NCBI GenBank assembly: GCA_963664225.1 | Contig: OY760937.1 | Coordinates: forward strand, 704,001 to 768,000 | Direction: 5' to 3' | Source: Verrucomicrobiia bacterium | Lineage (GTDB): Bacteria; Verrucomicrobiota; Verrucomicrobiia; Limisphaerales; UBA1319 | DNA: 64,000 nucleotides | In this document: in pieces, positions 1 to 64,000 of the stretch | Numbering within the stretch: position 1 is the stretch's first letter | Layout: the number at the start of each line of letters is the position of its first letter | Notes under the pieces: generated by a model | Told to the model about the DNA's origin: nothing | The model's input: only the letters and a program-made list of their open reading frames with translations | Database searches by the model: none | Made by a program: the position numbers and the translations under genes

Positions 1-1077
1 CTTGGCAGTAGAATGTAGCAACTGCAGGTAGTCAATCACAAAGAGCTTGATCCCATGTTGTTGAACCATGCGCCGGGCCCGCGCGCGGAGCTGCAAAATC
101 GATAATCCGGGCGTGTCATCGATGTATAGCGGTGCGGTGGACATTTTACCCGCAGCGCCGGTCAGCCGTGGAAAGTCGCGTTCCGCCAGAAATCCCTCCC
201 GAATGTCGCGCAAATTCACCCGCGCCCGGGAGCAGAGCATGCGCAAAATAAGAGACTCGGCGGTCATTTCCAGGCTGAACACACCGACTGGCAGTTGCTG
301 CTCCGCCACCACCGTTTCGGCAATATTCATCGCCAGACTGGTTTTGCCCATGCTGGGGCGCGCGGCCAGAACCACCATTTCCCCGCCATGGAGCCCGCTG
401 GTTAATTTGTCCAGATCAGGGAAACCCGTCGAAATGCCCGTGAGCATGCCCTGGCGCTGGTGGAATTCCTCGATCGTGGTGATCGCCTTGTGCACGAGTT
501 CCTTGACCGAACGCAGCGTGGTTTCCTCCCGTTCCTCGCTGATCTTCAGGACCTGGCGCTCCACATCGTCCATCAACTGATCCACCTCCCCTTCGAAATC
601 GTAGATTTGGGTGATCACCCCCGTGCAGGTCTGGATCATCTTTCGCAGCAGCGATTTCTCCTGCACAATATCGAGGTAATACTCGAGATTCGCGGCCGAA
701 GGCACCGCTTCAGGAAGTCCGGCCAGGTAACTCAATCCGCCGACCCCATCGAGCTGGTTTTTGTCTTTGAGCCGCTGTTGGAGCGTAATCAGGTCGATGG
801 GTTCCTTGGTATCCCACATTTCGACCATGTTCTCGAAGAGGTTCTGGTGCCGCAGGTCGTAGAAGGCCTTCGCGCCGGTTTTCAATTTTTCGAGGCAGAG
901 TCCAAGGCTTTGATTGGGCGAAATCAGGATACAACCCAGCACCCCTTGCTCGGCTTCCAAAGAATGCGGCGGCAGACGGTCCACACGCGAGGCATCCGGC
1001 GCTGCGGGCTTCTTGCGGCGGGGCGCGGGGCGTGCTGGCGCGTCTTGTGTGTGCTCTTCGGAAACGGAATCGATCAT
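1..1077 (-). CDS. dnaB: Replicative DNA helicase DnaB (C-terminus runs off window start)
   Basis: Manual translation from ATG at 1077: MIDSVSEE...RLPPHSLEAEQGVLGCIL...; Walker A LAARPSMGKTSLAMNIAE, FSLEM, and IKLFVIDYLQL near the window edge. Absent from the ORF track because it has no stop within the window. Confidence 0.96.
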   Translation of the reverse strand, partial: MIDSVSEEHTQDAPARPAPRRKKPAAPDASRVDRLPPHSLEAEQGVLGCILISPNQSLGLCLEKLKTGAKAFYDLRHQNLFENMVEMWDTKEPIDLITLQQRLKDKNQLDGVGGLSYLAGLPEAVPSAANLEYYLDIVQEKSLLRKMIQTCTGVITQIYDFEGEVDQLMDDVERQVLKISEEREETTLRSVKELVHKAITTIEEFHQRQGMLTGISTGFPDLDKLTSGLHGGEMVVLAARPSMGKTSLAMNIAETVVAEQQLPVGVFSLEMTAESLILRMLCSRARVNLRDIREGFLAERDFPRLTGAAGKMSTAPLYIDDTPGLSILQLRARARRMVQQHGIKLFVIDYLQLLHSTAK

Positions 1078-1140
1078 TGCGATAGCAAACAGGAAAAGGG
1101 CGCGTCTGGCAAATCAGACTTGTACCCCGCCATTCACAGG

Positions 1141-1149
1141 TTATTCACA
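1141..1149 (+). promoter_or_regulatory. Possible DnaA box upstream of dnaB
   Basis: TTATTCACA matches TTATNCACA, about 65 bp upstream of the dnaB start. Confidence 0.35.
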
Positions 1150-1328
1150 ATTTGACTCGAATCCACCGGGGCTGGGGACACGAGGTTACGTCCTGAGATG
1201 GATTAACGCCCCATGAGCCGTACAAACGATGTCAGAAGGGTGCCCCTGACCGTCCATCATAAAGAGATGCGGGGTCACCCCGCGTTCCAGGTTCAATCAA
1301 ACATTCCAACAAAGGAGATGCTTAAGAG

Positions 1329-3830
1329 TCATTGTTGTTGGCTCCGCAAATTCGATTCCTGCAGTGCTGCGCTGGAGCGCAGAGTGGCCTGGGTCTGACG
1401 CATGCCGTCGCTGGTCGCCGTCACACGAATGGCGCCGCCCTTGCCTTGGCTGGCGCGCACGATGAGCATGGCCTTGCCGTAGAAGAGTGTGACGTGGTCG
1501 GTGACGAATTCCGCAGGGTAATGATGATCGCCATTGCCCACACCGGCAATCTTCGCCGGGCCTTCGAGTGAGAATTTCACGTCGTTCATGGCCAGGGGAC
1601 AGAGGTTGCCGTCCTTGTCCAAGGCCTCGACAAGCACATAGCTCAGGTCGTCACCGTCTGATTTGATCGATTTGCGGTCAGGACTGAGACGCAGCATTGC
1701 CGGTTCGCCCGCTGTCCGCATGACTGCAGCGCCGAGCTTGCGACCGTTCTGGTAGGCCACGGCTTTGAGTTCGCCGGGGGCGTAGGGGACATCCATCCAG
1801 CGCAGCGCGTAGCGATCACGCACGACTTCCGCGTTAGGGTTTTTGGTCCGCATGCCCAGGGATTTGCCATTGAGAAAGAGTTCAGCCGAGTCGCCACCCG
1901 TATAGACATAGACCGGCACGTTTTTGCCCACGCGGTCGGGCCAGTTCCAGTGCGGCAGGATATGGATGGACTTCTTTTCCGGCGCCCAGTGGCTCTGGTA
2001 GAGGTAGTAGCGGTCCTTGGGAATGCCTACGAGGTCCACAATGCCGAAGGAACTGATGCGGGATTCCTCGTCTTTGGCGAGGTTGCGCGCGGTAAATTTG
2101 CCCCAGCCTTCCGCGATGAAGGGAACGGGTTCGCCGATGTAGTCGAAACCGGTCCATACGAACTCACCGGCCACGAAACGATCCTTTTCCATCAGCGCGA
2201 ACTCCACATCCGCCGGGTCTGAGTAAAAGGCCGCGTTGTGGTCATAGGAACTGATGCGGGCAGTCGTGGGGTAAGCGTCTTTTTTGGCGGGCATGGAGAA
2301 ATCGTCGTAATAGCCGCGCGTGCTGTAGGCGGAGGCGGATTCACTATAGACAAGGGGGAGGTTGGGCCAGCGTTCGCGTGAAATGGAGTAGCGGCGGGCG
2401 TAATTCCAGCCGGCGACATCCAGCGCGGCGGGGAGCTGGGACTTGGCGGACTCGGGCACGCACTGGGCCAGGCCGACGGGGCGCGTGGTGTCGAGCGCTT
2501 TGACGAAACCGACCATGGTCTTGAGCAGGCCAGGGGCATCGGGATACTTCAGGCCTTCCAGCTCCCAGATTTCATTGCCGACACTCCAGACCACGACACA
2601 GGGATGATTGCGGTCGCGGCGGACGAAATTGGAGTATTGCTTTTTACCGTGCTCGGGAATGGAGACGCCCTTGGGCAGGGTGGCCGTGCCATCCCATTTG
2701 TCGAAGGCTTCATCCCAGACGACGATTCCCATGCGATCGCACAGGTCGAGCAGTTCGGGCGCGGGCGGATTATGGCTGGTGCGGACGGCGTTCACACCCA
2801 TGTCCTGCATGATCTGCAATTCGCGTTCCATGGCGCGGGTGTTGAAGGCCATACCCAGAGGGCCAAGGTCCGAATGCAGGCAGACGCCCTGGAGTTGGAC
2901 GCGTCGGCCATTGAGATGAAAACCGTCGTTGGCGGTGAACTCAAAAGTGCGGATGCCGAATGGCGTTTCCATCGAGTCCACGAGCTTCCCCGCCGCAAAT
3001 ATGCGCGTGACAGTGGTGTAAAGCTGCGGCGTTTTTGTGTTCCAAAGCCGGGGCTTGCCAATGGTGAATGCGACCTGATCCGATTGGGATCCATTGGCTG
3101 GCACTGCGAAACTCGTCTTCAAGCTGGCGACCTCCTTGCCCTTCGGATCGATCAGTGTGGTTTCCACTTCGGGTTGAACGGCGGATGCGGTGTGGTTTTC
3201 CACGGTGGTTTCCACCCGTATCGTGGCGGAGTCGGCGCTGACCTGGGGCGTCGTCACGAATGTTCCCCAATGCGCGATATGGACCGGCTCGTTGACGACC
3301 AACTGGACCTTGCGATAGATTCCCGCGCCGGGATACCAGCGGGAATTGTGCTGGCGCGTGTCCACATGAACGGCGACGAGGTTTGTCTGACCGGGCTTCA
3401 CGAAATCCGTGGCATCCACACGAAACGACACGTAGCCGTAGTCCCAGCCGCCGACCTTCTTGCCATTGATGTAAACCGTTGGCATGGCCATTACGCCATC
3501 AAAATCCAGATACACACGTTTGCCGGAATCGGATGCGGGCAGGGTGAACGATTTGCGATACCAGCCCTCGCCGCGCCAAGGGAGCTTGCCGGTGTGTGCG
3601 TCGCCCTGCGGTTGGTAAGGGCCGACGATGGCCCAGTCATGGGGCAGGCGCACTGGTTGCCAGTCCGTGTCGTTAAAACTTACCGCCTCTGCGCCGACCT
3701 GGGCGCCTTTAATGAATTTCCAGTCACGATTGAAATTCTCAACCCGGCGCGGGGCCGCATCCGCTGCGCATGCAAAGGTGATGGTGATGGCAAACAGGAA
3801 GGCCACCAAACTTGAAACTCGGTTGTTCAT
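1329..3830 (-). CDS. Secreted GH2 beta-galactosidase-like glycoside hydrolase
   Basis: Signal peptide; LPHDW, FDGVM, RWYPGAGIYR, FGIRT, NAVRTSHNPP, RDRNHPCVVVWSVGNE (acid/base Glu), YSES nucleophile region, FVWTGFDYIGEP. Confidence 0.92.
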   Translation of the reverse strand: MNNRVSSLVAFLFAITITFACAADAAPRRVENFNRDWKFIKGAQVGAEAVSFNDTDWQPVRLPHDWAIVGPYQPQGDAHTGKLPWRGEGWYRKSFTLPASDSGKRVYLDFDGVMAMPTVYINGKKVGGWDYGYVSFRVDATDFVKPGQTNLVAVHVDTRQHNSRWYPGAGIYRKVQLVVNEPVHIAHWGTFVTTPQVSADSATIRVETTVENHTASAVQPEVETTLIDPKGKEVASLKTSFAVPANGSQSDQVAFTIGKPRLWNTKTPQLYTTVTRIFAAGKLVDSMETPFGIRTFEFTANDGFHLNGRRVQLQGVCLHSDLGPLGMAFNTRAMERELQIMQDMGVNAVRTSHNPPAPELLDLCDRMGIVVWDEAFDKWDGTATLPKGVSIPEHGKKQYSNFVRRDRNHPCVVVWSVGNEIWELEGLKYPDAPGLLKTMVGFVKALDTTRPVGLAQCVPESAKSQLPAALDVAGWNYARRYSISRERWPNLPLVYSESASAYSTRGYYDDFSMPAKKDAYPTTARISSYDHNAAFYSDPADVEFALMEKDRFVAGEFVWTGFDYIGEPVPFIAEGWGKFTARNLAKDEESRISSFGIVDLVGIPKDRYYLYQSHWAPEKKSIHILPHWNWPDRVGKNVPVYVYTGGDSAELFLNGKSLGMRTKNPNAEVVRDRYALRWMDVPYAPGELKAVAYQNGRKLGAAVMRTAGEPAMLRLSPDRKSIKSDGDDLSYVLVEALDKDGNLCPLAMNDVKFSLEGPAKIAGVGNGDHHYPAEFVTDHVTLFYGKAMLIVRASQGKGGAIRVTATSDGMRQTQATLRSSAALQESNLRSQQQ

Positions 3831-4038
3831 AGTATTAGGGATGCCAAATATTAGCGTTCAGACCGTGAAAGTCGAACGAATTTGAAACGGGAAGGAAGCG
3901 CAGAAGGGAAAAAGCCACAGAGGAAAAGGAGACGCGGAGAATGAACCGCTGCGCGTGCGAAAAGGGAACTCGATCGATTAAACAGGAAAACGCAGATTAA
4001 AATTTGAAGAAATCGGGATGTGGATTTACAGAAGGGAT

Positions 4039-5169
4039 ATGATTATTGGCGTCCCCAAGGAAATAAAAGATCAGGAATATCGGGTGGGTTTGCTGCCCTC
4101 CGCCGCCTACCAACTTCTCAAGCGCGGACACTCTGTCGTCGTCGAGCGGAACGCGGGGGCCGGATCGGGATACCCGGATGGCGATTATGAGAGGGCTGGA
4201 GCGCGACTTGTCGATTTTCACACCGATGTGTTTGCGCAGGCGGATTTGATTGTGAAGGTCAAGGAACCGCAACCGTCCGAAATTCCATTATTGCGACGCG
4301 GCCAGCTTCTCTTTACCTACCTGCATCTTGCGGCGGACAAGACGCTCACCAAGGCGCTCCTGCAAACCGGTGTGACCGCCATTGCTTATGAAACCATCGA
4401 GGTCAATCACCGGCTGCCCCTATTGGAACCGATGAGCGAAATCGCCGGGCGCATGTCGGTGCTGGTTGGGGGCTATTTTCTTGCCAAACACCAGGGCGGC
4501 ACAGGCGTGCTGCTCGGAGGCGTTCCCGGAGTTCTTCCCGGCAAAGTGGTGGTGCTGGGCGGTGGGTCATCCGGCATTAACGCGGCGCGCATGGCCACGG
4601 GCATTGGCGCGGATGTGACCATACTCGAGGTGGACGTCGAGCGGATGCGATTTCTGGACATCACGCTGCACGCGGCCCACACGCTTTATTCCAACGAAGT
4701 GCATCTCATGGAATTGCTGCCGTCGGTGGATTTACTCATTGGCGCGGTGCTTTTGCCGGGCGCACGGGCGCCGCGGCTGATCCGGCGCGAAATGCTGCGA
4801 CGGATGCGTCCCGGCAGTGTGTTGGTGGACATAGCGATCGATCAGGGCGGCTGCGCGGAGACCTCGCGGCCCACCACGCATCACGATCCGGTGTATGTCG
4901 AGGAAGGGGTGACTCATTATTGCGTGGCCAACATGCCCGCCGCTTATGCACGCACGGCCACTCAGGCGTTGACGACCGCCACGTATCATTATGTTGAGAC
5001 TCTGGCCGACTACGGCCTGGCTCAGGCCTGCCAGCGCCAGCCTGCATTCGTTGGCGGCGTCAACGCTTACGATGGCCGGCTGACCTGCAAAGCGGTTGCC
5101 GAAGCGCATGGGTTGGAGTGGTCGCCGCTTGAATTGGCGCAACCGCTGCCAGACGCCGGACCCCTCTGA
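4039..5169 (+). CDS. ald: Alanine dehydrogenase
   Basis: [67 protein letters not shown]. Confidence 0.96.
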
Positions 5170-5251
5170 TGAGTCATCAGATAAGACGTTTTCGGGAAAG
5201 TGGAAGAACGACTAAAAGTCTGATGAGTCTGGCCGACTCTGTTTTGGCGGG

Positions 5252-6034
5252 TCACTCGTCCAACCGCCCGAGCAAGCGCAGCAGACCGTCAAGAATTGTC
5301 AGTGGGTGCGGCGGGCAGCCGGGAATGAATAAATCGACGGGAACGACGGCGCTGGCGCCATTATTGACTTGGGGGAGGCCGATGAACGGCCCGCCTGCGA
5401 TGGCGCATGCGCCCACGGCGATGACAATCCTGGGTTCCGGAACGGCATCGTAGGTTTTTTTGAGTGCCAGTTCCATGTTTTTGGTCACCGGACCGGTGAT
5501 CAGCAGTCCGTCGGCATGTCGTGGTGATGCAACAAATTGAATGCCGAACCGGCTCAAGTCCCAGCCTATGGTTCCAAGCACGTTGACGTCCGCCTCGCAA
5601 GCATTGCAACCGCCCGCGCTGACCTGACGCAGGCGCAGCGAACGGCCGAACATCTTCCTCAATTTTTCGTCCAGGGCGGTGGCGAGGCGCAGTTCTTCGG
5701 CGCCGGGCTGGCCGAGCAGGAGGTCTTCGCGATGGCGCACGGCCATGCGGTGGTCTTTTGTGTGCGTGATGGCCCTGGTCGGGCAGGTTTCCACGCATGC
5801 AGCGCAGAAGATGCATTTGCCCAGGTCGAGGGCCACCGGGCTGTTTTCCAGACGAGCGATGGCGCCTGTGGGACACACGGGCACGCATTTGGCGCAGTCT
5901 TTTGCGCATTTGGTGGCGTCCACGCGCAGCGCGCCGCCGTGACGGTCCGGCAATGCGGGAGCGGGGCCGTCGGGATACGACATGGTCTGGCAACCGCGAT
6001 GCAGACGATGGAGGATGGCATCAATGGCGAACAT
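5252..6034 (-). CDS. Ehr/group-4 hydrogenase-like small subunit (NuoB/HyfI-like) with N-terminal 2x[4Fe-4S] ferredoxin domain
   Basis: CAKDCAKCVPVCP and CIFCAACVETCP; GGCNACE, SPRHADGLLITGPVT, GACA, IPGCPP. Confidence 0.92.
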   Translation of the reverse strand: MFAIDAILHRLHRGCQTMSYPDGPAPALPDRHGGALRVDATKCAKDCAKCVPVCPTGAIARLENSPVALDLGKCIFCAACVETCPTRAITHTKDHRMAVRHREDLLLGQPGAEELRLATALDEKLRKMFGRSLRLRQVSAGGCNACEADVNVLGTIGWDLSRFGIQFVASPRHADGLLITGPVTKNMELALKKTYDAVPEPRIVIAVGACAIAGGPFIGLPQVNNGASAVVPVDLFIPGCPPHPLTILDGLLRLLGRLDE

Positions 6035-6036
6035 GG

Positions 6037-7518
6037 TCAGAGGTCAAAGCCGCAGTAAGAGAGGCTGAAGCTCTTGTTGCAGATTGGAAAATCGGAGATG
6101 GCCTGCCCGCGTAATGCGAGCGCCAGCCCAATCCAGTTATGAAAAGAAGGGTCGGTGACTTTGTATCGGCGGAAACGCCCCGCAGCGTCGGTGAGCGCGA
6201 CGTGACAGATTTCGCCGCGCCAACCTTCGACAAGCGCGACGGCCAGCGAGTCTGCGGCGGGTGAAGGCAGGTCGGTGTGAATCTCACCTTCCGGCGGCGA
6301 GGCCAACTGTTCTTCCAGCCAGGCCCCAGAACGCTGAATCTCCAGACAGCGGACTTTTGCGCGGGCAAAGACATCGCCGCCCGGCCAGACAGCCACTGGA
6401 GATTGCGCGAAGCGGTGCCAGCCGGAGGGATGGTCGAAGCGGACATCACGCACCAGACCGGACGCCCGCGCGGCCACTCCCACCAAACCCATATTGTTGG
6501 CTTGTTCGGTTGAAACCACGCCCGTTTCCTCGAAGCGCGAGCGCACCGAACTGGCGTCCCAAAACCATGCAAGAGCCTCGTCCACATCTTTCAACGCGGA
6601 GCGCAGCTTTTCCAGCAATGTAATTGAGCGTGCGGATTCAAGGTCATGCCGACATCCACCAGGACGAACCAGGCCGCGCCCAAACCGGTTGCCACACACC
6701 AGGGCTGTGAGATTCAAAAAGTCACCGCGAATCTTCCCGCATGCGGAGGATGTTGGCAGGAATGCCACATCGCCAGCCAATGCGCCGAGGTCGCCGGTGT
6801 GATTGGCCAGTCGCTCCAGTTCCAGGGCGAGCGCGCGCAGCCATTGAGCGCGCAAAGGGGCTTCGGTGCCAGCGAGGGCTTCAAGCACCATCGCGTATGA
6901 AGTGGCGTGGCCGATGGTTGTGTCGCCCGCGATGGTTTCCATCTGGCTCATTGTCGCCAGATACGGCCCGCCAGCGAGCGCCTCCTCGATGCCGCGATGC
7001 TGGTAGCCCAGCGCGATTTCCAGATGCAGCACCTCCTCGCCGTTGCATTGAAAACGAAAATGCCCCGGCTCGATGATGCCTGCGTGAACTGGGCCAACAG
7101 CAACTTCGTGAATTTCGCTGCCGTCCACTCGAAAGAATTCGGCGTTGGCGGGGGCAATGCCGTTGTTCTGACGCACCGGTTTGAGCCATGGATGGCCTTC
7201 AGGTTTCAAGCCGTGCTGCTCCCAGACTTCGCGCTCAAAAAGATGGGCCTGCGGATGCAATGCAGTGAGCGAGGGATAGCCGCCGCCAAATGGATTGGAG
7301 CGCGCCACTGCAAGGGTATTGTCCGCGTCAAACGCGATGACAGCCACCAGCCGCGTGCCGCCCTGATCGGGCACGCCAAACCACGCGCAGAGCCGCGCAC
7401 CGTGGTTTAATTCCGCTGCCGTGGTCCGAACGAGGTCCGCGACGGGCCACTGAGGCACTTCCTCCCACGGAAGGCTGGTAGCGTTGGCAAGCAGTGCGAA
7501 TGAAGAAGTGGCGCTCAT
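6037..7518 (-). CDS. Ehr/Hyf-like large subunit (NuoC+NuoD-like fusion) lacking NiFe-binding cysteines
   Basis: LFEREVWEQHGL...GHPWLKP, VGPVHAGIIEPGHFRF, GYQHRGIE, ELERLANH, VEGWRGE, DPSFHNW; start 7518 overlaps the upstream stop (ATGA). Confidence 0.92.
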   Translation of the reverse strand: MSATSSFALLANATSLPWEEVPQWPVADLVRTTAAELNHGARLCAWFGVPDQGGTRLVAVIAFDADNTLAVARSNPFGGGYPSLTALHPQAHLFEREVWEQHGLKPEGHPWLKPVRQNNGIAPANAEFFRVDGSEIHEVAVGPVHAGIIEPGHFRFQCNGEEVLHLEIALGYQHRGIEEALAGGPYLATMSQMETIAGDTTIGHATSYAMVLEALAGTEAPLRAQWLRALALELERLANHTGDLGALAGDVAFLPTSSACGKIRGDFLNLTALVCGNRFGRGLVRPGGCRHDLESARSITLLEKLRSALKDVDEALAWFWDASSVRSRFEETGVVSTEQANNMGLVGVAARASGLVRDVRFDHPSGWHRFAQSPVAVWPGGDVFARAKVRCLEIQRSGAWLEEQLASPPEGEIHTDLPSPAADSLAVALVEGWRGEICHVALTDAAGRFRRYKVTDPSFHNWIGLALALRGQAISDFPICNKSFSLSYCGFDL

Positions 7519-8957
7519 TTTACGGGAAAGAACTGGGTGACAACCGCCGTCCAGGAATCTTGCAGCACGGTTGGCGTAAATAGTCCCAGCCACAGCGAGA
7601 AACCGAGCAGCGCCAGTGGCGGGATAATGAGGCCTGTCGTTTCCTTGAACTGTTGGCTGACCGTTCTTGACGCGGCGCGCGGACGGCCATCCACAATGGC
7701 GAAAAACAGACGTGTGAGGCCGAAGAATGCCAGCAACAGGCAACCAAGAAACATCGCCGCCGCCGCCGCATGTCCTGTCTCGAAGGCCGCGCGCACCACG
7801 CGCAATTCGCTAAAGAACGGACCGAAAGGCGGACAGGCGGTGACCGCAAACATGCCTGTTATAAAAATCGCCGCCGAGCGGGGTGTCAGTACGGCCATTC
7901 CTGCGACTTCGTCCATGGTGCGCCCGCCTGCCGCGCGCCGGATGTTGCCCACGCTCATGAAGAGGGCGCCTTTGGTGAGGCTGTTGGCCCACACATGAAA
8001 GAGCGCGGCCCACATGCCTGCGGCGCCCAGGGACGCGCCAATGCACAGGATTCCCATGTGTTCGACGCTTGAATAGGCCAGCATGCGTTTGAAGTCGCGC
8101 GTGGCCAGAAGCAAAAAGGCCGCGACCAGCATTGAGAAGAGGCCGATGGCCAGCAGGGTGCGGTCCGCAATGACCGATTCACCGGCGGCACTTATCACGG
8201 CGCGCACACGCAGGATGGCGGTGAAGGCCACAGTTGTGACGCCACCCGCGAGGACCGCGCCCACGATTCCCGGCGCTTCGCCGTAGGCATCTGGTTTCCA
8301 GGTGTGCATCGGCGCGAGGCCCATCTTCGTTCCGTAACCCACAAGCAATAGCACCCACGCCATCAGCAGCCAGGGCCGCGAGAGGCCTGTGCCCTGCGCG
8401 ATCAACGCGGTGAAAGTCAGGTCGCCTCCGCCGCCACCCTGCAGTGACGCGTAGCCGAGGCAGAACGAACCCAGGAGTGAGAGCGCGATGCCCGTGCCAC
8501 CGACGAGCAGGTATTTCCATGTGGCTTCGAACGCGCGCGGCGTGCCGTTGAAGTGCAGCAAGGGCACGGCAGCGAGGGTGACCGCCTCGGTCGCAATCCA
8601 GAGCAACCCCAAATGCCGGGCCTGATGTCCCGCGCTCAACAGTCCAAGGACCGACAGGAGCGCCACGACAAAGACGCGGTTTTGCCGTTCGCTACGCACT
8701 TTCAGGTAAGTCACACCATAGGCGGCGCAGACAAGGAACAGCAACGAAACCGCCGGTAATACCGCCCTCGCGAGGGGGTCAAACGCGAGCCACGCTCCAG
8801 GCGCGAACTCTGGCGGGGCCATGAGCAGCCAGAACGAGAGAAGGACATGGATGACGCCCACAACCGGCAGAAGCCATGGGCGCGTTCGATTGTTCGGCCA
8901 AAGGGCCGCGACGGCCGCTCCCAAAAGCGGCATGACGATCAGCAAGATGTTTTTCAT
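7515..8957 (-). CDS. hyfF: HyfF-like proton-translocating antiporter subunit (NuoL/M/N, MrpD family)
   Basis: Polytopic; EATWKY, GYGTKMGLAPMHTWKPDAYGEAP, FKRMLAYSSVEHMG. Confidence 0.88.
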   Translation of the reverse strand: MKNILLIVMPLLGAAVAALWPNNRTRPWLLPVVGVIHVLLSFWLLMAPPEFAPGAWLAFDPLARAVLPAVSLLFLVCAAYGVTYLKVRSERQNRVFVVALLSVLGLLSAGHQARHLGLLWIATEAVTLAAVPLLHFNGTPRAFEATWKYLLVGGTGIALSLLGSFCLGYASLQGGGGGDLTFTALIAQGTGLSRPWLLMAWVLLLVGYGTKMGLAPMHTWKPDAYGEAPGIVGAVLAGGVTTVAFTAILRVRAVISAAGESVIADRTLLAIGLFSMLVAAFLLLATRDFKRMLAYSSVEHMGILCIGASLGAAGMWAALFHVWANSLTKGALFMSVGNIRRAAGGRTMDEVAGMAVLTPRSAAIFITGMFAVTACPPFGPFFSELRVVRAAFETGHAAAAAMFLGCLLLAFFGLTRLFFAIVDGRPRAASRTVSQQFKETTGLIIPPLALLGFSLWLGLFTPTVLQDSWTAVVTQFFPVK

Positions 8958-9595
8958 TCTCGAAGCGCGGTCAGTTTGCGGGTGTCGAGCGAATCAAACG
9001 CGCGCTGGATGCGGTCCACGATAATGCCAATGATGAACACCCCCACTGTCACGTCGAGCAGGATGCCCGCCTCAACCAGGAGTGGTGTCGAGTGAATGAG
9101 CAGCAGGCCGAACAGGTAGGTGCCGTTCTCCAGAATCAGATATCCGCACACCTGTGAAATGGCTTTGGCCCGACCGATGAGCAACACGAAACCCGTGAGA
9201 ACCGTGGCGATCGCTCCCGGCACCAGGAGCGACCCCCTGTGCTCCGGTATCAATGGTAACATTCCCGCCAGGGCCACGGCTGCAATTGTTCCACCCGCGC
9301 CCAGCAGCAGCGACGGCACGAATCCTATAAAAGGCTGCAACTCGCGGTCGATGTGCACCGAACGCATTGCGCGAGTCAATAAAGTGGGAATGACCAGTCC
9401 CTTGCCGGCCATGGTCGCCAACGCGACCATTACCACGCGCCAATCGGGGTGTTCCTCGATAAGCAGCGGCATGACACCCAGAGTTACTCCTTGCATCGCC
9501 ATGGCGGCAATGAGTGTCGGCAACCGGCTGCTCCCCAGCGCCAACAGGTTCAAGGCCATCGCCAGGCCGATCAGCAGATTCAAATACTCGCTCAC
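8954..9595 (-). CDS. hyfE: HyfE-like membrane subunit
   Basis: GTG start overlapping the upstream stop (GTGA); hydrophobic; KAISQVCGYLILENG, PLLVEAGILLD. Confidence 0.85.
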   Translation of the reverse strand: MSEYLNLLIGLAMALNLLALGSSRLPTLIAAMAMQGVTLGVMPLLIEEHPDWRVVMVALATMAGKGLVIPTLLTRAMRSVHIDRELQPFIGFVPSLLLGAGGTIAAVALAGMLPLIPEHRGSLLVPGAIATVLTGFVLLIGRAKAISQVCGYLILENGTYLFGLLLIHSTPLLVEAGILLDVTVGVFIIGIIVDRIQRAFDSLDTRKLTALRE

Positions 9596-10518
9596 GCCGC
9601 ACCGCCTTTCCACGCCATGAGCAGCGCGAACAGGCATAAAAGAAAACCCGTCGTCAGCAGCAACGGCACGCGGCGGAACGCCAGCCGTGCAAGCAACGAT
9701 TCCACCAGCCCGACGGAAAGTATTACGACGAGAACGCCTCCCATCAGCACGCCGGCCGCCGCCAGCGGGTTCAATTTGCCGACCGGCAGCACGGCCTGGG
9801 TGAGAAGCAGCGAGAACAGCAGGAGTTTCATTGCCGCGCCATGCAAAATCACCGCAAGCAGGGGACCGCTGTGGTCGAGCACCATGGCTTCGTGAATCAT
9901 CGTCAGTTCCAGATGCGTGTTTGGATCGTCGAACGGAACTCGGCAATTTTCCGCCAGCAACACGGTGAAGAGACCCGCCGCCAGAAGCACCGCGCCGGCG
10001 TCCGACGAGGGGGCAAGCATGGTGACGAGCGACGTGCTCCCGGTCTGAACGCATAGCGCCAGCATCGCCGCGATGATGGCCGCCTCCGCAAGCACGGCGT
10101 AGCTGACTTCGCGCGCCGCGCCCATGCCTTCAAAGGCTGAACCGGTTTCCAACGCCGCCCACGCCGTGCAGAAGCGTGCGAGAGCCAGCAGATATATCAA
10201 CACCAGCATGTCCCCGCGAAAACTCAGCACGCCGCCCGCCGGGCCAAATGGTGCATTTGGTCCAATGGGGAGCAACATTGCAGCGCCCAACACAGCGACC
10301 CACGCAACGGCCGGGCCCAGCACGAATCCCGGCGAGGCCAGTGTGCTGAGGAGGACGTTCTTTTTCCAAAGCCGGGCCAGATCGTAATAGAGTTGCAGGA
10401 CCGGCGGCCCGCGCCGACCTGCCACCCAGGCCTTTACCTTGTTGATGATGCCCGGTAGCAGCGGCGCCAGCAGCAGCCATAACGCGAGGCGGGCAATCAG
10501 GTCGAGAATCGCAGTCAT
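9592..10518 (-). CDS. hyfC: HyfC/HycD (NuoH-like) membrane subunit
   Basis: GRRGPPVLQLYYDLARLWKK, GSAFEGMGAARE, AENCRVPFDDPNTHLELTMIHEAMVLDHSG. Confidence 0.9.
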   Translation of the reverse strand: MTAILDLIARLALWLLLAPLLPGIINKVKAWVAGRRGPPVLQLYYDLARLWKKNVLLSTLASPGFVLGPAVAWVAVLGAAMLLPIGPNAPFGPAGGVLSFRGDMLVLIYLLALARFCTAWAALETGSAFEGMGAAREVSYAVLAEAAIIAAMLALCVQTGSTSLVTMLAPSSDAGAVLLAAGLFTVLLAENCRVPFDDPNTHLELTMIHEAMVLDHSGPLLAVILHGAAMKLLLFSLLLTQAVLPVGKLNPLAAAGVLMGGVLVVILSVGLVESLLARLAFRRVPLLLTTGFLLCLFALLMAWKGGAA

Positions 10519-10576
10519 GGTCTTTCTCCAGTTAAAAAAAGAAATTCCATGCCTGGCAGGAGTAACGCTCGGGGAG

Positions 10577-11290
10577 TCAAGGCTTCACCTCCATGTTGTT
10601 GCCAGTGGCATGCGCTGAATCCATGGCTGCGGCAGCAGTAAAAATCTCCGCGTCGCTGGCGCCTTTGATGACGCGCTCGCGCAAAGCGCCATGGGCCACC
10701 ACGCGAGTGAGTCGTCCAAGCAAATCGAGATGCGCACGTGGGGAAGGGGCGATGAAGAAAAACATCCGCGTAACCGGCATGTTGTCCGGTGTTGGCGTGG
10801 CTTGCGGAAAATGGTTGCGCATCAGAAGCAGCGCCACTGTGCCGGAGTCGCGACCGAGGGTGACGCGGGCGCTGGGATGGGGCAGGGCGAATCCGCCTCC
10901 GATCGCCGCCCAGGTGACTCCCCCGGCTGAGCGCAACCGTTGCACCAGGAGTTGGCGGATTGGTGGAGTGGCCCCCGGTAACGCAACGACAATCCTGGCC
11001 AGTGTGTCCGGCACTTCCGCCGGTTCGAGGTTGCGCCAGATGCCGCCGGTCCGCAGCAGCGGTTCGAGATGGCAGCCCGTTGAGAAAGCGGAAGTTTCGG
11101 GCGAGAGAAATCCGGCACGGGTGGCCAGCCCATGGGTCGCCGCCCATTCCACCACTTGCGCCCGGTCGAACAATAATCGGCCACGGTCCGGCGTGTGGGG
11201 CATTCCATCGTGGCGAATCCAGCCTTCGACAACGCTTTCCGCAACGCCGAACGATTCGGCAATCTGGATGAGATTCAGATACGTGGACAT
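10577..11290 (-). CDS. Excisionase-type HTH + PTS EIIA (fructose/Ntr-type) domain protein
   Basis: N-terminal HTH YLNLIQIAESFGVAESVVEGWIRHDGMP...LLFDRAQVVEW; EIIA motifs AIGGGFALPHP and HLDLLGRL. Confidence 0.85.
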   Translation of the reverse strand: MSTYLNLIQIAESFGVAESVVEGWIRHDGMPHTPDRGRLLFDRAQVVEWAATHGLATRAGFLSPETSAFSTGCHLEPLLRTGGIWRNLEPAEVPDTLARIVVALPGATPPIRQLLVQRLRSAGGVTWAAIGGGFALPHPSARVTLGRDSGTVALLLMRNHFPQATPTPDNMPVTRMFFFIAPSPRAHLDLLGRLTRVVAHGALRERVIKGASDAEIFTAAAAMDSAHATGNNMEVKP

Positions 11291-11355
11291 GATTTATTGC
11301 TCAAGATTTGAGTGTGATTCAATGGCAGCCTCATGTCGGCGTTCAAGAAAGGTGT

Positions 11356-13302
11356 TCACTTGTCGCCTCCCAGCAGAACCAGCGCCGCCATCGCCGCTAT
11401 TCCGACCAGCAGGTAAAGCAGGTAAGCCTGCACCCGGCCGTGTTGAAAACGGCGCGCCGCCAGCGCCAGGTTCATGATCGCCCCGGCCGCAGGCGCGAAC
11501 ACGTATTCGAGCACTGTCTCCGGTGTGTGCTGAGTGGAACGAGCGTGCGCGGGGAAAACTTCCGTCGGGCGATGTTCGTGGCGAACTGGGCGGAGAATCC
11601 AGGCGAACCATTCGGTGATGATGGCGGCAAATGAGCCCGCGGTGTATTGCATGCGCGCCGTCGGCGCGGCGTAACCACAGTCCCACGTCAAAACGCGTTG
11701 AAACCCACTGCCTCGGGCCTTGCGCCACAGCCACACTGCCGCCACCACTGCGATCGCCGCCAGGGTGATATGCGCCATGCTGAGCGCCGCGAGAGGGACG
11801 GGGGAGGGAGTTCCGGCCCAAACGGGCTGCCAGACTTCAACAGCCCGCGAGACAGCGGGCCAGAATACAACCGGCGCCAGACCAATTGCCACACAGCCTG
11901 CGGCGAGCAACAGCATCGATCCGCGCATTGCCGGGCCACACTCGTGCGCATGAACCGCCGCGTCAGATCGAGGCGCGCCCAGGAAAACCACACCGCACAC
12001 CTTCACGAAACACGCCAGCGCCAGCGCGCCGGTTACGCCAAGCAGTATCGCCGCGGGTATCGCGGCCCACGCCGTAGGGCCATGCGCCAATGTGCTGTCG
12101 AACAGACCGAGATAAACGAGCCATTCGCTGACAAATCCATTGAGCGGTGGCAGTCCGGAAATAGCCGCGGCGCCGAGCGCGAAAAGCGATGCCGTCCATG
12201 GCATTGTCCGCCAGAGTCCGCCAAGGCGGCTCATTTCGCGGGTGCCGGTCGCGTGCAATACCGAGCCTGCGGCGAAAAACAGAAGGGATTTGAAAAGCCC
12301 GTGATTCCACACATGGAGAAGGCCTCCCGCCAGCGCAAGCCGTCCCCATGTTGGATTACCCTGGCTGGTGGCCACCATTGCGAATCCAAGACCAATGAGA
12401 ATGATTCCGATGTTCTCAACGCTGTGATAAGCGAGCAGCCGCTTGAGGTCGTGCTGGCCGAGGGCGAAGGCGACGCCGAGCACGGCGCCAACGACGCCAA
12501 GGGTTGCCACCACCCACCCGGCGGAGGGCGGAACAGGCAGCCAACCGCTGAACCGCACCAGCCCGTAAATGCCGATCTTGAGCGTTACGCCGGACAGGAT
12601 GGCCGACACGTGACTTGGCGCGTTGGCATGGGCTGAGGGCAGCCAGATGTGCAGTGGAAACATGCCGGCCTTCAGTCCGAATCCAACCAGCGCAAGCCAG
12701 AACAAGGGGGCGAACTCTGTATGGTTGCGCATCGGGCCGAGATCCCAGTTTCCGGTGTGGGCCGCAAGACTGGCGAAGAAGGCGAAAAGGCAAAGTGCGG
12801 CCACATGCGACGCGCCAAGGTACAGCCAACCCGCCGCCCGAACCTTGCTTGATCGTCGGTCGAGAGTGACCAAAAAATACGCCGCAACCGTGAATAGCTC
12901 CCATGCGATGAGAAAATGTAATCCGTTGGAGGAAAGTAGCACCAGGCCAAGACAGAGGAGCAGCACGCTCCACCACACCCGGCCGGGGCGCGAAGAACGC
13001 GGATGCGCCGCGTCACTCCAATATTCGCGGGCATAAACGGCGCCCGCACCGCCGATCAAGGCAAGCAGCGCAAGAAATAATGCGCTTAAAGCATCGAGTC
13101 GCAGATGGATGGTTTCGCCGCCAAGGTGCAGGACGCTGCGCCATTCCCAGGCTGCATCCGAGGCCAATGCCGTGACCGCCGCACCCAACGCGCCCGTAGT
13201 TCCAGCGAGCACGCACGCCAGCCACAGTCTGGGAGCGCGCGCTCCAGCGAGGATGCTCACAAGCATCCCTGCGCCAGAAATCGTCAGCAGAGTATGAATC
13301 AT
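11356..13302 (-). CDS. hyfB: HyfB-like proton-translocating antiporter subunit
   Basis: FLIAWE, GFGLKAGMFPLHIWLPSAHANAPSHVSA, DLKRLLAYHSVENIGII, GLPPLNGFVSEW, TWDCGY...RMQYT. Confidence 0.9.
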   Translation of the reverse strand: MIHTLLTISGAGMLVSILAGARAPRLWLACVLAGTTGALGAAVTALASDAAWEWRSVLHLGGETIHLRLDALSALFLALLALIGGAGAVYAREYWSDAAHPRSSRPGRVWWSVLLLCLGLVLLSSNGLHFLIAWELFTVAAYFLVTLDRRSSKVRAAGWLYLGASHVAALCLFAFFASLAAHTGNWDLGPMRNHTEFAPLFWLALVGFGLKAGMFPLHIWLPSAHANAPSHVSAILSGVTLKIGIYGLVRFSGWLPVPPSAGWVVATLGVVGAVLGVAFALGQHDLKRLLAYHSVENIGIILIGLGFAMVATSQGNPTWGRLALAGGLLHVWNHGLFKSLLFFAAGSVLHATGTREMSRLGGLWRTMPWTASLFALGAAAISGLPPLNGFVSEWLVYLGLFDSTLAHGPTAWAAIPAAILLGVTGALALACFVKVCGVVFLGAPRSDAAVHAHECGPAMRGSMLLLAAGCVAIGLAPVVFWPAVSRAVEVWQPVWAGTPSPVPLAALSMAHITLAAIAVVAAVWLWRKARGSGFQRVLTWDCGYAAPTARMQYTAGSFAAIITEWFAWILRPVRHEHRPTEVFPAHARSTQHTPETVLEYVFAPAAGAIMNLALAARRFQHGRVQAYLLYLLVGIAAMAALVLLGGDK

Positions 13303-13653
13303 GGTCTATGACCGTTGGCAGCCTGCCAGAATTGACTGCACGAGACCATAGCAAAAGCCCTGTCAGAGGGAAATGTCAACACCGCGCCATTCCTACAAGT
13401 GGATTAACACCCATTCAAAGGGCCCATGGAAGGCGACCGTTGGGGAAAAAGAGTCATCCAATAAAACCACCGAGATCGCGAATTGAAGACTAAAAAAACG
13501 GCCTGTCTCCTGTTCAAATGGCGGACGCCAAACCACCTTTTGAATTAAACCAGCAAAAACATGAGCTGGATTCAGACGGTTTTCGACGGGGCAACAAGAA
13601 AACCCAAAGAAAGGTTTCCGTTGGCAGCCACAGAAATTCGAAGCCGCCTGGTC

Positions 13654-14319
13654 TCAGTGGCGCAGTTTTCGATACGAGGCGAAACCTAACAGAACCAGTC
13701 CAGTTGCCAAAGTGCAGGTCAGCGGTTCCGGCACGCCGGTGATTTCCACCGACCAACCATTTAAAGTCGTTGTGCCGCCCGATTCGAGACTGGCTATGAA
13801 TAACGTCCAGTTTCCGTTGGCGTCTGTAGAGTTGAAAGAGGCCAGAGTGGCGTTTCGCGGGCTCGTGCCGAGAACCAGGTCGGGATCCACGTTTCGCCCG
13901 TCCGTTTGCCAATTGCCGGTCAGGGCCAGACCAGCCGAAGGGGGTTCGATTGTGTTGTAAAGATGGATGTCCCGATTAACAAGCGAGTCATCAAACGTAA
14001 TATTCAGGCCATGATCATCGTAACCGGCGAGGTTTGAGGCGGTTCGCCCTGGACGATTCAGAAGGATGGAAATGTCATTGTCATGGCTTAAATAGGCATA
14101 CAGACCGCCATTGCTATCCGAAGAAACATCGAAAGTGACCCGCACCGAATCGATCGACGTAATGGCTGAGCTTGCATCAAAAGTCAGAGCGACGCCGGAG
14201 GCGTTGCCGTCTGCAATCGATAAATTCAGTCCGGAAAAAGTGTATGTCTCGGTTACGGCTGCGGTCAAGGGCAGGGAACCCACTCCCAAAAGCAGCAATA
14301 GCAGCGATGTTTTTTTCAT
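13654..14319 (-). CDS. PEP-CTERM-anchored secreted protein, proprotein-convertase P-domain-like
   Basis: Signal MKKTSLLLLLLG; C-terminal VPEP + hydrophobic helix + RKLRH; ...ANGNWTLFI...TLNGWSVEI resembles a P-domain beta-sandwich. Confidence 0.8.
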   Translation of the reverse strand: MKKTSLLLLLLGVGSLPLTAAVTETYTFSGLNLSIADGNASGVALTFDASSAITSIDSVRVTFDVSSDSNGGLYAYLSHDNDISILLNRPGRTASNLAGYDDHGLNITFDDSLVNRDIHLYNTIEPPSAGLALTGNWQTDGRNVDPDLVLGTSPRNATLASFNSTDANGNWTLFIASLESGGTTTLNGWSVEITGVPEPLTCTLATGLVLLGFASYRKLRH

Positions 14320-14372
14320 GATGTGCATCTTAGTTCAGCGGGTCGATTTGCTTTGATTGGATGGTCGCAAAA

Positions 14373-17300
14373 TCAGGGATAAACGGTCCGGTAAAACCGC
14401 AATGGCGATCCTGAGTTATCGTCGTAAATAATCGTCCCGGAGGGGCCGGCGATGGAAGTGCCCAGGGTTTGCCAGTCGATGGGGTGAATCAGGCTCGTCG
14501 TGTATTGAATTGTGTATGAGCGTCCAGGGATGCCGCCGAATGTTATGCGATAAACGCCCGATCCCAGGTTTTGGATGCTGCCAATTTGATTTGAACCGGT
14601 GGAATCATCGGTTTTGATGTTGACGGTGACTGTTCCTTCGGCAGTCCCGCCGTGTCCATCGCTGATGGTGTAAGTGAAGGTATCACTACTGGTGAATCCG
14701 GCAGCGGGGACATAATGAACCCAGGTATCCGCCAGGTAAATTGACGCTCCATTCGCGCTCGTCGGGAAAACAGCGGTGATGGTCAAAGCGTCGCTGTCAG
14801 GATCGGTATCGTTGGCCAGCAAGGCGGTAGTGGCGACTTTGACACCCTGGGTGGCGAAGCGTTGAATCGCATCGGCGACCGCTGTCGGCGCATGATTTAC
14901 GGAAGTGGTCACAACCGTTGTGGCACTGTTGACAACCGGAGTGAAAACCCCATCCGTCACATTGATGGTGAAGGTGGTGGTTTCCGTGGAGCCACGCGTG
15001 ACACGATTTGAAGTTGGGGCAAAAACCAGGAGGCGGATGGCGGTGGTGGCATCGGCAGCGGTGCCATTAAATGTATAAGCACCCGGTCCAGCCAATGTGA
15101 AACCCGAGCCTGTCAACGAGGCAGGGGTGAACGCACCTTTCGCGGCGTTGTCCAGGGTTATGGTTGTGTCCAGAGTTTGCGCGGGCACATCGCTATTTGC
15201 AATCGTCACCCCGACGAATGGTGAGAGAGTGGCGTTATCATTCACCGCCTGTCCAGACAGAGTTCCGGCTATTGTTGGTGGCAAATTCACAGTTGCAGTG
15301 GCGCTCGGTCCGGCGGCCGGAGCCGTATTTCCCGCCAGATCAATGGCGGTTCCGGCAGCGATGGAGATACCCAGAGGACCATGGCCTGTAATATTGGAGA
15401 TGCTGACGGTGCGCGTGAGTCCGCTCCCGGAGACGGTGATCGTCCCACCGGCGGTGCCCGGGCTGTTCAAAGTGATGTCTCCGACGGCCAGCGTGCTCAC
15501 ATCGAAGTTTGCATCAGCATAAGTCACCGTAAAATCCACTGAACCGCCGGTTGTAACCGTCGGCGAAGGCGCGCTGATGACGATGGTGGGGGCCACGCCG
15601 TCCACGAGGATACCGCTGGTGCCGGCCATGCCATTTAAAGTGAGATTTGCGTTGATCGCCGACGAATCCCGCAGTGTGGCGCCGTTGAGCACGAGCGCTC
15701 CGGCCAGTGCGATTCCGTCGTTATCGCCATTTCCGGCTGCGACCACATATCGAAAGGTTAAGGCGGTTGAACCGCTGCCGGAGAGGTATGCGGCCTGCAC
15801 CGTTCCTCCTGTGGAGAGCGTGACTGGAAGGTAAGGGGTTGCGCCAGCGACCACGATTGCCTCGTTGAAAGTGACGGTAAAATCCAGCGCCTGACCGACC
15901 CCATAAAGTGCGTCAGGTGGAACGTCAACGGAATTGACGGTCGGCACAACTGAAATATTTGCAGTTTTGGATTGCGCATCGACAATGGCCACGGCACTAG
16001 CGCTTCCGGGTGCGGTGGCGGTAAACGTGGCGGTGGCGGTTCCAGAAGACTGAATCGTAGTTTGCGCAGAGGACAGGGTGCCATGCACGGCGCTTCCAAA
16101 AGTTATGGGAACACCGACCAAGGCAGCAAGGTTGGCCGGACTGATGGTGTTGGCGCCGGAATCAGTCAGAAAGCTGGCGGTCAGTGTGGTGGTTCCTCCC
16201 ACGCCGTCGGCAATGGTGGCTGGACTGGCCGAGTGGGTCATTTGCAGCCAAAGGGTGGCCGTGGCGTTCACCATCTGGTTGGCTGCGGGACCGGTGTTGA
16301 TCCCCCACCAATTATCATTGGCGGTCAAGGTGCTACTGGTTCCACCGCGTAAAGTCAGGCCGTTGGCCGCAGTGGCTGCGGTGTTTCCAAGGAAACGACA
16401 ATAACTGACTGTGACATTGTGGCCGCTGCCGTCGGCAGATCCGATGGCTCCACCAGCGCCAGTCGGGCTTGTGGCCTGGTTGTTTTGGAATGTGGACAAG
16501 GCGATCGTCAATGTGCCGCTTTGGTTATAAATAGCTCCACCTCTGGTATTTAAGCCAGTAATCTGATTTCCAATAAAACTGCAGCCACTGATCGAGTAGG
16601 TGGTTCCCAAGCCTGTGGTTTCAATCGCGCCACCATTTCCGCTCGTGGAAATGTTATTGGTGAATTGCGAACTGGACAAGGTCAGGATGCCAGTCCCTCC
16701 GCTGGTGCTGGCGTCGAAAGCAATTGCGCCTCCGCCACCAGAAGACCCATTACCATTAAATGTGCAGTTGCTTACCGTGAGGTTGCCTCCTGCGTTCGCA
16801 ATCGCACCCCCGATTGGGGAACCGAACCCGGAGGCGAAGTTGTCCGTGAAGAGACATCCTGTGACAATAGTCTGGTTCAAGCCGGATCCGCTGATCATGG
16901 CGCCACCGCCAATACCTGTGGTTTCACGTCCGCCTCTCATGGTGACATTCTTGACTGTGAAGAGGAAACTTGCATCGAGGTTGGGATTCACCTCCAGCAC
17001 GCGATCATTTGGCCTGGTCTGCTGGATGATTGTGGCAGCCGCAGATATGCCTTCAATAGTGGTACCGCTGCGGGTGATGTCCAGATCGCCCACGGCCGGG
17101 TCGGCCGGATAGTTTTCGCCCGTTCCGTCGATTGATAATTGATAAGTGCCTGCAGGAATAAGAATCCGGTGGGGAGCGCCGGTGGGGTCGTTGTTTGCGG
17201 CGATGATCGCTTCGCGCAAGCTGATGCCGTCCGGGCCTGGGCTGCCGGTTAACGCGCTGATGCTCGTGGTGTTGCCGTTGATTGCATCCGCGGTCGTGGT

Positions 17301-17378
17301 CACGGTGATGTCTGTCGCATATCCGCTCTGAGCTAAACAGAGGACCAGCATCGACGAGGCAATAAACAGTTTTTTCAT
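14373..17378 (-). CDS. Large secreted/surface protein (CSLREA-like N-terminus, beta-helix repeats, Ig/cadherin-like domains, C-terminal RFYR domain)
   Basis: Signal MKKLFIASSMLVLCLAQSGYA; ITVTTTAD...ISLREAIIAAN; GGAI/FxxN repeats; NHAPTAVAD...LLANDTDPDSD...DTFTYTISDGHGG; ends PLRFYRTVYP. Start may instead be 17387. Confidence 0.85.
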   Translation of the reverse strand: MKKLFIASSMLVLCLAQSGYATDITVTTTADAINGNTTSISALTGSPGPDGISLREAIIAANNDPTGAPHRILIPAGTYQLSIDGTGENYPADPAVGDLDITRSGTTIEGISAAATIIQQTRPNDRVLEVNPNLDASFLFTVKNVTMRGGRETTGIGGGAMISGSGLNQTIVTGCLFTDNFASGFGSPIGGAIANAGGNLTVSNCTFNGNGSSGGGGAIAFDASTSGGTGILTLSSSQFTNNISTSGNGGAIETTGLGTTYSISGCSFIGNQITGLNTRGGAIYNQSGTLTIALSTFQNNQATSPTGAGGAIGSADGSGHNVTVSYCRFLGNTAATAANGLTLRGGTSSTLTANDNWWGINTGPAANQMVNATATLWLQMTHSASPATIADGVGGTTTLTASFLTDSGANTISPANLAALVGVPITFGSAVHGTLSSAQTTIQSSGTATATFTATAPGSASAVAIVDAQSKTANISVVPTVNSVDVPPDALYGVGQALDFTVTFNEAIVVAGATPYLPVTLSTGGTVQAAYLSGSGSTALTFRYVVAAGNGDNDGIALAGALVLNGATLRDSSAINANLTLNGMAGTSGILVDGVAPTIVISAPSPTVTTGGSVDFTVTYADANFDVSTLAVGDITLNSPGTAGGTITVSGSGLTRTVSISNITGHGPLGISIAAGTAIDLAGNTAPAAGPSATATVNLPPTIAGTLSGQAVNDNATLSPFVGVTIANSDVPAQTLDTTITLDNAAKGAFTPASLTGSGFTLAGPGAYTFNGTAADATTAIRLLVFAPTSNRVTRGSTETTTFTINVTDGVFTPVVNSATTVVTTSVNHAPTAVADAIQRFATQGVKVATTALLANDTDPDSDALTITAVFPTSANGASIYLADTWVHYVPAAGFTSSDTFTYTISDGHGGTAEGTVTVNIKTDDSTGSNQIGSIQNLGSGVYRITFGGIPGRSYTIQYTTSLIHPIDWQTLGTSIAGPSGTIIYDDNSGSPLRFYRTVYP

Positions 17379-17499
17379 GGGAATCATGTTCAAAAAGGAA
17401 CGGCGGAAGAAGCAGCAGCACGGAAAGGCGCAGCCTGGCCGATTGTCAGCCAGACCGGACAGATGATGATGGATTGTTGCAGGTGCAATGAGATCAATC

Positions 17500-18024
17500 T
17501 CAGTTTCTGCTTGGAAAAACTCCGAATAACCCGATGCAAAAATTGAGGACAAGATAGGGTGACAAATTATTGTGGGGCTGGTTGCCCCCAGCAAGCGATG
17601 GGCTGCCGGGACTGATGGTTGCGTTGCTGGTTGAAGAATAGAGATTCACCGTTTGACGCAGGGCCTTGGCTGCGGCCCACGAGTGGTTCGTTGGAGAACT
17701 TTGATTGCCTGCGCCGGTATTGGCCGAAAAATGTGTATGCATGGGCAATCCCGTGTTTGACAATGTGACATTTGTCGTACCCCCTTCTTCACCCAAGAAG
17801 CGTTGCGTTAATCCGGGACCCTGACCTTGATGGATGGGAGCGCGGCCCTGCAAATTGGGCAGGGCAAAGTTGGTGGTGCCGTTACCGCCATAGGTTGTTC
17901 CCAGAATTGAAAAAAGCGCGGTATTCTGTTGGATGGGCAGCAATTGACCGTTGCACATGGCCCAATTGCGCGGGGCGAAGTTAAACCCAAATATCCGAAT
18001 TTCACCGATGAATGACTCTGACAT
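17500..18024 (-). CDS. Phage tail-collar domain (MdpB/microcystin-dependent-like) protein, paralogue 3
   Basis: FIGEIRIFGFNFAPRNWAMCNGQLL...YGGNGTTNFALPNLQGR; HTH (HxH); ends GVFPSRN. Confidence 0.9.
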   Translation of the reverse strand: MSESFIGEIRIFGFNFAPRNWAMCNGQLLPIQQNTALFSILGTTYGGNGTTNFALPNLQGRAPIHQGQGPGLTQRFLGEEGGTTNVTLSNTGLPMHTHFSANTGAGNQSSPTNHSWAAAKALRQTVNLYSSTSNATISPGSPSLAGGNQPHNNLSPYLVLNFCIGLFGVFPSRN

Positions 18025-18042
18025 GATTTATCCTTTCAGCTT

Positions 18043-18531
18043 CTAGTTTCGGGAAGGGAATATGCCTTGTATGGCAATGCAATAGTTAACCACCAAATAT
18101 GGGGGGCGATTCTCGTGCGGCTGGCTTCCACCTGCTCCGGCCGGGTTCATGATCGCATTCGCAGTCCCCGCGTAGAGGCTTTGGCCCGAGTTGGCCCAAT
18201 AATGATTTTGCGGATTGCTTTGATCGGCACTGGTGGCATTGGCGGCAATAGGATGGGTGTGGATGGGCATTTCATTTTGCGTCAGCGCGTGCACCTCCTC
18301 ACCGCCAACCTGACCCTGCGTATAACCATTGCCCAAATGGTATGGAGCGCGTCCGCGAAGGTCAGGAAGCGCAAATGTTTGTATTCCATTTCCGCCATAG
18401 GTCGTTCCCAGAAGGGCAAAAAGGGCCTGGTTCTGAGCGATTGACATGAGTTGACCTGAGCATGTTGCCCAGCCGCGCGGGGCAAAATCAAATCCAAACA
18501 TCCGGACTTCACCTAGGAATGGGGTTGACAT
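18043..18531 (-). CDS. Phage tail-collar domain (MdpB-like) protein, paralogue 2
   Basis: FLGEVRMFGFDFAPRGWATCSGQ...FALPDLRGR; HTH; ends GIFPSRN. Confidence 0.9.
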   Translation of the reverse strand: MSTPFLGEVRMFGFDFAPRGWATCSGQLMSIAQNQALFALLGTTYGGNGIQTFALPDLRGRAPYHLGNGYTQGQVGGEEVHALTQNEMPIHTHPIAANATSADQSNPQNHYWANSGQSLYAGTANAIMNPAGAGGSQPHENRPPYLVVNYCIAIQGIFPSRN

Positions 18532-18564
18532 AATGTTCTTTCAGTTTGATGGCTGCCTGATGGA

Positions 18565-19071
18565 TTAATTGCGCGACGGGAAAACACCCTCCAAGGCGAT
18601 GATGAAGTTTAATGTCAGGAATGGCGGCATGTTTTCATGCGGCTGGTTGCCGCCTGCCACTGGGAACATGGTGGTATTGGGTGATTGATCAGTGTAAGGC
18701 CGCAAATTCGCTGAGGCCGCCCAAAAATTGTTTGTAGGATCGGTGCTGGTCCCAAGATCGGAATTGCACGCCACGGCATGACTATGCACGGGTATTTGGT
18801 TTGGGATCAAAGTTACGGTTTCTGTGCCGCTACGTTGACCAATGACATAGTTTGAAAGGCCCGGGCCTTGTCCCTGGCCCACGGGCACCCGTCCCTGCAG
18901 GTTTGGAAGGCCAAATGTGGTCATACCATCTCCGCCATATATCGTTCCAATCAAGGCAAACAGCGCGTCGTTTTGTGAAATTGCCAGCAATTGCCCACTG
19001 CAGAAGGCATAACCACGTGGCGCAAAATTGCCGGCGAACATCATTATTTCTCCTAAAAATGGCGTGGCCAT
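18565..19071 (-). CDS. Phage tail-collar domain (MdpB-like) protein, paralogue 1
   Basis: FLGEIMMFAGNFAPRGYAFCSGQ...FGLPNLQGR; HSH; ends GVFPSRN. Confidence 0.9.
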   Translation of the reverse strand: MATPFLGEIMMFAGNFAPRGYAFCSGQLLAISQNDALFALIGTIYGGDGMTTFGLPNLQGRVPVGQGQGPGLSNYVIGQRSGTETVTLIPNQIPVHSHAVACNSDLGTSTDPTNNFWAASANLRPYTDQSPNTTMFPVAGGNQPHENMPPFLTLNFIIALEGVFPSRN

Positions 19072-19109
19072 AAAATTCCTTTTCGGGTTATTGTGTCAGG
19101 TTTGAGCGA

Positions 19110-19610
19110 CTATTGGTTGCTGCTGGTGCGTTGGCCCGGACGGGCAACGACTTTCGGACTAACGACCAGCGAGGGTTGCCTGCCGGGCCGGTTGAATACG
19201 GCTTCGTAATAGCAATACTCCTGATCGTTAACAACAATGGGCACGATGAAAATTGAAAAGCAGCCGATGGCGTTATGAGTGAACAAGTAGGTGTTCTGAT
19301 CGAGAGGTTGATCCAGCGATCCGCGGAAGGTGAGGGAAAACTTTTCATTCCCAGAGTCTGCTCTGCGCAATGACGATGTTTTCGATGGCTGAGGAGTCTG
19401 CACCTTGGTCAGCATGAGATCAATCATCGCTCCCTCGCTTCCGATGACAGTGAACGTGGTGTTCACCTGTCGGATGAACATGCCCATATGGATGGAGTCA
19501 AGCGAAACCTCGGTGATAGGGGAGGCACCTCCAAAAACAGTGACTGGAGCGATTGCGACCCCCGCGGCAAGCGTGGTGCAGTTCAAAAGAAACTCTCGGC
19601 GAGTAGGCAT
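19110..19610 (-). CDS. Tat-signal conserved hypothetical protein (DUF6916-like)
   Basis: MPTRREFLLNCTTLAAGVAIA twin-arginine signal; FSLTFRG...IFIVPI...YYEAVFNR; paralogue of 20447..20791. Confidence 0.75.
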   Translation of the reverse strand: MPTRREFLLNCTTLAAGVAIAPVTVFGGASPITEVSLDSIHMGMFIRQVNTTFTVIGSEGAMIDLMLTKVQTPQPSKTSSLRRADSGNEKFSLTFRGSLDQPLDQNTYLFTHNAIGCFSIFIVPIVVNDQEYCYYEAVFNRPGRQPSLVVSPKVVARPGQRTSSNQ

Positions 19611-19798
19611 AAAATTACACAACTTCAGGCTAAATACGACTACGGACCTTGCGACTTTGATGACGTTCATCAGCAACGGCACCAACAACGCCGGAATAAA
19701 GCCAGATAAAGTGTTGGCGGTCAACTAAAAACGGCCCTCAATCGCGGCTTTTTCATAATTTTTGAATGACGCTGTTGATTGAAGAATCAAATCGGCGC

Positions 19799-19814
19799 TG
19801 GCACGGGATTTGCG
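19799..19814 (+). promoter_or_regulatory. Sigma54 (-24/-12) promoter upstream of the GNAT gene
   Basis: TGGCACGGGATTTGCG has exact GG-N10-GC spacing and matches TGGCACG-N4-TTGC; about 100 bp upstream of ATG 19911. Confidence 0.65.
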
Positions 19815-19910
19815 GAGGTTACGATCGCAGATATTGCCGGTTTTGTTCATCAGGGCGCTTGTCTTGCCCAAATCAAAAGCGTATCAGGGTGATATGTCAT
19901 ATTTCGGCCT

Positions 19911-20450
19911 ATGAACGATCAGGCGCAAAACCAGAATAACGAGCCCAACATTTCCAAGGCTGGGGTAGGTGTTGTTTCGCTTCGGCATGAAATGCCCGGG
20001 GATGAGGTCTTTCTTTTTGCAGTCTATGCTTCCACCCGCGAGGCGGAGCTTGCGATGACGGGTTGGGACGAGGCCGCGTGCACGGCTTTCCTGAACATGC
20101 AGTTTCGCGCCATGCGGGTGGGTTATCGCAGCTCTTTTCCCAATGCCGAATTTTCCATCGTCCTTTTCGATGGATGCCCCGTGGGACGACTCGTCGTGGA
20201 CCGAGGCGCAAAGGAGGTGTGTGTCGTGGATGTGGCTTTGCTGCCATCGAGTCGCAATAAGGGGCTTGGAACAAGACTCATGCGCAATCTCCTGGCCGAA
20301 GTTGAAGTGTCAGGAAAGCCCGTTCGTTTGCGTGTTCAAAAGGGCAGTCCGGCGAATCGGTTTTATCAACGGCTGGGTTTTAAACAGCTCGAAGAATTCG
20401 ATTTCGATGTAGAGATGGAATGGCTGCCCAATAAACAGGTGGAATCCTAA
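19911..20450 (+). CDS. GNAT family N-acetyltransferase
   Basis: FLFAVYASTREAEL, VVDVALLPSSRNKGLGTRLM (acetyl-CoA loop), PANRFYQRLGF. Confidence 0.92.
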   Translation: MNDQAQNQNNEPNISKAGVGVVSLRHEMPGDEVFLFAVYASTREAELAMTGWDEAACTAFLNMQFRAMRVGYRSSFPNAEFSIVLFDGCPVGRLVVDRGAKEVCVVDVALLPSSRNKGLGTRLMRNLLAEVEVSGKPVRLRVQKGSPANRFYQRLGFKQLEEFDFDVEMEWLPNKQVES

Positions 20451-20791
20451 CGGGAGGGCACGAGCCGGTTAAAGACGGCCTCATAGTAGAGTTTGCCCTG
20501 GTCCCTGCGGATCGGGACGATAAAGAGTTGAAAGGCTCCCAGTCGATCGTGTGAGAACGGGTGCAGCATCTGGGGAAGCAGTTTGTCTGCGGGACCTGCA
20601 AACAGCAGGGAAAATCTCTCGTAATCCTGATTATTAGCCGACCCTGCCGGTGGATTGGTCCTGCGATACTGAACCGCCTCCACCAGTTCCAGATCCAGTG
20701 TTCCTGCGGGATCTGACCCCACCCGGAAATTTGTATTCAAGAGCCCTTGGAATTGCTCAAATGACAATTGATCGAGCGAGATCTCATTCAT
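20447..20791 (-). CDS. Conserved hypothetical protein (DUF6916-like), no signal peptide
   Basis: ERFSLLFAGP...LFIVPI...YYEAVFNR; ATGA-coupled to the upstream dioxygenase. Confidence 0.8.
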   Translation of the reverse strand: MNEISLDQLSFEQFQGLLNTNFRVGSDPAGTLDLELVEAVQYRRTNPPAGSANNQDYERFSLLFAGPADKLLPQMLHPFSHDRLGAFQLFIVPIRRDQGKLYYEAVFNRLVPSR

Positions 20792-21564
20792 ATGCTTTTT
20801 AATTCAGGTGGAGGTTGAAAGGGGCCTCCAAAGTAAACTCTATCGACGCGCTTGGTTGCTTTCAACCAGGCCTGCCTTTGGGCTTCGGGCATTTTGAAGC
20901 AGAAACTGTAATGAAGCGGAACGGGATAGTATCCATAGACCGCCAGAATTCTCAATCCGGGCACTTTTCGGGGTGAACCGCAATGCCACGTCCGCTGGTC
21001 GATCAACAAGGCATCTTCCTTATTGCAAAATGCCGGAACATCGGGAGAAACGTTGGGCAACAAAGTCAAATCACGATGGGAGCCCGGTATGATGCGTGTG
21101 GGGCCCTTCTCCCAGGTCAGATCATCAAAGTACATGCCTACGAAGACATCTTTTGGATAATGATATTCCTTGCCAGGCATTCCATCGGGCTCGCGGTCTT
21201 TGTGCCATTTGGGAACGGAATTGGGATCCTCGGGCGACTGAATCAACCAACGATTCATGTACAATGAGGGCAGGGGATTGGCGACGGAATGGCTCAGGGC
21301 AGGGGTCAATACCTGTCGCACGCGTGGCGCCAAGGCCGGCCAGATGATCAATGGGGATTCACCTGGCAGGTCCCATTCGAGGCCATCAAAGAACAGAGCC
21401 GCTTTAACCTGTTCGGCAAAGGCGTCCACAGTCTCACGCTTAAAGACCTGCGGCAGGATGACAAAGCCGAGATCACGGAATTCGGCCATCATTCGGTCCA
21501 GTTCCGGTTTTGGATAAAGCTCTGTTACAAATTCCAGCAATGGGGTATCCATAATTAGATCCAT
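20788..21564 (-). CDS. Fe(II)/2-oxoglutarate dioxygenase, phytanoyl-CoA dioxygenase (PhyH) family
   Basis: FRDLGFVILPQV, WHKD (HxD), GPTRIIPGSHR, distal His in DQRTWHCGS followed by R. Confidence 0.85.
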   Translation of the reverse strand: MDLIMDTPLLEFVTELYPKPELDRMMAEFRDLGFVILPQVFKRETVDAFAEQVKAALFFDGLEWDLPGESPLIIWPALAPRVRQVLTPALSHSVANPLPSLYMNRWLIQSPEDPNSVPKWHKDREPDGMPGKEYHYPKDVFVGMYFDDLTWEKGPTRIIPGSHRDLTLLPNVSPDVPAFCNKEDALLIDQRTWHCGSPRKVPGLRILAVYGYYPVPLHYSFCFKMPEAQRQAWLKATKRVDRVYFGGPFQPPPELKSI

Positions 21565-22578
21565 TTAATTTTCCAAAGCAGTGTTGGTTGAATCCCGGAA
21601 AAGTTCCCGGTGCTTTGCCACCAAATCCGCATAAGGACCGGCCATCCAACGTTCCGCCAGTTGGTGTATCTCTGCGCTGGCCTCCTTCTTTTTATCCTCA
21701 CTGTCATTGCTGAATTGAAAGTGAGGATTTTTGGCATGGAACTGGGTTACGCGCTGCATTTGCTCAATTTCCCCGGCTGAATGTTGGAGTCGAAAATGGG
21801 TTGAGATGCCCGTCAAAACTGCGTCTGGTAATTGTCGGTAGTCCACCAGCAATCCCGTTTCATCGGGGAAATGTTCCAGGGCGGCCGCGCAGATTCTTCC
21901 AATCAGGGCAGCACAATACTCGTTCATTGAGAGTTGGCACAAGAGCTCCGGGTTCAATCCCATCAGGCCAGGCTCAAGGGCCATCGGCAAAAGCAATCCC
22001 CCGCGCTGACGAAACTGGGAGACGAGCACCTCGACCGGGTCACGATAAATGAATATCCACGGCACTGTTGGAAATGCCCGACGGATCAAGTCCAAACTCA
22101 GTGTGTTGATGCAGTCGAATTTGATAAAAAACTGTTTTTGTTCCGCAAGATTGGGTTGCGCCATGGCGTTCACCATGGCACGAATCCAGGTCAATTGCTC
22201 TTCGGGATCAAGGTTTGGGGTGCGATAGTTGGCCCGGATCATGACATCAATGGGGCCTGCCTCGGAAATGACGATGTTTTTCGCCAGCGCGGCATACATC
22301 TGCGATACCAGCGTCGATCCGCAACGCGACATATGGAAGATAAAGCCGTTGGGCGCCACTCCCGGATGCGAAGCGGCTCGTTCAAGCAAGGTTTCGACGG
22401 GCGTTTGGGGACGGAACAGCAGATTGTAGGGCAGACGCATGCACCGGCTAATGGTCTGATCGAAGAAGGAATCCGTGAAACGCCCGGCTCCCAGATAACA
22501 CCAGTCGATCATGGGGCGCGATTGCCGCCAATAAACCCGGATGGGAACGTAACCTTGCAATTGAGCGGAATTAATCAT
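21565..22578 (-). CDS. Sulfotransferase-family protein
   Basis: GFIFHMSRCGSTL (5'-PSB-like loop) and IFIYRDPVEVLVSQ (3'-PB-like motif). Confidence 0.8.
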   Translation of the reverse strand: MINSAQLQGYVPIRVYWRQSRPMIDWCYLGAGRFTDSFFDQTISRCMRLPYNLLFRPQTPVETLLERAASHPGVAPNGFIFHMSRCGSTLVSQMYAALAKNIVISEAGPIDVMIRANYRTPNLDPEEQLTWIRAMVNAMAQPNLAEQKQFFIKFDCINTLSLDLIRRAFPTVPWIFIYRDPVEVLVSQFRQRGGLLLPMALEPGLMGLNPELLCQLSMNEYCAALIGRICAAALEHFPDETGLLVDYRQLPDAVLTGISTHFRLQHSAGEIEQMQRVTQFHAKNPHFQFSNDSEDKKKEASAEIHQLAERWMAGPYADLVAKHRELFRDSTNTALEN

Positions 22579-22596
22579 GGGGTTGGGAAATTCCAG

Positions 22597-22806
22597 TTAA
22601 CAAACAAACCGCTCGATCCAAGCCTGCATGTTGCCGCGTATGGCGATTTCCACCTCATCGCTCGAGAATGAGAAACCCTGTTCCGCTCCAAGTTGCACGA
22701 CCGACGCAGAAAAAGCTGTCCTGTCCGATATGCCGCGCAGTTGTTCCTGCAAGGCCCGATTCTCCAGAACCCGCTCGCAGAATTGTTCAAGACTGGTTTG
22801 TGACAT
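22597..22806 (-). CDS. Nif11-like leader-domain small protein
   Basis: MSQTSLEQFCERVLENRALQEQLRG...VVQLGAEQGFSFSSDEV matches the Nif11 leader pattern; alternative start 22830. Confidence 0.7.
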   Translation of the reverse strand: MSQTSLEQFCERVLENRALQEQLRGISDRTAFSASVVQLGAEQGFSFSSDEVEIAIRGNMQAWIERFVC

Positions 22807-23036
22807 GCCTTCGGTAATTTGACTGCCCATGTTGCGAGCACACTAACGGGAGCCTCGGTTTTGTAAAGTCTTCAGCAAACCAAAGGGTGTATTTTCCCAT
22901 ATTGAATAGGGTTGCGGGTCCTCATGCGGGAAGCTTAGGATACGTCGCGCCGCGCCTGAAAACCGATTTTTTTGTGGCCGGTGGCTGCCAATTGGCCTGA
23001 TTTTCAAGCAAGTGAAGCTCAAAATATAAATTGATC

Positions 23037-25574
23037 ATGTCCGACCGTTTGCCCATTTACGATATTGAAAAGGAGATCATCACCCGGCTCCAGGAGTCGC
23101 GCCGTCTCATACTGCAGGCACCGACGGGTTCTGGAAAATCCACCCAGGTGCCGCAGATGTTGCTCGGGCATGGGTTGTTGAATGACGGACAAGTGGTGAT
23201 TTTGCAGCCTCGGCGATTGGCGGCGCGCTTGCTGGCCGCGCGTGTGGCACGTGAGCAGGGGGTGGAGTTGGGACGAGAGGTGGGATACCAGATTCGTTTT
23301 GAAAACCGCACCAGCGCGGCGACGCGGATCCGATTTGTGACCGAGGGGATTTTGTTGCGGCAGATGCTCAGGGATCCGCTGCTGGCGGGAATCCAGGTCT
23401 TGATTTTCGATGAGTTTCACGAGCGGCATTTGTATGGGGACATCACTTTGGCGCAAGCGTTGGAGCTTCAGGAAACCAGGCGGCCCGATTTGTTGATTAT
23501 CGTGATGTCGGCAACGCTGAACGCCGAGGGGTTGGAAAAGTATCTGAATCCTTGCGCCATGGTGTCCTCCGAAGGACGGATGTTTCCGGTGGAAATGGAA
23601 TACGCAATGCCACGGCCGCACACCAATCCTCCTCCGGTATGGGAGATGGCGGCGGAGGCTTTTCAGAAGCATGTGGTCTGCAATGGGGAAGGGGATGTTT
23701 TGGTGTTTATGCCAGGGGGCTATGAAATCCAGCAAACCATTGAAGCGATCCGCCAATGTCCCGAATCCAAAGGCTACATTCTGCTGCCATTGCACGGGGA
23801 GCTTCCACCGGGCGATCAGGATGCGGCCGTGGAGCGTTACGATCGTCCAAAGGTGGTGGTCTCGACCAACGTGGCTGAAACTTCGCTGACCATTGATGGT
23901 GTCCGGTTGGTGATTGACAGCGGGCTGGCGCGGATTCCCCGTTATGATCCGCACCGCGGGATCAATACGTTGCTGGTGGAGAAGATCAGCCGGGCCTCGG
24001 CAGAGCAACGGGCCGGGCGCGCGGGACGAACGGCGCCGGGGCGATGCATTCGCCTGTGGTCCCATCAGGAACATTTGGAACGCGCGGAGCGGGAATTGCC
24101 GGAGATCAAACGGTTGGATTTGTGCGAAGTGGTTCTGACCCTCAAAGCGGCGGAGGTGCGGGATTTGCGGAAGTTTCGATGGCTGGAGCCGCCTGTGGAA
24201 CAAAGCCTGGTGGATGCGGAAACCCTGCTGACGGATCTGGGCGCACTGGACCACAAGGGTGCGATTACGGAGATGGGGCGCAAAATTCTGGCGTTTCCGT
24301 TGCATCCGCGATACGCCCGGATGCTGCTGGCCGCCGAGGAATATCATTGTGTGTGGCAGGCGACGTTGATTGCCGCAATGACACAGGGCCGGGATTTGAT
24401 GATCCGCAATCCGGGGCGCGATGTTGAGGCGTTTCGCGAGGATTTGTTTGGGAATGAGGCGGCCTCCGATTTCTGGATCTGGATGCGGGCCTGGAATTTT
24501 GCATTGAAGAACAACTTTCGCATGGATGCGTGCCGCAGGGCGGGCATTCATGCGGTAACGGCACGACAGGTCGGACCGCTCCATGAGCAATTCCTGGGGA
24601 TTGCGCGCGAGGAGGGGTTGTCGGTGGAACGCGTGAAGGTGCCAGACGAGTCGATGCAGAAGTGTCTGCTGATTGGTTTTTCAGACCGTGTGGCGCGGCG
24701 GTTGGATGAAGGCACCCTGAGGTGCGAGGTGGTTCATGGGCGGCGCGGGGTGCTTGCCCGTGAGAGCGTGGCACGGCGGGGGGGATTGATTGTGGCCGCC
24801 GAGATACGAGAAGTGGAGGGGGCGGACCGGTCGTTGAACACCTTGTTATCATTGGCCACTGTGGTTGAACCTGATTGGCTGAAGGAGTTGTTTCCAGAAG
24901 ATATTGAATCCGAGTCGCGGGTATTTTACGACACCGCAACCAAACGGGTTTGCGCGGAGGAACAAATCCGTTTTCGGGGATTGACCCTGGAAGCGCGCCG
25001 TGTGGAACCGCCGCCTTCGGACGCCGCCGCGCGAATAATGGCAGAGGAAGTTTTGCAGGAGCGACTGGTGTTGAAGCATTGGGATAACAATGTGGAGCAA
25101 TGGATCCTGCGGTTGAATCTGCTTGGAAAGTGGTGCCCTGAGCTGCAATTGCCGCCCATTGGGTTGGAGGACCGGCGCAATTTAATCGAACAAATCTGCC
25201 TGGGCGCTGTTTCCTACAAGGAAATCAAGGACCGCGAGGTGCAACGTGCAGTCAAATCCTGGCTGCCGGATTACCAGCAGGAATTTGTGGAGAAACATGC
25301 GCCGGAGCGGCTGTCGCTGAGCAATGGAAAGACGCCCAAAGTGGTTTATGTGGCGGATGGGCAACCGTATATTTCCCTGCGGATTCAGGAGCTTTTTGGT
25401 GTGCAAACCACTCCGCGGATTGCGATGAACCGGGTTCCGGTGACCTTGCACATCCTTGCGCCGAGCATGCGTCCTGTGCAGATCACTCAGGATCTGGCGG
25501 GGTTCTGGAACGAGCATTACCCGAAAATCAAACAAGAGCTTCAGCGCAAATATCCGAAACACGAATGGCGGTGA
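23037..25574 (+). CDS. hrpB: ATP-dependent helicase HrpB
   Basis: APTGSGKST, QPRRLAAR, DEFHER, MSAT, TNVAETSLTIDGV, QRAGRAGR; C-terminal QITQDLAGFW...YPKHEW. Confidence 0.95.
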   Translation: MSDRLPIYDIEKEIITRLQESRRLILQAPTGSGKSTQVPQMLLGHGLLNDGQVVILQPRRLAARLLAARVAREQGVELGREVGYQIRFENRTSAATRIRFVTEGILLRQMLRDPLLAGIQVLIFDEFHERHLYGDITLAQALELQETRRPDLLIIVMSATLNAEGLEKYLNPCAMVSSEGRMFPVEMEYAMPRPHTNPPPVWEMAAEAFQKHVVCNGEGDVLVFMPGGYEIQQTIEAIRQCPESKGYILLPLHGELPPGDQDAAVERYDRPKVVVSTNVAETSLTIDGVRLVIDSGLARIPRYDPHRGINTLLVEKISRASAEQRAGRAGRTAPGRCIRLWSHQEHLERAERELPEIKRLDLCEVVLTLKAAEVRDLRKFRWLEPPVEQSLVDAETLLTDLGALDHKGAITEMGRKILAFPLHPRYARMLLAAEEYHCVWQATLIAAMTQGRDLMIRNPGRDVEAFREDLFGNEAASDFWIWMRAWNFALKNNFRMDACRRAGIHAVTARQVGPLHEQFLGIAREEGLSVERVKVPDESMQKCLLIGFSDRVARRLDEGTLRCEVVHGRRGVLARESVARRGGLIVAAEIREVEGADRSLNTLLSLATVVEPDWLKELFPEDIESESRVFYDTATKRVCAEEQIRFRGLTLEARRVEPPPSDAAARIMAEEVLQERLVLKHWDNNVEQWILRLNLLGKWCPELQLPPIGLEDRRNLIEQICLGAVSYKEIKDREVQRAVKSWLPDYQQEFVEKHAPERLSLSNGKTPKVVYVADGQPYISLRIQELFGVQTTPRIAMNRVPVTLHILAPSMRPVQITQDLAGFWNEHYPKIKQELQRKYPKHEWR

Positions 25575-25610
25575 CGGGTATTGAAACTGGGAAATACAGT
25601 GAAGGGGAAA

Positions 25611-25685
25611 TGGTGCGCGATACAGGTTTCGAACCTGTGACCCCTACCGTGTCAAGGTAATGCTCTACCACTGAGCTAACCGCGC
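25611..25685 (-). tRNA. tRNA-Val(GAC)
   Basis: Reverse complement GCGCGGTTAGCTCAGTGGTAGAGCATTACCTTGACACGGTAGGGGTCACAGGTTCGAAACCTGTATCGCGCACCA; cloverleaf, anticodon GAC, encoded CCA. Confidence 0.97.
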
Positions 25686-25829
25686 ACGAATCATCGTGAC
25701 TGGAAAACCCTGCCAAAGGGGTGGCCGGTTTGCAAGTGCGTATTTCAGCAATGATGCAAGTAAATCGGGGCGGCGCATTTTTTTGTTTCCAGAGGGCGGC
25801 ATTTTGCCCATTTTAAAGCCCTATTTAAT

Positions 25830-27587
25830 ATGCGTTGGACACAATCGTTAATTCCCACGTTGCGGGAAACCCCGGCTGAGGCCGAGATTTTGTCGCATCA
25901 ATTGCTGCTGCGAGCGGGTTTGATCCGAAAACTCGCGGGCGGTTTATACATTTTTCTGCCGTTGGGCCTGCGTGCACTGCGCAAAGTGGAAGCCATTGTG
26001 CGGGAGGAAATGAACCGCGCGGGGGCGTTGGAAATATTGATGCCAGCCCTTCAGCCGCCGGAAATCTGGCAGGCCAGCGGTCGTTATGAGACCGCGAGCG
26101 ATGTGCTGTTCAAGGTGCGCGACAGCTCGCGAAAAGAATGGGTGCTGGGGCCGACGCATGAGGAAGTGGTGACGACACTGGTGGCCGGCGAGATCAGTTC
26201 CTATCGGCAAATGCCGCGGAATTTCTACCAGATCCAGACCAAATTCCGTGATGAAATCCGCCCGCGCTTCGGACTGATGCGCGCCAAGGAATTCATCATG
26301 AAGGATGCCTATAGCTTCGACACGAACGACGAGGGGGCTCAGGCCAGCTACAAGAAGATGTATGAGGCCTATACCCGCATCTTTCGCCGCTGCGGTTTGA
26401 AGGCGTTTCCGGTGGAGGCCGATACCGGGGTCATGGGCGGCAAGTTTTCGCACGAATTCATGGTTCCCGCCGAAACCGGTGAAAACGATGTGGCGTATTG
26501 CGATCACGGAGATTACGCGGCGAATGTGGAGAAGGCCACCAGCCGGCCATTCATTGACGGTTCGATTGCGGGGTTCGTTCCTAATGCAGAGCAGCCGGAG
26601 GTCAAGGGCGCGGAAAACGAGCCTGCGCTGGAGAAATTTGCCACGCCGGGAGTGGTCACCATCGAGGCGCTGTCCAAGGATCCCTATAAAGTGCGTCCGG
26701 GCAAGCAGATCAAGACACTCGTTTATCTGGTGGATGGCAAATTGGTCATCCTGTTGGTGCGCGGGGATCATCAGCTCAACGAAAACAAGCTGGCGGGCCT
26801 TTTGGGCACTATGACGTTCCGGGCCGCGACGGCGGACGAGATATTCGAGGCGATGGGTGCGCATCCGGGCAGCCTCGGCGCTGTGGGAGTGACCAAACTG
26901 CCGGTGTATGCCGATTTTATTCTTCGTGGCGCCACAGGGATGACCACCGGGGCCAACGAGGACGGTTTTCATTATCGCAACGTCAGCGTTGTTCGCGATA
27001 TTTCTTCGGCACAATTTGCCGATTTGCGGACCGCCAAGGTTGGAGAGGGGTGCCCAAATTGCGGTCATCCGTTGAAAATCCAACGGGCGATCGAAGTGGG
27101 CCATGTGTTCAAGCTGGGCACGAAGTACAGCAAGGCACTGAATGCGTTGTTTCTGGATGAATCGGGCAAGCAGCAGCCGGCCGTGATGGGCTGTTACGGG
27201 ATCGGGGTTACCCGGACAATGCAGGCGGTGATTGAGCAGTGCCACGATAAGGACGGCATCGTCTGGCCCATATCGGTGGCGCCCTTCGCGGTGTGCCTGA
27301 CGCCTTTGACGGTGACCCCGGGCAGCGCGCCAATGGAACTGGCCGAAAAGATCTATGCGGAACTCACCGCCAAGGGCGTGGACGTCATCATTGACGACCG
27401 CGATGAGCGCCCGGGAGTGAAGTTCAAAGACTCGGAACTGGTTGGTTTCCCAATCCGGCTGGCGATCGGGGAAAAATCCCTGGCCAAGGGAGAGGTGGAA
27501 TTAAAACTCCGCAGCGGGGCGATGACACCCGTTAAAGTGGAGGAAGCAGTCGCCAGGATCATGGAACTGTTGTCTCCCAAGGAATAG
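25830..27587 (+). CDS. proS: Prolyl-tRNA synthetase (with editing domain)
   Basis: SHQLLLRAG, LGPTHEE, QTKFRDEIRPRFGLMRAKEFIMKDAYSF, IEVGHVFKLG, MGCYGIGV. Confidence 0.97.
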   Translation: MRWTQSLIPTLRETPAEAEILSHQLLLRAGLIRKLAGGLYIFLPLGLRALRKVEAIVREEMNRAGALEILMPALQPPEIWQASGRYETASDVLFKVRDSSRKEWVLGPTHEEVVTTLVAGEISSYRQMPRNFYQIQTKFRDEIRPRFGLMRAKEFIMKDAYSFDTNDEGAQASYKKMYEAYTRIFRRCGLKAFPVEADTGVMGGKFSHEFMVPAETGENDVAYCDHGDYAANVEKATSRPFIDGSIAGFVPNAEQPEVKGAENEPALEKFATPGVVTIEALSKDPYKVRPGKQIKTLVYLVDGKLVILLVRGDHQLNENKLAGLLGTMTFRAATADEIFEAMGAHPGSLGAVGVTKLPVYADFILRGATGMTTGANEDGFHYRNVSVVRDISSAQFADLRTAKVGEGCPNCGHPLKIQRAIEVGHVFKLGTKYSKALNALFLDESGKQQPAVMGCYGIGVTRTMQAVIEQCHDKDGIVWPISVAPFAVCLTPLTVTPGSAPMELAEKIYAELTAKGVDVIIDDRDERPGVKFKDSELVGFPIRLAIGEKSLAKGEVELKLRSGAMTPVKVEEAVARIMELLSPKE

Positions 27588-27612
27588 TCGATCGAATTAT
27601 AAAGATTGAACA

Positions 27613-27657
27613 GGGCCGGGCGGAGTGGAGTTTCCATCTCGCCCGGCTCGTTTTTTT
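27613..27657 (+). terminator. Intrinsic terminator between convergent proS and waaA
   Basis: GCCGGGCG...CGCCCGGC stem followed by a T7 run. Confidence 0.7.
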
Positions 27658-27663
27658 AGCCGG

Positions 27664-28998
27664 TTATTTCCGACCGGCTTTGGCCACATAAACTTCTTCG
27701 TTGGGGAGGCTCCGAATGATCATTTCCACAGTGCGTTCGATGGCGCCCTGATTATCCGTGACCACTTTGAGGGCGTTTTGGCCCAGCTCCTGGCAGCGCT
27801 TTTCATTGGCCAGGAGCGAGGACAAGGCGGCTTCCAGTTCAGCAGGATTCTGCACCTGGACAGCGGCATTGTTTTTGACGAAGGCCTGGGCAATGGCCGC
27901 AAAATTCTGCATGTTCGGACCAAATACCATGGCTTTGCCCAAGGCGCCCGGCTCGATGGGATTTTGACCGCCCTGGGCCGTCAGACTTTTCCCGACAAAA
28001 ATCACGGTGGAGCGCTCGTAAAAGTATTTCAACTCACCCGTGGAATTCACCAGCAGGCAATCGATGGAACCTGTTGCGGGTTTATAACTGGGCACCACCT
28101 CGCTGCGATAGGCAAAGGGGATGCCACATTTTTCCAAGACCCGTCCCACTTCGCGGCCGCGCTCAAAATGCCGTGGCACCATTACGAGAAAAAGTTCCGG
28201 AAATTTTTGTTTCAGGCGTTTGAAACATTGCGCCAGAATTTCCTCTTCGCCGTTGTGAGTGCTGCCGCAGACCAGCAAGCGGGCATTTTCCGATGCGCCG
28301 AGCTGGCGGAGCATTGCGGGCACGTCCAGGAGGCGTCGCTCATTGAGTTTGGCGGAGTCAAATTTCATGTTGCCCATGACGTGAACCGCCTCGGGCTGAC
28401 ATCCCAGGTTTCGCAAACGCTCGCCATCTTCGGCGCTCTGAACACCCACACCGGCAAAACTTGCAAACAGATCCCGAAATAAAAGCCCAAACCGTGTATA
28501 GCCGCGGTACGAACGATCCGAGAGCCGGGCGTTGACCAGAAATACCGGGATGTTGCGGCTTTTGGCCTGCCAGAGAAAATTGGGCCAGATTTCGGCTTCG
28601 ACGAGTACGATGGCCTCCGGGCGGAGGGTGCTCAAGGCGCGTTGGACGCATTTTTTGCGATCCACCGGATAGTAGATTTTTGCGATGTGACTGGGCAATT
28701 TTCGCTTCAACTCACCCATGCCGGTGGTAGTGGTGGTTGAAACAATGATTTTTAAATTGGGTACTCGAGGCTCAAGGGCGCGGATGAGTTGTGTGCAGAT
28801 GTTGACTTCGCCCACGCTTACTGCATGAAGCCAGATCACCTGCCGGTTGGTAATGGCTTGTTTTAGCTTGGCATCATAATGGCCAAAACGTTGTTTAAAA
28901 CCATCCAACCAATTACCCCGTCTCCACATCCGCATAAAATAGTACGGCGATGACAGGACGAAAAACAGCAGGAACAGAACATTATAAATAATTCGCAT
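27664..28998 (-). CDS. waaA: 3-deoxy-D-manno-octulosonic acid (Kdo) transferase
   Basis: IWLHAVSVGE, EAEIWPN, NARLS, GNMKFD, VPRHFER, GGQNPIEP, GPNMQNF. Confidence 0.95.
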   Translation of the reverse strand: MRIIYNVLFLLFFVLSSPYYFMRMWRRGNWLDGFKQRFGHYDAKLKQAITNRQVIWLHAVSVGEVNICTQLIRALEPRVPNLKIIVSTTTTTGMGELKRKLPSHIAKIYYPVDRKKCVQRALSTLRPEAIVLVEAEIWPNFLWQAKSRNIPVFLVNARLSDRSYRGYTRFGLLFRDLFASFAGVGVQSAEDGERLRNLGCQPEAVHVMGNMKFDSAKLNERRLLDVPAMLRQLGASENARLLVCGSTHNGEEEILAQCFKRLKQKFPELFLVMVPRHFERGREVGRVLEKCGIPFAYRSEVVPSYKPATGSIDCLLVNSTGELKYFYERSTVIFVGKSLTAQGGQNPIEPGALGKAMVFGPNMQNFAAIAQAFVKNNAAVQVQNPAELEAALSSLLANEKRCQELGQNALKVVTDNQGAIERTVEMIIRSLPNEEVYVAKAGRK

Positions 28999-29230
28999 GC
29001 GTCAACAGTCAATTGATTGACGCTCTATTCTTGTCACACCACAAGGGGAAATGACAAAGAAATAATTCCGTCCTTATTATCCGCAGGCTCTCCATAAAGG
29101 AACTCTGCTATAAGCGAAAAGTGCGATATGCCCGAGGATATGAGCCATTGATCGTTTTTTCATGGTTTGCTTTGAGATATCATCTCAGCCGGTAACGATA
29201 CCGCCCATGTTTATCTTTCAAAGCGCTGGT

Positions 29231-29593
29231 TTACGGTAATTTCCCCATTACCTGCTCCGGCGTCACTCCAACCAAGGCTATTGTCTTATGACGCGAAGTG
29301 TGACCGCGTACGAGTTGGATGTGGTTGCGGGGACAATCCAGGACATCGGCAAGGAGGCGCAAAAGGGCTTCATTCGCTGCGGCATCGACTGGAGGCGCGG
29401 TGACTTTGACGCGTAATTCGGCCCCAAGAGGACCTTCGATTTCGTTCCTGGAAGCGCGGGGTTGGAGTTTCACCGCCAACAGCAAAGTGTTCTCCTGTTG
29501 TCGGAGAAATGCCGGCAGTGGACAGGCGATTGGCGAGTTTCCCGGTTTTGGCGGAGGAAAAACGGCTTTTTTCTTTTTCTGATTAAGGGACAC
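29231..29593 (-). CDS. DUF167/YggU family protein
   Basis: VKLQPRASRNEI...VKVTAPPVDAAANEAL...GHTSRHK; start uncertain. Confidence 0.88.
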   Translation of the reverse strand: MSLNQKKKKAVFPPPKPGNSPIACPLPAFLRQQENTLLLAVKLQPRASRNEIEGPLGAELRVKVTAPPVDAAANEALLRLLADVLDCPRNHIQLVRGHTSRHKTIALVGVTPEQVMGKLP

Positions 29594-29629
29594 AGATCGT
29601 TTTTGGCAGAGTCAAAGCACTTTGCTAAA

Positions 29630-30028
29630 TCAATTGTTCAATGTCTTAAGAGCCTTGTTTTGATCTGAAGTGCGGATGATAAGGAGGCCGTTTTTTGATT
29701 TTGGCGGTGTGGCCGAATAGCAGTATTCGATGTTGATATGGGCTTTGGAGAGCTTTTCGGAAATTTCCACCAGAGCGCCGGGCTTGTTCGAGCACTCGAT
29801 CATGAGCACCTCATTGGTAATGGTGAGGGTGTTATGGTCTTGGAAAATCTGAAGAGCGCGTGCGGTATCGTTAACGATCATGCGCACCACATTATAGTCC
29901 ACCGTGTCGCCAGTGGAGAGCGCATGGATGTTGATTTTGGCATCGCGCAAGGCCTGGCAAACACGGGCCAGGGTGCCGGGACGATTTTGAAGAAACACGG
30001 CTATCTGCGTGGCGATGTTCATGATCAT
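29630..30028 (-). CDS. Tandem ACT domain protein
   Basis: QIAVFLQNRPGTLARV and NKPGALVEISEKLSKAHINIEYCY. Confidence 0.85.
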   Translation of the reverse strand: MIMNIATQIAVFLQNRPGTLARVCQALRDAKINIHALSTGDTVDYNVVRMIVNDTARALQIFQDHNTLTITNEVLMIECSNKPGALVEISEKLSKAHINIEYCYSATPPKSKNGLLIIRTSDQNKALKTLNN

Positions 30029-30301
30029 ATAAAAATCCCGGTTGAATCTGATCCACCCAACTCCTGGAAGAGGTGATCGTCAAGCGGGAAGTACCGGTAT
30101 TGTAAGGCAATCTGTGGATTGCAGTGGGCCAAAAGCGATGGAAAACTTTATTGAATCGAGTGAAATGAGGCGACGTCTAACCTTTCAATAGAAGCGCGGA
30201 ACGGGTTCTTGCGCCAAGATAATGGATCAGTTAAACTGAACAGATCATTAAGAAATGACAGATTGCAGTGCAAGACCTGCAAGCTGAAAACGAAAAGAAA
30301 T

Positions 30302-30649
30302 ATGAAAAAAATCCAAATTGCATTGATGGTCACGGCGCTGACAATTGGCGCATTCGGCGTTCAGGCGCAGGATGTCAAAGCGGAAGCCAAGGCGAATTTC
30401 GAAAAATTCTGTGCCGGTTGTCATGGAAAAGAAGGCAAGGGTGACACAAAACTGGGGCAGAAGCTTGAGGCCAGGGATTATACCGATGCGAAGGTTCAGT
30501 CCACCTTGAAGGAAGAGGACATGTTCAAAGCCATCAAGGAGGGTTTGAAAAAAGGGGACAAAGTTTTGATGAAGCCATACAGCGACAAATTCACTGATGC
30601 GCAAATCAAGGCTCTGGTTGCGTATGTCAAGGACTTCGCCAAAAAGTAA
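30302..30649 (+). CDS. Monoheme class I cytochrome c
   Basis: Signal peptide; CAGCH; distal Met in LMKPY. Confidence 0.9.
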   Translation: MKKIQIALMVTALTIGAFGVQAQDVKAEAKANFEKFCAGCHGKEGKGDTKLGQKLEARDYTDAKVQSTLKEEDMFKAIKEGLKKGDKVLMKPYSDKFTDAQIKALVAYVKDFAKK

Positions 30650-30975
30650 GTAAATTACCAATCATTTTGCCAGCCATTCAGGCGTTTGGGCTTGATGGCG
30701 CCACTCAACGTTAAATCCCTGTTTTATGACAGGGATTTTTCATTTTCAAGCAGGCGCGCAAACTCCCGGGGCGATGGCGCAAACCAGGAAATAAGGGCAT
30801 TTTAGTTGGAAGGACGTTGAGGAGCGTGGAGAGCGTTAAAATTATAGACAGAATTGCCACAAAACGCTTTGCCTTGTGGAAATAGCGTGATAGAAATTGT
30901 TTAGTAAAGCCACAGAAGATCATACCACGCATGCCCATGGGCCAGTGTGGTTCGATTGTATTAAAGAAATTGATT

Positions 30976-32241
30976 ATGAATACAGTATCCAGCCTGAAAA
31001 TTGTCACTAAAAACCTCAAAGGGCTTGTCGAAGCAGCATTAGCCGACTCTGGCGGTTTGTTGCGTCTGGCTCCTTGCTGGGTTCCCCGCTCTTTCCTGCA
31101 TCCCGGCCGTCGATTAAAATTGGCTCCTCAAGATTTATATGCATTTGGAGTCAATCGCGGCGGCATTGATGAAAGATGGTTTGCTTCGACCACACCCGCA
31201 GCCAATGAAAATCGCACGGAGGATGAGGGCTTGAGCTACGTTGCGGCTGGGGGACAACGGTTTACGCTGAAGGATGCCGTTGACCAGGCTGGGGCCACCA
31301 TTGTAGGCAAACGACTCTGGAACAAATACAAAAGGTGGCCGGTTTATTCGAAATTCTTCGACAACATGGGACCGATTCCTCATCACATGCACCAATCGGC
31401 AAAGCATGCCAAATTGATTGGCCTGGAAGGCAAGCCGGAGTCGTATTATTTTCCGCCGCAACACAATAACGTGGGAAACAATTTCCCATATACCTTCTTT
31501 GGTTTTGAGCCTGGAACGACGAAAGCGCAAGTGCGCAAGTGTCTTGAGAATTGGAATGTTGAGGATAATGGGATTCTGGATTTGTCCAAAGCCTACCGTT
31601 TGAAACCAGGTTCCGGCTGGCTTGTAGGGCCTGGCATTCTTCACGCGCCCGGCTCGCTTTGCACCTATGAACCGCAATGGGGTTCGGACGTGTTCGGGAT
31701 GTATCAAAACCTGGTCGAAGGGCGGGAAGTGCCCTGGTCGCTGTTGGTTAAAGACATGCCCAAGGAAAAGCAAAAGGATCTGGATTTCATCGTGAGCGAG
31801 CTCGATTGGGAGGCGAATGTCGATCCGAATTTCAAGGAGAACCACTATCTGGAGCCGGTGCCTGTGGCCGACACGCGCAAGGAAGGTTACGTGGATCGTT
31901 GGATTGTTTATGACAAGATCAACGGTCAGCAGAGTTTCACAGCGAAGGAGTTGACCATCGATCCGGGAACGCGTTGCACCATCAAGGACGGCGGGGCTTA
32001 TGGCCTGATCGTGGTTCAGGGCCAGGGTAAGATGAACAAGCTCAATCTGGATTGCCCGAAGATGATCCGCTTCCATGAGATGACCGAGGATGAAGTGTTT
32101 TGCACTGAGAACGCGGCCAAGGTTGGTGTGGTGTTTGAAAATACATCCACGGTCGAACCTCTGGTCATGCTCCGCTATTTTGGCCCTGATGCCAATCCGG
32201 ACGCGCCGAAGCTTGGTGCGTATAAAACCAACAAGTTCTAA
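30976..32241 (+). CDS. Cupin-fold sugar-phosphate isomerase-like (class I mannose-6-phosphate isomerase-like) protein
   Basis: KFFDNMGPIPHHMHQ...GKPESYYF and PGILHAPG...YEPQ resemble PMI metal-binding motifs. Confidence 0.65.
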   Translation: MNTVSSLKIVTKNLKGLVEAALADSGGLLRLAPCWVPRSFLHPGRRLKLAPQDLYAFGVNRGGIDERWFASTTPAANENRTEDEGLSYVAAGGQRFTLKDAVDQAGATIVGKRLWNKYKRWPVYSKFFDNMGPIPHHMHQSAKHAKLIGLEGKPESYYFPPQHNNVGNNFPYTFFGFEPGTTKAQVRKCLENWNVEDNGILDLSKAYRLKPGSGWLVGPGILHAPGSLCTYEPQWGSDVFGMYQNLVEGREVPWSLLVKDMPKEKQKDLDFIVSELDWEANVDPNFKENHYLEPVPVADTRKEGYVDRWIVYDKINGQQSFTAKELTIDPGTRCTIKDGGAYGLIVVQGQGKMNKLNLDCPKMIRFHEMTEDEVFCTENAAKVGVVFENTSTVEPLVMLRYFGPDANPDAPKLGAYKTNKF

Positions 32242-32271
32242 ACATCACCTCTCAAATTAAATCTTGCGCAT

Positions 32272-33237
32272 ATGAAACGCATCTCCATTGGCACCTGGGC
32301 TTTTGTGTTCAATCAAAAGCAGCCCATCGAGTTTTCTGAAATCGTGACCGGGCTCAAGAAGCTCGGTTTCGACGGCTTGGAACTCGGGGGTTTTGGCATT
32401 CATCCCAACCCGACCGCAGCATGGACAACAGCCAGTTGGCATCGCGATCCTAAAGCGGCTTACGCGGATATTTGTGCCTCCATCCGGCAAACATGGGAGT
32501 CGCAGGGTATGGGTTGCAGCGGTTTGGCGGCTGATTTGTGGGCGGAACGACTCATTACCGCACCTGACAATAAATCCTATCTTGGCACGTTTCGGAAGAA
32601 TCTGGATTTTTGCCAGCGTCTGGGCATCAACGTGATTCGCGTGGATTCCACAGAACCGCCCAACGTTTTGGGCAAGGTGCCCGGCGAAAAACCGTTGAAG
32701 GACCGCCCGGTGGTTCCATACGACGAGGCGTTAAAGCGCGTGGCGACGACTTGGAGAAAATGCGCTCAGGAAGCCAAAGACAAGGGCGTTCGCGTGGTTT
32801 GGGAATTCGAGCCGGGATTTGCCTTTAACAAGCCCTCCGACATCCTGCGTGTTCTCGAAGCTGTGAATCACGAGAATTTCATGATCATGGTGGATACCTG
32901 CCATGCGCACAATGTGGCGGTGGTTGGCGCGCGTCAGCCTGGCAAGAAAGAGACGCTCCCGGGCGGGATTCGTGAATTGGCCGAGAAATTGAAAGGGAAG
33001 ATCGGGCGGCTGCATCTGATCGATTCTGATGGAACGCTCAATGAACACGGCACTTCCACGCATCCACCATTCGGTGATGGGTGCCTGAAATTCGACGAGT
33101 TCATGCCGGCATTTGTGGCTGCCGGCTGTCCTGATGACTGGTGGACCATTGACTTGTGTTTCTGGCCGGACGCATGGAAAGCCACGGCCAAATGCAAAAA
33201 GGCAGTGGATAAGCTGAATTCGAAATTCGGCGGTTAA
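32272..33237 (+). CDS. Sugar phosphate isomerase/epimerase (xylose-isomerase-like TIM barrel)
   Basis: LGFDGLEL, WEFEPG, DTCH, LHLIDSDG, HPPFGDG. Confidence 0.85.
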   Translation: MKRISIGTWAFVFNQKQPIEFSEIVTGLKKLGFDGLELGGFGIHPNPTAAWTTASWHRDPKAAYADICASIRQTWESQGMGCSGLAADLWAERLITAPDNKSYLGTFRKNLDFCQRLGINVIRVDSTEPPNVLGKVPGEKPLKDRPVVPYDEALKRVATTWRKCAQEAKDKGVRVVWEFEPGFAFNKPSDILRVLEAVNHENFMIMVDTCHAHNVAVVGARQPGKKETLPGGIRELAEKLKGKIGRLHLIDSDGTLNEHGTSTHPPFGDGCLKFDEFMPAFVAAGCPDDWWTIDLCFWPDAWKATAKCKKAVDKLNSKFGG

Positions 33238-33351
33238 ACGAAATGGAATTCGTTTGTTAGTTTTTGGAGACGTTGGTTCGAACCAGCGTCTCTTTACGCC
33301 TGATTCCCGGTCAATTGCCACGGTCTGCCTTCGATTCAATTGCATAGAGTT

Positions 33352-36300
33352 ATGACTAAGAAAACAAAGCCTTCGGAATGCAACACAGCTTCCTGTGGTT
33401 GCACGAGTTCCGTGACTCGCCGTGATTTTCTGCGACTCACCAGTATTGCGGCGGCGACGTCTTTTGTGGATTGGCAGGCCGTGGCGGGACCGTTTGAGGG
33501 GGCGGATTTCACGAACCTGATTCCCGCCGACAAGAAGCTCAAACCGGAGTGGGTCAAGTCGCTCTATGAACGGGGTGAGCCTACGGTTTATCACGGAGCG
33601 GCACTGGGAACGATTGGGATGCCGGTGAATGGGATTTGCTGCGGCCAGTTGTATCTGGGCGGCGACGGACGTTTGTGGAACTGGGATATTTTCAATGAGT
33701 CCCACGCGGATGGTTCAACGGATTATAGCGGACGCAACTACGCCAAACCACGCAAGCCCGAGTCACCGATCGAACAGGGGTTTGCGATCAAATTGACCAG
33801 CGCAGGAAAATCGCAGGTCCGCTGCCTCGACAACCGCGGGTTTTCGCCGAGTACTATGGGATTCAAAGGGCAGTATCCCTTGGGCGTGGTCGAATACAAA
33901 GATCCGGCGCTGCCGGTTCAAGTTTCACTGGAGGCTTTCGCGCCGTTCATACCGCTGAATGTGGAAGATTCGTCGTTGCCGGTGACGATCATGAATTACA
34001 CGGTGAAGAATACCGGCACGGAAGCGGTGGAGGTGGAGATTGGTGGTTGGATCGAGAACGGCGTTTGCCTGGAAAGCGGCAAAATGAGTTGGGGAAAGCG
34101 CACCAACAATGTTCAGCAGGAGGCCGGTTTGACGATGGTCGTTGGCACGGCGGCATCCGTTCCGGATAACGAACGCCCCGCCATTCAGCCGGACATTGCG
34201 TTTGAGGATTTTGAGAATGGTTTTGGAAAGTGGACGGTGGAGGGGCAGGCGTTTGGCAAGGGGCCCGCAGGGGGGACACTGGCCAATCAGCAGGCGGTGA
34301 GCGGCTTTGAAGGGAAGGGGCTGGTTAACAGCTTTTTTGAAGGGGACGCCACCACAGGACGAATGCAATCGAAGGCGTTCACGATTGCTCGACGGTATAT
34401 CGCGTTCTTGATCGGTGGCGGCAGCCTCAAAGGCGAGACCTGCATGAACCTGCTGATCGATGGGCAGGTCAAGAACACGGCCACCGGCCACGACAGGGAA
34501 AAGCTCGAATGGGCTTACTGGGACGTCAGCCAGTTCCAGGGAAAACAGGCGAGTCTGGAAATTGTGGATAAAGCCACCGGCGCGTGGGGACATGTGAATG
34601 TGGACCAGATCGTGTTCACCGACCAACCGCCTGCGGCACGCATCAAGGCGGAACAACAGCAGGATTTCGGCTCGCTCGCGCTGGCTTTGCTGGGCGATGG
34701 GAAAGATCATTTTGCGCAGTCGGGCGTGAAGGGGGAAATGCCAGCAGCGGTGTTTGCCGAATCGAAGGAATTGGAGAGCAGCCAACCTTTTGGAAAGAAG
34801 CTCATCGGAGCCGTGGGACGCAAGTTTATGCTGGCGCCCGGTGCGGAAGGCAGTGCGACGTTTCTGGTGGCCTGGTTTTTCCCGGGGTTGCAGCGGGGAA
34901 CGATTGGCGGGTTAGAGGGAATTGACAAGCTGCAGCGCGAGTATGCGAATCGATTCGATTCCGCGGCGGCGGTGGCGCGTCATGTGGCAAAGAATTTCGA
35001 ACAACTCGCGGGACAAACGCGGCTCTGGAACCAGACGTGGTATGATTCCACGCTGCCCTATTGGTTCCTGGACCGGGTTTTCGCGCCCATTTGCACGCTG
35101 GCCACGAGCACATGTTACCGGTTTACCAACCGACGGTTCTACGCTTTTGAAGGGGTTTACTGCTGCCAGGGGACGTGTCAGCACGTTTGGAATTACGCGC
35201 AATCGGTGGGGCGCATTTTCCCCGAGCTGGAGCGCGATCTTCGACGGCGCACGGATTTTGGGACGGCCTGGCATGAGAATGGCGCGATTGATTATCGCGG
35301 AGAATGTGACCGGCGCGTGGCGCACGACGGACAGTGCGGGGTGATTTTGCGGGCGTGGCGGGAACATCAAATGGCGCCCGACGATTCCTACTTGCGCGCT
35401 TGCTGGCCGAGGATTCGTAAGTCGGTGGAGTATTTGATCGGTTGCGATGGAGACGAAAACGGACTGATCGAGGGCGAGCAATACAACACGCTGGATGCCT
35501 CCTGGTTTGGGGCCATGGCGTGGATCAGCTCGTTTTACGTCGCCGCGTTGCGCGCGGCCGAGGCGATGGCGGCGGAGACCGGCGATGATGCCTTTTCGAA
35601 ACGGTGCCGGACGATTGCCGAGCGTGGCTCGCAAGAACTGGTCAAACAGCTCTATAACGGCGAATATTTCATTCATAAGCCCGACGCCAAACATCCGGAC
35701 AGCACGAATACGAACGACGGCTGCCATATCGACCAGCTCATGGGGCAGGCTTGGGCGCTCCAAGTTGGACTGCCGCGCGTAATGCCGCTCAAGGAGACGC
35801 ACTCAGCGCTGGAAGCGATCTGGAAATACAACTTCACGCCGGATGTTGGGCCTTATCGGGAGAAATCGTTTATCAAGGGGGGGCGCTGGTATGCCATGCC
35901 CGGCGAAGGAGGCGTGGTGATGACGACCTTCCCGCGAGGTGGGATTGAAAAGGCGAGCGGGAAAGGCGGCTTTGCCTACTATCTCAACGAGGTCTGGACC
36001 GGCCAGGAACACCAATTGGCGGCGCACATGCTCTGGGAAGGAATGACCGACAAGGCGCTGGTCATCACCCGGTATGTGCATGACCGACATCACGCCGCGC
36101 TCCGCAATCCCTACAACGAAATTGAGTGTTCGGATCATTATACGCGGGCGATGTCCAGTCACGGGACGTTCATTGCGGCCTGTGGATACGAGCACCACGG
36201 TCCCAAAGGGCATCTCGGTTTTGCCCCGCGCATTTCGCCGGACCATTTCCGCGCGCCGTTCACTGCGGCGGAAGGTTGGGGGACGTTTTCGCAAACGCGG

Positions 36301-36528
36301 CAGGCTCAGGGCCAAAAGGAAACCATTGCGGTCAAATACGGCAAATTACGTTTGCGAACGCTGGCGTTTGAAATTGCCGAAGGATTCAGCCCATCCGGCG
36401 CGACATTTGCGATCAAAGGAAAGAAGCTGGAGGCGCCGATCAAAGTGGAGGGTCGGCGGGTCATGGTCACGTTGCCCGAGGAAATAGTGATCGTTGACGG
36501 CGAGAGTATCGATTTGGTGTTTGCTTAA
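33352..36528 (+). CDS. Tat-exported GH116-family glycoside hydrolase
   Basis: TRRDFLR Tat motif; IGMPVNGICCGQLYLGGDG, AHDGQCG, QYNTLD, CHIDQLMGQ, NPYNEIECSDHYTRAMSS. Confidence 0.85.
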   Translation: MTKKTKPSECNTASCGCTSSVTRRDFLRLTSIAAATSFVDWQAVAGPFEGADFTNLIPADKKLKPEWVKSLYERGEPTVYHGAALGTIGMPVNGICCGQLYLGGDGRLWNWDIFNESHADGSTDYSGRNYAKPRKPESPIEQGFAIKLTSAGKSQVRCLDNRGFSPSTMGFKGQYPLGVVEYKDPALPVQVSLEAFAPFIPLNVEDSSLPVTIMNYTVKNTGTEAVEVEIGGWIENGVCLESGKMSWGKRTNNVQQEAGLTMVVGTAASVPDNERPAIQPDIAFEDFENGFGKWTVEGQAFGKGPAGGTLANQQAVSGFEGKGLVNSFFEGDATTGRMQSKAFTIARRYIAFLIGGGSLKGETCMNLLIDGQVKNTATGHDREKLEWAYWDVSQFQGKQASLEIVDKATGAWGHVNVDQIVFTDQPPAARIKAEQQQDFGSLALALLGDGKDHFAQSGVKGEMPAAVFAESKELESSQPFGKKLIGAVGRKFMLAPGAEGSATFLVAWFFPGLQRGTIGGLEGIDKLQREYANRFDSAAAVARHVAKNFEQLAGQTRLWNQTWYDSTLPYWFLDRVFAPICTLATSTCYRFTNRRFYAFEGVYCCQGTCQHVWNYAQSVGRIFPELERDLRRRTDFGTAWHENGAIDYRGECDRRVAHDGQCGVILRAWREHQMAPDDSYLRACWPRIRKSVEYLIGCDGDENGLIEGEQYNTLDASWFGAMAWISSFYVAALRAAEAMAAETGDDAFSKRCRTIAERGSQELVKQLYNGEYFIHKPDAKHPDSTNTNDGCHIDQLMGQAWALQVGLPRVMPLKETHSALEAIWKYNFTPDVGPYREKSFIKGGRWYAMPGEGGVVMTTFPRGGIEKASGKGGFAYYLNEVWTGQEHQLAAHMLWEGMTDKALVITRYVHDRHHAALRNPYNEIECSDHYTRAMSSHGTFIAACGYEHHGPKGHLGFAPRISPDHFRAPFTAAEGWGTFSQTRQAQGQKETIAVKYGKLRLRTLAFEIAEGFSPSGATFAIKGKKLEAPIKVEGRRVMVTLPEEIVIVDGESIDLVFA
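36186..36528 (+). repeat. Direct repeat copy 1 (3' end of GH116 gene)
   Basis: 343 bp, collinear with 40525..40867; 7 mismatches in the first 294 bp. Confidence 0.95.
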
Positions 36529-37086
36529 TCGATCGATGAGAAACTGTGATGAAACAGCGGATAATATTCCGTGAGGCACGTTTTTTTGGCGGTCGATTCT
36601 GATTGATTTTGGAAAGGAGTTTGGTGTGCATGGATCTGAAGTCCGCACACCTTTCTTCGGTACCAACACCACAGATTGACATCGACTGCACCTGCCTGAA
36701 TGGAGGATCGTATTTCCACTTTTGATTGTCGCCGCGCAGTGTTTGAGCGACATGAGCGTTGCAATTTAAGGTCGCGAAATGGTGTTCATTTCCAAGCGGT
36801 TTGAATGGTCTTGAGGTTGAAGAAACAGCAGGAGGCTTGACTTGGACCTGAAAGATGATAAGGTTGGCTTAAATGTTACATAAGTAAAACGTATATGATC
36901 ACGCTCAAACAAGTGAACCGCTGTCAGAGGCAAGCTGAGTGCATAACAAGATCCGATCTGGATCATGCCCTGAAGCTGAGGATTGTCTTTGGTTTTTTAT
37001 AGTTACATTCCAATCCGCGCTGGCTAACGCAATTCACCACTCCGGAGAATCTTAAATAAGCCAACTCTTCAACATTCCATTCGCTT

Positions 37087-40080
37087 ATGAAAACTTCCCG
37101 CCTGAATTTTCTTCTATTCTTTGCAGCATTGTTAACAGCAGACCCATTATTTGGGGCAACAGCCACTGTACTTGGCTGGAACAACCTGGGCATGCACTGC
37201 ATGGATAGCGATTACTCGGTTTTCTCGATCCTGCCTCCCTATAACACAATCGAGGCCCAGTTAATCGTTAATGGTGGACTCATCACCAGCGCACAGGGTT
37301 ACTCGGTAACCTACCAGGCCATCGCGGATCCGGATGGATCCATCAATACCACGGCCATTGGCAAAGGCAATTTCTTCACATACACGCCCTACATGTATGG
37401 TTCATTGCCTTTGGACATGGGGCTTGCCGGATGGGCCATGCCGGGAACCAACAACGTTCCCCAAAGCATGCGTTTTGAAACGACGAACAACCCGGCCGTA
37501 GGCGTGACAACGCCAGTCAACTGGTTCCGGGCAGAGGGTATCCCCATTTCCCCTTTTGACGATTCGATGCAGCGCAACGAATACCCGTTAATGAGGCTTA
37601 CCGCGCGAGACCCCGCCGGTGTGGTTCTGGCGACCAGCGATATCGTTTTACCTGTGTCGGATGAAATGGATTGCCGGTCCTGCCATGCCTCGGGGACTCA
37701 GGCAGCGGCACAACCGGCGGCAGGCTGGGTTTTTAACGCAAATCCTGAGCGCGATTACCGGCTCAACATCCTGCGGTTACACGACGAAATTGAGTTCCAG
37801 GCACACCAGCAAACTTATGTGTCAGCGCTGGCCACGCGGGGATTGAATCCGTCCGGCCTCTACGCCAATGTGGCGACCGATGGCAGGCCCATTTACTGCG
37901 CCACCTGCCATACATCCGAGGCATTGCAGGGGAGCGGATTGGCTGGCATTCCGCCGTTAACCCAGTCCATTCACTCGCTCCATGCCGGTGTCACGGATCC
38001 GGTGCTTCATATCAAGCTGGACGATTCAGCAAACCGGGCCTCATGTTATCGCTGCCACCCGGGTTCCACGGCCAAGTGTCTTCGCGGAGCCATGGGAACC
38101 GCAGTGGCTGCCGACGGTTCCATGGAAATGCAGTGCCAGAGCTGTCATGGAAACTTGAGTCAGGTTGGCGCGAGCACGCGCGTGGGTTGGTTCATGGAGC
38201 CCTCCTGCCAGAATTGCCACTCTGGAACAGCAACACAGAACAGCGGACAGATTCGTTTCACCTCGGTGTTCACCACCAACGGAACGGTGCGTGTTGCGGC
38301 GAACCAGACCTTTGCAACCACTCCTAACACTCCTGCTGCAGGCCTTTCACTCTATCGTTTTTCTGTCGGACATGGCGGGCTCCAATGCTCCGCGTGCCAC
38401 GGTTCAACGCACGCCGAATTTACGAGTGCCTTCCGAAACGACAATATTGAAAGCATGGAACTCCAGGGGCATGTGGGCATGATTGCCGAATGCACCGCGT
38501 GCCATGTCACAATGCCTGCGACGGTCAGCGGAGGGCCTCACGGGCTCCACCCGATGGGCGCAACATGGGTCAGCCAGCACCAGAACGCCGCCGAAGGTAA
38601 CCGCGCCCAGTGCCAGACCTGTCATGGGACTGATTACCGCGGCACGGTTCTCTCGGTTATGAAGGCAGACCGCACGATCAATGGTCAAAGCGTGTTCAGA
38701 GGGGCCATCATCGGTTGTTATATGTGCCACAACGGTCCGGGAGGAGACGGAAATCCGGGACCGGCGCCAACGGTTAGCAACGTGACGGCCAACACGGTCC
38801 AAGGCAAACCGGTTTCCATCCTGCTGGCTTCCACGGGAACAAACGTGGCATTGCGAATCATATCGCAAGCATCATTGGGTTCAGTGGGTCTCAGCAACAA
38901 TGTAGCCACTTATTTCCCCGATCCCACGTTCACAGGCGTCGATACTTTCACTTTCGCTGCTTACAATGGGTCAAAGAACTCAAACCTGGGTACAGGCACA
39001 GTGGTCATTGCAACCAGTCCAGGCAGTGTTCCTCCTACCATCACCACGCAGCCGTTGAGTCAAACGGTGGCGGTTGGGACATCAGTCACCTTTACGGTGG
39101 GCGCCACGGGCACCCTGCTATTAAATTATCAATGGCAGAGGAACGGGGTCAACATTTCCGGCGCCACGGGGGCCGCCCTGACGTTGCCCAATGTGACTTC
39201 CACCAGCGCTGGAAGTTATCGGGTTATTGTCAACAACACTGTAGGGTCTGTCACCAGCAGTGCAGCCACGCTAACGGTCAGTTCCGCAGTGGCGCCCACC
39301 ATCACCACGCAGCCGGTGAGTCAGACCGTGGCGGTTGGTGCCACGGTGTCATTCACTGTGGTTGCCACGGGCACGACCCCATTGAGTTATCAATGGCAGA
39401 AAAATGGTGTGAACATCTCTGGCGCCACGAGTGCCACATTGACGTTGACGAGTGTCACGTCCACCAGCGCGGGAAGTTATCGAGTTATTGTCAGCAACAC
39501 GGTGGGATCTGTCACCAGCAGTGCAGCGACGCTAACGGTCAGTTCCGCAGTGGCGCCCACCATCGCCACGCAGCCGGTGAGTCAGACCGTAGCGGTTGGC
39601 GCCACTGTTACATTCACTGTGGTTTCCACAGGCGCGACCCCGTTGAGTTATCAATGGCAGAAAAATGGCGTCAACATTTCTGGCGCCACGAGTGCCACAT
39701 TGACGTTGACCAGTGTGACGTCCACCAGCGCAGGGAGTTACCGCGTGATTGTAAGAAATACAGCGGGCGCAGCAACGAGTACATCGGCGACCCTTACTGT
39801 TAATTCGCCGCCGCTCGCGATCGTGCTTACCAGTCCAACCAACGGAGGCATCTTCGATCAAGAAGACAGCATACGCATCACTGCGACGGTGACACCATCT
39901 GGCAGTGCCCGAAGTGTACGCTACTTTGACGGATCCAAGCTGATTGGTTCGGACAATGAAGCGCCGTTCACGATCAGAGTGCGTTTGAGCCCCGGAATTC
40001 ATATCCTGACCGCTCAAGCCATCAGCCTTACAGGGGCAGTGCAAACATCCGCCCCGGTCCAAATTACAGTGACCCGGTAG
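37087..40080 (+). CDS. Secreted multiheme (9 CxxCH) cytochrome c with C-terminal Ig-like domains
   Basis: Signal peptide; CRSCH, CATCH, CYRCH, CQSCH, CQNCH, CSACH, CTACH, CQTCH, CYMCH; three PTITTQP...YQWQ...GSYRVIV Ig repeats. Confidence 0.92.
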   Translation: MKTSRLNFLLFFAALLTADPLFGATATVLGWNNLGMHCMDSDYSVFSILPPYNTIEAQLIVNGGLITSAQGYSVTYQAIADPDGSINTTAIGKGNFFTYTPYMYGSLPLDMGLAGWAMPGTNNVPQSMRFETTNNPAVGVTTPVNWFRAEGIPISPFDDSMQRNEYPLMRLTARDPAGVVLATSDIVLPVSDEMDCRSCHASGTQAAAQPAAGWVFNANPERDYRLNILRLHDEIEFQAHQQTYVSALATRGLNPSGLYANVATDGRPIYCATCHTSEALQGSGLAGIPPLTQSIHSLHAGVTDPVLHIKLDDSANRASCYRCHPGSTAKCLRGAMGTAVAADGSMEMQCQSCHGNLSQVGASTRVGWFMEPSCQNCHSGTATQNSGQIRFTSVFTTNGTVRVAANQTFATTPNTPAAGLSLYRFSVGHGGLQCSACHGSTHAEFTSAFRNDNIESMELQGHVGMIAECTACHVTMPATVSGGPHGLHPMGATWVSQHQNAAEGNRAQCQTCHGTDYRGTVLSVMKADRTINGQSVFRGAIIGCYMCHNGPGGDGNPGPAPTVSNVTANTVQGKPVSILLASTGTNVALRIISQASLGSVGLSNNVATYFPDPTFTGVDTFTFAAYNGSKNSNLGTGTVVIATSPGSVPPTITTQPLSQTVAVGTSVTFTVGATGTLLLNYQWQRNGVNISGATGAALTLPNVTSTSAGSYRVIVNNTVGSVTSSAATLTVSSAVAPTITTQPVSQTVAVGATVSFTVVATGTTPLSYQWQKNGVNISGATSATLTLTSVTSTSAGSYRVIVSNTVGSVTSSAATLTVSSAVAPTIATQPVSQTVAVGATVTFTVVSTGATPLSYQWQKNGVNISGATSATLTLTSVTSTSAGSYRVIVRNTAGAATSTSATLTVNSPPLAIVLTSPTNGGIFDQEDSIRITATVTPSGSARSVRYFDGSKLIGSDNEAPFTIRVRLSPGIHILTAQAISLTGAVQTSAPVQITVTR
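39034..39802 (+). repeat. Three tandem 261-bp intragenic Ig-domain repeats
   Basis: Units start at 39034, 39295 and 39556, with high DNA identity. Confidence 0.9.
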
Positions 40081-40524
40081 GGTCGAATATCCCAACCTGC
40101 CAATCAGGCGAAAGTCGAGCGGTCCATCGTGGATCTGGAACCTTGATACAATCAAGTCACAGGTATTTAGAATCGGCTTTCGCCTGACCTTTGTGGGGCA
40201 TAGAGCAAATTGATGCAATCAATGACCCGGCGCATGAAGTCCGATAATCACACAAATCTTTCACTGCCCAACGACCAGTTTGACACCGAGTTGGAAGACC
40301 ATTGCGCGGCCATCCATGATCCCAGTTTGATGCCAGAAAGGCACTTCATCGGGCGTGGGATTCTTCGTAAAAACAAACCCGCAGGATTCGATCTCCGACA
40401 TCAGCAAAGGAAACAACTTGGAGCTGTCTTCGGTAAATCCAGGTGCTTTCGCATTCGCGTGGTCTTTCGTGAAGGAGCTGGCGCGTACGCCGAATCGAGT
40501 CTTGACAAGTGTGGTGGTAATTGT

Positions 40525-40867
40525 ATACGAGCACCACGGTCCAAAAGGGCATCTCGGTTTTGCCCCGCGCATTTCACCGGACCATTTCCGCGCGCCGTTC
40601 ACTGCGGCGGAAGGTTGGGGGACGTTTTCGCAAACGCGGCAGGCTCAGGGCCAGAAGGAAACCATTGCGGTCAAATACGGCAAATTACGTTTACGAACGT
40701 TGGCGTTTGAAATTGCCGAAGGATTCAGCCCATCCGGTGCGACTTTTGCGATCAAAGGAAAGAAGCTGGAGGCGCCGATCAAAGTGGAGGGTCGGCGGGT
40801 CATGGTCACGTTGCCCGAAGAGACCGTGATTATTGCGGGCGAGAGCATGGATTTGGAACTTGCCTGA
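40525..40867 (+). pseudogene. Orphan duplicate of the GH116 3' end (direct repeat copy 2)
   Basis: Encodes YEHHGPKG...VTLPEE identical to the GH116 C-terminus, then a diverged tail; no homologous 5' part. Confidence 0.85.
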
Positions 40868-40890
40868 TCGATTTTGCCCCTCTCAAAAAG

Positions 40891-40930
40891 AAACCGCCAT
40901 GTCAGGCACAATGCTGACATGGCGGCGTTT
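40891..40930. terminator. Hairpin terminator between the GH116 remnant and glnS
   Basis: CCGCCATGTCAG-loop-CTGACATGGCGG perfect 12-bp stem with A/T flanks. Confidence 0.75.
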
Positions 40931-40949
40931 AGCAAAACTGTTTACGGAT

Positions 40950-42653
40950 TCAGGATTGGTGGGTGGCCTGTTCAATCTTGGCCCAGGCGTCACGCAAAGT
41001 GACCGTACGGTTAAAGACGGGTTTGCCGGGTTTGCTGTCCACCGGATCCACGTTGAAGTAACCGAGGCGCTCAAATTGAAAGCGGGTTCCAGGAGCGGCA
41101 TTGGCCAGGCTGGGTTCCAGTTTGCAATTGGCGAGAGTGACCAGAGATTGAGGATTCAGGAAGGTCTTGAAATCCCTGCCTTCGGCATCCGCATCCGGTT
41201 GTTCGACGGTGAACATGCGGTCGTAGAGGCGCACTTCGGCGGATATGGCCTGCGGCGCGGAGACCCAATGGATCGTGCCTTTGATTTTGCGCCCGCTTGT
41301 GGGGCCACCGGCTTTTGACCCCGGATCGATGGTACAATGCAGTTCGACAACCTCCCCCTGATCATTCTTGACCACCTTTTCACACTTGATGATGTAGGCG
41401 TAACGGAGGCGGACTTCACCACCGGGAACTAGCCGGAAATATTTTTTGGGAGGCACTTCCTTGAAATCGTCCTGATCGATGTAGATCTCCCGTGAAAATG
41501 GAATCTTGCGAGTGCCGGCGGAAGGATCCTCCGGGTTGTTGATGGCGTCGAATTCCTCGGCCTGGTTTTCCGGGTAATTGGTCAGGACGACCTTGATGGG
41601 ATGCAGCACGGCCATGGCGCGGTGTGCGGATTTGTTGAGTTCCTCGCGCACGCAGTATTCGAGGAGGGCCATGTCGATGATGTTTTCACGCTTGGCCACG
41701 CCCACCTTTTCGCAGAAGGCGCGGATGGCTTCCGGCGGGTAACCGCGACGGCGCATTCCGGCGATGGTTGGCATGCGCGGATCGTTCCAGTCGCTGACAT
41801 TGCCCTCGGTGACCATTTGAAGGAGCTTGCGCTTGCTCATGACGGTGTAACCGAGATTGAGGCGCGCAAATTCGATTTGCTGCGGATGACAGGGGGTCTT
41901 CAGGGCGTCGAGAATCCAGTCGTACAAGGGCCTGTGGACTTCGAACTCGAGGGTGCAGATGGAATGGGTTATGCCCTCGATGGAATCAGACAGGCAATGG
42001 GCGAAATCGTACATGGGGTAGATGCACCACTGATTGCCCGTGCGATGATGCTCGGCTTTGCGAATGCGGTAGATGGCTGGATCCCGCATGTGAATGTTCG
42101 GGGAAGCCATGTCGATTTTGGCCCGGAGTGTCCGGGAGCCATCTGCGAACTCGCCTTTTCGCATCCGGCCAAATAGATCCAGATTCTCGTCCACGGAACG
42201 ATTGCGATAGGGGCTGTCCTTGCCCGGCACCGTGGGGGTACCACGGTTGGCTTTAAACTCGTCGGCGGTCTGGTCGCAGACGTAGGCCTTGCCCACGCGG
42301 ATCAATTCGACGGCGAATTGGTATAACTTTTCAAAATAATCGGAGGCGTAGAATTTTTTGTCCGCCCAATCGAAGCCCAGCCAGTGGACGTCTTCCTGGA
42401 TGGAGTCCACGTATTCCACGTCCTCGCGGGTGGGATTGGTATCGTCAAAGCGAAGGTGGCACACGCCTTCGAACTGTCTGGCAATGCCGAAGTTCAGGCA
42501 GATGGATTTGGCATGCCCAATGTGCAGGTAGCCATTGGGTTCTGGTGGAAACCGGGTGACGACTTTGCCCCCGTGTTTACCGGTCTTGTTATCCTCGACG
42601 ATGATCTGCCGAATAAAGTCGAGTGACGGAGTCGTTTCGGGCGTACTGCTCAT
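40950..42653 (-). CDS. glnS: Glutaminyl-tRNA synthetase
   Basis: [45 protein letters not shown]. Confidence 0.97.
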
Positions 42654-42796
42654 AATTCCAGCTCTCTTATAAAAATAAAGGTCCGATCAAAAACTATCGG
42701 AATTCATTATGCCCGCATGGGATAATTTGGCCAGAAAATTTGAGCTGGAGAGGCGGTGTGCCGGGAAAGAGGAAGGAATTTAAGGGAACAGAGGGG

Positions 42797-44362
42797 CTAT
42801 TTGGCGTACTCGACACATCGGGTTTCCCGGACCACGGTGATGCGAATCTGACCTGGATATTGAAGCTCTTCCTCGATTTTGTGGGCTATGCTGCGTGCCA
42901 TGGCGTAGGCTTCCTCGTCGTTAACGCTGTCGGGCTGAACCATGACGCGGAGTTCGCGGCCGGCCTGGACGGCAAAACAACGTTCGACCCCAGGGAAGGA
43001 TGCGCCGATCTTTTCAAGCTGCTCCAGACGTTTGATATACGTTGAAATATTTTCTGAACGCGCTCCGGGACGGGAAGCGCTGATGGCGTCGGCAGCACTG
43101 ATGATAAAGGCGAACGCGCTGGTGGGAGGAATTTCGCCGTGGTGTGCGGCAACACAATTGACCACAATGGCGGATTCCCCGTGGCGTTTAATGATATCGG
43201 CTCCTATGATGGCGTGAGCGCCCTCGATCTCGTGATTGACGGCCTTTCCAATGTCATGGAGAAGACCCGCCCGCTTGGCCACGGCAATGTCGAGACCCAG
43301 TTCCGCAGCCATGAGACCCGCCAGATGGGCAACTTCCACCGAGTGGTCGAGAATGTTTTGAGAATAACTGCGCCGATATTTAAGACGTCCGAGCAATTTG
43401 ACAATTTCCAGAGGCAGGGGAGGGATTCCAATTTTGAACACCGCTTCTTCGCCGGCGTGCAAGATGGATTCGTCCATTTCCTGGGAGACGCGAGCGACGA
43501 TTTCCTCAATGCGCGTGGGGTGAATGCGTCCATCCAGGATGAGCCGATGCATCGATTCGTGGGCAATCTGACGGCGAACCGGGTCAAAGGAGGAAAGAAC
43601 GACGGCGTTGGGAGTGTCATCGATGAGCACCGTGACGCCGGTGGCGGCTTCGAAGGCACGGATGTTTCGGCCTTCACGCCCAATGATGCGCCCTTTGATT
43701 TCCTCGTTGGGAAGAGTGATGGCCGCAGTGCTGTTTTCAAACGCGTGTTCGCCAGCGTATCGTTGAATGGCGGTGCTGATGATTTTGCGGGCTTCGTCTT
43801 CGGCTGTGGACCGCGCAGTTTCCAGAATATGCCGGGAAAGGTCTGCGGCATCCTTGAGGGTTTCCTGTTCTATTTCTTTGAGGATGGTTTCTTTGGCTTC
43901 GGTTTCGGTAAGGTGCGCAAGATGCAGAAGCTGATCACGGTGGAGTTGCTTTTGTTGCGCCAATTCAGCATGAGAGGCCTCCAATGCGCGGGCCTTGTCC
44001 TGAATGGCCTGTTGTTTGTCCTGAAGGTTTTTTTCCTGCTGCACCAAACCTTCCAATTGCCGGTTGATGAGCAGATCTCTTTCCGTGAGCCGACGCTCCA
44101 TTTCGATGATTTCCTGCTTTCGAGCGGTGCATTCGGCGGCGGTTTGTTGAAGTTTTCTTTCGGCTTCCTCGGCAGCGGTCTGCCGGGCTTCAGTAATCAG
44201 GGATTCCGCTTCATGCCTGGCATTGAGGAGGATGTCTTTTTCGCTGGCTTCGATGCGGGCCTTTTCGCGCATGCTTCGCCAGCGCCAGAGCCAAAGACCA
44301 GCTATGGCGCCCACGCTCAAGCTGGCGGCCCCTTCCACTAAATTGGTTGCCTCAATAATCAT
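42797..44362 (-). CDS. rny: Ribonuclease Y
   Basis: N-terminal TM + coiled coil; KH KGRIIGREGRNIR; HD motif GLLHDIGK; ADAISASRPGAR. Confidence 0.96.
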   Translation of the reverse strand: MIIEATNLVEGAASLSVGAIAGLWLWRWRSMREKARIEASEKDILLNARHEAESLITEARQTAAEEAERKLQQTAAECTARKQEIIEMERRLTERDLLINRQLEGLVQQEKNLQDKQQAIQDKARALEASHAELAQQKQLHRDQLLHLAHLTETEAKETILKEIEQETLKDAADLSRHILETARSTAEDEARKIISTAIQRYAGEHAFENSTAAITLPNEEIKGRIIGREGRNIRAFEAATGVTVLIDDTPNAVVLSSFDPVRRQIAHESMHRLILDGRIHPTRIEEIVARVSQEMDESILHAGEEAVFKIGIPPLPLEIVKLLGRLKYRRSYSQNILDHSVEVAHLAGLMAAELGLDIAVAKRAGLLHDIGKAVNHEIEGAHAIIGADIIKRHGESAIVVNCVAAHHGEIPPTSAFAFIISAADAISASRPGARSENISTYIKRLEQLEKIGASFPGVERCFAVQAGRELRVMVQPDSVNDEEAYAMARSIAHKIEEELQYPGQIRITVVRETRCVEYAK

Positions 44363-44964
44363 CAGGATGCGGCGTGCGGGCTGGCCACGATCCAGCGCTG
44401 TGGCGTCGCTATATAATCTACATGAATATCATGCGGCTCAACAGGGATTTCTGATCGGATTTGTTGTTCATATCCAACTCCGCAACGCAGTCCCTGTGTC
44501 ATCGGCAATAACCGATCGTAATATCCGCGTCCCCGACCCAACCGATAGCCACTAGAATCGAATGCTACTCCAGGCACCAGTATGAAGTCCAGCCGGTTTA
44601 ACGGAATCAAAGGGCAAACGGGACCAGGTTCGCGGACGCCAAAATGTCCCTCGGTAAGGTCCGTGTCCAGGTTTGAGATCGTGGCGGCCTCATAGGCATC
44701 CTTTTGCGGATTGTACCTGGGCAGACAGGCGGTGGCGCCTTTTTGAATGGCGATCTGGATCAAAGGCCAGATATCGACTTCCTTGAGAATGGGGGCATAG
44801 AAGAGAATGGATCTGGAATTCTGCCAGACGGGCTGTGTCGTGATGGTCTGCTGTACTCGGAGGGATTCCCGGGCCAGCCAGGTTGAATCGGCCTTATTAA
44901 ACAGGGATTTTATTTCCCGGCGCAGGGCTTCTTTTGAATTTAAGATGGTGGCTTGGTTGTTCAA
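44362..44964 (-). CDS. ygfA: 5-formyltetrahydrofolate cyclo-ligase
   Basis: SKEALRREIK, LVPGVAFDSSGYRLGRGRGYYDR, PVEPHDI; start inferred (TTG 44964). Confidence 0.9.
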   Translation of the reverse strand: MNNQATILNSKEALRREIKSLFNKADSTWLARESLRVQQTITTQPVWQNSRSILFYAPILKEVDIWPLIQIAIQKGATACLPRYNPQKDAYEAATISNLDTDLTEGHFGVREPGPVCPLIPLNRLDFILVPGVAFDSSGYRLGRGRGYYDRLLPMTQGLRCGVGYEQQIRSEIPVEPHDIHVDYIATPQRWIVASPHAAS

Positions 44965-45013
44965 ATCGAACCGCCTACATGGGCCATTGCGGCCTGACGA
45001 GAGGATTATAACA

Positions 45014-46387
45014 CTAACTTTCGGATTTTGCCAATTTGTCATTAACCATTGCGCGCCAGGTTGCCAGGCGCTCCTTAATCTTTTTCTCAGAGCCTTGATC
45101 CGATGGTTCGTAATAGTGTTTGCTGGAGGGGAAATATTCCTGCGCCACAAAGTGTCCGGGAAAATCATGCGCGTATTGGTAGCCTTGTCCATGTCCCAGC
45201 CTTTCCGCTCCAGAATAGTGCGCATCTTTCAGGTGTTCGGGTACTGCCAGCGTTCGGCCGTTACGGACGTCCTCGAGGGCGGCGTCAATTGCCATGATGG
45301 CGGAATTGCTTTTATTGGCGGTGGCGATGTAGATGGCCGCTTCGGCAAGCGGAATGCGGGCCTCAGGCCAGCCAATGAATTCGGCGGCCGCGCAGGCGTT
45401 CTGCGCGAGAATCAAGGCAAGGGGATCCGCCAGTCCGACATCTTCCGCCGCGCAAATCACCATGCGCCTGGCGATGAATCGGGGATCTTCGCCGGCATGA
45501 ATCATTTTAGCCAGCCAGTATAACGTGGCGTCCGGATCGCTGCCGCGCATGGACTTGATGAACGCTGAAATGGTGTCGAAGTGGGCATCCCCATCCGCAT
45601 CGTAAACCACCGCCTTTTTCTGAATGCTTTGCTCCGCCACGGGCAGGTCGATGTAAATGACTCCATCTGGACCGGGACTGGTGGTAAGCACCGCGATCTC
45701 CAGAGAATTCAAGGCTTTGCGAGCGTCACCATCAGCCATCCGTGCCAGGTGGCAAAGAGCGGGTTCCTCAGCTTTAATTTTGAGAAATCCCAGACCGCGC
45801 CCGGAATCCGTGAGTGCCCGATTCAACAAGGCCAGCAATTCTGATTCTGTCAAAGGGCGGAGTTCAAAGATTTGAGAGCGTGAAACCAATGGAGCGTTAA
45901 CGAAGAAGAACGGATTGTGTGTGGTTGCCCCAATCAACCGGACCACGCCGCTTTCAACGTCAGGAAGCAATACGTCCTGCTGTGTTTTGTTGAAGCGATG
46001 GATTTCATCGATAAAGAGCAGGGTCCGCTGATTTGAGTTGGCGAGGCGATTGGCCGCAGTGGCCAGGACGCGCCGTATGTCCCCAACATTGGACTCCACA
46101 CCGCTAAGGCGCTCAAATTTGGAGCGGGTTTGACCCGCAATTACACAGGCCAAGGAAGTTTTCCCTGTTCCAGGTGGACCATAGAAGATGAGGGACTGAA
46201 TGCGATCCGCCTCAATCGCTCGACGCAGCAACTGGCCGGGAGCCAGAATGTGGGTTTGCCCGGCGATATCGTCCAGGGTTCGGGGCCTCATCCGTGCGGC
46301 CAAAGGGGCATGCTGCCCGGCACTGGGAAGCGCCGCATCAACTGCATCCGAATTTTTTGGGTTAGCGAATAAATCGCCGCTGGACAT
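45014..46387 (-). CDS. rarA: Replication-associated recombination protein A (AAA+)
   Basis: PLAARMRPRTL, GPPGTGKT, DEIHRFNK, ISAFIKSMRGSDPDA, SNSA. Confidence 0.95.
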   Translation of the reverse strand: MSSGDLFANPKNSDAVDAALPSAGQHAPLAARMRPRTLDDIAGQTHILAPGQLLRRAIEADRIQSLIFYGPPGTGKTSLACVIAGQTRSKFERLSGVESNVGDIRRVLATAANRLANSNQRTLLFIDEIHRFNKTQQDVLLPDVESGVVRLIGATTHNPFFFVNAPLVSRSQIFELRPLTESELLALLNRALTDSGRGLGFLKIKAEEPALCHLARMADGDARKALNSLEIAVLTTSPGPDGVIYIDLPVAEQSIQKKAVVYDADGDAHFDTISAFIKSMRGSDPDATLYWLAKMIHAGEDPRFIARRMVICAAEDVGLADPLALILAQNACAAAEFIGWPEARIPLAEAAIYIATANKSNSAIMAIDAALEDVRNGRTLAVPEHLKDAHYSGAERLGHGQGYQYAHDFPGHFVAQEYFPSSKHYYEPSDQGSEKKIKERLATWRAMVNDKLAKSES

Positions 46388-46481
46388 GGAGTCAGAATAA
46401 CACGACGCAAAAAAATGCCAATGGACAAACGGGTCGGGCGAAGGGCGGAAGTTTAATTTAGGATGGGTTGCGTACAAAAAA

Positions 46482-46660
46482 GAACCCCACCGTAATGCCG
46501 TGTGTAAACAGTTCCTTTGAACTACTACGAAACAAGTGGAACCGCTCTAGTGGTTTTCGACGTCCAATTAAGGCCTGTCGGCTGCCAGATGAGTTGAGGT
46601 CCCGATTTTTATGTTTTACGGTTCAAGGACTTTGTTTCTTTACACGAACATGGCAGGGTC
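46482..46660 (-). ncRNA. ssrS: 6S RNA
   Basis: About 180-nt rod: 5' GACCCTGCCATGTTCGTGTAAA pairs with 3' TTTACACACGGCAT...GGGGTTC; CCTTGAAC/GTTCAAAGG flank an A-rich bubble; upstream of ygfA-rny. Confidence 0.8.
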
Positions 46661-46900
46661 AAGTGTCTGTCAAAAAGAAAGTGCTTTGTTAGATCGAACT
46701 AATGACTTCGAACCCTGATTCCAAACCCGGTCAATGGACTGATAACACTCACTTTTTGACAGGCTCACAACTGCTGTCAAAGTCGTCTTCAAAGATCAGT
46801 GGGCCAGCGCCCCGTTCCTGTATTTAATATCGTCCCGACCTCGCTTCGACTCAAGTGGAAATGCAAAAAAAACGAAAATATTTATCAGGCGTTAGGGCGT

Positions 46901-47746
46901 TCATTGGGTGTCACGCGGGGCGGGTGCTTCCGGGGGCAGGTTCGTGGAGGTCGAGTTGGTGTTGGCTGGCAAAGGAATCAGTTGTTCAGTGGTGGCGATG
47001 TCCGTTGACTTTATGGGCAAACTGTTGGTGGTCGTGTAGGGGACGGCATCTGAGCCAACGAGTTCTTCAGAGAGGACGACGAGGGCGATGCGGCGATTTT
47101 TTGCGCGGCCTTCGGCTGTGGAATTGTCGGCAATGGGATGGAATTCTCCATAGCCAACGGCCCCAAGGCGGCGGGGATCCACGCCACCAGATTCACTCAG
47201 AAAACGAACGGCTGCATTGGCGCGGGCGGTGGATAATTCCCAGTTGCTGGGAAAACGGTTTCTTGCAAGGGCTTTGATTGGAACATTATCGGTATGGCCG
47301 ATGACATGGATCTGGCGGTTGGGATATTGCTTGAGGACGTTGGCGATTTGTTGAAGAATTTTTTCTCCTTCGGCTTTGAGGACGGCTTCGCCGGAATCGA
47401 AAAGGATGCGATCGAGAATATTGACGGTGAGTTTTCCCTGGAGTTCGGAAATGGTTATGTCCTTGGATTGGAGCTCGTTGCGCATCTGGTCTTCGAGTTT
47501 CTTTTGGGCCTGGGTGAAGGCATCCTTTTCCTTTTGAAGGTTATCTATAAGTGATTGTTCCTGTGCGAGTTGTGTTTTGAGGAGCGCAAGCTGCGCCTGG
47601 GTTTGATCCGCGACGGTGCGGGCGGTGGATAATCCGGTCTGGGTCTGGGATAATTCGTTGCGCAACTGCCAGAATGACAGGAAGATAAACCCGCCAACCA
47701 CCAGGGCGGAAGTGACGATGGCGAATATCCAGGATTTCTTATTCAC
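46901..47746 (-). CDS. MotB/OmpA-like peptidoglycan-binding membrane protein with coiled coil
   Basis: N-terminal TM; ILFDSG, VIGHTDNVPI, SNWELSTARA, GRAKNRRI. Confidence 0.88.
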   Translation of the reverse strand: MNKKSWIFAIVTSALVVGGFIFLSFWQLRNELSQTQTGLSTARTVADQTQAQLALLKTQLAQEQSLIDNLQKEKDAFTQAQKKLEDQMRNELQSKDITISELQGKLTVNILDRILFDSGEAVLKAEGEKILQQIANVLKQYPNRQIHVIGHTDNVPIKALARNRFPSNWELSTARANAAVRFLSESGGVDPRRLGAVGYGEFHPIADNSTAEGRAKNRRIALVVLSEELVGSDAVPYTTTNSLPIKSTDIATTEQLIPLPANTNSTSTNLPPEAPAPRDTQ

Positions 47747-47859
47747 GCGGGCGAGGTTAGCGTTTGCGGGGTAAAACAGACAATCAATAATTGCGATTTG
47801 GAGCGTTCAACCGGTTGACCACGGGTTGAACGAAGCGGTCAACCGCCGGGGGCGTCGAT

Positions 47860-48837
47860 TCAAAACAGGAGGAAGGCTGTGCCACCCACCAGGGCGGCGA
47901 TGAGCCAGATGACGAGGACGGCGGTGGTGGGGCTGAGGCCCATGCGGACGAGGCGATGCGAAAGATGGTTGGTGTCGCCGATATAAAAGGGTTGACCTTT
48001 GCTCCACCTGAGGCAAACCACCCAGCCCAGATCGAACAGGGGCAGGGCCAGGACTAAAAGGGGTGTGATGACGGCCCAGCGATTGGGTTGGGAGGCGGTG
48101 TGGAAGTGGGGCAGGATGGCCAGGGTGGCCAGCCAGAAGCCGGTCAGGTGGCTTCCGGCATCTCCGAGGAAGGCGCTGGCGTGAGGAAAATTCCATGGAA
48201 GAAATCCGAGGAGCGCTCCGCAGGAAAGAAAACCGAGCAGCGCCACCAGGTATTGTCCGTGGATGGCGGCGTTCCATGAGAAAAACCAGGCGGCGACGAC
48301 TCCCAAGCCCGTGCATAATCCATTCATGTTGTCCATGAAATTAAAGGCATTGGTGACGGTCAGAATCCAGAGGATGGTGATGGCGTAGCTAAAAAAGAGG
48401 TTGGGAATGAAGAGGGTGATGCGGATTCCTGCAAACGCCACCAGGAATGCGATGGCAAACTGGCCCGCAAATTTGATCGAGGGCTTGAGTTCAAAACGAT
48501 CGTCGAGCAGGCCCAGACCCAGCATTCCCACAGCCCCAAAGAACAGGACGGCCATCTGGGTTTCACGCCGACTGAAACCGTGACGCAGGTAGTCGAGACC
48601 GGGGAGGTGGAGTGGAGGCAGATTCATGGCCAGCCATGCCGCGCACAAAGGGGCCAGAATGCCGGTCATGACGGCAAGACCTCCGGCCAGGGCCATGGGG
48701 GCGCTGTGAATTTTGCGGTGCCCCGGATCGTCCACCAGGCCGATGCGCCAGCAGAAGAACCGCCATAGGGGAAGGGAGGCAAAAGCGGCTATGGCCGCCA
48801 GTAACATGGCGGTGAAATAGATGAACAATATGGCCAC
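47860..48837 (-). CDS. MraY/WecA-family undecaprenyl-phosphate HexNAc-1-phosphate transferase
   Basis: DDPGHRKIH, GLLDD, NAFNFMDNMNGL, FLGDAGS, HLSHRL. Confidence 0.9.
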   Translation of the reverse strand: MAILFIYFTAMLLAAIAAFASLPLWRFFCWRIGLVDDPGHRKIHSAPMALAGGLAVMTGILAPLCAAWLAMNLPPLHLPGLDYLRHGFSRRETQMAVLFFGAVGMLGLGLLDDRFELKPSIKFAGQFAIAFLVAFAGIRITLFIPNLFFSYAITILWILTVTNAFNFMDNMNGLCTGLGVVAAWFFSWNAAIHGQYLVALLGFLSCGALLGFLPWNFPHASAFLGDAGSHLTGFWLATLAILPHFHTASQPNRWAVITPLLVLALPLFDLGWVVCLRWSKGQPFYIGDTNHLSHRLVRMGLSPTTAVLVIWLIAALVGGTAFLLF

Positions 48838-48894
48838 AATGTTCCCTGCGCCGCATCGTCAAGATGCGATTAACGCGCGGTTTTTCAATGGTGT

Positions 48895-51735
48895 CTATTT
48901 TGTCCCGCGCAGTTCATTCAACAAGGCGGAAACCTTCGATGCTTCCGATGTGTTGGGCGGGGCGAACTTTTTATATTGCTCGAAATTCCGAATGGCTGCG
49001 GCGGTATCTTTTCGTTTGATGGCGATTTCTCCCAGTCCATAGAAGGCCCGATAATAATCGGGGATCAATTTGAGGAGCGTCTCGTAATCTCTTTGTGCGT
49101 CGTCCAAACGGTCGTTTTGAAGATTGGCGATGGCGCGGTTTAACCGGGCGGGTTCGTTCTTAGGCTCGGATTCCAGGACGCGGGTCAAGGAAGCAACGGC
49201 CTGGGGGTAGGCTTTAAGCTGGATGCACAGGGCGCCGTGGTTAAACAGGGCCTTCATATTATTGGGATCCAATTTGAGCTGCTGATCGAGAGCGGAGAGG
49301 GCATTGGTGAAATCCCCGGCCTGGAGATAGAGTTGCGCGAGGGTTTCCGGCAGGGAAGGCTCACCCGGATCCCTGCGGCGGGCGTCCTGAAGTATTTTAA
49401 TGGCCTGGGGCATGTTGGTCTTGAAGGTGTAGGCCCAAGCTTCCAGGCGCTCCAATTCATGTTGATTGGCCAGGCTTAATGCGGGCGCGTTGGTTTGCTG
49501 GCGCGTGGCCGCGACGATTTCGAGGGTGCGATCCGGCAGGTGCCATTTTAGATACATGTTGGCCAGCCAGACGGAGGCTTCGAGGTTGCCGGGTTGAAAG
49601 GTGAGCACGCGCAGGAATTGCTGGGCGGACAACCGGATGAATGGCGGATCGGAAAGGGCAAAATTCTCACCCCATTGCATGCAGAAACGGGGCTCGTCGA
49701 AGGGCCCGTTGAGCCGCAAGAGGTCTGTCCAGCGCCGGTATTTCTGACGCATTTTTTCCTCGAACGTGGGTTCCAACTCGACCGCGCGTGTCTGCCCGGA
49801 CGTCAGATTTTGATTGTACTTCTGGTTTACAAAAGCGACTTCATTGTCGGGATTAAAATGAAGCGCGAGTGCAAAGGCCTGGGCTGCGGCGGGCAGAATA
49901 TTGTTTTTCTGCAATTCGACGCCCCAAACGTTGGCGGAACGGGAGAGGAAGAAGGAGGCAAATTGGGCGTCCGGCTGGGCGGTGTCGGCATCCTGTGAGG
50001 ATTTTCCAGCAGGGAAACCGGTTTTGATGCGGTTCCAAAAAGCCTGATTGGCGGTGACTGTTTCAGGGGACAGCGGGGGAGGAGTCACCTGACCCGACTG
50101 ATAAGGCTGCATTCGATAGATCAGCCCTTTTGGCTCCGCGGAGAGGCTTTCCATGAAGTAATTGAGGGGAGGGTGGGCATAGAAAACCTCACCCGTGCGG
50201 GCCTGGGCGGCTGTAAAAAGGTGAACATTGACGGCTGAAATGGGTTCGGAAAAGCGTTCGCCGGTGAGGACGTCGGACCATCGCTCGCCGTAGCGTTTGT
50301 GCAGGAGATGGTGATAGGACTTGTAGTAGAGGCTGCGGGTATCGACGAAGATATGGTTGTTGGGCGCGCCACTCCGCTGGATGGCGGCTTGAATCAGGAA
50401 AAGGTAGATCGGGTCGTCGCTCAAAACATAGGCCCCCTGGGCTGGCAGGCTTTCGGTCATGGCCTGGGCCAATTGGTATAGGGTGGGACCATTTGTGCTG
50501 CGAATGCCGGCCAGATTTTTATAGATGAGACCGGCCGGGACGACGATCAAGGCCAATAAAACCAGGCCTGCCAGTAATTTACCGAGCAGGCGGACGCCCG
50601 GCTGGCTGGCATGGCGGCGTTTTTCGGGTTCGGAACCAAAGACGAGCAGGAAATAGCCGCTGAAATATCCGATGCCCAAGGCGCTCAAGAAGTAAAGGGG
50701 CAGGAAAGGCAGGCCGAATCCACGCACGCGCGGGCTGAAGGGGGGATCAAACATGACCCACAGACAGATGCCCAGGAAGAAGAAGTGCATGACACGGAAC
50801 ATGACGGTGGTGAGAATATTGCCGACGATGCTGGTGTCTCCGACGGTGGAAGGGAAACGAAAACCCATGGCGAAAACCGGCAGCAGGGAAGAAAGCGCGC
50901 ACAACAATAGAACGTAACGGGGAAAATTAAGGAGGGCATTCTTCTGCATCGCAATTTCTGTTTTAATCAGCTGCCAGAAACCGACGCCGGATTTGGCGGA
51001 AATAACGTCCACGAGCGGGAGGGCCAGATAAAGCAACAAACCCAGGCAACCCAGGAAGAACATGCGTGTAAAAAAGCGTCCGCTGAAAAAGGCGACGCCC
51101 TTCATCCAAATCATGGCCACGATGTAGAGGGGCAGGAAGGCGATCATGGCCCAATTGTTGGTGATCGCCAAACCGTACACCAAGGCGGATCTAAAGAGAA
51201 AGCGATCCTCCTGTTCGAGGCGGAATTGGAGGAGCGAGCAAACCACGTAAGCAAATAAAAGAGCGTTGAGCGCTTCGCCGGTGGCAGCGGTGGCGTGTTC
51301 CCACCATGTGAGTTGCAGGCCGCAAGCCAGAACGGCGAGGATGGGAGGGATCCAAGCGGTGGGAATGCTCAGGAGGCTGTAATCGCTGCGTTCGCGAATG
51401 CGCTGGTCGCGAGTCCTGTCGTGTGGGAGAAGGGCGACGGATTTGGCGAGCAATGCCAATGCCCCGGCGGCGCAAAACGCGGAAAAGACATTCAGGATCA
51501 ATAGCTGCCAACTGCTTGGAAGCCAACGGATTGGGTATGTGATAAAATAAAACAGCGGAGCTTGCAGGGTCAATGACCAGGAATCCCATTGGGCGATTTT
51601 GGCCACATTGCCTATACTTGCGGTGGTGACCCAATGGTTAAGGGTGACCAGGTAGATAATGAGAACAGCCAAGGCGGCGAGCCAGGGCAGTATTTTCTCG
51701 TTAAACTCGCAACGCTTATTTGCCATTGTATCCAT
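48895..51735 (-). CDS. DUF2723/TMEM260-like polytopic membrane protein with C-terminal TPRs (putative GT-C glycosyltransferase)
   Basis: IYLVTLNH, APLFY, WEHATAA, GLAITNNW, LLLYLALP; multiple TM helices; TPR repeats. Confidence 0.7.
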   Translation of the reverse strand: MDTMANKRCEFNEKILPWLAALAVLIIYLVTLNHWVTTASIGNVAKIAQWDSWSLTLQAPLFYFITYPIRWLPSSWQLLILNVFSAFCAAGALALLAKSVALLPHDRTRDQRIRERSDYSLLSIPTAWIPPILAVLACGLQLTWWEHATAATGEALNALLFAYVVCSLLQFRLEQEDRFLFRSALVYGLAITNNWAMIAFLPLYIVAMIWMKGVAFFSGRFFTRMFFLGCLGLLLYLALPLVDVISAKSGVGFWQLIKTEIAMQKNALLNFPRYVLLLCALSSLLPVFAMGFRFPSTVGDTSIVGNILTTVMFRVMHFFFLGICLWVMFDPPFSPRVRGFGLPFLPLYFLSALGIGYFSGYFLLVFGSEPEKRRHASQPGVRLLGKLLAGLVLLALIVVPAGLIYKNLAGIRSTNGPTLYQLAQAMTESLPAQGAYVLSDDPIYLFLIQAAIQRSGAPNNHIFVDTRSLYYKSYHHLLHKRYGERWSDVLTGERFSEPISAVNVHLFTAAQARTGEVFYAHPPLNYFMESLSAEPKGLIYRMQPYQSGQVTPPPLSPETVTANQAFWNRIKTGFPAGKSSQDADTAQPDAQFASFFLSRSANVWGVELQKNNILPAAAQAFALALHFNPDNEVAFVNQKYNQNLTSGQTRAVELEPTFEEKMRQKYRRWTDLLRLNGPFDEPRFCMQWGENFALSDPPFIRLSAQQFLRVLTFQPGNLEASVWLANMYLKWHLPDRTLEIVAATRQQTNAPALSLANQHELERLEAWAYTFKTNMPQAIKILQDARRRDPGEPSLPETLAQLYLQAGDFTNALSALDQQLKLDPNNMKALFNHGALCIQLKAYPQAVASLTRVLESEPKNEPARLNRAIANLQNDRLDDAQRDYETLLKLIPDYYRAFYGLGEIAIKRKDTAAAIRNFEQYKKFAPPNTSEASKVSALLNELRGTK

Positions 51736-52120
51736 AGGTTGTGGAAATGTGATTTAAACCCAATTATTTGTAATAGCAAGGCTTCCGTGACTTCTTTGTA
51801 ATATATTCAGCGTCGATTCCAAAAGAACAGGGCCACCGGCGATGGTTGCATGACAAAATTCTTCGACAAGGAAGCAAGGGCGATAAAAGGAGCCCCTCTC
51901 TCCAGCTCTCTCCCCACTCGTGCCAATTCAGGTTTTGGGGCGAGAGAGAAGAATCGCGCGATCGGTTTTTTGGATCGACTGTATTCATTCGCCCTATAAA
52001 CTTCCATGGCCTTTTAGAGACTTTTTCGGCATGCCGAAGGTTTTGTCCAGCGCCCACCAGCGATGTCAGCCCCAGCCACTCGCGGCCTTGTCCAAGAGGC
52101 GGTCGAGGAACAGGACCGGA

Positions 52121-52925
52121 CGGCTCGGCAGGAGCCTCGCCCTACCAGCCTCGCCCTACCGTTTGGGCGGCTCGGCGGGAGCCTCGCCCTACCGCTTGGG
52201 CGGCTCGGCGGGAGCCTCGCCCTACCCGTTGTGCGGCTCGGCAGGAGCCTCGCCCTACCGTTTGGGCGGCTCGGCGGGAGCCTCGCCCTACCAAGTCTCG
52301 CCCTACCGTTTGGGCGGCTCGGCGGGAGCCTCGCCCTACCGCTTGGGCGGCTCGGCGGGAGCCTCGCCCTACCCGTTGTGCGGCTCGGCAGGAGCCTCGC
52401 CCTACCAAGTCTCGCCCTACCGTTTGGACGGCTCGGCGGGAGCCTCGCCCTACCCGTTGGGCGGCTCGGCAGGAGTCTCGCCCTACCCGTTGTGCTGCTC
52501 GGCGGGAGCCTCGCCCTACCAGCCTCGCCCTACCGCTTGGACGGCTCGGCAGGAGCCTCGCCCTACCGTTTGGGCGGCTCGGCGGGAGCCTCGCCCTACC
52601 AGCCTCGCCCTACCGCTTGGACGGCTCGGCAGGAGCCTCGCCCTACCGTTTGGGCGGCTCGGCGGGAGCCTCGCCCTACCGCTTGGACGGCTCGGCAGGA
52701 GCCTCGCCCTACCGCTTGGACGGCTCGGCGGGAGCCTCGCCCTACCGTTTGGACGGCTCGGCGGGAGCCTCGCCCTACCGCTTGGACGGCTCGGCAGGAG
52801 CCTCGCCCTACCGCTTGGACGGCTCGGCAGGAGCCTCGCCCTACCGCTTGGACGGCTCGGCAGGAGCCTCGCCCTACCGTTTGGGCGGCTCGGCGGGAGC
52901 CTCGCCCTACCGACCTCGCCCTACC
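52121..52925. repeat. Tandem array of REP-like units (22 full 26-bp cores, 33-bp period, plus 6 partial units)
   Basis: Core CGGCTCGGC(A/G)GGAGCCTCGCCCTACC with 7-nt linkers; reverse complement begins GGTAG and contains a GGCTC...GAGCC hairpin. Confidence 0.95.
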
Positions 52926-54105
52926 GGTTTTTATTTCGGCGCAGATCGGCCACGCATTCGATATGTTGGGTCTGCGGAAACATATCCACGGGAGTGACCT
53001 GCGCCAGTTCATAGACCTGTTCCCGGCATAAAACGTTCAAGTCTCTTGCCAGAGTCGCGGGATGGCAGGAGACGTAGAGGATCTGACTGACGCCTGAATC
53101 GCGCAAATTCTCCATGCTTTGAGGGGGGCAACCCACGCGCGGCGGGTCGAGAATGACGGTCGTTTTATCTGGAGAGAATTGCCGGAGCAAGGCCGGGAGA
53201 TGCTCTTCGGTTTTGCCGGAGACGTAGGCGCCGTTTTGAACGCCATGCAGCGCCAGATTGCGCTTTGCGGCCTCGACAGCCAGCCGGTCGTATTCCACTC
53301 CCACGAATTCCTTTATGTCACGGGCAAGCGCGATGCTGAAGAATCCGACGCCGCAATAGGCATCGATGAGATAATGGTTGCCGCTTTGCGTGAGGCGTTC
53401 CCGGACGGCCGCGATCAATGGCTCGAGCATGGCGGTGTTGTTTTGGAAGAAAGCGTCCTTGGGGACCTCCCAGCCGGGGGGAGTTTCACGCAAGGTCACT
53501 TTAAGGCCGCCTTTGGGTGGTGGATTGGCGTGGGCGCGGCGGAGTTGTTCGTTGACGCCGGGCATGGCGATGTCGCACTGCTCGACGTCCACCACCAGCC
53601 GGGAATCGGCGCGGATGAAACCGAGGTGCAAGGCCTGGATGGTTTTGTCCCACTGGCTGCGGACCATGATCCGGTTGCGGTAATTGTAATGCTGAGGGCA
53701 GGGAATGGCCGCGGGGACGGGGGGATTCTCGAAGCCGCCGATTCTTTCGAGGATGTCCCTGACCTGTTTTTGCTTGAGCCGAAGCTGGGCGGCGTAGTCG
53801 TAATGCTGGTATTGGCATCCTCCGCAATCGCCATAATATTGGCAGCGTGGTTCCACGCGTTCCGGGGAGGGCACGAGCACGCGCAACAGACGGGCCCGGG
53901 CAAAGCGTTTTTTAACTTCTGTGATCTCCGCCTCTATGGTTTCGCCGGGCAACGCAAAGGCAACGAAGATGACAAAATCCTCAAATCGGGCAACGCCTTC
54001 ACCGCCGAAGGCCAGATCATGAACTTCCAACGTGACCGTGTTTCCGATCTTGAGGGTCGGGCCGGGAATTGGAATGGTCGTGTGCGTGGCAGGCGTATCA
54101 GTCAT
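52921..54105 (-). CDS. TRAM-domain RlmD/TrmA-family (uracil-5) RNA methyltransferase
   Basis: LAFGGEGVAR, CQYYGDCGGCQYQH, FFQNN, DAYCGVG, LDPPRVG, YVSCHPATLARD, DMFPQTQHIE. Confidence 0.92.
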   Translation of the reverse strand: MTDTPATHTTIPIPGPTLKIGNTVTLEVHDLAFGGEGVARFEDFVIFVAFALPGETIEAEITEVKKRFARARLLRVLVPSPERVEPRCQYYGDCGGCQYQHYDYAAQLRLKQKQVRDILERIGGFENPPVPAAIPCPQHYNYRNRIMVRSQWDKTIQALHLGFIRADSRLVVDVEQCDIAMPGVNEQLRRAHANPPPKGGLKVTLRETPPGWEVPKDAFFQNNTAMLEPLIAAVRERLTQSGNHYLIDAYCGVGFFSIALARDIKEFVGVEYDRLAVEAAKRNLALHGVQNGAYVSGKTEEHLPALLRQFSPDKTTVILDPPRVGCPPQSMENLRDSGVSQILYVSCHPATLARDLNVLCREQVYELAQVTPVDMFPQTQHIECVADLRRNKNR

Positions 54106-55636
54106 GAGATGGGTGAGGGGTCGATATCCCTGCAATCAAGCTTTCCACGGTATGGGGCGCCGCTTCAAAATCGGCTTTCAAGTTCAACGCGGTGAGGGCT
54201 TTGGTGGTTTCAGGCCCGATGGAGGCGAGTTTCATTGTGGGAAAGCGATTCAGTAATTTTGGCAGATCGAAACGGGCGTGGAAGTGTTCCACTGTGGAGC
54301 CGCTGGTAAAGGTGATCCAGTCCGCGCCTCCTTCCAATAAACGGACGGACGCGCCGTGAACGTCTTCCTTTTCGGCAACGGTCTGGTAGCAGGCCACATC
54401 ATCCACGATGGCGCCCATGTCCTCGAGCAGTTTTGGCAGTTCGGGACTGGCCACTTCCGCGCGCAGAAGGAGGATGCGCAGGTTTTCGATGCTTTGGACT
54501 TCAGCGATGGCTTCGATGATGTTTTTAGCGATGAACTCCGCGGGCATGGCATCGACCTGGAGCCTGCAATCTTTAACTTTCCGGGCTGTGGCGGGTCCAA
54601 CGGCCGCGATTCGCACGCCCCCGATATCGCGCAAATCCTGGTGGATTGCGAAAAACAAATTAAAGAACTCGGTCACTCCGTTGGGACTGGTGAAAACGAG
54701 CCAATCGTAGGAATTGAGGCTTTGAATGGCGTCCTTGATGGGGTCCTTCTTTTTTGGGGCGACAATTTTGATGGCTGGAATTTCCAGGACATCGGCGCCG
54801 AGTTCCCGCAGCGGCTGGGAAAGCTGGCTGGCCTGTTCCCTGGCGCGGGTGACCACGATGCGCTGGCCGAACAAGGGACGGCGTTCGAACCATTGGAGTT
54901 TCTCACGCAATAGCACGGAATTACCAACGACCAGAATGACGGGGGATTCCAAATCGGCCTTTGCCGCCTGCGCGACCAGGGTTTTCAGGGTGCCTGGAAT
55001 GGTTTTCTGACTTGCCAGGGTGCCATGCTGAATCAGGGCTGCCGGAGTTTTGGCGGCTTTGCCGTGTGCGGTGAGTTCCTTGACGATTTGCTTCAGGTAA
55101 TCCAAAGCCATGAGGAACACCAAAGTTCCATCCAGCGGCGCGAGATGCTCCCAGTCCATGGGACGTCCGCCGGGTTTAAAGGCTGCGTGAGCATCGATCA
55201 CCACATAGAGCGGACCGGAATCCGAAGAAGTCAAAGGGATGCCGGCATAAATGGGAGCGGCCTCGACACTGGAGACGCCGGGAACCATTTCAAAGGGGAT
55301 GTTTGCCTTGGTCAAAGCGAGGGCCTCCTCATCGGTTTCGCTGAAGATGGAGGGATCGCCGGATCTGAGACGGACGATGGATTTGCCTTGTTTTGCCCGG
55401 GCGGCGATTTGTTTGACGAGTTCCTTGACGGGGACCGCCTGTTTCTGGGGAAGATCGCGTTTGCCGCCGTAAATGATTTCGGCTGTGGGTGTGGCCAGAT
55501 CGAGGATGGCGGGATTCACCAGGCCATCATAAATAACCACATCGGAGCGTCGGATTAATTCCGCGCCGCGGATCGTGAGCAGGCCGGGGTCGCCAGGACC
55601 AGCGCCAATAAAATAAACAGTGCCTTTGGCAGTCAT
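54098..55636 (-). CDS. Uroporphyrinogen-III C-methyltransferase/uroporphyrinogen-III synthase fusion (CobA-HemD)
   Basis: VYFIGAGPGDPGLLTIRG; WFERRPLFGQRIVVTRAREQA, FTSPNGV, FTSGSTV, SIGPETT. Confidence 0.9.
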   Translation of the reverse strand: MTAKGTVYFIGAGPGDPGLLTIRGAELIRRSDVVIYDGLVNPAILDLATPTAEIIYGGKRDLPQKQAVPVKELVKQIAARAKQGKSIVRLRSGDPSIFSETDEEALALTKANIPFEMVPGVSSVEAAPIYAGIPLTSSDSGPLYVVIDAHAAFKPGGRPMDWEHLAPLDGTLVFLMALDYLKQIVKELTAHGKAAKTPAALIQHGTLASQKTIPGTLKTLVAQAAKADLESPVILVVGNSVLLREKLQWFERRPLFGQRIVVTRAREQASQLSQPLRELGADVLEIPAIKIVAPKKKDPIKDAIQSLNSYDWLVFTSPNGVTEFFNLFFAIHQDLRDIGGVRIAAVGPATARKVKDCRLQVDAMPAEFIAKNIIEAIAEVQSIENLRILLLRAEVASPELPKLLEDMGAIVDDVACYQTVAEKEDVHGASVRLLEGGADWITFTSGSTVEHFHARFDLPKLLNRFPTMKLASIGPETTKALTALNLKADFEAAPHTVESLIAGISTPHPSHD

Positions 55637-56025
55637 GCGCGGGGATTTTATGAGGGATTGGGCTTCCGCGCAATGGGAGATGCGGAAAAACGGTTTATCC
55701 CGGATGTAAGACAAAAATCTTTCGCAAGCGAAAAAGGCCATTAAGAGGGCAGGTGAGTAGATGGCTTTTGACGAGTTTATTGCATGGACCAGAGGGACAT
55801 GGTTTCAAAATAAAGAAAAGCCACCTCACCCCGTCCCTCCATCTGGCGACGGAGAGGGAGGAGTATTGGGCGGTTCTGGAGAGATTGGATGGTTTGGGAA
55901 GTGGCCGCCGCGTGGGGTTGGCTGGGGGCAGATTTTTACATGGATGGACAAGATGGGGAAATGGGGAGAATGGAAAATTGACGATGGTCGATTGACAATT
56001 GAGTAGGAACGAAACAGCCGTTGCG

Positions 56026-56098
56026 CGGCTCGGCGGGAGCCTCGCCCTACCAAGTCTCGCCCCTACCAAGCCTCGCCCCTACCAAGCCTCGCCCTGCC
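56026..56098. repeat. Second locus of the same REP-like unit (1 full + 3 partial)
   Basis: CGGCTCGGCGGGAGCCTCGCCCTACC followed by AAG(T/C)CTCGCCC(C)TACC-type fragments. Confidence 0.9.
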
Positions 56099-56127
56099 GT
56101 TGTCGGGGGGAGAGGCGTTTCGTATGT

Positions 56128-57414
56128 TTATTGCAGATCAATAAAGAGCGGGGCGGAGTCCAGGGCAAGGTGGAGTTTGCCCGAGTTCATGGAAAGGGGA
56201 AACGACTTGCCGGTGATGGTTTGGCAGGTGAGTGTCGCCGATAGTTCCAAGCCGGTGTCGATATTCACTTCGTGGATTTCGCGTGTTGTCCAGACGGTGA
56301 GTTTTTGATGGCCTTTTGAATCCTTCCAGATCAGCGCCCAATCCCGGTTGTCATCGAGAGGAATGCTCCGCTTGATGGTGAAGCCTGACAAAAAGCGGGT
56401 CATGCCTTGCACGGCGGTGTAGGAGGGCTTGGGTTTAAGGTCGCTCGTCGTGGTGCCAAAGTTGTGTTCCCTTTCCTTGGGATCGGGACCGTCATTGGTC
56501 CAATCGTACCAGATCGAAATGGGCACGCCATAAAAGAGGTTGGCCATTTGCTGGCGGACGATGAATGCGGCCTGGGTGTCCAGCGTGAGTCCTCCATCCT
56601 GTTGGGTGGCGTAGCCCCATTCGCCGCTGATGATTGGCATTTTGGCCTTCGCAGGGGTGGGGGCGTATTTTTGGATCAGGCCGCGCAGTTTTTGGTAATC
56701 CTCCGCGGCGGTTTCCGGGCCTCGTTTGTAATCGCGATAGGGATGGACGCTGACGGCATCGAGGTGTTCGAGAATGCCCGAGGCGAGGAATTTTTCGAGG
56801 AAGGGCCATGGAAATTCGGAGCTGGCCGGACCGATGATGGCGGCTTCAGGAACGGCCTGGCGCACGGCTTTACAGGTGGCCAAGGCGAGTTCTGTGTATT
56901 GGGTCACGTCGGGTTTGGGTTTCCAGAAGAAAATGTTCGGTTCGTTCCAGATTTCCCAGACGACGGGCTTACCCCGGAAATGCACGGCTGCGGCGGCCGA
57001 CCACCGGGCAAAAGCGGCGACACTTTCGGGATGCTGCGGGGAAGCGGTTTCCTTGCTTTCACCTCCAAAGATGGGGTTTTTCGAGGCGACTTCCTCTTCG
57101 AAAAGAGGATTTGAGTAGTCGAAAATGTAGATGGCACTGAGACCGCGTTTTTCAAGATTGGCGGTCAACTCGTCATAAGCGGACCAATCGTATTCGCCTT
57201 TTTTTCTTTCAATGCCGCCCCAACCGAAATCCATGCGAATGAATTTGAAACCTGCGGCGGCGATCAAATCCAGATCCTTTTCGTGGCCGCGGGTGAAGTG
57301 AATATTCACGCCGACGCCTTTGGGCATGACAAGGTCAGGGATTACGCTTGTGCCAGGGCTGGCATTGGCCATCCAGGGCAACAGACAAAAGGCGAGCAGG
57401 GTTTTAATATTCAT
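56128..57414 (-). CDS. Secreted clan GH-A glycoside hydrolase (GH5/GH39-like)
   Basis: Signal peptide; WEIWNEPN, DAVSVHPY, ISGEWGY. Confidence 0.85.
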   Translation of the reverse strand: MNIKTLLAFCLLPWMANASPGTSVIPDLVMPKGVGVNIHFTRGHEKDLDLIAAAGFKFIRMDFGWGGIERKKGEYDWSAYDELTANLEKRGLSAIYIFDYSNPLFEEEVASKNPIFGGESKETASPQHPESVAAFARWSAAAAVHFRGKPVVWEIWNEPNIFFWKPKPDVTQYTELALATCKAVRQAVPEAAIIGPASSEFPWPFLEKFLASGILEHLDAVSVHPYRDYKRGPETAAEDYQKLRGLIQKYAPTPAKAKMPIISGEWGYATQQDGGLTLDTQAAFIVRQQMANLFYGVPISIWYDWTNDGPDPKEREHNFGTTTSDLKPKPSYTAVQGMTRFLSGFTIKRSIPLDDNRDWALIWKDSKGHQKLTVWTTREIHEVNIDTGLELSATLTCQTITGKSFPLSMNSGKLHLALDSAPLFIDLQ

Positions 57415-57455
57415 AGGATCAATGTATTGACGCAGGAAGGTGCGGTTTATTTAAA

Positions 57456-58412
57456 TTATTCCTCGAATGGGGACGCGGGCGTTGATGGCGCTGGTTTACG
57501 CTTTTGCAGGACGATGTAAATATTATCGGCCAGGTTGCATGCGCCCAGGGCGGACTCGGCCAGGCGATAGAGCCATTTTATCGGTTTCAACCATGGATTC
57601 TGTTTGTATCCGGTGGTTTTTTTCAAGAGGCGCGCCCGGTCTTCATCGGGGACCCGATCCACGCGTTTGAAAAAGTCCTGCAGGATCACGATGGGATTAA
57701 AGTGGGTGGAACCCTGGCCCACGACGTCGAATTGAGATGACGCGCGGGCGAAACGATCGAGGGTGGCGGCTGAAAAGTAATTCACGTGATCGGCGTAAAT
57801 GTAGCGGTAACGCCGGCCCAGAAGGCGGATGGCGAGCGAGCGCCAATTCGGCACCAAAATGTAGATGTGACCGCCGGGATTGATCAGGTCCGCAGCTTTG
57901 GCGAGGAATTGTTCTGGATGGGCCAGATGCTCCATGACCGCCCAGAACGTGATGGCATCAAAGTGCTGGCCATGGAAATCGTGTTCCAGAAATGAGGCGC
58001 GCAGAACAGGGACTCCTTTTTGTTCCGCGTAATCCAGCGCGGCCGAGGCGACATCGGCGCCCAGTATCCGATAATTCAGAGGCCAGCGGGTTTTGATCTG
58101 ATACAGGAACGCGCCGGTCGAACAGCCGACGTCCAGAACATTTCCCGAGATGCGAAATTGGCGAAAAATGCGGAGCTCGCGTTCGAAACGCACGGGCGCG
58201 TAGTCGCTTTCCAATTTGTCCGGCGAGCAATAAAAGGGCTTTCCAATGCGGTCGTAGTAGGCGCCCGTGGCCAATTCGTCGGGGATGGGACTGGCATAAA
58301 CCATGGAGCAATTGGCGCATTGGACCAAACGCAGATCGCCTTTTGCGAAAAGAGGCCGCGCCGTCCGCTCGCCGCAGACAGGACACCGACGCTGGCATTC
58401 GGGACCTTGCAT
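57456..58412 (-). CDS. Class I SAM-dependent methyltransferase with N-terminal Zn ribbon
   Basis: CPVC...CANC; VLDVGCSTGAF; FDAITFWAVMEH. Confidence 0.88.
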   Translation of the reverse strand: MQGPECQRRCPVCGERTARPLFAKGDLRLVQCANCSMVYASPIPDELATGAYYDRIGKPFYCSPDKLESDYAPVRFERELRIFRQFRISGNVLDVGCSTGAFLYQIKTRWPLNYRILGADVASAALDYAEQKGVPVLRASFLEHDFHGQHFDAITFWAVMEHLAHPEQFLAKAADLINPGGHIYILVPNWRSLAIRLLGRRYRYIYADHVNYFSAATLDRFARASSQFDVVGQGSTHFNPIVILQDFFKRVDRVPDEDRARLLKKTTGYKQNPWLKPIKWLYRLAESALGACNLADNIYIVLQKRKPAPSTPASPFEE

Positions 58413-58518
58413 GGTTCTTCAATAACATGATTTGCAGGTTTATGGCAATGATGCGTGAATGGTGAATTGGTGAATCCGAATTGCCAAAACGTTGCAACCA
58501 TGAAGAATCGGGGCGGTC

Positions 58519-59145
58519 ATGAAAAAAGCTCCCCGCATTAAAGGAATCGCCGCGCTGGTCGTGGTGCTGTTCAGTTTTGGGCTGTGGCAGTGGGGACCGT
58601 TTTCCGCGGTATTCGCGATTGCGAATTTAACCGATCCCGCAAAGCTTGAGAAGTTGGGGGACAGGGGCGCGAATCCGCGATTGAACAAGACGGTTTATTG
58701 GTTGGACACGGCTGAACGGCATTTTCTGGGGCCTCACATGGCCATCACCCTGGCTCAAACAATCAACGGCACAGGCGGAAAGAAGGCTGAATTAACGCGA
58801 GATTCCCTGCTGCGGAATTTGAAAATTGCGCACGAGCTGGGTTTGTTGACGGCGGAAAATCGGGAAAAATTGCGGGGCGGCCACGCGGGGATCATCACGC
58901 TGGGGCCTTATGCGGGGGAAACGGTGGAGATCGATCATATCGTGCCCTTCAGCCTGGCTCCCGAGTTGGGCAACAATCTGGCCAATCTGGAAATGCTGCC
59001 CAGGACGATCAATCGGCGCAAATTGGATCATGTGGGGGCGCGCCAGTTGGCGCAGGCGGAGGTGTTTTTTCAGGCCGGACTATTGAGTCCGAAGTCATAC
59101 GAAAAAGTCAAAGCCAAGGCGCGGATCAATCGTGCGGCTTTCTGA
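58519..59145 (+). CDS. Hypothetical exported protein with HNH-like motif
   Basis: N-terminal hydrophobic segment; EIDHIVP...NNLANL...NRRK. Confidence 0.6.
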   Translation: MKKAPRIKGIAALVVVLFSFGLWQWGPFSAVFAIANLTDPAKLEKLGDRGANPRLNKTVYWLDTAERHFLGPHMAITLAQTINGTGGKKAELTRDSLLRNLKIAHELGLLTAENREKLRGGHAGIITLGPYAGETVEIDHIVPFSLAPELGNNLANLEMLPRTINRRKLDHVGARQLAQAEVFFQAGLLSPKSYEKVKAKARINRAAF

Positions 59146-59158
59146 AATCGAACAAGCA

Positions 59159-59186
59159 AGAAAAAAGGCGGGTGATGAACCCGCCT
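59159..59186 (-). terminator. Intrinsic terminator downstream of icd
   Basis: AGGCGGGT-GATGA-ACCCGCCT stem, with a T-run on the minus strand. Confidence 0.75.
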
Positions 59187-59220
59187 CGAAAAGAACAATC
59201 TGTGATTCTTCAATTGCCGA

Positions 59221-60582
59221 TTACATGTGAGCGATGATGTTGTCGCCGAATTCGGAGCACTTGATTTCCGTGGCGCCGGTCATTTGACGGGCGAAATCGT
59301 AGGTGACGCGTTTTGAATTGATGGCGCCGTTGATCCCTTTCAGGATGAGATCGGCAGCCTCCAACCAGCCCATGTAACGGAACATCATTTCCCCGCTGAG
59401 AATCACGCTGCCGGGATTGACCTTGTCGAGATTGGCGTATTTGGGGGCTGTGCCGTGAGTGGCCTCAAAGATCGCGTGGCCGGTGACGTAGTTGATATTT
59501 CCACCGGGCGCGATGCCGATGCCGCCAACCTGGGCGGCGAGGGCGTCTGAAAGGTAATCGCCGTTGAGGTTAAGCGTGGCAATGACTTCAAAATCCTCGG
59601 GACGGGTGAGGACCTGCTGCAAGGTGATGTCCGCAATGGCGTCCTTGATGAGAATGGCTCCGGCCTTGAGGGCGGCCTTCTGCTCGAGATTGGCCGCTTC
59701 TTCGCCGCCGGCCTTTTTAGTGCGCTCCCATTGGGACCAGGTATAGACCCTGGAGCCGTAGAGTTGTTCCGCAGTGGCATAGGCCCAATCACGGAAGGCG
59801 CCTTCCGTGAATTTCATGATGTTGCCTTTGTGGACAATCGTGACGCTTTTGCGGCCCTGCGCGATGGCGTAATCGATGGCCGATTTCATCAGCCGGGTGG
59901 TGCCGATTTTGGAGACTGGTTTGATGCCAATTCCGACTTGAACGGGTTGTGGCGGAAGGGCCTTGTCCGCGCCAGTCGATTGAAGGAAATCCGTTCCGGC
60001 TTTTGCCGTGCCAAAACGGATTTTGGCAAAGTCCTTGGGGAAATTCTGCTGAATGAAGTCGAGAACCTTTTGCGCTTCAGGCGATCCAGCGGGAAATTCG
60101 ATGCCCGCATAAATGTCCTCGGTATTTTCGCGGAAAATCACCATGTTGACCTTCTCAGGGTGTTTGACCGGGGAGGGGACTCCGGTAAAATACTGGACGG
60201 GGCGCAGGCAGACATAAAGATCGAGCATCTGGCGCAGAGCCACGTTGAGCGAGCGAATGCCGCCGCCGATGGGGGTGGTCAATGGACCCTTGATGCCGAC
60301 CAGATAATCCTTGAACGCCTCGACGGTGTCGTCCGGTAGCCAGTTATCAAATTTCTGCTTGGCGGTTTCGCCCGCGAAGACTTCAAACCATGCGATTTTG
60401 CGCGCGCCCTTGTAGGCCTTTTCGACGGCGGCATCGAAGACTCTCTGGCTGGCCGCCCAGATGTCAGGACCTGTGCCGTCACCCCGGATGAAGGGCATGA
60501 TCGGATGGTTCGGCACATGAAGACGGCCATTTTGAATGGCGATTTTTTCTCCCGCCGGTGGAATCACATTTTGATAGGCCAT
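59221..60582 (-). CDS. icd: NADP-dependent isocitrate dehydrogenase
   Basis: [53 protein letters not shown]. Confidence 0.97.
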
Positions 60583-60613
60583 AGGTTTTATTTTAAATCG
60601 TGGGTCATGGCGT

Positions 60614-62596
60614 TCAAGCCACCGCGATCAAGGGGTTGGCTGCGACTTCAGAAAATTGTTTTTTGACGCGGGTCACAATGGCGGCCGCGGTGAGACCATA
60701 TTTTTCGCGCAAGTAATCCACTGTGGAGGCGTGTTCGATGAATTGATCGGGCCAGCCGATGCGCAAGAGGGGCGTGGAAATGCGGGTGTCGCTGAACAGT
60801 TCGAGGACGTTGCTTCCATAGCCGCCCGGGAGCACATGGTCTTCGATGGTGACGACCACGTCGGCCGCCTGGCCAAAGAATTGTGTGGTGCCCTTATCGA
60901 TCGGTTTGGTGAACCGGGGATTGATCAATGAGACATCGAAACCTTGGGCCCCGAGCTGGCTGGCGGCTTCGCGTCCCACCGCCATCATGTTGCCCAATGC
61001 GAATATGGCCACCTTATGCCCGCCGTTGTTGGAGAAATTCTGGATGACCTCGGCTTTGCCAATCTCCAAAATGGCTGGCTGTTCCTTGATGGCCACACCT
61101 TCACCGACGCCGCGCGGGTAACGGATGAACACGGGCAGCTTCTGATGGGTGGCGGTGAACATCATATCGACGAGTTCATCCTCGTCCTTGGGGGCCATGC
61201 CGATGATGTCCGGCACGCAACGCAGGAAAGAGATGTCGAACAAGCCGTGATGCGTGGGGCCGTCGTTTGCGGACAGGCCGGCGCGATCCATGCAAAAAAT
61301 CACAGGCAATTTTTGCAATGCGACATCGTGGATGATGCAATCGTAGGCTCGTTGAAGGAAGGTCGAGTAAATGGCAACGACAGGATGGAAGCCGCGTGTG
61401 GCCATGCCTGCGGCGAATATGACCGCGTGCTCCTCGGCGATGCCGACATCGTAGCAACGGTCGGGCATGGCTTTCTCCAACAATTTCAATCCCGTGCCGC
61501 TGGGCATGGCGGCGGTGATGCCCACGATCATGTTGTCGCGTTTGCAGAGGCGCACCATGGTTTCACCGAAGACATCCTGGTAATTGGGAGGAGTGCCCGG
61601 CTTAGCCTTCAAAGAATCGCCGGTTTCAACGTCATAGGGGCCGACCCCATGAAATTTTTCCGGCTGGCGAAGGGCGGCCTCATAGCCTTTACCCTTTTGC
61701 GTCACGATGTGAATGATGATGGGATGGTCGCAATTCTTCGCAAATTCCAGCGAATTGATGAGCAAGGGCAGGTTGTGCCCGTCCAACGGCCCAAGATAAC
61801 GCAGCGCCATTTCCTCGAAGAAGACGCTGCTGCCATAGCCACCGCGCCCATCCGAGTCCGTATCGGTGGGGGATTGTTTGAGGCTGGCCTGGGCGACGGC
61901 GCCTTTGAGGGCGACTTCGGCCTTATGACCGAGCTTCAACGCCACATCGCCTTTTGGCATTCTGCGCATCCAACGCTCGAAATCCTTTTGCAGGCGGTTG
62001 TAGGAAGGGTGCGTGATGAGTTTGTTCAGGTAGGAGGCAATGGCGCCCACGTTTTTCGCAATGCCCCATTCGTTATCGTTGAGGACACCGATGAAGCGTT
62101 TGGTGGAGTGGGCAATGTTGTTCAGGGCCTCATAGGAAATACCGTTGGTCAATGCCGCGTCGCCGAAGACGGCGACCACGTTTTCCTTGCCACCCATCCG
62201 GTCGCGGGCCACAGCCATGCCCAGGGCGGCGGATAGGGCGGTGCCGGCGTGACCGCTGCCGTAAATGTCATGCGGGCTTTCCGTGCGCAGGGCGAATCCA
62301 TTCAAGCCGCCTGTGGTGCGAATGGTGGAAAACCTGTCTTTGCGACCCGTGAGCAGTTTGTGGACGTAACACTGATGGCTGACATCCCACACGAACTTGT
62401 CTTCCGGTGTGGCGAAAACGTAGTGCATGGCAATGGTCAATTCGACCACGCCCAGATTCGGACCCAGGTGACCGCCATGTTTGGCCAGCGTTCTAATCAA
62501 TTCTTCCCGGATTTCCTCGGCCAACTGCTGCAATTGCGGCATCGTCAGCTTTTTGAGATGCGAAGGGTGATCTACCATTTCTAAAAAACGGCTCAT
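60614..62596 (-). CDS. dxs: 1-deoxy-D-xylulose-5-phosphate synthase
   Basis: [52 protein letters not shown]. Confidence 0.97.
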
Positions 62597-62600
62597 AGGT

Positions 62601-62885
62601 TCAGGACTCGGCAGTTTCTTCGGAGGGTTTGAAAGGATTGAGGGTCAGTTGTCCCGAAGAGGACTTTTCCAACTGCAGCAGCTTCAACTCCGCGGCATTC
62701 AATTTCGTCTGGCAGAGTTGGGCCAGGCGATGGCCTTCCTCAGCTCTGGCCATGAGAGTTTCCAAGGGCAAATCGTCCGATTCCATCGATTCGACGATGG
62801 ATTCAAGTTTTTGCAGCGCTTCCTCGAAAGGAAGATTCCCACCCTCGGGAGAGTCTGTCGCAGCGTTTTTTTGGGCCTTTGCCAT
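62601..62885 (-). CDS. xseB: Exodeoxyribonuclease VII small subunit
   Basis: FEEALQKLESIVESME...LPLE...CQTKLNAAELKL; upstream of dxs. Confidence 0.92.
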   Translation of the reverse strand: MAKAQKNAATDSPEGGNLPFEEALQKLESIVESMESDDLPLETLMARAEEGHRLAQLCQTKLNAAELKLLQLEKSSSGQLTLNPFKPSEETAES

Positions 62886-62937
62886 GAGTGAAAGCGTAGA
62901 TGAAAGAGGGGGATTCGTCCAGCATGGACTGGCGTGG

Positions 62938-63744
62938 TCACTTTGCGGGCATGCCTGACGCCGTGGGATTGATCGCCATCACCTGGTCCGAACGCACCCA
63001 ACCGGTGCGCTGTTGATGATCACGGATTTGCATCCACTGGTCTTGTCGGTCGATGGCTGTGATTTCCGCACCGTCCTGCAGGGAGTAAAACACACGGGAT
63101 TCCTCGAGTGGGCCGTATTTCACCGGCGCATCCTTTACGATGATTATGGCTGAATCGATGAACCGATCAAAATAGAGTCGAATCCCGAGGCCGGCCACCG
63201 CAATCAAGGTGGCCAACAGAAGGAGCCGTTGCGGCCTGGCCAAACGGGATTTCATTCCGGGTTTGAGCTGATGGGTTACCAAAACGCCCAGCCATGCCCA
63301 CCACGCCACGGCAGCCAAAATGGCCCATTCGTTGAGCGAAAACCAGCTTGTCCATGATCGCAGGAATCCGGTTCCTGGAGGATTGCCTTGATAGGCGCGG
63401 CTGCGAGCCAGTTGCAGATTGGCGCGAATATCCGGATCCCGGGGGGAGAGTTCGAGGGCGCGTTGGTAGTAAACGACCGCCAGGCCCGAACGACCGCCTT
63501 TCAAGCAGGCGTTCCCGAGGTTAAAATAGAGGGCGGCGGAAACGGTTCCGTTTTGCGCAAGGTTCGAATAGGTGTTGATGGCGGGTTCGTATTGACCCTC
63601 CGCATAGAGTTTGTTTGCTTTTTCGAAGGCGTCCGAAAAGCTGTCCGCCCGGGCGCTGGTTAACAAAAGCGCCAGCGATAGGAGCAAAAAGGACCAAAAT
63701 GCAGCGGCGCGGTGTGTGGAGGCGATTTTTGAAATGAAGTTCAT
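62938..63744 (-). CDS. BatE-like TPR + SH3b membrane protein
   Basis: FEKANKLY...LYFNLGNA...ALELSPRDPDIRANL; two TMs; C-terminal W-QI...GWV. Confidence 0.8.
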   Translation of the reverse strand: MNFISKIASTHRAAAFWSFLLLSLALLLTSARADSFSDAFEKANKLYAEGQYEPAINTYSNLAQNGTVSAALYFNLGNACLKGGRSGLAVVYYQRALELSPRDPDIRANLQLARSRAYQGNPPGTGFLRSWTSWFSLNEWAILAAVAWWAWLGVLVTHQLKPGMKSRLARPQRLLLLATLIAVAGLGIRLYFDRFIDSAIIIVKDAPVKYGPLEESRVFYSLQDGAEITAIDRQDQWMQIRDHQQRTGWVRSDQVMAINPTASGMPAK

Positions 63745-64000
63745 TGGATCGACTCCAGATTCTTCAAGGCCTCCAGGGCGGTTTCGACTTTGGGGTATTG
63801 CGCAAAAAGCCCTTCGTTGATTTGCGGGGGCGCATAGCGGACCTGATTGCAGCGCTGAAATATATCGTGCAATAATTTGAGCATCTCTCCGTCCAGACCC
63901 AGGGGACCGAGACGATCCGTGATGATCGATTCCGTGATGGACGCCGATGGAAGATCAAGCCGCTCACCGATCCGGGCCTGCAACAAACGGAAGGCCTGAG
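63741..64000 (-). CDS. C-terminus of a probable BatD-like protein (partial)
   Basis: Open frame to the window edge; ...IFQRCNQVRYAP; ATGA-coupled to the BatE-like gene. Confidence 0.55.
   Translation of the reverse strand, partial: QAFRLLQARIGERLDLPSASITESIITDRLGPLGLDGEMLKLLHDIFQRCNQVRYAPPQINEGLFAQYPKVETALEALKNLESIQ

Follow-up and report, generated by a model that had tools for sequence, protein, structure and literature searches.

The 11 genes at positions 13654..22830 of the 64-kb window (the whole stretch of DNA analysed) appear, from gene content and sequence comparisons, to be this genome's version of a collar cassette that is widespread, cellular and non-viral, together with an accessory tailoring set. 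The core of this cassette consists of a GNAT acetyltransferase, three collar paralogues and two DUF6916 proteins, one of them with an invariant Tat signal. All 11 contiguous genes listed in the first-pass annotation are present in the same order (Table 1). The tight coupling it reported was verified as well: the TAA stop codon of the sulfotransferase gene runs straight into the ATG of the dioxygenase gene at 21564/5, and the short DUF6916 gene overlaps the dioxygenase gene by the ATGA at 20788-91. Operon coupling links the Nif11-like, sulfotransferase, dioxygenase and short DUF6916 genes. The most likely start of the Tat-DUF6916 gene is 19610 (MPTRREFLL), and that of the large surface protein gene is the ATG at 17387 (MIPMKKLF..., with a signal peptide) rather than the longest-ORF start at 17594, which gives a protein of 1004 aa and removes the overlap with collar 3.

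The host is described as a soil-type bacterium, and its genome is a single contig of 5.78 Mb. These three collars and two DUF6916 proteins are the only matches to their families in the whole genome, which also encodes TatA and, outside the locus, an APS kinase; no PAPS synthetase was found in the locus. Elsewhere in the window, the ORF at 37087-40080 matches a phage family solely via its Ig-like repeats.

Table 1. Genes of the locus, with window coordinates and the main family assignments
Feature	Position	Strand	Evidence
Nif11-like protein, 77 aa	22597..22830	-	Pfam Nif11 E 2.9e-11
PAPS-type sulfotransferase, 337 aa	21565..22578	-	Pfam Sulfotransfer_3 E 2e-7, 31.9 bits vs cut-off 27
PhyH-like Fe(II)/2OG dioxygenase, 258 aa	20788..21564	-	Pfam PhyH E 6.7e-7, 30.2 bits vs cut-off 22
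Short DUF6916 protein, 114 aa, without signal peptide	20447..20791	-	Pfam DUF6916 E 5.5e-26
GNAT acetyltransferase, 179 aa	19911..20450	+	Pfam Acetyltransf_7/1, E 2.6e-10
DUF6916 protein with twin-arginine (Tat) signal, 166 aa	19110..19610	-	Pfam DUF6916 E 9.6e-19
Collar paralogue 1, clade A3, 168 aa, end ...FPSRN	18565..19071	-	Pfam Collar E 5.3e-28
Collar paralogue 2, clade A4, 162 aa, end ...FPSRN	18043..18531	-	Pfam Collar E 1e-28
Collar paralogue 3, clade A5, 174 aa, end ...FPSRN	17500..18024	-	Pfam Collar E 3.2e-28
Secreted beta-helix / Big_9-cadherin-like surface protein, 1004 aa	14373..17387	-	Pfam Big_9 E 1.6e-19, Cadherin_5, Chlam_PMP repeats
PEP-CTERM-tailed protein, 224 aa	13654..14328	-	VPEP motif; weak P-domain-like match

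Recurrence of the cassette in other genomes

The gene neighbourhoods of 89 loci (80 DUF6916-anchored genome contigs, eight loci of relatives and the window, with three duplicates included) were subjected to unbiased clustering. DUF6916 was found in 81 loci, GNAT in 76, collars in 70 and the large protein in 55. The co-occurrence of the components elsewhere, which the first-pass annotation had named as its own refutation test, is thereby borne out for the GNAT/DUF6916/collar core in 70-81 of the 89 loci. The sulfotransferase, said to recur beside collars, occurs in 5 of 401 phylum-sample genomes, and the other four all have GNAT, DUF6916 and collar genes adjoining it. Among sulfotransferase-anchored metagenome loci of at least 8 kb, 29 of 32 contain collar or DUF6916 genes; in the Acidobacteriota sample, cassette genes accompany six of nine sulfotransferase loci, and three of the nine are without a collar within 10 kb. 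Judged from these neighbourhoods, the sulfotransferase, dioxygenase and Nif11-like genes belong to the cassette.

A giant Big_9 surface protein usually follows the collar genes, and Big_9 was detected in 9 of the 15 large proteins scanned. The 224-aa protein ends in a VPEP motif, a hydrophobic (TM) stretch and basic residues; it scores 22.7 bits against the NCBIfam PEP-CTERM model, under the 50-bit cut-off, and its Pfam matches are also sub-threshold. In L001, L002, L004 and L006, which are same-family relatives, it is conserved next to the large protein.

Dioxygenase/sulfotransferase/acetyltransferase operons with tail-collar or collagen-like proteins were predicted computationally in bacteria by Iyer et al. 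2010 (NAR 38:5261, PMC2938197), who proposed that tail-collar proteins are hydroxylated by beta-hydroxylase or PhyH dioxygenases and afterwards sulfated. The locus has the same enzyme classes and fits the same logic, so that its description as an undescribed system holds only in part. In the accessible part of that paper, neither a DUF6916 pair nor a Tat signal, a three-clade collar trio, a Nif11-like partner domain or a candidate modification site is mentioned.

Collar trio and DUF6916 pair

Forty-four loci have exactly three collars on one strand, and their 132 proteins fall into clades of 43, 42 and 42 members (support 0.88-0.94), in each of which a locus is represented at most once. All 42 members of clade A5, to which collar 3 belongs, occupy the third gene position. 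The paralogues represent three ancient clades, of which one member each has been kept per locus. An HxH motif is present in 132/132 of these collars and is also visible in collar 1 of the window. Compared with PDB sequences, collar 2 matches the long tail fibre 8kec (E 6.4e-6) and T4 gp12 (1ocy, E 0.015), which share the Collar domain and HxH motif as phage receptor-binding tips. However, the cassette is without shaft, baseplate or virion, its chains open at the collar domain itself without a signal peptide, and three different chains take the place of the homotrimer of a phage fibre tip. Similar in arrangement are the tripartite tail proteins of virophage DSLV2, also encoded by three consecutive PF07484 genes with position-specific clades, which according to the accessible part of the report co-purify as a ~55-kDa 1:1:1 heterotrimer that binds Synechococcus cells and lipopolysaccharide-bearing cells (J Virol 2025, PMC12724248). 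The DSLV2 proteins are virion parts, whereas those described here are cellular and accompanied by GNAT, DUF6916, tailoring enzymes and a Tat signal. By analogy, the three collars would fold in the cytoplasm and assemble 1:1:1 into a single trimer that resembles a fibre tip and has an HxH metal site. Of 199 collars, 179 have Ala or Ser at residue 2 and 180 have Pro at residue 4; from this N-terminal conservation alone, we infer that the GNAT would acetylate the Ala/Ser N-termini.

All 53 aligned Tat-DUF6916 homologues have the RR..F motif without variation, and the arrangement of one Tat and one short DUF6916 protein is seen in 38 of 78 loci. The AF2 model of the short protein (pLDDT 86.3) is a small six-stranded beta-barrel, with MrkH (5ejl_A) as best VIA match (Z 7.7, rmsd 2.8, 87 aligned), a value often reached between unrelated small barrels, so that the modelled fold gives no functional clue. 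Modelling of the collars with DUF6916, as the first-pass annotation had suggested, gave for the collar trio and mature Tat-DUF6916 a score of 0.50 (runs 0.40, 0.52 and 0.50) compared to a best of 0.00 for three controls, a pass that is weak only. In the calibration, 116 of 157 solved complexes attained this mark, as did 2 of 215 mismatched pairs, yet passes at or below 0.60 comprise only 18 of the 157 solved complexes and both passing mismatches; moreover, the present prediction differed from the calibration in running on its own alignments and with four chains. The runs shared at least 80% of contacts, with a partner pLDDT of at least 71. Having no signal of its own, the collar trimer would be carried out of the cytoplasm as a passenger of the Tat-signal DUF6916 protein. 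Such 'hitchhiker' export by the Tat pathway is known for the small and large subunits of hydrogenase and for DmsA/DmsB. Here too, one partner has a strictly conserved Tat signal and its encoded neighbours have none, but no redox cofactor is involved and partner binding is a weak computational pass.

Tailoring enzymes and the collar C-terminus

The AF2 model of the sulfotransferase (pLDDT 93.7) found tyrosylprotein sulfotransferases as best matches in a Foldseek search of the PDB, namely 9wwe (E 1.2e-6, TMq 0.45), 8w5z, 3ap3 and 5wrj, with E from 1.2e-6 to 8e-6 and TMq 0.43-0.45 for TPST1/2; its sequence matched none of the solved chains significantly. Unlike TPST1/2, the enzyme is cytoplasmic and has an additional N-terminal hairpin domain, and its proposed acceptor is not tyrosine but a hydroxylated Asn or a Ser/Thr at the chain end. 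The dioxygenase has an HxD motif (WHKD) and a distal His. It fills the slot of the Asp/Asn beta-hydroxylase-type enzyme of most other sulfotransferase-bearing cassettes, its exact PhyH-like family being found, among the compared loci, only in the window and in L093.

The collars of sulfotransferase-bearing loci end in Asn in 51 of 64 cases, compared to 22 of 96 elsewhere. Within 79 collars from 37 sulfotransferase-bearing loci, Asn is the last residue of 53/60 where a hydroxylase is present and of 6/19 where it is absent (Ser in 7, Thr in 5), absence being judged within contigs of which several are short. After collapsing at 50% sulfotransferase identity, majority-Asn units are 9/9 with and 2/5 without hydroxylase (Fisher p 0.027), and at 60% identity 21/21 and 2/8. 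A strict phylogenetic test yielded 4-5 independent pairs on supported branches, in which the C-terminal Asn tracks the hydroxylase in 2.8-4.4 and opposes it in 0.1 (p at least 0.125); with so few contrasts, shared ancestry could account for part of the covariation. In same-family relatives without the enzymes, the last residue in two of the three collar clades is Gln, Ser, Thr, Gly, Pro or Arg. Of 32 loci that lack any sulfotransferase, 21 have a clade-A4 collar with Asn as its last residue, so that a terminal Asn is not dependent on the enzymes. Among four single-collar loci with a sulfotransferase, the collar ends in Ser in two, which, read after the fact, may fit direct sulfation. A comparable sulfotransferase-linked column was looked for in the short DUF6916 protein and not found. 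The last residue of each collar chain is a likely decoration site and a new lead suggested by this covariation: the dioxygenase would hydroxylate the C-terminal Asn, with which all three chains of the window end, and the sulfotransferase, docked via the Nif11-like protein, would sulfate the resulting hydroxyl.

The Nif11-like protein was claimed to be a peptide. It scores 30.9 bits against TIGR03798, under the cut-off of 32.3. In 42 of 80 metagenome loci, a homologue immediately precedes the sulfotransferase, be it as a protein of its own, as the C-terminal part of an AspH-type hydroxylase or joined to the N-terminus of the sulfotransferase. The conserved ...W[IL]ER[WF].. motif reaches the last residues, leaving no variable core, and the protein has no Gly-Gly site. 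It is therefore better read as a partner or docking domain of the hydroxylase/sulfotransferase pair than as a peptide substrate: it shares the Nif11 domain with Nif11-type RiPP precursors (TIGR03798), but the cleavage motif and core peptide are absent and the domain is found fused to enzymes.

Alternative readings and proposed role

These features, with the adjoining of the sulfotransferase to the cassette in 29/32 loci and the lack of a peptidase or transporter gene in the locus, make it very improbable that the Nif11 gene, sulfotransferase and dioxygenase form a RiPP cluster of their own, placed beside the collars by chance, for which the Pfam Nif11 match and the tailoring enzymes directly downstream would speak. 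That the collars are remnants or components of a prophage, tailocin or contractile injection system is more improbable still. They do have matches among the phage tail-fibre families of PHROGs (phrog_9116 and others, E down to 5e-26), but the 49 ORFs of the window yielded no further phage structural family and neither Phage_sheath_1 nor Baseplate_J has a match in the whole genome, in agreement with the earlier claim that phage genes are lacking, and the same gene set is found with cellular neighbours in many phyla.

The enzymes might instead tailor a target other than the collars, such as the DUF6916 proteins, the giant surface protein, the PEP-CTERM protein, or a sugar or small molecule that would be sulfated and then bound by the collar trimer as a lectin. 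PhyH-family enzymes frequently act on small molecules. In the window, translational coupling ties the short DUF6916 gene to the enzyme operon, and elsewhere this gene is often the immediate neighbour of the enzymes; fibre tips of this type bind lipopolysaccharide, as the accessible part of the DSLV2 report states (PMC12724248). We consider such a target rather doubtful, as it is the collar C-terminus and no column of the short DUF6916 protein that covaries with the enzyme set, many sulfotransferase-bearing loci have no large protein on the contig, and the sulfotransferase model is nearest to protein tyrosine sulfotransferases. It is also quite unlikely that the collar trimer is neither exported by DUF6916 nor an adhesin tip but a periplasmic or released factor (phage-receptor decoy or bacteriocin-like binder), with the large protein loosely associated. 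The weak pass of the complex prediction, the 34 of 89 loci without a large protein on the contig and the heterogeneity of the large proteins point in that direction; against it, the Tat signal is invariant on the one DUF6916 paralogue whose gene adjoins the collars, and PADLOC matched 0 of the 11 locus proteins.

Our tentative preference goes to a joint reading, namely an enzyme-decorated 1:1:1 collar trimer that would be exported via Tat-DUF6916. Outside the cell, this trimer would serve as a sugar-binding surface tip near the giant surface protein and the PEP-CTERM protein.

Gene content and genomic setting of the locus

The locus comprises eleven genes between positions 13654 and 22830, ten of them on the minus strand and the GNAT gene alone on the plus strand. 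The domains assigned to them in the first-pass annotation were all recovered by Pfam and NCBIfam searches, and the tight gene coupling described there holds as well, both of the junctions quoted in its support being exact in the sequence. Two starts were corrected, that of the large protein to the ATG at 17387, giving it a signal peptide, and that of the Tat-signal DUF6916 protein to 19610. A scan of the region 13300-23200 found promoter-like sites to be no commoner than in shuffled sequences (9 versus 6.8), and the same applied to terminator-like sites (6 versus 12.3).

Genes of the collar-trio locus, with their positions in the window
Gene product	Position	Strand	Remark	Domain assignment
Nif11-domain protein	22597-22830	minus	77 aa	Pfam/NCBIfam
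Sulfotransferase	21565-22578	minus		Pfam/NCBIfam
PhyH-like dioxygenase	20788-21564	minus		Pfam/NCBIfam
Short DUF6916 protein	20447-20791	minus		Pfam/NCBIfam
GNAT	19911-20450	plus	between the two minus-strand gene groups	Pfam/NCBIfam
Second DUF6916 protein	19110-19610	minus	twin-arginine signal	Pfam/NCBIfam
Collar-domain protein 1	18565-19071	minus		Pfam/NCBIfam
Collar-domain protein 2	18043-18531	minus		Pfam/NCBIfam
Collar-domain protein 3	17500-18024	minus		Pfam/NCBIfam
Large secreted protein	14373-17387	minus		Pfam/NCBIfam
PEP-CTERM-tailed protein	13654-14328	minus		Pfam/NCBIfam

The G+C content is 0.51-0.52 across 18-22 kb (18001-22000), compared to 0.58-0.63 on the left flank (8-14 kb). 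DUF6916 is patchily distributed among the relatives of the bacterium (8 of 41 genomes, its own counted) and is missing from a genome of the same genus that is 93% complete. This absence and the low G+C content together suggest that the cassette was acquired horizontally. In the DUF6916-bearing relatives the cassette genes lie together too.

The genome consists of a single 5.78-Mb contig (96% complete), and its only Collar and DUF6916 matches are the three and the two proteins of the locus, respectively. When the 49 ORFs of the 64-kb window were compared to PHROGs, matches to tail families were limited to the three collars, except for one Ig-repeat protein of 997 aa (37087-40080, plus strand). 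In its C-terminal part, the latter is similar to phage families of the Hoc-like, Ig-domain kind (phrog_3995, E 3.8e-88), but it is probably a further surface protein with Ig repeats and not a phage protein. The possibility, raised earlier, that the collars are parts of a prophage or eCIS encoded elsewhere found no support, as Phage_sheath_1 and Baseplate_J have no match anywhere in the genome and the ORFs of the window gave no other phage structural family; the collars are very unlikely to be part of a virion or of a tail-like particle. None of the eleven locus proteins matched the defence models of PADLOC-DB 2.0.

The core cassette, its collar trio and its DUF6916 pair

Bacterial genomes commonly encode stand-alone collar proteins, of the 'microcystin-dependent protein' or RhiB type, which to our knowledge have no shown function; a literature search on the COG4675/MdpB collar names returned passing mentions only. 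A scan of one genome per species gave 118 DUF6916 relatives, and the best 80 of the 118 loci come from Verrucomicrobiota, many Pyrinomonadaceae and other Acidobacteriota, Binatia, a cyanobacterium, Hydrogenedentes, Desulfobacterales, Actinobacteria, Undibacterium, Bacteroidota and others. All ORFs of 89 loci, including the window, eight loci of relatives and three duplicates, were then clustered without labels. The co-occurrence of the components in other genomes, as stated in the first-pass annotation, was borne out, with the DUF6916 cluster present in 81, the GNAT cluster in 76, the Collar cluster in 70 and the large-protein cluster in 55 of the 89 loci, all of which are lower bounds because many contigs are short. 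The sulfotransferase cluster was found in only four of these DUF6916-anchored loci, likewise a lower bound. The commonest gene order is GNAT, DUF6916, GNAT, DUF6916, three collars and large protein. The window's locus shows the core-cassette pattern, with a GNAT, a Tat-signal and a signal-less DUF6916 protein and, downstream of these, a large secreted protein of the Big_9/cadherin-like kind. Across loci the large proteins vary in make-up, a Big_9/cadherin-like module being present in 9 of the 15 scanned.

Several loci carry additional features. The large protein of a Bryobacteraceae locus (L017:15079-19245) combines collagen triple-helix repeats with a CBM96 module and Big_9; the same enzyme classes are linked to collagen-like proteins in the operon descriptions of Iyer et al. 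(2010; PMC2938197). In Pyrinomonadaceae loci (e.g. L034, L062 and L064), a conserved sigma-54 activator (FHA and GAF) and a 568-aa methyltransferase lie upstream of the cassette, and in some loci of this family the gene of a prolyl-hydroxylase-like 2OG oxygenase separates the collars from the large protein, and a phosphoribosyltransferase-domain gene is present as well. The N-terminal half of the 568-aa methyltransferase was considered as a diverged PhyH domain and rejected, BLASTP against the window's dioxygenase giving E 1.8 or worse. Two loci, one from Desulfobacterales (L074:12169-19282) and one from Verrucomicrobiota (L090:14610-16562), have an asparagine-synthase-like gene after the collars. 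In the former it is followed by two more sulfotransferases, a radical SAM enzyme and an HPr-kinase-like gene, a group that looks like a lasso-type peptide cluster.

All three collar genes of the window score 97.2-99.5 bits with the Collar domain model (PF07484), the cut-off of which is 24. In 44 loci there are exactly three collar genes on the same strand, and their 132 proteins fall into three clades of 43, 42 and 42 members (support 0.88-0.94). No locus is represented twice in any clade, the third gene position always belongs to one and the same clade, and the three collars of the window belong, in the order 1 to 3, to clades A3, A4 and A5, one to each. An ancient triplication followed by such strict one-each retention is the expected signature of an obligate 1:1:1 heterotrimer, and we infer that the three collars form one. 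All 132 proteins, the three of the window included, carry an HxH motif, presumably the metal-binding motif of the trimeric gp12-type tip, and collar 2 has sequence matches to the long tail fibre of a phage (8kec, E 6.4e-6) and to T4 gp12 (1ocy, E 0.015). The cassette resembles in this respect the virophage DSLV2, for which the tail-protein passages of PMC12724248 report that three consecutive PF07484 proteins form a 1:1:1 heterotrimer, the arrangement demonstrated there being the one proposed here for the cassette. The same passages place the last residues of the gp37 chain back in the collar domain. Many sulfotransferase-bearing loci (L089-L092, L110, L124, L136 and others) have a single longer collar of about 200-217 aa instead of a trio, which implies a homotrimeric variant of the cassette.

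A twin-arginine motif is present in 62 of 128 DUF6916 proteins, the commonest pattern (38 of 78 loci) being one protein with the motif and one without, and in an alignment of 53 signal-bearing members both arginines and the following Phe are invariant. The collars begin at the Collar domain itself and have no signal, and TatA is encoded in the genome. A Tat signal on only one DUF6916 protein, signal-less collars and the presence of TatA suggest that a folded collar trimer may be exported by riding on the Tat-signal DUF6916 protein, as in Tat hitchhiker complexes, in which the twin-arginine signal is likewise carried by one partner only. The complex predicted for the three collars and the mature Tat-signal DUF6916 protein, run with its own alignments and four chains, unlike the calibration set-up, lent weak support to their binding, with a score of 0.50 (runs 0.40, 0.52 and 0.50), in a range (0.60 or under) that in the calibration held only 18 of 157 solved complexes and both of the mismatches that passed. 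The best of three controls scored 0.00, and the mark was reached by 116 of the 157 solved complexes and by 2 of 215 mismatched pairs. At least 80% of the contacts are shared between runs, with a partner pLDDT of at least 71.

The short DUF6916 protein was modelled as a six-stranded small barrel (pLDDT 86.3). The DUF6916 profile had no match among solved structures at E up to 10, and a Foldseek search of the PDB with the fold gave nothing at E 0.001 or better. The wide VIA-align search gave MrkH as best match (5ejl_A, Z 7.7, rmsd 2.8, 87 aligned residues), followed by YcgR-N, PilZ-like, MreC and protease half-barrels; these values are in a range common for unrelated models, and no function was deduced from the fold. 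Literature searches found no paper on DUF6916 and none pairing the tail collar with twin-arginine.

Tailoring enzymes and the Nif11-like protein

Of the 401 genomes of the phylum sample, 5 have the sulfotransferase, the window's own included, and in each of the other four a GNAT, a DUF6916 and a collar gene are found no more than ~3 kb away from it. A metagenome scan gave at least 540 relatives, from which 80 loci were used; a collar or DUF6916 gene was found in 29 of the 32 loci of at least 8 kb, some of them near-duplicates. A viral contig collection contained two relatives, one of which is in a row with a hydroxylase, a GNAT and three collars. In an Acidobacteriota sample the sulfotransferase was present in 9 of 401 genomes; of nine further loci, six have collars within 10 kb and three have none. 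The latter (L176, L177 and L181) have the sulfotransferase, in one case with a hydroxylase, and no collar, DUF6916 or GNAT gene within 10 kb, so the tailoring enzymes may have other clients. Given these three loci and the wide co-location elsewhere, the link between enzymes and cassette is strong but not absolute. The earlier reading of the locus as a modified fibre-tip module outside any phage gains support from gene linkage, the enzymes lying beside the cassette in many loci, and two of the conditions named as refuting it, a lack of co-occurrence in other genomes and an origin of the collars in a prophage or eCIS, were not borne out. The evidence presents the tailoring set as an accessory that can be exchanged and yet is an integral part of the cassette.

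The system had been called undescribed, which is not wholly the case. In the operon predictions of Iyer et al. (2010; PMC2938197), beta-hydroxylases, PhyH-type dioxygenases, sulfotransferases and acetyltransferases are neighbours of tail-collar proteins, and the passages concerned already propose that the collar protein is hydroxylated and then sulfated. This was the only paper found that combines 'tail-collar' with 'sulfotransferase'. The window's locus resembles these operons in having a 2OG dioxygenase, a sulfotransferase, a tail-collar gene and an acetyltransferase (the GNAT at 19911-20450), but several of the operons described there include a PAPS synthetase (PMC2938197), which is lacking from the locus, an APS kinase domain being encoded elsewhere in the genome. 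In the window and its close relative L093, a PhyH-type dioxygenase located after the sulfotransferase takes the place of the usual AspH-type hydroxylase. A different hydroxylase in the same slot fits a need for hydroxylation before sulfation.

The model of the sulfotransferase (pLDDT 93.7) has tyrosylprotein sulfotransferases (TPSTs) as its best structural matches (TMq 0.43-0.45), and the predicted fold thus appears closest to these enzymes; by sequence, comparison with solved chains gave nothing better than E 0.26. In one locus (L092:9450-11465), a single protein of 671 aa combines the sulfotransferase homologue with a methyltransferase domain at the C-terminus.

Immediately upstream of the sulfotransferase, 42 of the 80 metagenome loci and another genome of the phylum sample have a Nif11-like homologue. 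It occurs in three forms: as a stand-alone protein of 68-104 aa, as in the window; as the C-terminal domain of a protein of the Asp/Asn beta-hydroxylase type (about 270 aa); and as an N-terminal extension of the sulfotransferase, with a total length of 389-463 aa. In Nif11-type RiPP precursors, the leader precedes a cleavage motif and a core peptide that is variable. The first-pass annotation had listed the window's protein as a Nif11-like peptide, and this proved to be a misreading. The protein ends with the conserved motif ...W-I/L-E-R-W/F-.., so it has no variable core; its TIGR03798 score (30.9 bits) is below the cut-off of 32.3; and in other loci the domain forms part of enzyme fusions. 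We therefore read the Nif11-like protein as an enzyme partner, a docking domain that would couple the hydroxylase to the sulfotransferase or recruit their substrate.

Candidate modification sites and the proposed route

A column-by-column comparison of the collars of sulfotransferase-bearing and other loci showed a single column that stands out, namely the last residue. All three collars of the window end in ...FPSRN. Collars ending in Asn amount to 51 of 64 in the sulfotransferase-bearing loci versus 22 of 96 in long loci without sulfotransferase, 21 of them in one clade. Where relatives of the same family lack the enzymes, the last residue is Gln, Ser, Thr, Gly, Pro or Arg in two collar clades out of three. 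The presence of the hydroxylase was then compared in sulfotransferase-bearing loci of at least 8 kb with duplicates removed (79 collars from 37 loci). With a hydroxylase on the contig, 53 of 60 collars end in Asn (the rest in Thr 3, Gln 2, Ala 1 and Ser 1), versus 6 of 19 where none is encoded on the contig examined (the rest in Ser 7, Thr 5 and Gly 1). This distribution fits a rule whereby a terminal Ser or Thr would be sulfated directly and a terminal Asn would first be hydroxylated by the Asp/Asn hydroxylase.

As kin share states, strict phylogenetic contrasts were used. The independent-pairs test yielded only 4-5 contrasts on supported branches, of which 2.8-4.4 were concordant and 0.1 opposite (p at least 0.125). 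By a cruder control in which the units are still partly dependent, loci collapsed at 50% sulfotransferase identity gave majority-Asn units in 9 of 9 cases with hydroxylase versus 2 of 5 without (Fisher p 0.027), and those collapsed at 60% gave 21 of 21 versus 2 of 8. The C-terminal residue could also be a recognition determinant and not the modified atom. The short DUF6916 protein showed no sulfotransferase-linked column, and the Tat-signal DUF6916 protein, with only 10 sulfotransferase-linked sequences, has a few weak ones, some of them within the signal peptide. The collar C-terminus is put forward as a specific candidate modification site, amenable to testing.

The other end of the collars is conserved as well. 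Among 199 collars with a recognizable start, 179 have Ala or Ser and 16 have Gly at residue 2, and 180 have Pro at residue 4; in the other ORFs of the same loci, which provide a crude background, Ala or Ser is found at residue 2 in 18%. N-termini of the Ala/Ser type lose their Met and are typical acceptors of RimI/RimJ-type N-acetyltransferases, and the only named NCBIfam match of the GNAT is a sub-threshold rimI. Because of this N-terminal conservation, our working guess is that the GNAT acetylates the collar N-termini.

Assembled into one route, these elements would make the locus a phage-derived cellular fibre tip of three chains, the ends of which are acetylated or hydroxylated and sulfated before piggy-back export on the Tat-signal DUF6916 protein. 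The collar N-termini would be acetylated before export; the Nif11-like docking domain would recruit the TPST-like sulfotransferase to the collar; the terminal Asn would be beta-hydroxylated and then O-sulfated by this enzyme, chains ending in Ser or Thr being sulfated directly; and the folded, signal-less collar trimer would cross the membrane on the Tat-signal DUF6916 protein. This route is in our judgement rather unlikely to be correct in its entirety. We know of no described case of an O-sulfated hydroxy-asparagine at a protein C-terminus.

Hydroxylation and sulfation of collars have been a computational prediction only for 16 years, on a cassette found in many phyla. The prediction is now concrete, as it specifies a C-terminal ...FPSRN peptide with expected mass shifts of +16 and +80 and an N-terminus with an expected shift of +42, and it implicates the Nif11-like protein, the sulfotransferase, the dioxygenase and the GNAT. 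Its confirmation would make protein sulfation together with Asn hydroxylation a cytoplasmic tailoring route in bacteria and would give the Tat pathway a new use and DUF6916 a function.
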